NCBI GenBank assembly: GCA_032124375.1
Contig: JAQBDO010000032.1
Span: 1 to 24,371 of the forward strand
Direction: 5' to 3'
Length of the DNA stretch: 24,371 bases
Source of the DNA: Gammaproteobacteria bacterium
Lineage (GTDB): Bacteria; Pseudomonadota; Gammaproteobacteria; UBA9214
In this document: positions 1 through 24,371 of the stretch, in pieces
Layout: each line of letters opens with the position of its first letter
Position numbering within the stretch: position 1 is the first letter of the stretch
The notes under the pieces: generated by a model
What the model saw: the letters and a program-made list of their open reading frames with translations, nothing else
What the model was told of the DNA's origin: nothing
Databases searched by the model: none
Position numbers and translations under genes: made by a program

Positions 1-1
1 G

Positions 2-496
2 CTGAAGGATGCGGCGCAACGTTGCGTGTCGGTGCGGCTGATTTCCAACAGTCCCGACACCAACGACCTGCCGGAGATCAGCCTCGTGGGCCGGGGGTAC
101 TATAAAGACCTGCTTGCAGTGAACAGCACACCGGAAGTGGCGTCCTGCAAGAATGCCGCTGCCGGCATCAGGATCTGGGAATGGATCGGCCAGGCCGCTG
201 ACGAACCGGAACGCAGCCAGGGAACCATGCACTCCAAGTACGCGGTCGTGGACGGCCAGCGCAGCCTGATCGGCTCCTACAATCTCGATCCCCGCAGCGA
301 GAAGCTGAACAGTGAAACGGCCGTTGTCTTCCTGCAGCCTGGTTTGTCAGCACAGCTGCGGCGCGCATTCCTGGAAGAAGACCTGAAGTACAGTCGCGCA
401 GTCACCCCCGAACTGGCAGCGGAATTCGAGTCGCCGGAAGACGTGATCTTGCGCTTCCGTAAGTCTATCGGGCACCTGTTCGAGAAGCATCTCTGA
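2..496 (+). CDS. Phospholipase D / cardiolipin synthase-like protein, C-terminal part (5' truncated by window edge)
   Basis: Frame is open from base 2 (LKDAAQRCVSVRL...). PLD motif HSKYAVVD (HxKxxxxD) followed by IGSYNLDPRSEKLNSE; TGA at 494-496. Confidence 0.9.
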   Translation: MKDAAQRCVSVRLISNSPDTNDLPEISLVGRGYYKDLLAVNSTPEVASCKNAAAGIRIWEWIGQAADEPERSQGTMHSKYAVVDGQRSLIGSYNLDPRSEKLNSETAVVFLQPGLSAQLRRAFLEEDLKYSRAVTPELAAEFESPEDVILRFRKSIGHLFEKHL

Positions 497-640
497 TGCT
501 GGCAGCATGAACGACCCGGTCTGTACCCGGTTTAACCTGTGCGTGGTTGCGTCAGTATCCGTGTGGCCTGGAGAATTGCGTGTCCGGCACCGGCCTGCTA
601 CCGGCTGCGAATCGAGGTGAGCCCGGCAGTGGTGCGGAAC

Positions 641-1786
641 ATGCGCAGTGCCCTGGCAGTCGCGGTCATCCTGCTCTGCGGCTGTGCAACTCTGCCAACT
701 ACCCGAACGCTCCTGCACGAGCCAATCCAGGTCATGGTCATCGAGGATGCGCCCGTCATGCAGGATGGCCGGGCGGGATTTCGCAAGGTCTTCTGCGCGA
801 GCATGCACACTGACGGGCTCCTGACTGGCGACGAGGATATATCCTGCGATCGCTGGCTGTGGCGCTTCCCGGACGAAGCGGAAGCAGGCAACAGCGAACC
901 CCTGGCCAGATCACCGCCTGGAAGACTCGCGGTATTCCTGGTCACCGGTGCGTTCAGCGAATGTGTCGGCGATGAGGCCAGGCCATTTTCCGCCGGTGCT
1001 GCACGGTTAAGCGCCAGCGGCGCCCACGTCGAGACTATCGTCGTCAGTGGCCGCTCCGGGAGCGATCATAACGGGCAACAGATCGCCAACGTGCTGGAGC
1101 ACGCCCGGTTGCGTGGCGACGAAACGACGGTTCTCGTAGGGTTCTCCAAGGGAGCGCTCGATATCCTGCATTTCCTGGTCAACTTTCCGGAACGCGCAAG
1201 CCAGGTGGATGCCGTCGTCAGCATCGCCAGCCCGATATTCGGCAGCCGCCTGGCTGACATGGCTGACCCGGTCTATTCGAATCTGCTGGCAAAGGTGCCC
1301 TACCCCGCGTGTCCGCCCGGCGACGGAAATATAATCCGCAGCCTGCGGACCGACACGGCGACGCAGTGGCTCGAATCAAACGCCCTGCCCGCGCATGTGC
1401 GCTATTACTCCCTGGCGAGTTTCACGACACGCGAACACGTGGCACGTGGACTGGTTTCAACCTGGAGGATCCTGAATCGCATTGATCCCCGCAACGACGG
1501 ACAGGTCATCGCGGCCGACGCCGTGATCCCGGGGGCTACGTTGCTCGGCTATACCAACGCGGACCACTGGGGTACGGCCACCACCATTGAATCCGTGCAC
1601 ACCTATCTCGGCGCACGCCCGGATCCGGCGCTCTTCCCGCTGGAAACGCTGTTTGCCTCGATCGTGCAGTACGTTTCTGCCGACCTTGCCATGAGCGCTG
1701 GCAACACAGGCTCAGCGCCTCGGCGTGGTCCCGGCCCGCACGACGAACGTCACCAGCCCCGGCAGGTTGTCGATACCGGGTTTTAG
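641..1786 (+). CDS. Lipoprotein alpha/beta hydrolase (lipase/esterase-like)
   Basis: ATG 641 gives signal peptide MRSALAVAVILLCG-C (lipobox-like). Nucleophile elbow GFSKG (GxSxG), candidate Asp in NDGQV, His in ADHW. The last ~25 codons are the antisense of a regulator fragment (see findings). The upstream GTG at 539 is less likely. Confidence 0.8.
   Translation: MRSALAVAVILLCGCATLPTTRTLLHEPIQVMVIEDAPVMQDGRAGFRKVFCASMHTDGLLTGDEDISCDRWLWRFPDEAEAGNSEPLARSPPGRLAVFLVTGAFSECVGDEARPFSAGAARLSASGAHVETIVVSGRSGSDHNGQQIANVLEHARLRGDETTVLVGFSKGALDILHFLVNFPERASQVDAVVSIASPIFGSRLADMADPVYSNLLAKVPYPACPPGDGNIIRSLRTDTATQWLESNALPAHVRYYSLASFTTREHVARGLVSTWRILNRIDPRNDGQVIAADAVIPGATLLGYTNADHWGTATTIESVHTYLGARPDPALFPLETLFASIVQYVSADLAMSAGNTGSAPRRGPGPHDERHQPRQVVDTGF
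1712..1786 (-). pseudogene. Diverged duplicate of the last 25 codons of the NarL/LuxR regulator at 4203-4847
   Basis: Minus strand reads LKPGIDNLPGLVTFVVRAGTTPRR*, versus LKLGIDNLPGLVKFAVRAGITTPRP* at 4203-4280. Manual alignment: 8 mismatches over 75 nt plus one 3-nt indel. Confidence 0.9.
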
Positions 1787-1949
1787 ATCGCCGGGCACCG
1801 CGGTCCTGCATTGGCATCCTGCAGCTCCCGCGTACGCAGGGAGCGCGCGCTTACCGCCGCACAGGCATCAGCTGAAACCGCTTCCCGATTGCACGGAAGT
1901 GATGACAGCAAGTGCCGGTGCCCGGGTGCTGGAGTTGTTTCACGACATC

Positions 1950-2012
1950 GTGTCCGTATTTTTACCTACGCGTTTTCCCGGATATCGAAGCGATTTGCCA
2001 GGTGCTAGTTTG
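1950..2012 (+). promoter_or_regulatory. Conserved 63-bp promoter module, copy A (upstream of the YsaB-like gene)
   Basis: GTGTCCG-TATTTTTA-CCTACG-N7-CCGGATATCG-N14-GTGCTAGTTTG; ungapped match to copies at 11912 and 13259. -35-position TATCGA (1983-1988), 17-bp spacer, TG-n-TAGTTT extended -10 (2006-2011). Confidence 0.7.
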
Positions 2013-2207
2013 CCTTCCTCTGGCCGACATACGGAACATTCATTGAGAAGACGAACATGTTCTGAAGAACCGGAGACAAATCACTCCCGGCTTTCGTTGT
2101 CGTCAACCCGCCGGATGAGAATCGATTTATTTCGGCTTCTGGCAACGGCGATAGCGTCATTACATGAATGGCGCTGGGAAGTTGCCCACCAACAGGAGAA
2201 ACGTTGT

Positions 2208-2795
2208 ATGAACAAGTACACAACCTGCCGTCTGCTGACGGGCAGCCTGATGTTTAGTGGCGCCGTCATCATGATGACGTTTACCGGCGTGGCGTCTGCC
2301 GAAGAGAACATTGCCATCGGTGACATGCCGCGTTATTGCCAGCTTGAAGCTGCCTCGGCTTTCGGTGTGAGTAACGACGACGTCATGACCTTGCCGGCGG
2401 AGAAAGATCACGGCAAGTACGTTGTTTACGGCCAGACGCCGGCAGAAGGACAAAACGCCCTGTTCTTCACCTGCAGGTTCAACGCGCACCGCCAGTTCGT
2501 CAAGGTCGATAAGCAATCGGACAACAGAACCCGTCCCCAGTCCGGGGGGAGCTCACATTCCCATGGCGGAGGCGGGATCGCCGTGAAGGATATGCCGAAG
2601 TACTGCGCCGGTGAAGCATCGGCGAAGTTCAGTCAACGCCCGAACCGTATCACCACCCAGAATGCGGTTGAAGACCACGGCATGTACTCCGTCTGGGGCC
2701 AGTATGAGGCGGAGCCCAACCCACAGCTCTTCATCTGTACCTTCTCCGCCGAAGGCAAGTTGGTCGGCGTGGATCTGCACAACCCCGGTGACTGA
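2208..2795 (+). CDS. Secreted protein with two tandem YsaB-like domains
   Basis: AGGAG at 2194-2198, ATG 2208, signal peptide ending VASA-EE. Two ~65-aa repeats (DMPRYC..EA...G.Y.V.GQ....F.C.F) separated by a Ser/Gly/His linker. The pattern resembles E. coli YsaB as recalled. Confidence 0.8.
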   Translation: MNKYTTCRLLTGSLMFSGAVIMMTFTGVASAEENIAIGDMPRYCQLEAASAFGVSNDDVMTLPAEKDHGKYVVYGQTPAEGQNALFFTCRFNAHRQFVKVDKQSDNRTRPQSGGSSHSHGGGGIAVKDMPKYCAGEASAKFSQRPNRITTQNAVEDHGMYSVWGQYEAEPNPQLFICTFSAEGKLVGVDLHNPGD

Positions 2796-2807
2796 TCCTT
2801 GTGGTTG

Positions 2808-2836
2808 AAAGAGCCCCGCCCTGGCGGGGCTTTTTT
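2808..2836 (+). terminator. Intrinsic terminator, probably bidirectional
   Basis: AAAG, stem AGCCCCGC / loop CCTG / GCGGGGCT, T-run to 2836; lies between convergent genes. Confidence 0.85.
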
Positions 2837-2921
2837 GCCTGCAGGGACGCCGGTAGCGACGCGATATGTTGCTGGCACCGCCACGCCTGTCTGTGCATGA
2901 AATGCTGACCTGCAGGCGCCC

Positions 2922-3329
2922 TCAAGAGCGCATCCCGTAGCGCGCTTTGAGCCATACCGCCGCCGTCCAGGTCAGCAGTGCGAACACCGCTCCCGCCAGC
3001 GCCGCGGCCCCCACACCGAGCAGTCGGTCCCCTGCTGACACCGTGACGCCCGGCTCGCCGCTTCCGAAGATCGATAACACCAGCATCGCGATGCCGCCGC
3101 CGGCCATCCCTTCCACTCCGACACGCAGGCCCGTCACCCACCTGCCGGGAGTGCCTGCAGCCAGGTACGCCTGCAGACGCAGGAAGGCGACCAGGCACAG
3201 CAGCGCGATGAGACCGACGAGCCACAGAAAACCGGGCGGAGGCGGTTTGTCCGCACCCAGCAGTGCAATGGCGACTGCCAGGACGAATAGTCCCGCCGCG
3301 CACGCCCCGGAAATGCTGCGGTTCGTCAC
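2922..3329 (-). CDS. Small integral membrane protein (~4 TM helices), unknown function
   Basis: Four hydrophobic segments; GGAGG 8 nt upstream of GTG 3329 (ORF track uses TTG 3347); convergent on the 2808 terminator. Confidence 0.7.
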   Translation of the reverse strand: MTNRSISGACAAGLFVLAVAIALLGADKPPPPGFLWLVGLIALLCLVAFLRLQAYLAAGTPGRWVTGLRVGVEGMAGGGIAMLVLSIFGSGEPGVTVSAGDRLLGVGAAALAGAVFALLTWTAAVWLKARYGMRS

Positions 3330-3721
3330 CCCTTCAGCCTCCAGCAAGCTTCGACCCCACCGTGCCCCTCATACCGCTGTCACCTGCGATCACAGTGCGT
3401 CCGCGATATTACCCACATCCCCTGGATATATGTAGCGTAAACCATACTTGAAATAACCATGAATTAACGCGTGTGTGAAGCAAGTCGCTGTATCGCAGAC
3501 TGGCATATCAGGCGCCGGACCACGTACAACATGTCGCGTCCCGGGCATCAGGATACTCCCAGCGACGATCCCGGCGGGAGGTTTAGGTGCAAACATGAAA
3601 ACTTTTGATAACGTAATCACTGCTGTCCCGTTAAATCATCACGATGATACTGCTAGTTGCTATATAGAAGCACAATGACCGCAGCTCAACCGTCCGAGAC
3701 ATGCACACGAACAGTCAGACA

Positions 3722-3991
3722 CGTCATCCCGGACGGCGCGAAGTAGAGATCCGGAATCCAGAGATTTTAGGAAACCCTGAATAAGTCGTCACCCCGGCGG
3801 AGGCCGGGGTCCAGTTTGTTGATTTTCCTGGATGATTCGCTTCGCTCACCCTGCGGGCCGCCCTCCGGGCGTTCAACGCGCTACGCGCTTTTGTCCGGCA
3901 TGTGCCGGAATGACGAAGGGGAACTTGTTCAGAGGTTCCTTTAGTGACTTACTGGATACCGGATAACGGCTGCGCCGTTTCCGGCATGACG
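3722..3991. repeat. Outer REP-like inverted doublet interrupted by a MITE
   Basis: Left arm CGTCATCCCGGA...CCGGAATCCAG (3722-3761); right arm CTGGATACCGG...CCGGCATGACG (3952-3991); the arms are inverted relative to each other. Confidence 0.8.
3770..3939. mobile_element. 170-bp MITE-like element with 16-bp TIRs and TTTA target duplication
   Basis: GGAAACCCTGAATAAG (3770-3785) / CTTGTTCAGAGGTTCC (3924-3939), 13/16 inverted match; TTTA at 3766-3769 and 3940-3943; no transposase. Confidence 0.7.
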
Positions 3992-4202
3992 ATGAAATGT
4001 TAACGGGACAGCAGTGTAACGGAGTACATAATGATGACAACTTCTCAGCAGTTCCACACCCTGGGAAACGGGGTCTGTCCCGGTTTTCCCCCGGTTTTCC
4101 CGGAGGACCGGACGCGGAACATTGCCGACACCGGGGCGCCGCTGCTTGCGAAACGCACGCTGAGTGATCGCAGGGAAAAGCTCCCCGCCAGCCAGCGCAG
4201 AA

Positions 4203-4847
4203 TCAGGGCCTTGGCGTGGTGATCCCGGCCCGCACGGCGAACTTCACCAGTCCCGGCAGGTTGTCGATGCCGAGTTTCAGCATGATGCGTGTGCGGTAGG
4301 TCTCCACTGTCCTGACGCTGATGCCAAGGGCCGCGGCGATCTCCTTCATTCGTCGCCCCTCCGCCAGCAGGCGCAGCACGTCACGCTCCCTGTCGCTCAG
4401 GTTGGCCTTGTCGAGTTCGATGCTGCGCAGCTGCGGCTGCGCCTCGGTCACCTGCCCGGCGGCCGGGCTGACAAATCGCTCCCCCCGCAGGGTAGCGGCT
4501 ATCGCTGTCACCAGGTCGTCGATCGCCTCGTTCTTGAGCACGTAGGCCGATGCGCCGGCCTCGAACATGCGCTCCTGGTAATGGGCGTCGCCGTACATGG
4601 ACAGCGCCACGATCTGTGTCTCCGGCGAAACCTGCCGGATACGGCGAGCCGCCTCCATGCCGTCCATGTGCGGCATCTCGACATCAAGCACGGCGATTTG
4701 CGGCCTGAGACGCTGCGCCAGCTGCACAGCCGCTTCACCGTCGTCGGCCTCGCCGACTATCTCCCAGTCAGCCTGCTTGCCGACCAGCAGCGCCAGGCCC
4801 TGGCGAAACAGTATGTGGTCATCTGCCAATAGCACGGTCAGTGTCAT
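4203..4847 (-). CDS. NarL/FixJ (LuxR-HTH) family response regulator
   Basis: REC domain (VLLADDH..., IAVLDVEMPHMDG, ALS, GASAYVLK) plus LuxR HTH (LSDRERDVLRLLAEGRRMKEIAAALGISVRTVETYR); ATGA overlap with the upstream gene. Confidence 0.95.
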   Translation of the reverse strand: MTLTVLLADDHILFRQGLALLVGKQADWEIVGEADDGEAAVQLAQRLRPQIAVLDVEMPHMDGMEAARRIRQVSPETQIVALSMYGDAHYQERMFEAGASAYVLKNEAIDDLVTAIAATLRGERFVSPAAGQVTEAQPQLRSIELDKANLSDRERDVLRLLAEGRRMKEIAAALGISVRTVETYRTRIMLKLGIDNLPGLVKFAVRAGITTPRP

Positions 4848-6025
4848 TCCCCTGGTACCTCCCTGTCAGGTATTCCCCTATTACAAGACTGTTGCGCTGC
4901 TTCCGCAACGGCCTCCTGCCCCTGTGCCAGGGGTATCTGTACACATAACCGCGTACCCGCCCCGTCCGATTCGATGGACAGACTGCCTCCCCAGAGTGAC
5001 AGTCGTTCGCCCGTGTTGAACAGGCCGTAACCACCTTCACCCGTCACCTGCGGGCCAATAACATCGTAATCGAAACCCCTGCCGTCGTCAGCGACAGTGA
5101 GTGTCAGCACATGCCCGTCGCAGCCCAGTTCCAGCCAGCCCCGGCTCGCCCCGGCATGCTTGACCATGTTGCAAACCAGTTCCCGCGCGCACTGGAACAC
5201 CAGCACGGCCAGCTCCCGGTCGAGTACCGGAACCGGCGAAGTTTCTGCAAACTCCACCGCCAACCCGAACCGCTGTGTCGTGTTCGCGGCCAGCCAGCGC
5301 AAAGCCGGCACGAGGCCCTCCCGGTAGAGCACCGGCGGGCTAAGATCGAACTGCAGGGTGCGCAATTCCTGCAGCGCCTCCCGCATCAGGTCCAGCCCCA
5401 CCTCCAGCAGGCGGTCCGATTCACTATCGCGGGACCTGGCAGCCGAGGCGACCTGCGCCTGGGCCAGGGCCAGCTTCTGCATCGGACTGTCGTGCAGCTC
5501 GCCGGCCAGGCGATTCTTTTCACGCTCCCCGACGCGGGTGATATCCATCGCCAGGCGCCGCAGCCTTGCATTGGCATCACGTAGCTCCCGCGTCCGCTCC
5601 GCCAGCGCCGACTCCAGATTGCGGGACAGGCGCCCGAGTTCCAGGTGGGTTTTCACCCGCGCGAGGAGCACCTTTATGTCAAAGGGCTTGAGCAGATAGT
5701 CAGCTCCGCCGCTGTCAAAGGCACGCACCATGGTCTCACTGTCATCCTTCCCGGTCAGAAAAATGACCGGGATATTCCGCGCGTCTTCACGGGACTTGAG
5801 GCGCCTGCAGGTCTCGATACCGTCAATCCCGCCGGGCATCAGGATATCCAGCAGCACCAGGTCGAGCCGTTTATCGAGCAGTATCGAATCCACTGCCTCC
5901 AGTGCCCGCTCACCGCTATCGGCCACATGCACCTGGTACCCCTGCCCGACAAGCAACTGGCCGAGAAAACGGATGTTTTCCGGCTCGTCATCCACAATCA
6001 GGATATTCCCGCGTGATACCGCCAT
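4844..6025 (-). CDS. Cytoplasmic REC-HisKA_3-HATPase histidine kinase (NarX/UhpB-type core with N-terminal receiver)
   Basis: N-terminal REC (ILIVDDE..., DLVLLDILMPGGIDG, KPF), coiled coil, H-box LAGELHD, N-box RELVCNMVKHAGA, G boxes DDGRGF and GYGL; GGAG RBS. Confidence 0.92.
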   Translation of the reverse strand: MAVSRGNILIVDDEPENIRFLGQLLVGQGYQVHVADSGERALEAVDSILLDKRLDLVLLDILMPGGIDGIETCRRLKSREDARNIPVIFLTGKDDSETMVRAFDSGGADYLLKPFDIKVLLARVKTHLELGRLSRNLESALAERTRELRDANARLRRLAMDITRVGEREKNRLAGELHDSPMQKLALAQAQVASAARSRDSESDRLLEVGLDLMREALQELRTLQFDLSPPVLYREGLVPALRWLAANTTQRFGLAVEFAETSPVPVLDRELAVLVFQCARELVCNMVKHAGASRGWLELGCDGHVLTLTVADDGRGFDYDVIGPQVTGEGGYGLFNTGERLSLWGGSLSIESDGAGTRLCVQIPLAQGQEAVAEAAQQSCNRGIPDREVPGE

Positions 6026-6080
6026 TAATTGCTCCGCTGTATTGCTCCGTCAGTTACCCCGAATTGATTGGCCATCCGGC

Positions 6081-6324
6081 CGGTAAACCCCCTCTCCCAG
6101 CGGGAGAGGGTTGGGGAGAGGGAATCGAATGACAGGCCAATCTTCCTGATTCATGTCCCATCATCCTCGGTAACTGCTCCTGCATTACCCTACCGCCTGC
6201 ATCCCTGCAGTCGTGCCCTTCTCCCGCAGGGAGAAGGAATGCGACTTTCCACATCCAGGATGCTTCTTGCGATATAGCCTTTCCCTGCGTTCCGACCCTT
6301 CGCCTAAAGGCGAGGGGTTTACTG
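6081..6324. repeat. REP-like composite element bounded by inverted repeats, inside the signalling operon
   Basis: CGGTAAACCCC (6081-6091) / GGGGTTTACTG (6314-6324), 10/11. Hairpins CCCTCTCCC-AGC-GGGAGAGGG (6090-6110), CCTTCTCCC-GCA-GGGAGAAGG (6217-6237) and CCCTTCGCCT-AA-AGGCGAGGGG (6296-6317). Confidence 0.75.
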
Positions 6325-6342
6325 ATCCCCTATACGGGGACT

Positions 6343-8976
6343 CTAAATTGATTCCGGACAACTACCACCTCCAGCCTGTCCCTCTCTGCTGCTGTCCGTC
6401 CCGTCTGCGGCTTCGCGACTTGCCATGTTACCGCCCCCTTCCAGCAGGCGTCTTAGCCCGGCGATATCGAATTCGTCCGCGAGGGTGGCGACGTGCTGCG
6501 CCAGGACCGGGCAGCAACCATCCGCGACCAGCTCTTCCGCCATCACCTTGATGGCAGTAACGCTCCCGGCCCGTATCAACCCGGCCAGGCGTTCACGGCG
6601 TTCGTCTCCCATCACTTCCATCCCGGGCGGCGACACCTCCCGCACCTGTTCTTCACCCAGCCATTCGAGGGGCAGCAGTGACCCTACAACCTCGAGCAAC
6701 GCATCACGCAGCACTGGCTTGGCAAGATGGGCATTGCAGCCGGATGCAAGCGCCCTGTCGCGATCCTCGCTGTAGGCGGCGGCGGTGACTGCCACGACAG
6801 GGATCTCACGCAGTACAGGGTTCGCGCGCAGGGCGCGCGTTGCCTGCAAACCGTCCATGCCTGGCATGCGCAGATCCATGAGGATGAGATCCGGCAGCTC
6901 GGCAGCGGCTTTCGCAACGCAGGCCTTGCCATGTTCCGCTTCATTTACACGAAAGCCAAGCGGCTCCAGCAAGCCACGCAGTATCTGCCGGTTGTCATAT
7001 TCGTCATCCACGACGAGGATGTGCAGCGGCCCCTGCCCGGTGGTACGCCGGTACCCGACCGTACTGGCAGCAGGGGACGGAATTGCCATCGTCCTGGCGG
7101 GGCAGCCCACGGTCTCCACGGGGAGACTCACCCGAAAACAGCTGCCCTCGCCGGGCTTGCTCTCGACGGAGATTGTTCCGCCCATCGCCTGCACCAGCTG
7201 CCGGGTAATGGCCAGCCCGAGGCCGGTACCCTGGATTGCATGCACACTGTCACCGACCTGCCGGAAAGGTTCGAAAATCTGCTCCTGCTGCGCCGGCAGG
7301 ATGCCGATCCCCGTGTCGGTCACTGCCAGTTCCAGGTTTCCGTCGTTATAGTCCGCGCGCACGGTCACCGTGCCGGCCTCGGTGTACTTGATTGCATTGT
7401 CCACCAGGTTCGCAAGGACCTGGTGCAGACGCCTGGCGTCGCAGTAGAGCCGGCGCGGCAACCCTGACAACGGTTCGATACGCAACTCGATCCCCTTTTT
7501 CCGGGCGCGCCCGCCAAACATGCCTGCCAGCTCCTGCAGCAGCTCGACGCTGTCCCATTCCACGGGCAGCAATTCGAAGTTGCCTGCCTCGATCTTCGCC
7601 AGGTCAAGTACATCGTTGATCAGTTCCAGCAGGCGTTCCCCGCCCCTGCGTATCCCGCGCGCGTGCTGGCGCTGATCTGCAAGCAGCCGTTTGTCGCCCT
7701 CCAGCAACTGCGCGAAGCCGAGCACCGAGTTCAGCGGGGTGCGCAACTCGTGGCTCATGCTGGCCATGAAAACATCCTTGGCACGGTTGGCGGCATCCGC
7801 TTCCTCGTGTGCCTTGCGCAGCCGGTCTTCCAGCGCCTTGTCCCTGTCAATATTCTCCACGAGCCAGATGGAGCCCAGCGTCGTATCGTTCGGGTCGATG
7901 AACTGGCCGATCAGCCGACCCCAGAAGCGGCTGCCGTCCTTGCGCTGCAGCAACTGGTCAGCACGGTAGATACCACCATCCGCCATGCGCATATATCCCA
8001 GCCTGCCGAGCCTCTCGTATGCCTCCCGGCCGGGGTACAGGTGTTCGGTGCTCATGCCGAGCATCTCCTGCTCTTCCCAGCCAAACAACTCCACTGCGCG
8101 CGGGTTGACGCGCACGATCGACCGGTCGACCAGGTGAACGACGCCGAGCGGCAGGGCGTCCAGGATCAGGCGCTGCTCCCGCACGAGTGCATCCAGTGTG
8201 CGGGTGCGATCTTCCACGAGCTGCTCCAGATGCTCGCGGATATTGGTAAGATCCCGCTCGTGCCGCTGGACCTGCTCCAGCATGGTGTTGAAGCCGCGAT
8301 ACAATTCCGCTATCTCGTCGTTCGAATCCGGCACGGATACCCGCAGGGAATAGTCCGCCCGCGCCGAGATCTCCTGTGTCTTGGCCGCCAGCTGCAGGAT
8401 GGGGTCCGAAACCCGCCGTTGCAGACGCAGCGCCAGCAGCAGCGACACCACCAGGGTCAACAGCAGCAGAGCCGCCGAAATAGCGGCGTAGCGCCGCAGC
8501 TGGCTGGCCAGCTGCTCCATGCCGGCGTAAAGGTAAATCTGCCCGACACGTCGCCCCTCAAGCATCAGGACCCGCACGACCTCGACGGTACCGGCGCCAC
8601 CAAACAGGGTAAAATCCACGAGCACACCCTCACCTGCCACCCGTGGGTCTCGTGGTGCCTGTGTTTCATCCCGGCTGTAGCGGGCGAAGACTTGGCCCTC
8701 GGCGTCGTACAGGGCTGCGTAGCGGATCTGGTTTTCCCGGCGCAGACTGGCGAGGTTTTTCTCCGCCGTTTCGGGTGCGTCGAATACCAGGGCCGACAGG
8801 CTGTTCTCGCCAACCACGACCGACAACACCTCCAGGTCCCGCACCATCTGGCCCTGCAACATGTAGACATCGTTGACGATGAACAGCGTGCCTGCGACGC
8901 TCAGCGTGAGCATGCTGATGGCTGCGGAGATCCGCAGCAGGCGCTGCCGTATCGAGGTCGGCTGCAGCAGGCTCAT
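6343..8976 (-). CDS. Membrane-bound hybrid sensor kinase: TM-periplasmic sensor-TM-HAMP-PAS-HisKA-HATPase-REC
   Basis: Two TM segments, HAMP (PILQLAAKT...DEIAELYRGFNTML), PAS, H-box FMASMSHELRTPLNSV, N-box LANLVDNAIKYT, DTGIGI, GTGLGLAI, REC (ILVVDDE, DLILMDLRMPGMDG, KP); ATGA overlap with the upstream gene. Confidence 0.95.
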   Translation of the reverse strand: MSLLQPTSIRQRLLRISAAISMLTLSVAGTLFIVNDVYMLQGQMVRDLEVLSVVVGENSLSALVFDAPETAEKNLASLRRENQIRYAALYDAEGQVFARYSRDETQAPRDPRVAGEGVLVDFTLFGGAGTVEVVRVLMLEGRRVGQIYLYAGMEQLASQLRRYAAISAALLLLTLVVSLLLALRLQRRVSDPILQLAAKTQEISARADYSLRVSVPDSNDEIAELYRGFNTMLEQVQRHERDLTNIREHLEQLVEDRTRTLDALVREQRLILDALPLGVVHLVDRSIVRVNPRAVELFGWEEQEMLGMSTEHLYPGREAYERLGRLGYMRMADGGIYRADQLLQRKDGSRFWGRLIGQFIDPNDTTLGSIWLVENIDRDKALEDRLRKAHEEADAANRAKDVFMASMSHELRTPLNSVLGFAQLLEGDKRLLADQRQHARGIRRGGERLLELINDVLDLAKIEAGNFELLPVEWDSVELLQELAGMFGGRARKKGIELRIEPLSGLPRRLYCDARRLHQVLANLVDNAIKYTEAGTVTVRADYNDGNLELAVTDTGIGILPAQQEQIFEPFRQVGDSVHAIQGTGLGLAITRQLVQAMGGTISVESKPGEGSCFRVSLPVETVGCPARTMAIPSPAASTVGYRRTTGQGPLHILVVDDEYDNRQILRGLLEPLGFRVNEAEHGKACVAKAAAELPDLILMDLRMPGMDGLQATRALRANPVLREIPVVAVTAAAYSEDRDRALASGCNAHLAKPVLRDALLEVVGSLLPLEWLGEEQVREVSPPGMEVMGDERRERLAGLIRAGSVTAIKVMAEELVADGCCPVLAQHVATLADEFDIAGLRRLLEGGGNMASREAADGTDSSREGQAGGGSCPESI

Positions 8977-9524
8977 TGCATCACCTCTGCCACATCGTAG
9001 AGCTGGGCCGATATCACCAGGCCCCGCTCCCTGAGCGCCGCCGGGTCGATGCGCAGGCGCAGGCGCTCTGTCTTGCGGAAGACGTCCGGCTTGCGAAACA
9101 GCTCGATGGCGACACCGCGACCGGCGTATCCCGGGGTATCACCGACCAGCAGTACGGGCTGACCGGCGGTGCGCCGGACGATGGCCTCGAGTTCCGCATC
9201 GGCGGCGCCGCCCACGAACAGGATCTCGCAGCAATCAGGTGCGCCGGGATATGCGTAGGCGTGAATTGCAATCGGCCTGCCGTTGACCTGCCTGGATTCC
9301 TGCTCCAGGACGCGCAGGCGGTTTTCCATGACCGGATCGCCGACGACGCCGATGACGAAGGGCTGATCCGCCGGGGCCTCGGGCCACTGGATGAAGCGGG
9401 TGAAGTTGTAGATGAATGCGACCTTCAGGTCAGCGAGCAAGCTGTCGCCCTCTGCGCTGCCCGCCAACGGCGACTGCACACAACACAGTACGAACGCGAG
9501 CAGCAGCACAGCGCAGCGCGGCAT
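8973..9524 (-). CDS. YfiR/DUF4154-family periplasmic protein
   Basis: Signal peptide, then LKVAFIYNFTRFIQWP, CEILFVG, VLLVGD..GYA..GVAIEL, LRLRID..ALRERGLVISAQL, typical of YfiR-like proteins; ATG 9524 preferred over 9557. Confidence 0.85.
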   Translation of the reverse strand: MPRCAVLLLAFVLCCVQSPLAGSAEGDSLLADLKVAFIYNFTRFIQWPEAPADQPFVIGVVGDPVMENRLRVLEQESRQVNGRPIAIHAYAYPGAPDCCEILFVGGAADAELEAIVRRTAGQPVLLVGDTPGYAGRGVAIELFRKPDVFRKTERLRLRIDPAALRERGLVISAQLYDVAEVMQ

Positions 9525-9544
9525 GACCAGTAGACCTGACTTGC

Positions 9545-11653
9545 TCAAAATTCCCAACCGACTGTCGCGGTGAACACCCTCCCCGGCCCGATCAGGCCCT
9601 GATCGAAGTCGGTCAGTTCATTGGCAGGGTAGCGGATCTCGGTGTCAAGCAGGTTCGAGACATTCAGGTCCGCGTAGAATCCGTTGGCAGGGTGCCTGTA
9701 GCGCAGGTTTGCGCCCAGGTTCCAGTACGCGTCGACTTCCTTGCCGATGCGCTCGGTGATGCCCTGTGTCGTGCCTTCCACGAAATTCCAGTCCGCTTCC
9801 ATCTCGTCAACGTAGTTGGCATAAGCCGCGTAGGTGAAAGGCCCGCGTGTATAGTCCGCCTTGAGCTTTAACAGCAGTTGCGGCGAGTATCCGGGATCAT
9901 TATTCGATTTGCGGTCCTCGGTATGCTGCCAGGTGGCGCTTGCTGCGAGATTCAGGCCGTCCAGCAGACGCAGCTCCCCGATCAGCTCCAGGCCGTTGGT
10001 CTTCCATTCGCCCGAGTTGTCATCGACGGGCTGGTACAACCCGGCATCGTCCAGCTGCTGAATTGTGCGGACAATATTGGAGATACGGTTCTGGAACAGG
10101 CTTGCGCCAATGCTCCAGTCAGAGCGAGTCTGCACGTAGTTGATCTCGGCGGTCTTGATGCGTTCGGGATCGGTAAGCTGGATCTGGTCATTGTCCTGCG
10201 CCGCAGTGCCGTAGATCAGTTTCAACACCTGGTGCGCATCGAGGCTGTAAAGGGCAGCGATCCGCCCGGTGACGATGTTCCGGTCGTCGACGGTGACATC
10301 CTCTTCCAGCCGGGTGTTATTCAGGTAATCCCGGCTGGTGTAGTCATACGAGTCCGGCAGCCGTGACACGCGCAAACCGCCGACGAACCGGAGTCGCGTG
10401 GTAGGACTCCAGCCCAGTTCCGCGAACAAATCGTGAACCGTAAAGGCATCGACGGTGTTTTCCTGATTGCCAAAAATGTCAATGTCGGCTTCGTTCCTGA
10501 TGTCGTCCATGCGCTGAAAGCGATAACCCGCCAGCAGGTTGAGATTCGCCCGCGGATCCCACAGGAGATTGAATTCCAGCTCATAGCGTCTTGATTGTTG
10601 CCGTTGATCGCCATCGAATGCGGGTGAAATAAGATCGAGATCCGGGATCTCGACACGTTCATCACTGACGATCGCATCGGCGCTCAGCCCCAGGTTTTCG
10701 GTAATACCATGTTTCCAGCCAAGCGCGGCATGCCACGTGGTCAGGCGCGACTGGTTGCCGTCGTCGAAGCTCGGTGTCAACCCGTATATGCCGTATTTCT
10801 TCTCGCTGTAGCGCAGGTCCGCCGACCAGTCCTGCCAGCCAGCAGACACATCCAGGCTGACATCTCTCTGATCCACATCTCCGTCGAGGCTGGTATGCAT
10901 GCCCGGCACCAGCGCCGCGAGCTGATCAGGTCCCATCATGTCAGCATAGTCTGCCTCGAGACCGTCGGTGCGGTAACCGCCGGCATTCAGCACGATGAAC
11001 CCGTCTGCGGACGCCGTCCCGGCGCGCGCGAACAGGCGGCCGCTGTCACGGCTACCGGCACTCGCGGATACCCGGGGACCGTTCAGGCCGATCTCGTTGG
11101 TCACCACGTTGATCACACCGAGGAAGGCGTTGTTACCGTAGATGACAGACATGGGCCCGCGAATCACCTCGATGCGATCGATGGACTCCACGGGGATGTT
11201 CAGGCGTGCGATCTCGGGAACCGTCAACGACTTTTGCCGTGACGGGTGCTGCGGAACCCCGTTGACGAGGAACTGGACTCCACCACCCGTGGTACCGCGA
11301 TTGCCGATGAAGCGGTCCTCGATGTTGTCCAGCACAAAAAATCCCGGCACGTTGCGCAGCAGTTCCTCGAAGGTAACCCAGCCGTAACGGGCAATCTCCT
11401 CGCGGCTGAGGATGGTCACGCTGGCCGGAATATCGCGGATCTGCTCGTCACGCTTGCCGGCTGAGCGAATCTCTACATCGAGCAGGTCTTCGAAGGGCAG
11501 ATCGAGCAGGCCGGCCTGCGGGCCCGGCAACGCTACCGGCGATGCGATGCTGAGGCCCAGTGCGAGTGCCCCGGCAATGCAAAATGCATGGATCCGTATC
11601 CCGGTGATTCGGCTGCAACCACCCGCGAGTCCGGTTCGCACACCCTGCTGCAT
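9545..11653 (-). CDS. TonB-dependent outer-membrane receptor (plug + beta-barrel)
   Basis: Plug motifs LLDLPFEDLLDVEIRSAGKRDEQIRDIPASVTILSREEI and IDRIEVIRGPMSVIYGNNAFLGVINVVT; C-terminal NLLD...GRVFTATVGWEF ending in Phe. Start is uncertain (ATG 11653 chosen; ORF open to 11899). Confidence 0.92.
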   Translation of the reverse strand: MQQGVRTGLAGGCSRITGIRIHAFCIAGALALGLSIASPVALPGPQAGLLDLPFEDLLDVEIRSAGKRDEQIRDIPASVTILSREEIARYGWVTFEELLRNVPGFFVLDNIEDRFIGNRGTTGGGVQFLVNGVPQHPSRQKSLTVPEIARLNIPVESIDRIEVIRGPMSVIYGNNAFLGVINVVTNEIGLNGPRVSASAGSRDSGRLFARAGTASADGFIVLNAGGYRTDGLEADYADMMGPDQLAALVPGMHTSLDGDVDQRDVSLDVSAGWQDWSADLRYSEKKYGIYGLTPSFDDGNQSRLTTWHAALGWKHGITENLGLSADAIVSDERVEIPDLDLISPAFDGDQRQQSRRYELEFNLLWDPRANLNLLAGYRFQRMDDIRNEADIDIFGNQENTVDAFTVHDLFAELGWSPTTRLRFVGGLRVSRLPDSYDYTSRDYLNNTRLEEDVTVDDRNIVTGRIAALYSLDAHQVLKLIYGTAAQDNDQIQLTDPERIKTAEINYVQTRSDWSIGASLFQNRISNIVRTIQQLDDAGLYQPVDDNSGEWKTNGLELIGELRLLDGLNLAASATWQHTEDRKSNNDPGYSPQLLLKLKADYTRGPFTYAAYANYVDEMEADWNFVEGTTQGITERIGKEVDAYWNLGANLRYRHPANGFYADLNVSNLLDTEIRYPANELTDFDQGLIGPGRVFTATVGWEF

Positions 11654-11911
11654 GGCAAAGACGCACCTGAGATGTTCCGCAAGCCGGGATGCTGCGTGAT
11701 ACGGAGAACTGCGAGAATTCAACACACTTGAAAGCCTTTTCCGGTGATCCTGGAATCCTGACGTGCTTTTATACCACATCACCAAAGTGCTACGGTAAGG
11801 CGAGGACCCGGACGGCAGGACGTGCCGAATCCCGCGTCGGCAACGCAACAGGGTTAATGTGCAATCCGAATCACCACGGCTTAACGGGAGAAACATCACA
11901 CCAGGCGCCGC

Positions 11912-11974
11912 CTGTCCGGTATTTTACTGACGCAAAATACCGGATATCGGTACAGGTGACGGGATGATATCGTG
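11912..11974 (+). promoter_or_regulatory. Conserved 63-bp promoter module, copy B (divergent region between TBDR operon and DUF4349 gene)
   Basis: CTGTCCG-GTATTTTA-CTGACG-N7-CCGGATATCG-N14-ATGATATCGTG; TATCGG (11945-11950), 17 bp, TG-n-TATCGT (11968-11973). Confidence 0.7.
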
Positions 11975-12112
11975 AGTTTGCAAGTGGCATTTTTCATGTA
12001 TTGCCTCCAGGAAACAAGCCGTTGTCATCACGTTTCCACGTCGATCTGACTGGTTTGATCGTTATCGCTCGACACAGGAAAGCGGCCTGACAGATCCCCC
12101 CCCTCCTCACAC

Positions 12113-12138
12113 GGCGGCCCCAGGGTCGCCTTTTTTTT
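12113..12138 (+). terminator. Intrinsic terminator in the leader upstream of the DUF4349 gene
   Basis: GGCGGCC-CCAG-GGTCGCC stem (one G-U pair) followed by T8 (12131-12138). Confidence 0.7.
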
Positions 12139-12204
12139 GAGGGTGCCGGGCGCTGCTATTGCCGCTCTCCTTGCCACGATGCGGACGCTCGAACGCTGAA
12201 CGAA

Positions 12205-13173
12205 ATGAGGTTTCCGATGCACAGCTTATGTCTTCCCATGATCGCGGTTGCGCTGGTGCTTGCAGGGTGCGAACAACAGGGCACGCAGAATCAGCGCGGG
12301 GATAGCACAGCGACAGCTGACTACACCGCGATGCCGCCTGCGGCACCGCCTCCCCCCGTTGCATTCGACGTCGGTGATAGCGAGTCACGCAGCGACACCG
12401 CGGCCGTCGCTATTGACGCCGATGCCGCAGACGACAGCAGCACCGGCCCTTCCGGCAGCACCGGGATGCTGCTCGCCTATCGCTATTCTGTCAGCCTGCA
12501 GTTACCTGCCCGTAACGTCCACCCTGCGATCGAGGCGCACCGGGCACAATGCAGTGCCGCAGGCCCGAACGTGTGCCAGGTACTGAGTTCCTCGATCACC
12601 GCGTACGGCGACGACGACATCAGCGCCAGTCTCTTCATCCGTGCCGTGCCGGACTGGCTGGCGACATTTCGCGGCAGGCTGGAGGCCGATGCGCAAACGG
12701 CGCATGGCAGGGTCGTTTCATCGAATGTGCAATCGGAGGACCTGACAAGGGTCTTTGTCGACACCGAGGCGCAACTGCGCGCAAAGCGCACACTCCGCGA
12801 ACGACTGGAGACCCTCCTTGCCAACCAGAGCGGCGACATTGGCGATCTGCTGGCGGTCGAGCGCGAGCTGGCAAGGGTGCAATCTGAACTCGACGCTGCA
12901 CAGGCGAACCTCGAAATCGTGCGCAAGCGCATTGACATGTCGACACTGGACCTGAGTTACCAGTCCGCGCCGGCGGCGCTCAGCCAGAGTGCCTTCGCAC
13001 CGATCGGTAGTGCGTTCAACAACTTCATGGAGATCTTTTCCCGGGCAGTAGCGCTGATCATCAAGCTCATTGCGGGTTTGACGCCTTTCGTCCTGCTCGG
13101 CGTGCCGCTTGGATGGCTGCTGCGGCACTGGTGGCGCCGGCGCCAGACTGGCAAGGCCGCAAATGGGGATTGA
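12205..13173 (+). CDS. DUF4349-domain lipoprotein / membrane protein
   Basis: Lipobox VLAG-C, low-complexity linker, LLAYRYSVSLQ, SEDLTRVFVDTEAQLRAK...DLLAVERELARVQSELD, C-terminal TM helix; start could be ATG 12217. Confidence 0.85.
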   Translation: MRFPMHSLCLPMIAVALVLAGCEQQGTQNQRGDSTATADYTAMPPAAPPPPVAFDVGDSESRSDTAAVAIDADAADDSSTGPSGSTGMLLAYRYSVSLQLPARNVHPAIEAHRAQCSAAGPNVCQVLSSSITAYGDDDISASLFIRAVPDWLATFRGRLEADAQTAHGRVVSSNVQSEDLTRVFVDTEAQLRAKRTLRERLETLLANQSGDIGDLLAVERELARVQSELDAAQANLEIVRKRIDMSTLDLSYQSAPAALSQSAFAPIGSAFNNFMEIFSRAVALIIKLIAGLTPFVLLGVPLGWLLRHWWRRRQTGKAANGD

Positions 13174-13258
13174 GGTGGTAGCAGCAACGCCTGCCATAGA
13201 ATAGCGGCATGAGCCGGCACGCCGCGGCGCGGCTCGGAATTCGCCAGACAACTCCTGG

Positions 13259-13321
13259 CTGTCCGTGTTTTTACTGACGTAGATAACCGGATATCGATGC
13301 TCGTGACAGGGTGATAGTTTG
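13259..13321 (+). promoter_or_regulatory. Conserved 63-bp promoter module, copy C (upstream of the BON gene)
   Basis: CTGTCCG-TGTTTTTA-CTGACG-N7-CCGGATATCG-N14-GTGATAGTTTG; TATCGA (13292-13297), 17 bp, TG-n-TAGTTT (13315-13320). Confidence 0.7.
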
Positions 13322-13477
13322 CCGCTCAGGCACTCGGTCTATTATACCCGCGAGTCCCTGGCAGCATTCATCGACCATCGAGAGCGACCATTTTGACTGC
13401 TACCACATGCGTTAATGTCAGGCTGCACAGGCAGCCATAGCGCAGGCTTCATTCATCATCAAACTGGAGAATTACTC

Positions 13478-14023
13478 ATGACAAGAACCATCAGAAACAA
13501 GTCGTTACTGGCTGCTATCGTATCAGTAATACTGGCATCCCCCGCGAGCTTCGCGGAGACCGCAGGCGAATACATCGACGACACGACTGTCGGCACCATG
13601 ACCAAGGCCGCGCTCGTGGATAACGAGACGGTTTCCGCACTGGACATCAATGTGGAGGTTTACAAGGGCAATGTACAGCTGTCCGGATTCGTCGAGTCCG
13701 AGGCACAGAAGGACGCCGCACTGGCGACTGCCGGTAAAGTCGACGGCGCAAAAAAGGTGCTTGATGCCATCGTTGTCCTGCCCGGTTCACGCAGCATGGG
13801 TGAGGCCGTGGACGACACCACCATCCAGGCAAAACTGAAAGCCGGCCTGGCCAATGTCCAGGGAATGGGTGACGCCGTGGCCATCAATACGTGGGTCAAG
13901 CACGGCCACGTCCTGCTTGCGGGTTTCGTTGACAGCGACAGTGTGAAAGCCGCAGCAGGAAAAGTCGCCAGCGGCATCGAGGGCGTCAAGAAAGTCCACA
14001 ACCACATCGCCATCAAGCATTAA
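13478..14023 (+). CDS. Periplasmic double-BON-domain protein (OsmY-like)
   Basis: GGAG RBS at 13466-13469; signal peptide ending SFA-ET; two BON repeats (IDDTTVGTMTKAALV...INVEVYKGNVQLSGFV; VDDTTIQAKLKA...GHVLLAGFV). Confidence 0.92.
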   Translation: MTRTIRNKSLLAAIVSVILASPASFAETAGEYIDDTTVGTMTKAALVDNETVSALDINVEVYKGNVQLSGFVESEAQKDAALATAGKVDGAKKVLDAIVVLPGSRSMGEAVDDTTIQAKLKAGLANVQGMGDAVAINTWVKHGHVLLAGFVDSDSVKAAAGKVASGIEGVKKVHNHIAIKH

Positions 14024-14229
14024 GGCAAGGACCCCTGCTGGACAAGTGCCCTGACCCGCCGGACTGCAGCGGGTCTGGGCCCTGACTGGCCGGAGCGAGT
14101 GGCACAGGGACAGTGAGGTAGCACCCTGTTTGGTAACACAGCAGGCCGGGTGGCAGGCAGTCTCCGACTGCCTTCACCACCTGTTTGCTGCAGAGCATAA
14201 CCCGGTACTCAGGAACGAGGCAAAGAAGC

Positions 14230-15021
14230 ATGCACATCACTCTCTGCACAAGATTTGTAACCGCACCACTTCTGCTGACTGTCTTCGCGCTGCTGGCAGC
14301 GCAGCCTGCAATTGCCGGCAGGGATATCCACACCGAGCGGGTACACTTCAGGCACGGCGCGAACAATGCTGTAATCGAGGCTTCGATCACCGGTTATGAA
14401 GTCGTCGATTATGTCCTGCGCGCCAGCAAGGGACAGCACATGAACGCCAGCATGGCCACCGACAACGGCGCCAACTACTTCAACATCCTCGCGCCGGGTG
14501 AGGACGAGGTCGCGATGTTCAACGGATCCATCAGCGAGAACCAGTATGAGGGTAGCTTGCCCGAGACTGGCGATTACAAAATCCGTGTCTACATGATGCG
14601 CAGCGCTGCGCGCCGTAATGAAATTGCGAACTACCGCCTCGAGGTGATCATAACCGGCGAGACAGCCCCGCCGGCTGATGCACAGCAGGATACCGCTGCT
14701 TCCGAGGTCACAACCCGTGCTGGAGAGGGCAATTTCGACGCAACCGGGAAAATCCCCTGCGCACAACACGCAGGCCAACCTGTGGGACAGTGCGATTTTG
14801 GTGTCGCGCGCGCCGGCGGCGGCACAGCCACGGTAGTCATTACCAGGCCGGATGGCAGCACACGTGCGCTGTTCTTTGTCGAGGGTAAATTCACCAGCGC
14901 CGACACGTCAGAGGCGGATGGCCATCCTGAATACAACGCAGAGCGCGAGAGCGATCTCAACCTGATTCGCGTCGGCAAGGAACGCTACGAGATACCCGAT
15001 GCAGTCATCTGGGGCGGGTAG
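14230..15021 (+). CDS. Secreted two-domain protein: PliG-like (g-type lysozyme inhibitor fold) N-domain plus Cys-containing C-domain
   Basis: Signal peptide ending AIA-GR. VHFRHG...ITGYEVVDYVLRASKGQ...SLPETGDYKIRVY..RSAARRN...Y resembles E. coli PliG as recalled. C-domain FDATGKIPC...QCDFGVARAGGG. Confidence 0.75.
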   Translation: MHITLCTRFVTAPLLLTVFALLAAQPAIAGRDIHTERVHFRHGANNAVIEASITGYEVVDYVLRASKGQHMNASMATDNGANYFNILAPGEDEVAMFNGSISENQYEGSLPETGDYKIRVYMMRSAARRNEIANYRLEVIITGETAPPADAQQDTAASEVTTRAGEGNFDATGKIPCAQHAGQPVGQCDFGVARAGGGTATVVITRPDGSTRALFFVEGKFTSADTSEADGHPEYNAERESDLNLIRVGKERYEIPDAVIWGG

Positions 15022-15109
15022 CCAATCATTGGAGCCCTGTGATGAGCGACCCTAGGTTCGGCATTTCAGGCAGAACCTGTCCATCAAAGGGACAAAAGAA
15101 GAAGAGAAA

Positions 15110-15427
15110 ATGAAAACCTTACTGGTCTTCATTCTGGGCGCAATCGTCGGCGGTATTGCGTGCATCGTACTTGCCTCGGGCCTGTTCACCGGCATCGGGG
15201 CCGGCGTCGGTATTGCCACCGGCCTGCAAGCCGGCGCCTGCCTCACGGTGGAAGCGGCCAGGGAGCAGGGACTGATCACGGCCGAACAGGTCGATGAGGT
15301 ACTCGTTGCGGCAGGCAAACTGATCACCTCGGAAGAATATGCCGGCACAGCGACAGCTTCGGGCAGTGATCTGGACTGTGAGAAGATTATTGCCCAATTA
15401 AAGGAAGCCACAAAGAAGGCAGAATAA
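15110..15427 (+). CDS. Small Gly-rich membrane-anchored hypothetical protein
   Basis: ATG 15110 after a purine-rich RBS-like stretch; hydrophobic Gly-rich N-terminal half, acidic C-terminal half with two Cys. Confidence 0.75.
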   Translation: MKTLLVFILGAIVGGIACIVLASGLFTGIGAGVGIATGLQAGACLTVEAAREQGLITAEQVDEVLVAAGKLITSEEYAGTATASGSDLDCEKIIAQLKEATKKAE

Positions 15428-15607
15428 GCCATTCTGCTGATCACCCCCCAAGCCTTGGGCAGGCTGTTTGCGGGACGATGTAGCGTCGCATGCAGGAAGC
15501 CTGCATACACTATCCCGGTCGCGAACGGCACTGTGCTACTGCAGGTCGAGGGTGTAAAAACGATCCGGGAACGCGACGGCCTGTGAATGTTCCCTGGCAA
15601 ACTTATG

Positions 15608-15628
15608 CTGTCCGGTTTTTCACTGACA
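15608..15628 (+). promoter_or_regulatory. Partial copy D of the promoter module (upstream box only)
   Basis: CTGTCCG-GTTTTTCA-CTGACA with the same 8-bp T-rich spacer; the downstream CCGGATATCG and -10 parts are not conserved. Confidence 0.5.
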
Positions 15629-15800
15629 GAAACCACCCGCAAGACACTGGTAATATGCGGCGGCAGGGTACGCTTTGACTACATGACTGGTTTTCATTCG
15701 CTAACGGCTTGCCAGGTCAGCAGTCAATGCAAACCGGGAATCACTAACTGCATAACACAACTTTACGTGCCAACACTGCTCCGGCACTCAGGAGGTCACA

Positions 15801-16082
15801 TTGGAAGAACAAATAGGTACGGGCATCGGCATCGTTGCCGGGCTGTTGATTCTGGCGGTATTCGGCGGCATCGTCGGCTGGATCGCCAGCCTGTTGATCA
15901 AGGGCACCGGGCTGGGCCTGGTCGGCGACATCATCCTGGGCATTGTCGGCGCCGTCGTCGGCGGCTGGTTGTTCCAAGCGCTTGGCCTTACCATCGGTGG
16001 CGGCATCATCGGCGCGTTTGTGCCGGCACTGGTGGGTGCTGTCGCGGTGCTGCTCATCGTTAAAGCAATCAAGCGGGCCTGA
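15801..16082 (+). CDS. GlsB/YeaQ/YmgE family (transglycosylase-associated) stress membrane protein
   Basis: AGGAGG at 15790-15795 then TTG; GGIVGWIASLLIKGTGLGLVGDIILGIVGAVVGGWLF...ALVGAVAVLLI signature. Confidence 0.9.
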   Translation: MEEQIGTGIGIVAGLLILAVFGGIVGWIASLLIKGTGLGLVGDIILGIVGAVVGGWLFQALGLTIGGGIIGAFVPALVGAVAVLLIVKAIKRA

Positions 16083-16085
16083 TAC

Positions 16086-16688
16086 ATGAACGGTTGGGCA
16101 TGCACACGGCTCAGCTTGCTGCTGGTGATACTCGCAGTCATCACCGCCTGCTCGGTAAAGCCGTATGATACTGCTCAGCCCGGGACAACAGACCCGGAGC
16201 AGCCGAACGCCCGGTCCGCGCTGGCAGGCACGGAATGGCAGCTGGTCGAGATTTTGTCGATGGACGACCAGGTGTATGCACCGGAGGACCGCTCCCTCTA
16301 CACCCTCATGTTCAGCGCCGACGGTTCAATGCGGGTGCGCGCAGACTGCAACCTCGGCACCGGGACCTGGACATCGGAATCCACCGGGCGACTGCAGTTT
16401 GGCCGGATTGCGGCCACGCAGGCCCTGTGTCCGCCCGACTCCCTGCATGACCGCTACATGGGGCAGTTCCCGTGGGTCAGAAGCTATGTCATGAAGGACG
16501 GGCGGCTGTTCCTTGCCACGATGGCAGACGGCTCGATTATTGAATTCGAGCCAAAACGAGCCAATACAAGAGAAATAAACGCTCAGGGTAATGTCTGGCG
16601 CGGGACCTGCCGCGACTCCGGTGGCAATACGAAAGCATTCGGGATCAATGTCGACCCGGTGTGGACACCGTCGAAATCCCCGACCTGA
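16086..16688 (+). CDS. META-domain (HslJ-like) lipoprotein
   Basis: Lipobox VITA-C; LAGTEWQLVEI...DCNLGTGTW...FGRIAATQALC...DGRLFL; starts 3 nt after the GlsB-family stop. Confidence 0.88.
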   Translation: MNGWACTRLSLLLVILAVITACSVKPYDTAQPGTTDPEQPNARSALAGTEWQLVEILSMDDQVYAPEDRSLYTLMFSADGSMRVRADCNLGTGTWTSESTGRLQFGRIAATQALCPPDSLHDRYMGQFPWVRSYVMKDGRLFLATMADGSIIEFEPKRANTREINAQGNVWRGTCRDSGGNTKAFGINVDPVWTPSKSPT

Positions 16689-16800
16689 GGCGAGCCCATC
16701 TCAAAATACGATTCTGCAGGAATACGCAGAGCCCCATGCCCTGCTCCGTACTCATGTGCCGCTATGAATAAGCCTCGGCACAACAAGCATATTTCTTCAA

Positions 16801-16948
16801 GAGCACGAAGTGACGAAGCAATCTGTAACTCATTGATTCACGATTACGAGATTGCTTCGCTACGCTCGCAATGACGGGATGCCTGAATTAATCAGAGTTT
16901 CCTCAATTTACTGGATTCCGGCGCTACGCAATGCCCCGGCAGGAATGA
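16801..16948. repeat. Left-truncated nested REP/MITE remnant
   Basis: Perfect 11-bp IR CGAAGCAATCT (16814-16824) / AGATTGCTTCG (16849-16859), then CGCAATGAC, a TIR-like ATTAATCAGAGTTTCC (16887-16902; 13/16 to the 3770 TIR), then the right REP arm CTGGATTCCGGC (16911-). Confidence 0.7.
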
Positions 16949-17101
16949 GGATTTAACCAAAGACTACTTGAATGAATGCGGCCCATAACTTGCCGGTTCG
17001 ATGTTGCTCCGGGATTCTTGTTCAGGATGCGGGATGGAAGTAGTCTACACAGAATCAGCAACCATCGGGATGCCAGCCAGGCAAGACTGTTGATTCCGGT
17101 C

Positions 17102-17515
17102 ATGGAGAAGGCATTATCACCCGCGGACGAACAGCATCTTGAACCACTGCCTTCTCCAGTCCCGGCTGCACACATCGTGTACGGTTTACATGCATTTGCC
17201 ATCGGGCTGGGTATCGTGGGGGCTTCAACGATAATTGGCGGTTTTGTCGGAAGCGTGCCATCGATCATCGCCGTCATTATCAATTACGTGAAACGCGCGG
17301 ATGCACGCGGCAGCTGGGCGGAGTCACATTATCGCTGGCAGATTCGTACCTTCTGGTTTGCACTGTTGTGGCTGCTCATTGCAGTGCTTCTGATCGTGAC
17401 CGTGATCGGCGCACCAGTCGGACTGGGACTGCTGCTGGCATTGACCCTCTGGCTGGTCTACCGCATTGCACGCGGCTGGCTGCGGCTCCTCGACAGGCAA
17501 CCCATGTACGTATGA
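17102..17515 (+). CDS. DUF4870-like small membrane protein
   Basis: AHIVYGLHAF...SIIAVIINYVKRADARGSWAESHYRWQIRTFW...WLVYRIARGWLRL pattern; ATG 17102 preferred over 16976. Confidence 0.85.
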   Translation: MEKALSPADEQHLEPLPSPVPAAHIVYGLHAFAIGLGIVGASTIIGGFVGSVPSIIAVIINYVKRADARGSWAESHYRWQIRTFWFALLWLLIAVLLIVTVIGAPVGLGLLLALTLWLVYRIARGWLRLLDRQPMYV

Positions 17516-17537
17516 TCGCGACCTGGTTATGCCAGGA

Positions 17538-19061
17538 TTATTCGCTCCGGGGTTCGAGCACAAAGCCGGTGTCATAGGAGTACGGCCCGGAGAACAGCCG
17601 AGTCCCCGCGGGAGCCGGTTCCATCGACAGCCGTTCCTGTTCGACGTACTTCTCGCCATCGAATGCATGTCGGACGTAGGAAGGCGCGACGCCGCCACCG
17701 GATTCCAGCCGGACAAGATCATGCCAGCCGCCAGTCATCCGGGGCGAGACAATCAAGGGCAGGCGACTCCTCGGGAAGGTGCTGATCAACGAGTAGCCCT
17801 CTCCGGTGTCGCTGAACAGTTGCAGGTCGCAGCCACCCGTGCCACAGAACATGGAGCCCATGAGCAGGGCGACGACCTCCGTTCGACCGTCTGCATTGAG
17901 ATCGAACCGCCCGTACACGTAACGCCCCTCTCTTCCGGTGATGTCGACGGCCTCGCGCGTGTAGTCAGGCTCCACCGCCCGCAGCGCGTCCTCGAGCACC
18001 GGGTCGGGAGCCGATGCAAACCCGGCTTCGCCAGCGTCCCCGGGCAAGGGTTCCCATGAATAGATGCCGCCATCGGCCATCAGGCTGAGGTGGAGTTGTC
18101 CGTCCCTCAGGAGGTAACCGCGAACCTGGCTGGCATCCCGTGCGATCCGCTCGTCCATGCCGGGTGGCGGACAAAGCGCCCTGGTAGTCGCCAGTGGACC
18201 GAAGGTGAAGGTGCCACTCTTGCCGTCACTTGCCGGCACGAATGACCAGGTCCCGGTCGCGCGATTGCAGTTGAGCTGCATCTGGACAGAGCCATCCGCG
18301 TTGAGTGTCATGGTGTATACTGACGGGTCTTCGGGTTCGATCTCGCCGGTTGCATCGTCCATCGACTGGAACCGCACCAGGCGCCATTGCGTCCCCTTGA
18401 GAAAGTCCGACGTCGCCTCTTTGGCCACACCTGCTGCCTCTGCCTCTGTGCGCTCCCAGAATGGTGTCCCGAATGCCTGTGCTTCCTCTTCACTTCCCGC
18501 TGCGTAGAAATCGTGCAGCGTGTCGTTGGTGAAATACCTCCAGAAAGCGTCTTCGAAGTCCTTGCGGTGAATCTTGAAGTCACCGGCAGCCTGCCGCGCC
18601 TCGAGATACTGACGGTAGGCATCGAGCGGCTCGGGGCCGAACTGCTGGAAGATGATGCGCCCACCGTACTGCCGGTAGAGTGAGCGGTTCAGCTTCCATT
18701 GACGAATCATCGAACGCGCCATATCACGGCGCATCTGCCTGACCTGCACGGCCTCCTCGGGCGTCAGGTCGTCTTCGGCTGCAAGACCCTCGGCACGCAT
18801 GCCGCGTTGCATCGTTTCGACGAAAGCGTCGATTTCGTTATCCGTGACCTCGATACCCTGCCCTTCTGCATAGCGATTGAAAAGGCGGTCTAACAGGATT
18901 TCCTGCATTTCACCGGGATCACTGCTACGGACCTCCTCGCCAAGCACGGTCGCGGCGAGGGGAACTGGCGGCTCGCCGGTTCGTGACTCCGGGGAACCGC
19001 TGGAGACGATCGGAAGCAGGATGCAAACAAGAACAAGCGTGGCGCGTAAGCTGAAAATCAT
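17538..19061 (-). CDS. Secreted three-domain protein: SurA_N-like helical domain + META domain + DLNxDG/CGTGGC domain
   Basis: GGAG RBS then ATG 19061 and a signal peptide; GIEVTDNEIDAF (SurA_N-like); META domain clearly paralogous to 16086-16688; C-domain FDLNADGRTEVV...FCGTGGC. Confidence 0.8.
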   Translation of the reverse strand: MIFSLRATLVLVCILLPIVSSGSPESRTGEPPVPLAATVLGEEVRSSDPGEMQEILLDRLFNRYAEGQGIEVTDNEIDAFVETMQRGMRAEGLAAEDDLTPEEAVQVRQMRRDMARSMIRQWKLNRSLYRQYGGRIIFQQFGPEPLDAYRQYLEARQAAGDFKIHRKDFEDAFWRYFTNDTLHDFYAAGSEEEAQAFGTPFWERTEAEAAGVAKEATSDFLKGTQWRLVRFQSMDDATGEIEPEDPSVYTMTLNADGSVQMQLNCNRATGTWSFVPASDGKSGTFTFGPLATTRALCPPPGMDERIARDASQVRGYLLRDGQLHLSLMADGGIYSWEPLPGDAGEAGFASAPDPVLEDALRAVEPDYTREAVDITGREGRYVYGRFDLNADGRTEVVALLMGSMFCGTGGCDLQLFSDTGEGYSLISTFPRSRLPLIVSPRMTGGWHDLVRLESGGGVAPSYVRHAFDGEKYVEQERLSMEPAPAGTRLFSGPYSYDTGFVLEPRSE

Positions 19062-19166
19062 GAGGTTACTCCATGTAGAGATAGTGCTGCGACCTGCCAC
19101 ATTATCGCACCATGTCTACCGGATTGAGAAACTACCGGGGACCATTGCGAAACACGCCCACCGAGG

Positions 19167-19242
19167 AGAAAATGGGGACAGACCACGTTTTATACACTTA
19201 TTACAGAAGATATTCATAGTACGTGGTCTGTCCCCATTTTCT
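19167..19242. repeat. Perfect 22-bp inverted repeat around a 32-bp AT-rich spacer
   Basis: AGAAAATGGGGACAGACCACGT (19167-19188) / ACGTGGTCTGTCCCCATTTTCT (19221-19242); a related single arm at 4068-4089 (18/22). Confidence 0.85.
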
Positions 19243-19343
19243 GATAGCCCTGTCGCCTGCGACTTCGTGACGACAGGTCGTCTCCGCCTCTCCTATACTC
19301 CAGTGCATGAGACACTGGCAGGTCTGATTACCCGGAGAGCGTG

Positions 19344-21002
19344 ATGGATGAAATGACGGTTGGCCGCTACCTGCTGCTGCGGCTTGAGGAGGCTGGCCTG
19401 GGGCACATGTTCGGGGTGCCGGGGGACTATGTGCTGGATTTCATGGACCGGGTGGTGGAAAGCCGTATCCGCCTGGCAGGCACCTGCAACGAGCTCAACG
19501 CGGGCTATGCGGCAGATGCCTATGCCCGGCTCAAGGGTATAGGCGCGGCCTGCGTGACCTATGGCGTGGGAGGGTTGAGCATCCTCAATGCCGCATCCGG
19601 GGCCTATGCAGAGCACGTGCCGGTGGTCTTCATCAGTGGTGCCCCGCGCGCCTCGCAGCGCATCGCCGGGACCCATATGCATCACACCCTCCCCAGCTAC
19701 CAATTGCAGCTGGAGATTTTCGCCAGGGTGACAGTGGACTCTGTGCAGCTCACTAACCCCCATACCGCGCCGGATGAAATCGACAGGGTGCTGGTCAATG
19801 GCCTGAGCGAGCGCCTGCCCGTTTACATCGAGCTGCCCGTGGACATGGTGAATGCCCCTTGTCGCGCCCCGGTGGCGCTCGATTTCCACCGCCCGCACGG
19901 CTCCCATGCGCCGGCCTTGCAGGAGTGCGTGCGCGAGATCGCAGCCATGATCGACGCCGCCCAACGTCCGGTTATCCTGGCCGGAGTGCAGGTCCACCGC
20001 TTCGGCCTGGGCGAGGCCCTGCTCCGCCTGGCCGAGAAGACCGGTATCCCCTATGCCACCACCATCGACGGCAAGTCCGCCCTGCCCGAGAAGCATCCAC
20101 TGTTCATAGGGGTCTACATGGGGGCGCTCAGCCGTGATGCCGTAAACAATCAGGTGGAGAGTTCCGACGGCCTGCTCTGCTTCGGCGCCATGAGCACCGA
20201 CATCAATACCGGCGGATTTACCGCCCGCCTGCCCGAGCGAAACATGGTGCGCGCACACAAGGACCGGGTCAGTATCTCCAGCCACTTCTACGACCGGGTC
20301 TGGATGGGCGATCTGATCGAGGCGCTCACCGCGGGGCTGGGGCAGCACAGCTGCACGGTCGATCACCCCGAGGACCCACATGCGGTCAGGGGCGACTACA
20401 CAGTGGACAGTTCCGCGCCACTGCGGGTCGCGCGCTTCTACGACAGGCTCAACCGGTTTCTCCAGCCGGATCACCTGGTGCTGGCCGAGACCGGGGATGC
20501 CATGTTTGCCGCCAGCGAGCTCTATATCGGCGACCCGGAGGGCTTCATCTCCCAGGCCTACTACGCGTCCATCGGCTATGCCCTGCCGGCGACCCTCAGG
20601 GCCTGCCTGGTACGGCCGGACAAACGGGCAGTACTGCTGCAGGGCTATGGCTCCTTCCAGATGACCGCCCAGGAGCTCTCCACCCTGCTGCGCCAGCACT
20701 GCAACCCGATCATTTTCCTCCTGAACAATGACGGCTACGTGATCGAACGACTCATCCACGACGGCCCCTACAACGACATCCAGCCATGGCGCTACCACGC
20801 GCTGCCGGCAGCGTTCGGCGGCGACGCGCTGAGTCTGGAGGTCAGGACCGAAGGCGAACTGGAAGCCGCCCTGACGGCGGCCGGGGAGAATCCGGACCAA
20901 CTGGTTTTCATCAATGTACACCTGCCGCCCAACGAGGGCTCGGTGGCCATGGAGCGCCTGTGCACCGCGCTCAGGCAGCTCCAGACAGCGAAGGAGAATT
21001 AG
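19344..21002 (+). CDS. TPP-dependent 2-oxoacid decarboxylase (pyruvate / indolepyruvate decarboxylase family), atypical TPP motif
   Basis: FGVPGDY, CNELNAGYAADAYAR, HH pair (HMHHTL), AETGD, NNDGYVIER; TPP motif reads GYGSFQMTAQE instead of GDGSFQ; GGAG RBS at 19334-19337. Confidence 0.93.
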   Translation: MDEMTVGRYLLLRLEEAGLGHMFGVPGDYVLDFMDRVVESRIRLAGTCNELNAGYAADAYARLKGIGAACVTYGVGGLSILNAASGAYAEHVPVVFISGAPRASQRIAGTHMHHTLPSYQLQLEIFARVTVDSVQLTNPHTAPDEIDRVLVNGLSERLPVYIELPVDMVNAPCRAPVALDFHRPHGSHAPALQECVREIAAMIDAAQRPVILAGVQVHRFGLGEALLRLAEKTGIPYATTIDGKSALPEKHPLFIGVYMGALSRDAVNNQVESSDGLLCFGAMSTDINTGGFTARLPERNMVRAHKDRVSISSHFYDRVWMGDLIEALTAGLGQHSCTVDHPEDPHAVRGDYTVDSSAPLRVARFYDRLNRFLQPDHLVLAETGDAMFAASELYIGDPEGFISQAYYASIGYALPATLRACLVRPDKRAVLLQGYGSFQMTAQELSTLLRQHCNPIIFLLNNDGYVIERLIHDGPYNDIQPWRYHALPAAFGGDALSLEVRTEGELEAALTAAGENPDQLVFINVHLPPNEGSVAMERLCTALRQLQTAKEN

Positions 21003-21210
21003 CCCGGCCTGTCCCGGGTCACGCCACTGCACGGTAAAGTGTCAAACCGGCTCTCCGGGTACAGTTCTTCGCCGCGGTGCTGCCGCGGCTGCCGCCGCCA
21101 GGTGGTCGTCCGGGAGGGCGGTCGCTTTTTCCGCTACCCGGCAGTAGACAGCGAGCCATGGAACAGCTAGCGCAACTTGATACAGGTATCATAGCTGAAG
21201 AATCTACTGC

Positions 21211-21350
21211 GACCGGGAAAATGTACTTGCAGCTTTACGACTCACCAACGGCATGATGTCAGGTGAAGATGGTGCCGCTGAACTGCTGGGGATCAAACCA
21301 ACCACATTGCATCACGCATGAAGGCGCTGGGTGTAGAAATACCGAGATAG
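21211..21350 (+). pseudogene. Frameshifted C-terminal Fis-type HTH remnant of a sigma-54 (NtrC/FhlA-like) activator
   Basis: DRENVLAALRLTNGMMSGEDGAAELLGIKPTTL (21211-21309), 1-nt deletion, then SRMKALGVEIPR* (21312-21350); no AAA+ domain upstream. Confidence 0.8.
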
Positions 21351-21658
21351 CAAAAGGAACTGCTACCAATTCAGGTTATCACTAACATTCGCAGCAAACC
21401 AGTTCAATGCACACTCAAATAAACACTTGTCAGAGTGAAAGCTTGGAGATGTCACGATCCGGTCACGTTGAGAAAAAATATTACTGACAAAGATACATAC
21501 TGCATCTACAACTTCCTGATGCTAATCAGAATTATGAGGTGTATGCCGCAACAGCAGGGTACCGCACCGGGGACTTTTTACCGGGCGGGGGACTTTCTGT
21601 AACCGGCCCGTTTGAACATCTGGCAGGGTTTATGCTATTGATAATACTAGACTATTTA

Positions 21659-21734
21659 TGGTGGCCAGGGACAGAATCGAACTGCCGACACGGGGATTTT
21701 CAGTCCCCTGCTCTACCGACTGAGCTACCTGGCC
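21659..21734 (-). tRNA. tRNA-Phe (GAA)
   Basis: Reverse complement GGCCAGGTAGCTCAGTCGGTAGAGCAGGGGACTGAAAATCCCCGTGTCGGCAGTTCGATTCTGTCCCTGGCCACCA: 76 nt, cloverleaf, anticodon GAA, encoded CCA. Confidence 0.98.
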
Positions 21735-21762
21735 GTATTTGGAGTAAAGTGGCGAGCGGTGT

Positions 21763-21791
21763 ATTAAAGCGATTGACCCGCAGGGAGTCAA
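21763..21791 (-). promoter_or_regulatory. Sigma-70 promoter of tRNA-Phe
   Basis: Minus strand TTGACT (21791-21786), 17 bp, TTTAAT (21768-21763), then a GC-rich discriminator-like stretch. Confidence 0.7.
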
Positions 21792-21829
21792 GGCACTGGC
21801 ATTATAAAAGTACTATTCGGGTATAAAAA

Positions 21830-22891
21830 TCAGGATTTTGCGGGTTCGCCGTACTGCTGAAGGTAATATTCCCGGTATTCGCCGCTGCGTACCCGGTCGC
21901 ACCAGTCGCGGTGCCCCAGATACCACTGAATTGTATGCTCGATACCGGACTCGAAATCATGCTGCGGAGACCAGTCCAGTTCGGACTGCATGCGACCGGC
22001 GTCAATGGCATAGCGGCGGTCGTGTCCGGGGCGGTCGGTGACATAGGTGATCTGTGACTTGCAGGATTCCGCACCGGGCTGCAGCTCATCCAGGCGTTCG
22101 CAAATCAGGTTGACGATATCGATGTTATACCACTCATTGATGCCGCCGATGTTGTATACCTCACCGGAGGTACCGCCCTGCAACACGGCTTCGATAGCGC
22201 TGCAATGATCATCAACAAACAACCAGTCGCGAACGTTCTTGCCATCCCCGTAGATCGGGATCGGCTTGCCTTCGAGTGCATTCAGGATCGTCAGCGGAAT
22301 CAGTTTTTCAGGAAACTGGTAGGGACCGTAATTGTTGGAGCAATTGGTCGTCAGCACCGGCATACCATAAGTATGGTGATACGCACGCACTAAATGATCG
22401 GAAGATGCCTTGGATGCGGAGTACGGACTGTTCGGCGCATAGCTATGCCGCTCATCAAAGGCCGGCTCATCCGGCGCCAGACTGCCATAGACCTCATCGG
22501 TTGAGACATGCAGAAAACATTGCCTGTCGTTAAAGTCCGCCCACACCTCGCGCGCGGCCTCCAGCAGCGAAAACGTGCCGACAATATTGGTAGTAATAAA
22601 GGCAGCGGGGCCCAGGATGGAACGGTCCACATGTGATTCGGCGGCAAAATTGACCACTGTGTCGATCTGTTCGTCCACCATCAACTGTTTAACAAACGGC
22701 CGATCGGTTATATCGCCGCGTACAAACCGGTAACCGGGCGCTGCTTCAATAGCGGTCAGGTTTTCCAGGTTACCGGCATAGGTCAGCGCATCCAGATTGA
22801 CGACGCGGTCCTCCGGGTGCCGCTTGATCCAGTAACGCACAAAGTTGGAGCCGATAAATCCGGCCCCACCGGTTACAAGCAGTCTGCGCAT
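21830..22891 (-). CDS. rfbB: dTDP-glucose 4,6-dehydratase (RmlB)
   Basis: LVTGGAGFIGSNF, DALTYAGN, FAAESHVDRSI, HVSTDEVYG, PNSPYSASKA, DRPGHDRRYAID. Confidence 0.97.
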   Translation of the reverse strand: MRRLLVTGGAGFIGSNFVRYWIKRHPEDRVVNLDALTYAGNLENLTAIEAAPGYRFVRGDITDRPFVKQLMVDEQIDTVVNFAAESHVDRSILGPAAFITTNIVGTFSLLEAAREVWADFNDRQCFLHVSTDEVYGSLAPDEPAFDERHSYAPNSPYSASKASSDHLVRAYHHTYGMPVLTTNCSNNYGPYQFPEKLIPLTILNALEGKPIPIYGDGKNVRDWLFVDDHCSAIEAVLQGGTSGEVYNIGGINEWYNIDIVNLICERLDELQPGAESCKSQITYVTDRPGHDRRYAIDAGRMQSELDWSPQHDFESGIEHTIQWYLGHRDWCDRVRSGEYREYYLQQYGEPAKS

Positions 22892-23751
22892 CTATAAAGC
22901 TCCTGTAGCATTTTCTTCAGGCTGTCACGCCAGTCGGGAATTGGCCCGGACAGCAATGGGCGAATCTTTTCGGTATTCAGCACCGAGTAGCCAGGCCGTG
23001 TGGCCGGCGTTGGATAGTCCGTCGTCGGAATCGGAGCGACCGCTGCTGTTTTGACAGCAAACCCTGCCCGCGCGCCTTCCTCCAGAATGGCACTCGCAAA
23101 GCCATGCCAGGATGTTTGACCCGCGTTGGTATAGTTGAAGGTACCAGCCGCTTCCCGGGCCACCAGGGCAACAATCGCTGCCGCAAGATCTGTTGTCCAG
23201 GTCGGCGTCCCCACCTGGTCGTCAACCACACGCAAGGGCTTGCCTGCCATGGCCAGCCGTAACATGGTTTTCACAAAATTATGTCCGCGCACTCCGTAAA
23301 CCCAGGCAGTGCGCAACACGACAGCCTCGGGTAACACCCGCCTCACAGCCAGCTCGCCCTCCAGCTTGCTGCGTCCATAGACACCCAGCGGGTTCGGCTG
23401 ATCGGTTTCCAGATAAGGCTGGCGTTGTGTACCGTCAAAGATGAAATCGGTGGACACCTGCAGCAGACGGCCACCATAGTTCGCGACGGCCTGTGCCAGT
23501 TGCTCCGGGCTGTCGCGATTCACTATAAAGGCCAGCTCGGACTCGGACTCGGCCTTGTCGACCTGCGTATAGGCGGCACAGTTAACAACCCAGTCAGCCT
23601 GCAATTGCATGGCGGTAGCAGCAACCTGCGAGGGCAGCGACAGATCCAGCCTTTTGCGGCTGGGGGCCATCACCTCATGTCCTGAATGCCTGAACGCTTC
23701 AGCCACCTCGGACCCCAACTGCCCGGTAGCACCGGTTACCAGCACACGCAT
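22873..23751 (-). CDS. rfbD: dTDP-4-dehydrorhamnose reductase (RmlD)
   Basis: VLVTGATGQLG, NCAAYTQVDKAE, STDFIFDG, YGRSKLEGE, VVDDQVGTPT, PATRP; TGATG overlap with rmlC. Confidence 0.97.
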   Translation of the reverse strand: MRVLVTGATGQLGSEVAEAFRHSGHEVMAPSRKRLDLSLPSQVAATAMQLQADWVVNCAAYTQVDKAESESELAFIVNRDSPEQLAQAVANYGGRLLQVSTDFIFDGTQRQPYLETDQPNPLGVYGRSKLEGELAVRRVLPEAVVLRTAWVYGVRGHNFVKTMLRLAMAGKPLRVVDDQVGTPTWTTDLAAAIVALVAREAAGTFNYTNAGQTSWHGFASAILEEGARAGFAVKTAAVAPIPTTDYPTPATRPGYSVLNTEKIRPLLSGPIPDWRDSLKKMLQELYRCADCL

Positions 23752-24305
23752 CAAGGTGCCTCGTAGACTGGCAGCTTGTTGCTCTCGCTCAAGCGTGGAT
23801 TATCCAGATCCTTGCCGGACAACAGGTAGTCCAGTTGCGGCCACTCGATGCCGATATCCGGATCGTCCCAGGCAATACCATACTCATCACCTGCCGTATA
23901 AATATCGGTGCATTTATACAAAAAATCGGCCTGTTCGCTGAGCGTACAAAATCCATGCGCAAAGCCCGGAGGCACATACAGCTGTTGTTGATTTTCCTCA
24001 GACAGGAGCGCCCCGACCCACTTGCCAAACCAGGGAGAACCCTTGCGAATATCCACGACCACATCAAAGACCTCCCCACTCACCACCCGCACCAGTTTTC
24101 CCTGCGGGTGCTGCAGCTGATAGTGCAGCCCACGCAACACGCCACGCGTTGATCGTGACTGATTGTCCTGTAAAAATATCGCTGGCAAGCCGTGCTGCGT
24201 GTATTTTTCTGCATGCCAGGTTTCCATAAAAAAACCACGGGGATCCTGGAACACATCCGGCTCGACCAGCAATATTTCCGGGTGATCTAACGGTGTAACA
24301 CGCAT
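23751..24305 (-). CDS. rfbC: dTDP-4-dehydrorhamnose 3,5-epimerase (RmlC)
   Basis: DPRGFFME, QDNQSRS..GVLRGLHYQ, DVVVDIRKGSP, PPGFAHGF, LSGKD. Confidence 0.97.
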   Translation of the reverse strand: MRVTPLDHPEILLVEPDVFQDPRGFFMETWHAEKYTQHGLPAIFLQDNQSRSTRGVLRGLHYQLQHPQGKLVRVVSGEVFDVVVDIRKGSPWFGKWVGALLSEENQQQLYVPPGFAHGFCTLSEQADFLYKCTDIYTAGDEYGIAWDDPDIGIEWPQLDYLLSGKDLDNPRLSESNKLPVYEAP

Positions 24306-24371
24306 TTAGTCTGCCTGCCCTTCCTTTAAAACTTCCAGCAAGTACTGGCCATAATTATTGTTCACCATCGG
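24306..24371 (-). CDS. rfbA: Glucose-1-phosphate thymidylyltransferase (RmlA), last 21 codons only
   Basis: Minus strand PMVNNNYGQYLLEVLKEGQAD*, matching the RmlA C-terminal YGQYLL motif; its TAA abuts the rmlC ATG. Confidence 0.8.
   Translation of the reverse strand, partial: PMVNNNYGQYLLEVLKEGQAD

Follow-up and report, generated by a model that had tools for sequence, protein, structure and literature searches.

A 20-bp inverted-repeat box shared by promoters of predicted envelope-stress genes in an uncultured gammaproteobacterium

Comparison with described regulatory systems

Enterobacterial RcsB boxes, which control osmB, osmC and further genes of envelope and osmotic stress, lie just upstream of or overlap the -35 element. 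Both the 7-2-7 heptamer sites of NarL and the lux boxes of LuxR-type proteins are centred near -42.5. Dimers with a GerE-type helix-turn-helix (HTH) bind inverted repeats of 6-nt half-sites, such as the upstream activating sequence TGTAAG-N6-CTTACA of UvrY/GacA (NarL/FixJ family) at the csrB/csrC and rsmY/rsmZ promoters, and extra isolated half-sites are located close to the main repeat at csrB and csrC (PMC4682653).

The stretch of DNA analysed here (24,371 nucleotides, hereafter the window) displayed promoters sharing a 20-bp inverted repeat, TGT(C/A)CG-N8-CG(G/T)ACA (the box), around a kinase operon encoding a NarL/FixJ-type response regulator. Like the UvrY/GacA site, the box has 6-nt half-sites, a TGT start and an ACA end, is found at few sites per genome upstream of sigma-70-type promoters, and is predicted to bind a dimeric, phosphorylated response regulator of the GerE-HTH type. 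It differs in its spacer (8 nt, T/A-rich, vs 6 nt), its half-site (TGTCCG/TGTACG vs TGTAAG), its targets (mostly protein-coding envelope genes vs Csr/Rsm sRNAs) and its position (-44.5 or -57.5), while the candidate regulator has a kinase operon of its own, its orthology to UvrY/GacA not being established.

Similarities to RcsB include a NarL/FixJ-type regulator ending a putative multi-step phosphorelay begun in the outer envelope, a box overlapping the -35 region of weak promoters, and an output of small secreted, lipoprotein or membrane stress proteins (BON/OsmY-like, YeaQ/GlsB-like). However, the box sequence is different, as are the sensors (TonB-dependent receptor, YfiR-like protein and CHASE8 hybrid kinase vs RcsF/IgaA/RcsC/RcsD), no Hpt protein was found in the signalling operon, and VraR, NarL and DesR were the closest solved relatives of the regulator among PDB matches, RcsB ranking lower. 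NarL and LuxR-type proteins likewise bind inverted repeats as dimers through a GerE-type HTH, being class II-like activators if the site overlaps the -35, with one factor used at varying distances across promoters; the half-site sequence, the spacer and the absence of an autoinducer-binding domain distinguish the present system. To our knowledge, the three-half-site layout described below (type A) has no direct counterpart in NarL/LuxR-type systems.

The signalling operon, annotated with Pfam, consisted of:

4203..4847, - strand: NarL/FixJ-type response regulator (REC + GerE HTH), candidate box binder, recognition-helix region ISVRTVETYRTR
4844..11899, - strand: rest of the operon, gene order same in the relative L035, with the four genes below
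4844-6025, - strand: REC-HisKA_3 kinase
6343-8976, - strand: CHASE8-HAMP-PAS hybrid kinase
8973-9557, - strand: YfiR/DUF4154 protein
9545 to about 11725 or 11899, - strand: TonB-dependent receptor

Promoter modules and their two layouts

The promoters and transcription units of the window were as follows:

1951..2011, + strand: type A promoter 1; box 1951-1970 (TGTCCG-N8-CCTACG), CCGGATATCG 1978-1987, extended -10 TGcTAGTTT 2003-2011, predicted +1 ~2018
2208..2795, + strand: YsaB-like gene with signal peptide, downstream of promoter 1 (Pfam YsaB, 29.6 bits vs cutoff 27)
2818-2836, + strand: intrinsic terminator after the YsaB-like gene (terminator-like hairpin and T-run at 2818-2830; X17 RNA contig ends at 2820)
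11913..11973, + strand: type A promoter 2; box 11913-11932, CCGGATATCG 11940-11949, extended -10 TGaTATCGT 11965-11973, predicted +1 ~11980
12113..12138, + strand: intrinsic terminator within the DUF4349 leader (GGCGGCC-CCAG-GGTCGCC, then T8)
12205..13173, + strand: DUF4349 gene downstream of promoter 2 (Pfam PF14257, E 2.7e-37)
13260..13320, + strand: type A promoter 3; box 13260-13279, CCGGATATCG 13287-13296, extended -10 TGaTAGTTT 13312-13320, predicted +1 ~13327
13478..15427, + strand: three-gene operon downstream of promoter 3, spanned by gapped X17 RNA contigs over 13357-15355
13478-14023, + strand: BON/OsmY-like gene of this operon (Pfam BON; start 13478 set by 181-aa homologs)
14185-15021, + strand: 278-aa protein with signal peptide, same operon
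15110-15427, + strand: 105-aa membrane protein, same operon
15609..15656, + strand: type B promoter 4; box TGTCCG-GTTTTTCA-CTGACA 15609-15628, 22-nt spacer, extended -10 TGgTAATAT 15648-15656, predicted +1 ~15663
15801-16082, + strand: Transgly_assoc (GlsB/YeaQ family) gene downstream of promoter 4 (Pfam)
16086-16688, + strand: META-domain gene following it (Pfam)

Three ungapped modules of about 63 nt (1951, 11913 and 13260) and a box-only copy (15609) were found, all on the + strand and where the preliminary description had placed them. The composite pattern TGTCCG-N8-CNNAC-N8-CCGGATATCG-N15-TGNTANNNT matched exactly at 1951-2011, 11913-11973 and 13260-13320, and gave no match in 100 dinucleotide-preserving shuffles with 2 mismatches tolerated. 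Pairwise identity among the three modules reached 38-47 positions within 66 nt (58-71%), 35 of the 66 columns being invariant, vs a random 11-17/60 (18-28%) over the 60 nt on either side; module edges were sharp. Spacings reported earlier were correct, with 14 nt from CCGGATATCG to (G/A)TGnTA and 17 nt from TATCG(A/G) to the TAnnnT hexamer. The poor -35 and extended -10 also held, as the promoter search found no consensus sigma-70 promoter at the modules.

The box occurred in two layouts. In type A (1951, 11913, 13260), it is followed by a CGGATA element and an extended -10 (TGnTAnnnT), and its centre lies at about -57.5. The CGGATA, a third half-site-like element within the invariant CCGGATATCG, occupies -39 to -34, the position of a -35 hexamer. 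In type B (15609 and, on three further contigs of this genome, C192:6026, C329:2388 and C444:3294), 22 or 23 nt separate the box from a TAnnnT hexamer (TATAAT, TATGAT, TATGGT or TAATAT), and the dyad, centred at about -44.5, overlaps the -35 position. The supposedly partial copy at 15608 was not decayed but represents the second layout in full, with an extended -10 of its own that is kept in relatives. The dyad previously written TGTCCG-N8-CTGACG is TGTCCG-N8-CGGACA-like in form, and sites other than the three full copies show it best. Judged from the sequence, the type B proximal half-site and the type A CGGATA appear to lie at the same distance from the -10, within 1 nt. The box itself is shifted by 14 nt between layouts, a distance that does not correspond to full turns of the helix, and this counts against the explanation preferred below.

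Transcription, conservation and distribution

RNA contigs from the metatranscriptomes X17, X20 and X25 started just 3' of modules 1 and 3, upstream depth being zero. At promoter 1, contigs from two independent metatranscriptomes, X17 and X25, both started at 2032 (depth zero over 1500-2010), and at promoter 3 an X17 contig started at 13357 (depth zero over 12231-13252). These 5' ends, which are ends of assembled contigs, fell 14-30 nt past the predicted +1 (2018 and 13327); transcription starts shortly after these two modules, as had been anticipated, but not ~7 nt after the -10. A second potential -10 at promoter 3 (TATTAT, 13340-13345) better fits the RNA end at 13357 and is not conserved in relatives. 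The DUF4349 gene downstream of promoter 2 showed zero depth in X17, X20 and X25, where promoters 1 and 3 were active. This silence and the offset of the RNA ends both weigh against the explanation preferred below. The terminator stem in its leader was kept in L035 through pair-preserving changes, and the element could possibly serve in attenuation or terminate an RNA of ~160 nt.

In the syntenic metagenome relatives L035 and L042 (BON protein 82-83% identical), box, CGGATA and -10 were kept at orthologous positions, and some adjoining intergenic stretches had diverged. The counterpart of promoter 2 (L035:6704) retained box, CGGATA and GACGGGATGATA; those of promoter 3 (L035:8004, L042:770) were nearly identical, and promoter 4 was matched at L035:12345 and L042:5243. 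The receptor operon and the DUF4349 gene are transcribed away from each other, with module 2 in the region that separates them; its box has this place in the window and in L035 alike. Downstream of promoter 3, similarity to relatives ended ~20 nt past the -10, where gene content differs.

Within the 2.38-Mb genome only this contig carried the full module, and none turned up in 53 further genomes from the order. Six scattered matches in the species-representative genome scan, vs ~4 expected by chance on our estimate, are taken as chance, and one metagenome match was devoid of the remainder of the module. The type B pattern (TGTMCG-N8-CKKACR-N22/23-TANNNT) had four exact matches in the genome of the window (G000) vs 1 for the reversed control pattern, and none in any of the 53 further genomes from this order (reversed controls, 0-2 each). 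The additional sites on C192, C329 and C444 were all intergenic and all faced genes; a regulon of four genes flanking the operon, as first proposed, was therefore too narrow, with at least three further box-promoters on other contigs. GC content of the four box-bearing contigs was 57-60% vs a genome mean of 54.6 +/- 2.5% (assembly 82% complete, 445 contigs), and these contigs could be islands or derive from a co-binned strain, a further point against the preferred explanation.

Candidate regulator and competing explanations

That at least seven promoters form a regulon of the ordinary bacterial kind is well supported. Such a regulon would cover at least seven transcription units with secreted or membrane stress-type products, namely YsaB-like, DUF4349, BON/OsmY-like and GlsB/YeaQ-like plus META proteins, a holin-like/AI-2E transporter operon and two paralogous secreted proteins. 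It appears somewhat probable that the repeats are activator-dependent sigma-70-type promoters sharing the 20-bp operator, the phosphorylated NarL-type regulator (4203-4847) being the most likely activator. A cascade of TonB receptor, YfiR, hybrid kinase and REC kinase would yield the phosphorylated regulator as output, and its dimer on the dyad would stand in for the missing -35 contact, presumably activating rather than repressing, with a putative role for CGGATA.

Another dimeric factor encoded elsewhere (LuxR/GerE-type, LysR-type or similar) might bind the same dyad operator at the same promoters, adjacency to the operon being coincidental or due to a shared island; this is possible, if rather unlikely. 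Of the seven sites, three are on contigs other than that of the operon, and other candidate factors cannot be listed because the genome is only 82% complete. Regulator orthologs with 72-75% identity also exist without the box, which was not found within 10 kb at L059, L060, L065, L066 and L067, nor above control level genome-wide in G452, which carries one of them. However, the box recurred at L058, an orthologous HK-HK-RR operon with a 77-78% identical regulator and a different sensor kinase, whose divergent promoter region contained CTGTCCGGTTTTTCACGTACAG and CCGGGATAT. Apart from regulator and kinases, the window and L058 neighbourhoods had no signalling or DNA-binding protein in common, the regulator being the sole DNA-binding one. 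The 53 genomes of the order yielded no regulator ortholog (best 37% identity), no CHASE8 kinase and no box-promoter, a joint absence amounting to one evolutionary event. In the ortholog alignment, the recognition helix also followed box presence, reading I(S/G)VRTVETYR(T/N)R in box-bearing lineages vs SAKT(V/A)ETYR(S/G)R at box-less loci (in brief, SVR vs SAK), a correlation confounded with phylogeny, effectively two lineages vs one clade. The preliminary view that the NarL-type regulator of the operon binds the box gains from L058 and from the joint absence, but loses from the box-less loci, and seems plausible on these sequence comparisons.

Recognition by an alternative (ECF-type) sigma factor, with CCGGATATCG and TGnTAnnnT as -35 and -10 and the box separate or accessory, is very improbable. 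CCGGATATCG does lie at the -35 position, is unlike TTGACA, and is conserved even better than the box because it is invariant in the three copies and at L035:8004. ECF promoters typically have an AAC-type -35 and a CGT-type -10, yet the modules have neither, and their -10 is a standard housekeeping-type extended one; type B promoters are without CCGGATATCG yet retain the box and the TAnnnT hexamer, and in L058 the distance from box to -10 is preserved with a CGGGATA element displaced by 3-4 nt. Moreover, Pfam detected no sigma or anti-sigma gene among the window genes. Most improbable is an origin of the modules as remnants of promoter duplication, or as some small element that moves or recombines, in either case with no trans-acting factor in common, although copies 1-3 all lie within 11.4 kb, copy 1 belongs to an islet of ~2.4 kb flanked by a duplicated regulator-gene 3' end (1712-1786 vs 4203-4280), and REP/MITE-like repeats and an RNA depth spike (3544-4054) occur nearby. 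Conservation was block-wise, with randomised spacers and random flanks, and from the sequence reading terminal inverted repeats and target duplications are absent around the modules. The box was scarce and never ran against gene orientation, and the modules form no repeat family. The view of selected promoters, rather than a recent duplication, is borne out by few intergenic sites, all facing genes; the box is also found in a second layout and, both in L058 and on further contigs, beside genes that are unrelated, and the blocks are retained in relatives with 82-83% protein identity.

Box-promoters in the window and in the genome

Three full copies of the module and a fourth, shorter copy were found exactly at the positions reported in the preliminary description. 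In type A (promoters 1 to 3; 1951, 11913 and 13260) a 20-bp box was followed by CCGGATATCG and TGnTAnnnT, and this composite pattern matched at 1951-2011, 11913-11973 and 13260-13320, with no match in 100 dinucleotide-preserving shuffles even when two mismatches were allowed. Identity between copies was 38-47/66 over the 66-nt module and only 11-17/60 in the 60-nt flank on each side, and 35 columns of the module alignment were invariant, in blocks. All copies, including the box-only promoter 4 (15609; type B), were located on the + strand, each upstream of + strand genes for secreted or membrane proteins. The minus-strand signalling operon was likewise as first described, encoding a TonB-dependent receptor, a YfiR/DUF4154 protein, a CHASE8-HAMP-PAS hybrid kinase, a REC-HisKA_3 kinase and a REC-GerE (NarL-type) regulator.

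Genes and sites of the box-promoters in the window and on three other contigs (C192, C329, C444) of the same assembly
2208-2795, + strand: YsaB-like secreted protein, behind promoter 1
12205-13173, + strand: DUF4349, behind promoter 2
13478-14023 (BON), + strand: BON/OsmY-like protein, then two further exported or membrane proteins, behind promoter 3
+ strand: Transgly_assoc (GlsB/YeaQ family) protein, then META-domain protein, behind promoter 4
C444:3275, C329:2369 and C192:6026-6046: extra intergenic boxes from the weight-matrix scan
C444:1568-3166 (533 codons stop to stop) and C329:650-2209 (520 codons): two paralogous ORFs of about 500 aa (loci L061, L062), each behind a type B box-promoter
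Extra-site operon: 162-aa protein, holin-like membrane protein and AI-2E family transporter, behind a box-promoter

A direct repeat of about 75 nt was observed between the 3' end of the regulator gene (4203-4280) and 1712-1786 (about 85% identical, with a 3-nt indel). The 2.4-kb islet between these copies contained promoter 1, the YsaB-like gene and REP/MITE-like repeats. Because the duplicated 3' end brackets the islet, the promoter 1-YsaB cassette seems to have entered exactly where the regulator gene ends.

A weight matrix built from seven boxes was used to scan the genome, as had been suggested, and retrieved further sites, three of them intergenic. The regulon, initially limited to genes flanking the signalling operon, was thereby widened to box-promoters on three other contigs. 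The extra sites displayed the inverted-repeat form of the box, TGT(C/A)CG-N8-CG(G/T)ACA (20 bp), and the boxes at 15609, on C192 and C444 and at L058, a metagenome locus with a 77-78% identical regulator, deviated from the ideal palindrome at one position. Such half-site symmetry suits a dimer, as required for a NarL/FixJ (GerE-HTH) operator. Read toward the gene, the extra sites carried the TAnnnT hexamers TATGGT, TATAAT and TATGAT 22-23 nt past the box, which is the geometry of the fourth window copy (box 15609-15628, N22, TAATAT). The pattern TGTMCG-N8-CKKACR-N22/23-TANNNT gave four matches in this genome (one in the reversed control) and none in 53 other genomes of the order (0-2 each in their reversed controls). 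Palindromes with at most one mismatch showed a mild excess at spacer 8 (13 vs 6-11 at other spacers), so that specificity comes from the box together with its promoter context. The C444 and C329 paralogs were 77-81% identical, had signal-peptide-like N-termini and contained no Pfam domain. Overall, the promoter and regulon reading was supported and extended: the operator is a dyad, it occurs in two architectures, and the sites number seven.

Promoter positions were computed taking the TAnnnT hexamer as -12 to -7. Type B boxes spanned -54 to -35 (centre -44.5), a class II-like position, and type A boxes -67 to -48 (centre -57.5), with the invariant CCGGATATCG at -40 to -31. The core of the latter, CGGATA, resembles the right half-site CGGACA, and its distance to the -10 (27 nt) was close to that of the type B proximal half-site (28 nt). 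Type A would accordingly combine the dyad with a third half-site (CGGATA) filling the -35 position. With one box placed at two distances from the -10, the two types form a natural pair in which to study activation by a NarL-family dimer from class I-like vs class II-like positions.

The poor -35 and TG-extended -10 noted previously were both recovered in the window copies: TATCG(A/G) at -35 agreed with TTGACA at only 1-2/6 positions, and the extended -10 elements TGcTAGTTT, TGaTATCGT, TGaTAGTTT and TGgTAATAT were kept in the syntenic metagenome relatives L035 and L042. The TG was absent at the three sites on other contigs, though their hexamers were good (TATAAT, TATGAT, TATGGT). A consensus promoter scan reported none of the four window sites. 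Other promoter and operator classes were rejected by comparison with their consensus sequences. A sigma-54 promoter would call for GG-N10-GC, which was lacking; no TAAA -35 was present for FliA and the genes were not flagellar; for an ECF-type promoter the AAC/CGT elements were absent and the spacing was wrong. The CTGTC direct repeats recurred with a 15-nt period, not the 11 of a Pho box, the CTGT-N14-ACAG arrangement departed from the N8 of a LexA site, and an RpoS-type -13C was found in copy 1 only. A second promoter using TTTAC as -35 was ruled out by the lack of a usable -10, and bidirectional activity of the module-2 box, driving the receptor operon as well, by the lack of TAnnnT at N22/23 on the minus strand.

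Lineage restriction and conservation

The assembly (2.38 Mb, 445 contigs, 82% complete) held three full and four box-only sites, all intergenic and all facing genes. The preliminary description had named a motif abundant genome-wide regardless of gene orientation as evidence against a regulon; the full module was instead confined to this contig. A REP/MITE-like repeat family, typified by many orientation-independent copies often with terminal inverted repeats, was rejected on these few, intergenic, gene-facing sites. The full module was not found in 40 relatives by pattern search with two mismatches allowed, nor in any of 36 other genomes of the genus by DNA search. An exact scan of all species-representative genomes returned six scattered matches in unrelated phyla, which we take as chance (about four expected by estimate), and a metagenome scan returned one match, without the rest of the module.

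Orthologs of the BON protein, the CHASE8 kinase and the regulator were absent from 53 other genomes of the order (best identities 36%, 36% in the kinase core only, and 37%, respectively), which limits the whole locus to a narrow lineage or an island. A sample of 400 genomes from across the class contained no regulator ortholog at E<=1e-65. The box-bearing contigs (the window, C192, C329 and C444) had 57.4-59.9% GC, compared with 54.6 +/- 2.5% for the assembly, and ordinary tetranucleotide profiles; they may represent genomic islands or a co-binned strain, which bears on whether all the sites belong to one regulon in a single cell. A group II intron domain was matched by Rfam on the C444 box-promoter contig (L061 1388-1463; 46.7 bits, gathering score 40).

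BON homologs ranged in gradual steps from 98% to 50% identity. L035 (labelled Gammaproteobacteria UBA9214) and L042 encoded BON proteins 82-83% identical to that of the window and were syntenic with it. Both harbored a near-identical module after DUF4349 (L035:8004, L042:770) and, ahead of the GlsB-like gene, the box alone (L035:12345, L042:5243); L035 had a further module preceding DUF4349 (L035:6704), partly degenerate in its middle block. Both box halves, the T-rich spacer, CGGATA and the -10 region were kept in these alignments. At promoter 3 similarity ended about 20 nt past the -10, and in the relatives promoter 3 and BON were separated by three additional genes without Pfam domains (106, 230 and 105 aa; L035:8070-10000, L042:840-2770; window equivalent 13320-13480). 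This breakpoint implies that a deletion joined promoter 3 to BON in the window, or that the relatives gained an insertion. Neither module nor operon was found near more distant BON loci (59-76% identity), and neither module nor box at the distant homolog loci L038-L041, L043 and L044. Genes for BON, Transgly_assoc, PLD-like, META, OmpA-like and AI-2E transporter proteins were clustered again at the more distant loci L044 and L058, suggesting that such a neighbourhood of envelope-stress genes recurs even without the box.

Transcription and the DUF4349 leader

The genes were present in several sediment metatranscriptomes, four of which (X3, X17, X20, X25) were compared over 1500-16800. X3 showed an even depth of about 16 across everything, which looks like DNA carry-over. 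Within 3544-4054 its depth climbed from about 16 to 111 and loose ends were numerous at 3769-3940, marking the stretch as a multi-copy repeat. In X17, X20 and X25 depth was zero over 1500-2010 and positive from 2011, a contig end fell at 2032 in both X17 and X25, and X17 coverage of the first unit stopped at 2820, beside a terminator (2818-2836). Around promoter 3, depth was zero over 12231-13252, an X17 contig began at 13357, and X17 contigs with gaps reached 15355. The ends at 2032 and 13357 are 14 and 30 nt past the predicted +1, within the limit that assembled contigs cannot fix exact 5' ends, and fit promoters inside the modules; for the 13357 end, a non-conserved TATTAT at 13340-13345 offers another -10. 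The signalling operon and DUF4349 were almost silent in these runs.

The promoter 2 leader (about 160 nt, 11980-12140) ended in a strong intrinsic terminator (12113-12138; GC stem and T8), 66 nt before the DUF4349 start. In L035, substitutions in this stem (G-U to G-C, G-C to G-U) maintained its pairing, whereas the loop was different. DUF4349 was silent in the three metatranscriptomes where promoters 1 and 3 were active, and the leader may act as an attenuator or give rise to a small RNA. At gathering score, Rfam matched only a tRNA in the window, and nothing credible at E<=1 within 11900-12260; a known riboswitch or sRNA family behind the module conservation was rejected on this lack of a match.

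Candidate regulator of the box

The box-promoters very probably form a regulon. Given this, the adjacent regulator (4203-4847, minus strand), to which the preliminary description had assigned the box, would more likely than not be the binder. Adjacency favours the assignment, the module-2 box being situated in the divergent region between operon and DUF4349 in both the window and L035. Regulator homologs were widespread at 70-78% identity, always in an operon of hybrid kinase, REC-HisKA_3 kinase and regulator, with varying sensors; the closest orthologs (P0124-P0134) reached 76-98%. At L058 (regulator 77-78% identical, sensor SBP_bac_3) the divergent intergenic region carried CTGTCCGGTTTTTCACGTACAG, then CCGGGATAT and a TAGAGT hexamer at the type A box-to-hexamer distance, with a second box-like element 76 nt upstream; the kinases and the regulator were the only signalling or DNA-binding genes common to both neighbourhoods. 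Regulator, kinase and box-promoters were jointly absent from the order. The start of the recognition helix also covaried with the box, reading I(S/G)VRTVETYR(T/N)R in box-bearing lineages vs SAKT(V/A)ETYR(S/G)R at box-less loci. Against the assignment, five loci with orthologous regulators (72-75% identical) had no box within 10 kb, a genome encoding one of these regulators (G452) showed no box enrichment, and the lineages are non-independent. The regulator stands as a plausible candidate reader of the box.

The regulator's nearest solved relatives were VraR, NarL and DesR. The closest described operator class is the UvrY/GacA box, an 18-nt inverted repeat TGTAAG-N6-CTTACA (PMC4682653), with which the box shares its symmetry type and TGT...ACA ends. 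The box differs from this class, to which it was not assigned, in its spacer (8 nt vs N6) and its TGTCCG/TGTACG half-sites. In function, the system resembles the Rcs phosphorelay with its RcsB-box promoters, in which an envelope sensor acts through a multi-step relay on a NarL-family regulator with targets in osmotic or envelope stress. The same features were recognized here, the targets by Pfam gene content. A full-text literature search on the DUF4154/TonB-dependent/histidine kinase sensor arrangement found no paper, so its output appears undescribed; a search on CHASE8 returned c-di-GMP papers only.

Tentatively, and with some doubt, a lineage-restricted cascade could run from the TonB-dependent receptor and YfiR-like protein through the CHASE8 hybrid kinase and REC-HisKA_3 kinase to a NarL-type regulator whose recognition helix, SVRTVETYR(T/N)R, has gained a new specificity. 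Its target would be a 6-8-6 palindrome not described before, used in two geometries, one of which has three half-sites and replaces the -35. The cascade would control an Rcs-like envelope-stress regulon including a leader-terminated transcript before DUF4349. In one relative, L060 (5421-7260), an IS21-type insertion with rve and IstB genes has truncated the 5' part of the hybrid kinase in the orthologous operon. The probable regulon places several domains of unknown function (DUF4349, META, YsaB-like and unnamed secreted proteins) in one co-regulated envelope-stress response of an uncultured sediment gammaproteobacterium. It also supplies a concrete, testable operator together with predicted targets for a two-component system that is so far uncharacterised and starts with a TonB-dependent receptor of the outer membrane and a YfiR-like protein.

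Follow-up and report, generated by a model that had tools for sequence, protein, structure and literature searches.

The closest described relatives of the locus analysed here are YfiBNR (TpbB/DgcN–YfiR–YfiB of Pseudomonas aeruginosa and Escherichia coli) and HmsCDE of Yersinia, in which the gene for a DUF4154/YfiR-fold protein overlaps the downstream gene for a CHASE8 protein, as it does here, and a third, outer-membrane partner is encoded in the operon. P. aeruginosa YfiR has two conserved cysteine pairs, Cys71–Cys110 and Cys145–Cys152, its fold is akin to that of type I periplasmic ligand-binding domains, and in published structures one conserved surface serves both the outer-membrane partner and YfiN (PMC4655355). 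In E. coli, YfiR is likewise a DUF4154 protein, yfiR and yfiN stand in the same order with an overlap, and DgcN/YfiN has a CHASE8 sensor domain (1.3e-33), as does the hybrid kinase described below. Closer still in gene order and types of parts is a trio of NCBIfam families, NF053590 (TOL_0244 receptor), NF053591 (TOL_0243 YfiR-like protein) and NF053592 (N-terminus of the YfiR-like-associated sensor kinase). The combination of a TonB-dependent receptor (TBDR), a YfiR-like protein and a CHASE8 sensor is thus already catalogued and not new; in keeping with the original prediction that no such system has been characterised, we found no experimental study of one in the literature. TOL_0244 alone is mentioned in a proteomics paper, where it was 7-fold up on n-C28 alkane and was read as an uptake protein (PMC6304351).

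Here we describe a putative operon of this kind on the 24,371-nt contig JAQBDO010000032.1, analysed over its whole length (hereafter the window). Its YfiR-like/CHASE8 pair is homologous to YfiR/YfiN, so that a YfiR-fold DUF4154 protein and an adjacent CHASE8 inner-membrane partner are both present. What the locus lacks, in comparison with YfiBNR, are the GGDEF output, the YfiB lipoprotein and the two cysteine pairs of canonical YfiR. In place of a downstream OmpA/Pal-like lipoprotein it has an upstream TBDR, and no OmpA-family (YfiB-like) match was found among the island ORFs, consistent with the proposal that the receptor takes the outer-membrane place in the operon. In place of the GGDEF cyclase it has a hybrid histidine kinase with PAS-HisKA-HATPase-REC domains, which bears out the expectation of an output through kinases and not through c-di-GMP.

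The operon, its receptor and its YfiR-like protein

Five uninterrupted ORFs, all on the minus strand, lie at their predicted coordinates, and Pfam assigns to their products the domains originally claimed (Table 1). The order is TBDR, YfiR-like protein, hybrid kinase, REC-HisKA_3 kinase and NarL-type regulator. Direct reading of the sequence confirmed the ATGA overlaps of the YfiR-like and hybrid kinase genes (8973–8976) and of the REC-kinase and regulator genes (4844–4847), together with the 20 nt (9525–9544) that part the stop codon of the TBDR gene from the ATG of the YfiR-like gene. With this spacer and an ATGA overlap, the core genes for TBDR, YfiR-like protein and hybrid kinase are tightly coupled. 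The two kinase genes are parted by a 318-nt gap (6026–6342), absent from the earlier description, with an RNA fold z of −2.9; orthologous operons have a 20-nt spacer at the same place. The repeat in the gap matches many sites in the genomes of congeners, so it is multicopy across the genus, and assembly breaks and loose ends lie at 6090–6123 and 6288–6347. No intrinsic terminator was matched within the gap. Contigs from RNA libraries run across divergent promoters at even depth, pointing to DNA carried over into these libraries.

Table 1. Features of the window, with strand and basis of assignment.
Feature	Position	Strand	Remarks
Candidate output promoter module, copy A	1950..2014	+	upstream of YsaB-like gene (weak YsaB match)
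Candidate output promoter module, copy B	11912..11976	+	divergent region, receptor gene/DUF4349 gene; repeat family D1/D3
Candidate output promoter module, copy C	13259..13323	+	upstream of BON-domain gene
NarL/LuxR-type response regulator, REC-GerE	4203..4847	-	214 aa; Pfam
REC-HisKA_3-HATPase kinase	4844..6025	-	393 aa; Pfam
Repeat-filled intergenic gap	6026..6342	-	repeat matches span 6059-6347; three REP-like hairpins
Hybrid sensor kinase	6343..8976	-	877 aa; TM-CHASE8-TM-HAMP-PAS-HisKA-HATPase-REC and ~100-aa helical tail; Pfam
YfiR-like (DUF4154) protein	8973..9524	-	183 aa; periplasmic, signal peptide; PF13689
TonB-dependent receptor	9545..11653	-	702 aa; Plug and 22-strand-type barrel; without STN; Pfam
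N-terminal peptide of receptor	11453..11509	-	residues 49-67, LLDLPFEDLLDVEIRSAGK; directly ahead of Plug
Species-specific island, approximate limits	498..17033		blastn against 36 congeners; holds operon and envelope-protein genes

The receptor shows what defines a TonB-dependent receptor: a Plug (2.7e-19), a β-barrel (TonB_dep_Rec_b-barrel, 8.5e-25), a TonB box by sequence likeness, and TonB in the genome, where TonB_C has three matches. Plug, barrel and TonB-box-like segment look intact. The last of these, VEIRSA, was read from the alignment inside the N-terminal peptide, and its role as a TonB box is putative. A signal-peptide-like stretch directly follows the ATG at 11653, and Pfam detected no STN domain on the protein. 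A motif related to the N-terminal peptide (consensus D-L-x-x-L-S-x-E-x-L-M-x-x-E-V-x-S) recurs across 38 aligned YfiR-linked TBDRs from several phyla, and the peptide was seen in 2 further YfiR-linked TBDRs. It was missing from all 10 readable N-termini of the congeners' unlinked TBDRs, an eleventh having been left out because its N-terminus is cut off. Judged from these alignments, the peptide appears to be specific to YfiR-linked receptors among the TBDRs compared.

The YfiR-like protein matches PF13689 at 1.1e-29. The 15 best PDB matches of its structure model (pLDDT 85.9) are all P. aeruginosa YfiR (TM 0.75–0.80), substrate-binding proteins being next best at ranks 16–21 and 28. Identity to the solved YfiR is only ~18%, and an alignment profile of the YfiR-like protein finds that structure at 2.9e-5. 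We assign it the YfiR fold. The conserved cysteine pairs of YfiR are missing, no Cys being invariant in either the subfamily alignment or a wider one including E. coli YfiR; a single, partly conserved Cys occurs in these alignments. Since the canonical pairs are absent, regulation may differ from that of YfiR.

Two kinases, a regulator and the phosphoryl route

The hybrid kinase combines CHASE8 (1.6e-14) with HAMP, PAS, HisKA, HATPase_c and REC in Pfam, and on direct reading its H-box (SHELRTP), its N, G1 and G2 boxes and its receiver Asp are intact. The same holds for the catalytic His (HisKA_3 ELHD), the receiver Asp and the ATP-lid motifs of the REC-kinase. The Asp/Thr/Lys motifs of the receivers were read directly, with the regulator Asp seen in alignment with the Thiocapsa regulator, and the phospho-acceptor residues are intact in both kinases and in all three receivers. 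In the two-kinase cascade that had been proposed, a relay through the receiver of the hybrid kinase needs an Hpt domain, and none was found encoded in the locus. The tail of the hybrid kinase gave no Pfam match even at E = 10, has no conserved His across four orthologs and is only faintly Hpt-like in fold (E about 1, TM 0.4). Elsewhere in the genome, Hpt occurs in a ChpA-like protein on contig C129 and as an orphan domain on contig C116, the latter only a candidate relay partner.

The composition of the two kinases can be compared with that of a single CHASE8 kinase from Thiocapsa, which aligns to the N-terminal part of the hybrid kinase and the C-terminal part of the REC-kinase; residues 138–366 of the REC-kinase are 47% identical to its kinase half. 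In its closest relatives the HisKA_3 kinase core is fused either to REC or to CHASE8-HAMP, and we report here that this core has switched between the two forms at least three times. The same REC-kinase/regulator pair also stands behind hybrid kinases whose sensor is a different one, such as SBP_bac_3 in a genome of Competibacter.

Conservation of the cassette and the island that carries it

As predicted, the five genes are conserved together as one unit: two other species (L015 and L017) have the complete set, with all five proteins 59–75% identical (receptor 75% and regulator 65% in L015). In the Thiocapsa cassette, both the receptor, over its full length, and the regulator are 58% identical to those of the window. 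The neighbourhood survey that had been suggested was carried out on 80 loci with related YfiR-like genes. In 41 of them a TBDR gene immediately precedes the YfiR-like gene in the same orientation, in 8 it is divergent-adjacent and in 3 near, and a CHASE8-HAMP protein is encoded directly downstream in about 64. The outputs behind this core vary (HisKA, HisKA_3, hybrid kinase, GGDEF-EAL), and the order of receptor, YfiR-like protein and sensor is kept across phyla regardless of output. On gene order and homology, the core recurs across phyla with interchangeable outputs; some YfiR-like/CHASE8 pairs, for instance in Marinobacter, have no adjacent TBDR.

The genome of the window holds a second cassette, TBDR/YfiR-like/CHASE8-GGDEF-EAL, on contig C50, whose proteins pass all three NCBIfam cut-offs (717, 127.8 and 209). 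Those of the window score 93.5 bits against NF053590 (cut-off 645), 102.1 against NF053591 (cut-off 125) and 178 against NF053592 (cut-off 194). Because they fall below all three cut-offs and are only 26–30% identical to the C50 set, we place them in a subfamily of their own, most of whose members come from Chromatiaceae-like genomes. The three parts have diverged in parallel between the two cassettes (26%, 28% and 30% identity). A further new finding is that the C50 cassette is core to the genus and the window cassette unique to this species.

The operon lies in an island of ~16.5 kb. In blastn comparisons with 36 congeners, wide matches were confined to 1–497, 17034–17516 and 19260–20000, and isolated matches in one to three genomes to 14412–14684, 16215–16552 and 18496–18956, the remainder being repeat elements. 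None of 24 congeners has an ortholog of the REC-kinase, and a second DUF4154 gene was found only in this genome among the congeners compared. Among the congeners compared, this species alone carries the island. A candidate output promoter module occurs three times within it (Table 1). Its 28-nt core is found 3 times in the window, where 0.01 occurrences would be expected. The rest of the assembly has no good match to it, only one with 3 mismatches on contig C288, and a search next to the cassettes of relatives did not find the motif.

A proposed signalling route, its alternatives and known systems

Our preferred reading, in which we have moderate confidence, is that of an envelope-signalling island, acquired by horizontal transfer, in which a YfiR-like-gated hybrid kinase with receptor input acts through a second kinase and a NarL-type regulator. 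We infer the protein–protein contacts, the sign of regulation, the phosphotransfer route and the regulon as follows. At rest, the YfiR-like protein would bind CHASE8, so that the hybrid kinase stays in a single signalling state. When a ligand or TonB alters the receptor, the change would be relayed by the family-specific N-terminal peptide, and the YfiR-like protein would be captured or released, switching the kinase; the TBDR might thereby fill the role of YfiB by sequestering its YfiR-like partner. The phosphoryl group would then pass to the REC domain of the REC-HisKA_3 kinase, either straight from the HisKA histidine or by way of an Hpt protein encoded elsewhere, and this kinase would phosphorylate the regulator, which most likely acts on the thrice-occurring module ahead of envelope-protein genes. 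In favour of this reading we count the domains and the YfiR fold, the tight coupling and conservation of the genes, the parallel divergence of the two cassettes, the receptor peptide, the single surface by which YfiR meets both of its partners, the kinase homologies with intact catalytic residues, the island status and the confinement of the promoter core to the island. Against it speak the missing Hpt, the missing cysteine pairs, the repeat between the kinase genes, the absence of the promoter motif beside the cassettes of relatives and those YfiR-like/CHASE8 pairs that have no TBDR next to them.

Receptors may also act in sensing by import alone, as exemplified by PfeA/PfeS-PfeR and PirA/PirS-PirR. 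It is possible, if somewhat doubtful, that the receptor here imports a substrate which switches the kinase by binding the YfiR-like protein or CHASE8, with no contact between the YfiR-like protein and the receptor. The seemingly intact Plug, barrel and TonB-box-like segment and the TonB_C matches are compatible with import, as are the likeness of the YfiR fold to type I periplasmic ligand-binding domains (PMC4655355), with substrate-binding proteins next structurally, and the 7-fold increase of the namesake TOL_0244, taken as an uptake protein, on n-C28 alkane (PMC6304351). A plain importer, however, would not need an extra peptide confined to YfiR-linked receptors; moreover, the parallel divergence of the three parts between paralogous cassettes is as for specific partners, and the operon has no inner-membrane transporter for an imported substrate. 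The peptide likewise points to a sensing unit when the receptor is considered as an output, the kinases and regulator sensing via CHASE8/YfiR-like and PAS and controlling receptor and envelope genes, with adjacency reflecting co-regulation only. Two-component systems often adjoin transporter genes under their control, and one copy of the promoter module lies in the divergent region upstream of the receptor gene. That copy, however, is on the + strand and faces away from the receptor gene, and the order of receptor, YfiR-like and sensor genes, kept across phyla whatever the output, fits a sensing unit; we regard control of the receptor as an improbable explanation.

It is very unlikely that the pathway is no longer one unit here, the repeat having cut the link between the sensor and the REC-kinase/regulator pair, or the island being in decay since its transfer. 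Such a loss could account for the structured repeat where orthologs have 20 nt, for a relic at 1725–1837 in which a REC-kinase fragment is fused to a regulator 3′ end, and for the ~16 kb separating the pair from the sensor genes in one Ectothiorhodospiraceae genome. It is opposed by five intact reading frames with preserved catalytic residues and by a gap without a terminator-like site, and equally by the recurrence of the sensor part, at 98% identity, in an independent metagenome and the presence of about 97% of the sampled words of the stretch in runs from several studies.

We tentatively suggest that peptide-bearing TBDRs might make up a second class of TonB-dependent transducers, independent of ECF sigma factors, in which a YfiR-like adaptor gates CHASE8 sensors with interchangeable outputs, and of which two insulated copies would occur here. 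If so, an energised receptor would signal to a soluble periplasmic adaptor, a single kinase, two kinases in cascade or c-di-GMP enzymes would serve as outputs, and this genome would run one core device and another that arrived with its own regulon. The locus joins a widespread, catalogued and unstudied envelope sensor to an unusual two-kinase output.

FecA-FecR-FecI resembles this arrangement in that the receptor has an N-terminal extension ahead of a TonB-box-like segment. In FecA the extension is an 80-residue STN domain, whereas here it is about 12 residues, and systems of the FecA type have an adjacent ECF sigma and FecR anti-sigma, neither of which the contig encodes: Sigma70_r2 and FecR gave no match, as the original prediction had stated. 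Unlike in FecA-FecR-FecI, a soluble YfiR-like protein would act as the relay in the periplasm. ArcB, BarA, RcsCDB and GacS/RetS represent multi-step phosphorelays or multi-kinase networks, and the locus shares with such phosphorelays a hybrid kinase with a receiver, further receiver proteins and a terminal NarL-type regulator. It differs from them in having no Hpt of its own and in that its second tier is itself a kinase, with the architecture REC-HisKA_3-HATPase.

The five genes and their junctions

The window is the entire 24,371-bp contig of a metagenome-assembled genome that is 82% complete in 445 contigs. The original prediction placed five co-oriented genes in it; they lie on the minus strand, and both the sequence and the Pfam domains bear out their positions. 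The predicted ATGA overlaps and 20-nt spacer could likewise be read from the sequence, and the claimed absence of ECF sigma and anti-sigma factors holds, as no ECF sigma or FecR-type gene is present on the contig. Both kinases retain their catalytic His, Asp and ATP-lid motifs.

Genes of the operon and copies of the promoter-like module in the window
Feature	Position	Strand	Content
TonB-dependent receptor	9545-11653	minus	Plug + TonB-dependent barrel (Pfam)
YfiR-like protein	8973-9524	minus	DUF4154 (YfiR/HmsC-like), 1.1e-29 (Pfam)
Hybrid kinase	6343-8976	minus	CHASE8-HAMP-PAS-HisKA-HATPase-REC (Pfam)
REC-kinase	4844-6025	minus	REC-HisKA_3-HATPase (Pfam)
Regulator	4203-4847	minus	REC-GerE (Pfam)
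Promoter-like module, copy A	1950-2014	plus	28-nt core exact to pattern
Promoter-like module, copy B	11912-11976	plus	28-nt core exact to pattern
Promoter-like module, copy C	13259-13323	plus	28-nt core exact to pattern

Although these positions were right, the predicted layout made no mention of a 318-nt gap (6026-6342) between the kinase genes. The gap contains three REP-like hairpins (RNA fold z = -2.9) and no terminator-like site was found in it. Its sequence recurs at many places in congeneric genomes, which identifies it as an inserted repeat element; the kinase/kinase junction is 20 nt in the orthologs of the operon at loci L015 and L017. Three short-repeat families (window 3617-4016, 6059-6347 and 16805-16908), one of them sitting between the kinase genes, are multicopy in this genome as well as in its congeners; at their positions public runs show assembly breaks and depth spikes.

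Two public runs labelled 'metatranscriptomic' (X7 and X9) cover the whole stretch, at a depth that stays flat across genic and intergenic sequence; as contigs from them also bridge divergent promoters on window 1500-17500, carry-over of DNA is likely. These runs probably contain genomic DNA and are unfit as expression evidence. Two other runs yielded short low-depth pieces inside the receptor, YfiR-like and kinase genes, and one such piece spans the receptor/YfiR-like junction (9452-9836). Co-transcription of the operon is plausible.

The sensory trio and its receptor

The trio of receptor, YfiR-like protein and CHASE8 sensor is not itself new, and the window variant belongs to a type that is catalogued but uncharacterised. 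NCBIfam models exactly this arrangement (NF053590, receptor; NF053591, YfiR-like protein; NF053592, sensor N-terminus); the window proteins match all three models, each scoring under the cut-off. The original interpretation was thus reasonable overall, except that the trio had already been catalogued. Its statement that such clusters are annotated but lack a characterised ligand or output agrees with these models and with a literature search, which found no study tying DUF4154/YfiR-like proteins to TonB-dependent receptors and none of the trio's ligand, contacts or output. The only datum found for the NCBIfam namesake receptor, TOL_0244, is its alkane-induced abundance (PMC6304351), which we do not carry over to the window receptor because the two are distant.

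Gene neighbourhoods were surveyed at 80 loci with YfiR-like relatives, a sample seeded by a subfamily peptide pattern and therefore biased rather than a census of all DUF4154 genes. The receptor gene was recovered directly upstream on the same strand in 41 of these 80 subfamily-seeded loci. In a further 8 it was adjacent but divergent and in 3 it lay nearby; in 17 (Marinobacter) the distance was about 7.5 kb, in 7 it was not found, and four loci lay at a contig end. A CHASE8-HAMP protein directly follows the YfiR-like gene in about 64 of the 80, with HisKA kinases, HisKA_3 kinases, hybrid kinases or GGDEF-EAL as outputs, and the phyla include Pseudomonadota, Bacteroidota, Acidobacteriota, Verrucomicrobiota and Desulfobacterota.

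This genome has a paralogous cassette on its contig C50 (651-5503), which encodes a receptor (NF053590, 717 bits), a YfiR-like protein and a CHASE8-HAMP-GGDEF-EAL protein. It passes all three NCBIfam cut-offs and its output is GGDEF-EAL, not a kinase. This C50-type cassette is the genus-wide core version: a DUF4154 match occurs in 36 of 37 species-level genomes, nearly all with one C50-type copy (split in two in two genomes, only a fragment in one). The twelve sampled loci are receptor/YfiR-like/CHASE8-GGDEF(-EAL) cassettes, one without a detectable receptor and one cut at the sensor.

All 38 aligned YfiR-linked receptors carry a conserved peptide directly before the Plug domain, with the consensus D-L-x-x-L-S-x-E-x-L-M-x-x-E-V-x-S and the window version LLDLPFEDLLDVEIRS. 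In a check set of thirteen congener receptor N-termini, the peptide was present in two further YfiR-linked receptors and in none of the 10 readable N-termini of unlinked receptors, which have ordinary TonB boxes; the eleventh unlinked locus (L124) is without its N-terminus. The genus is poor in TonB-dependent receptors, with 1-5 Plug matches per genome at completeness >=90%, and in one 92%-complete congener the YfiR-linked receptor is the sole one. TonB is present in the genome studied here, and both Plug domains detected in its incomplete assembly belong to YfiR-linked receptors. An imported substrate might be sensed without any contact between receptor and YfiR-like protein, or the receptor might signal directly to the YfiR-like protein, which would then gate the CHASE8 kinase. 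The N-terminal peptide and the parallel divergence of the three parts between the window and C50 cassettes (26%, 28% and 30% identity) lead us to favour the direct relay over import followed by sensing.

Single-kinase and two-kinase forms

The closest YfiR-like relatives (60-70% identity) are found in Chromatiaceae-like genomes. As the original prediction anticipated, the cluster is kept as a unit elsewhere: the five-gene form also occurs in L015, from an uncultured Chromatiaceae genome, and in L017; the five proteins are each 59-75% identical to those of the window. Receptor, YfiR-like gene and hybrid kinase also lie on a metagenome contig that is 98% identical and ends after them. Thiocapsa roseopersicina and four other contigs have a four-gene cassette consisting of the receptor, the YfiR-like gene, a single kinase and a NarL regulator; the Thiocapsa receptor and regulator are each 58% identical to those of the window. 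The single kinase (CHASE8-HAMP-HisKA_3-HATPase, ~470 aa) aligns through residues 37-258 with hybrid kinase 34-256 (42%) and through residues 235-467 with REC-kinase 138-366 (47%), its post-HAMP helix aligning with both window kinases. On one contig (L023) the cultured species Thiorhodococcus mannitoliphagus has a four-gene cassette whose kinase is a CHASE8-HisKA_3 fusion, and on a second (38,298 bp; protein records P0103 and P0159) a YfiR-like gene and a REC-HisKA_3 kinase; it thus appears to bear both forms.

A kinase-core search gave 120 close homologs (89 REC-fused, 27 CHASE8-HAMP-fused and 4 not classifiable), and their tree, whose root is not fixed, requires at least three switches between the two fused forms, the root being left open. 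For that reason, insertion into an ancestral single kinase was rejected as a firm claim. With midpoint rooting the CHASE8-fused forms fall inside the REC-fused ones, a topology that would fit origin of the CHASE8-kinase fusion by deletion. The REC-kinase/regulator pair is likewise encoded after hybrid kinases that have different sensors (SBP_bac_3, for instance, in a Competibacter genome), and in one genome it lies ~16 kb from sensor genes. Since the outputs of the trio vary and this pair follows other sensors, two modules meet in the window: a sensory trio with exchangeable outputs, and a 'hybrid kinase, REC-kinase, regulator' module with exchangeable sensors.

No Hpt is encoded in the window locus, where the hybrid kinase has a receiver only, or in any of the related clusters examined. 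Two phosphotransfer routes are possible. The HisKA histidine could donate directly to the REC-kinase receiver, in which case the attached receiver of the hybrid kinase would serve as a modulator; alternatively, an unlinked Hpt could bridge the receivers of the two kinases. Elsewhere the genome encodes a ChpA-like multi-Hpt protein and one orphan Hpt on contig C116. The orphan Hpt-like protein (3960-4397, minus strand; 145 residues; PF01627, 33.8 bits) adjoins rnc-era-recO-pdxJ and is a candidate bridge for the Hpt-less hybrid kinases of this genome. The hybrid kinase itself has a conserved, helical tail of ~100 residues with no conserved His and no Pfam match even at E = 10. A domain in this tail, after the receiver (residues ~791-847; window ~6436-6606, minus strand; pLDDT 82-87), has as its best structural matches the Hpt domains of RcsD/YojN and HptB, which are non-significant (E about 1, TM 0.4). 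A phosphotransfer function for the tail was rejected on both grounds, the missing histidine and the non-significant fold match; lacking a conserved histidine, it may be a pseudo-Hpt or docking domain.

A probably acquired island, and the relation of the YfiR-like/CHASE8 pair to YfiBNR

Among 37 genus genomes only this one has a window-type second DUF4154 copy, no REC-kinase ortholog was found in 24 congeners, and DNA-level matches to congeners are wide only at 1-497, 17034-17516 and 19260-20000, the remaining matches being a few isolated segments shared with one to three genomes and, otherwise, repeat elements. These observations place the operon on an island of roughly 16.5 kb, which also bears YsaB-like, DUF4349, double-BON and META genes. 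Transgly_assoc and BON genes lie near the Thiocapsa cassette; in the five-gene relative L017 the only envelope-stress neighbour was an LprI-type lysozyme-inhibitor match, and no clear shared neighbourhood emerged. A composite relic is present at 1725-1837, of which 1725-1786 copies the regulator 3' end (4219-4280, 89% identical) and 1787-1837 copies an internal REC-kinase segment (5547-5597, 82% identical; helix between REC and HisKA_3). The source segments, 1267 nt apart in the operon, are directly joined in the relic, pointing to either a second copy that has decayed and lost internal sequence or a recombination scar at the island edge.

Three copies of the promoter-like module were observed on the island against 0.01 expected by chance, and copy B contains a 10-8-10 palindrome (CCGGTATTTT...AAAATACCGG). 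There was no good match off this contig in the assembly, and a search next to the cassettes of relatives did not recover the motif. The threefold occurrence on the island and the lack of a good match elsewhere in the assembly fit acquisition of a 'sensor plus regulon' package, the regulon being a candidate from sequence.

Three features are specific to the window: its two-kinase output, which has been exchanged repeatedly in evolution with a single fused kinase; the pairing, within one genome, of a c-di-GMP cassette that is core with a kinase cassette that is acquired; and a candidate regulon confined to the island. The trio is found in many phyla and has curated annotation models; if the receptor signals via the YfiR-like protein, a surface signal would cross the envelope without an ECF sigma/anti-sigma pair. 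The locus is convenient for testing, being compact and self-contained on an acquired island, with three island-confined module copies as a candidate read-out and a paralogous cassette in the same cell that permits tests of partner specificity. Comparison of natural single- and two-kinase versions of one core would show what the extra tier adds, for example cytoplasmic PAS input.

The proposed kinship of the YfiR-like/CHASE8 pair with YfiR/YfiN is well supported. In the E. coli yfiR-dgcN-yfiB region YfiR is a DUF4154 protein and DgcN/YfiN contains CHASE8 (1.3e-33), and the order and overlap of the two genes are those seen in the window. The best 15 PDB matches to the model of the window YfiR-like protein (pLDDT 85.9) are all P. 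aeruginosa YfiR (E down to 3e-8, TM 0.75-0.80, 18% identity). On the basis of this shared domain content, overlapping gene order and top-ranking structural matches to YfiR, we consider the two pairs homologous. However, the conserved cysteine pairs of YfiR (PMC4655355) are absent from window-type YfiR-like proteins, the window locus has no OmpA-like YfiB and, in contrast to YfiBNR, its output is a kinase.
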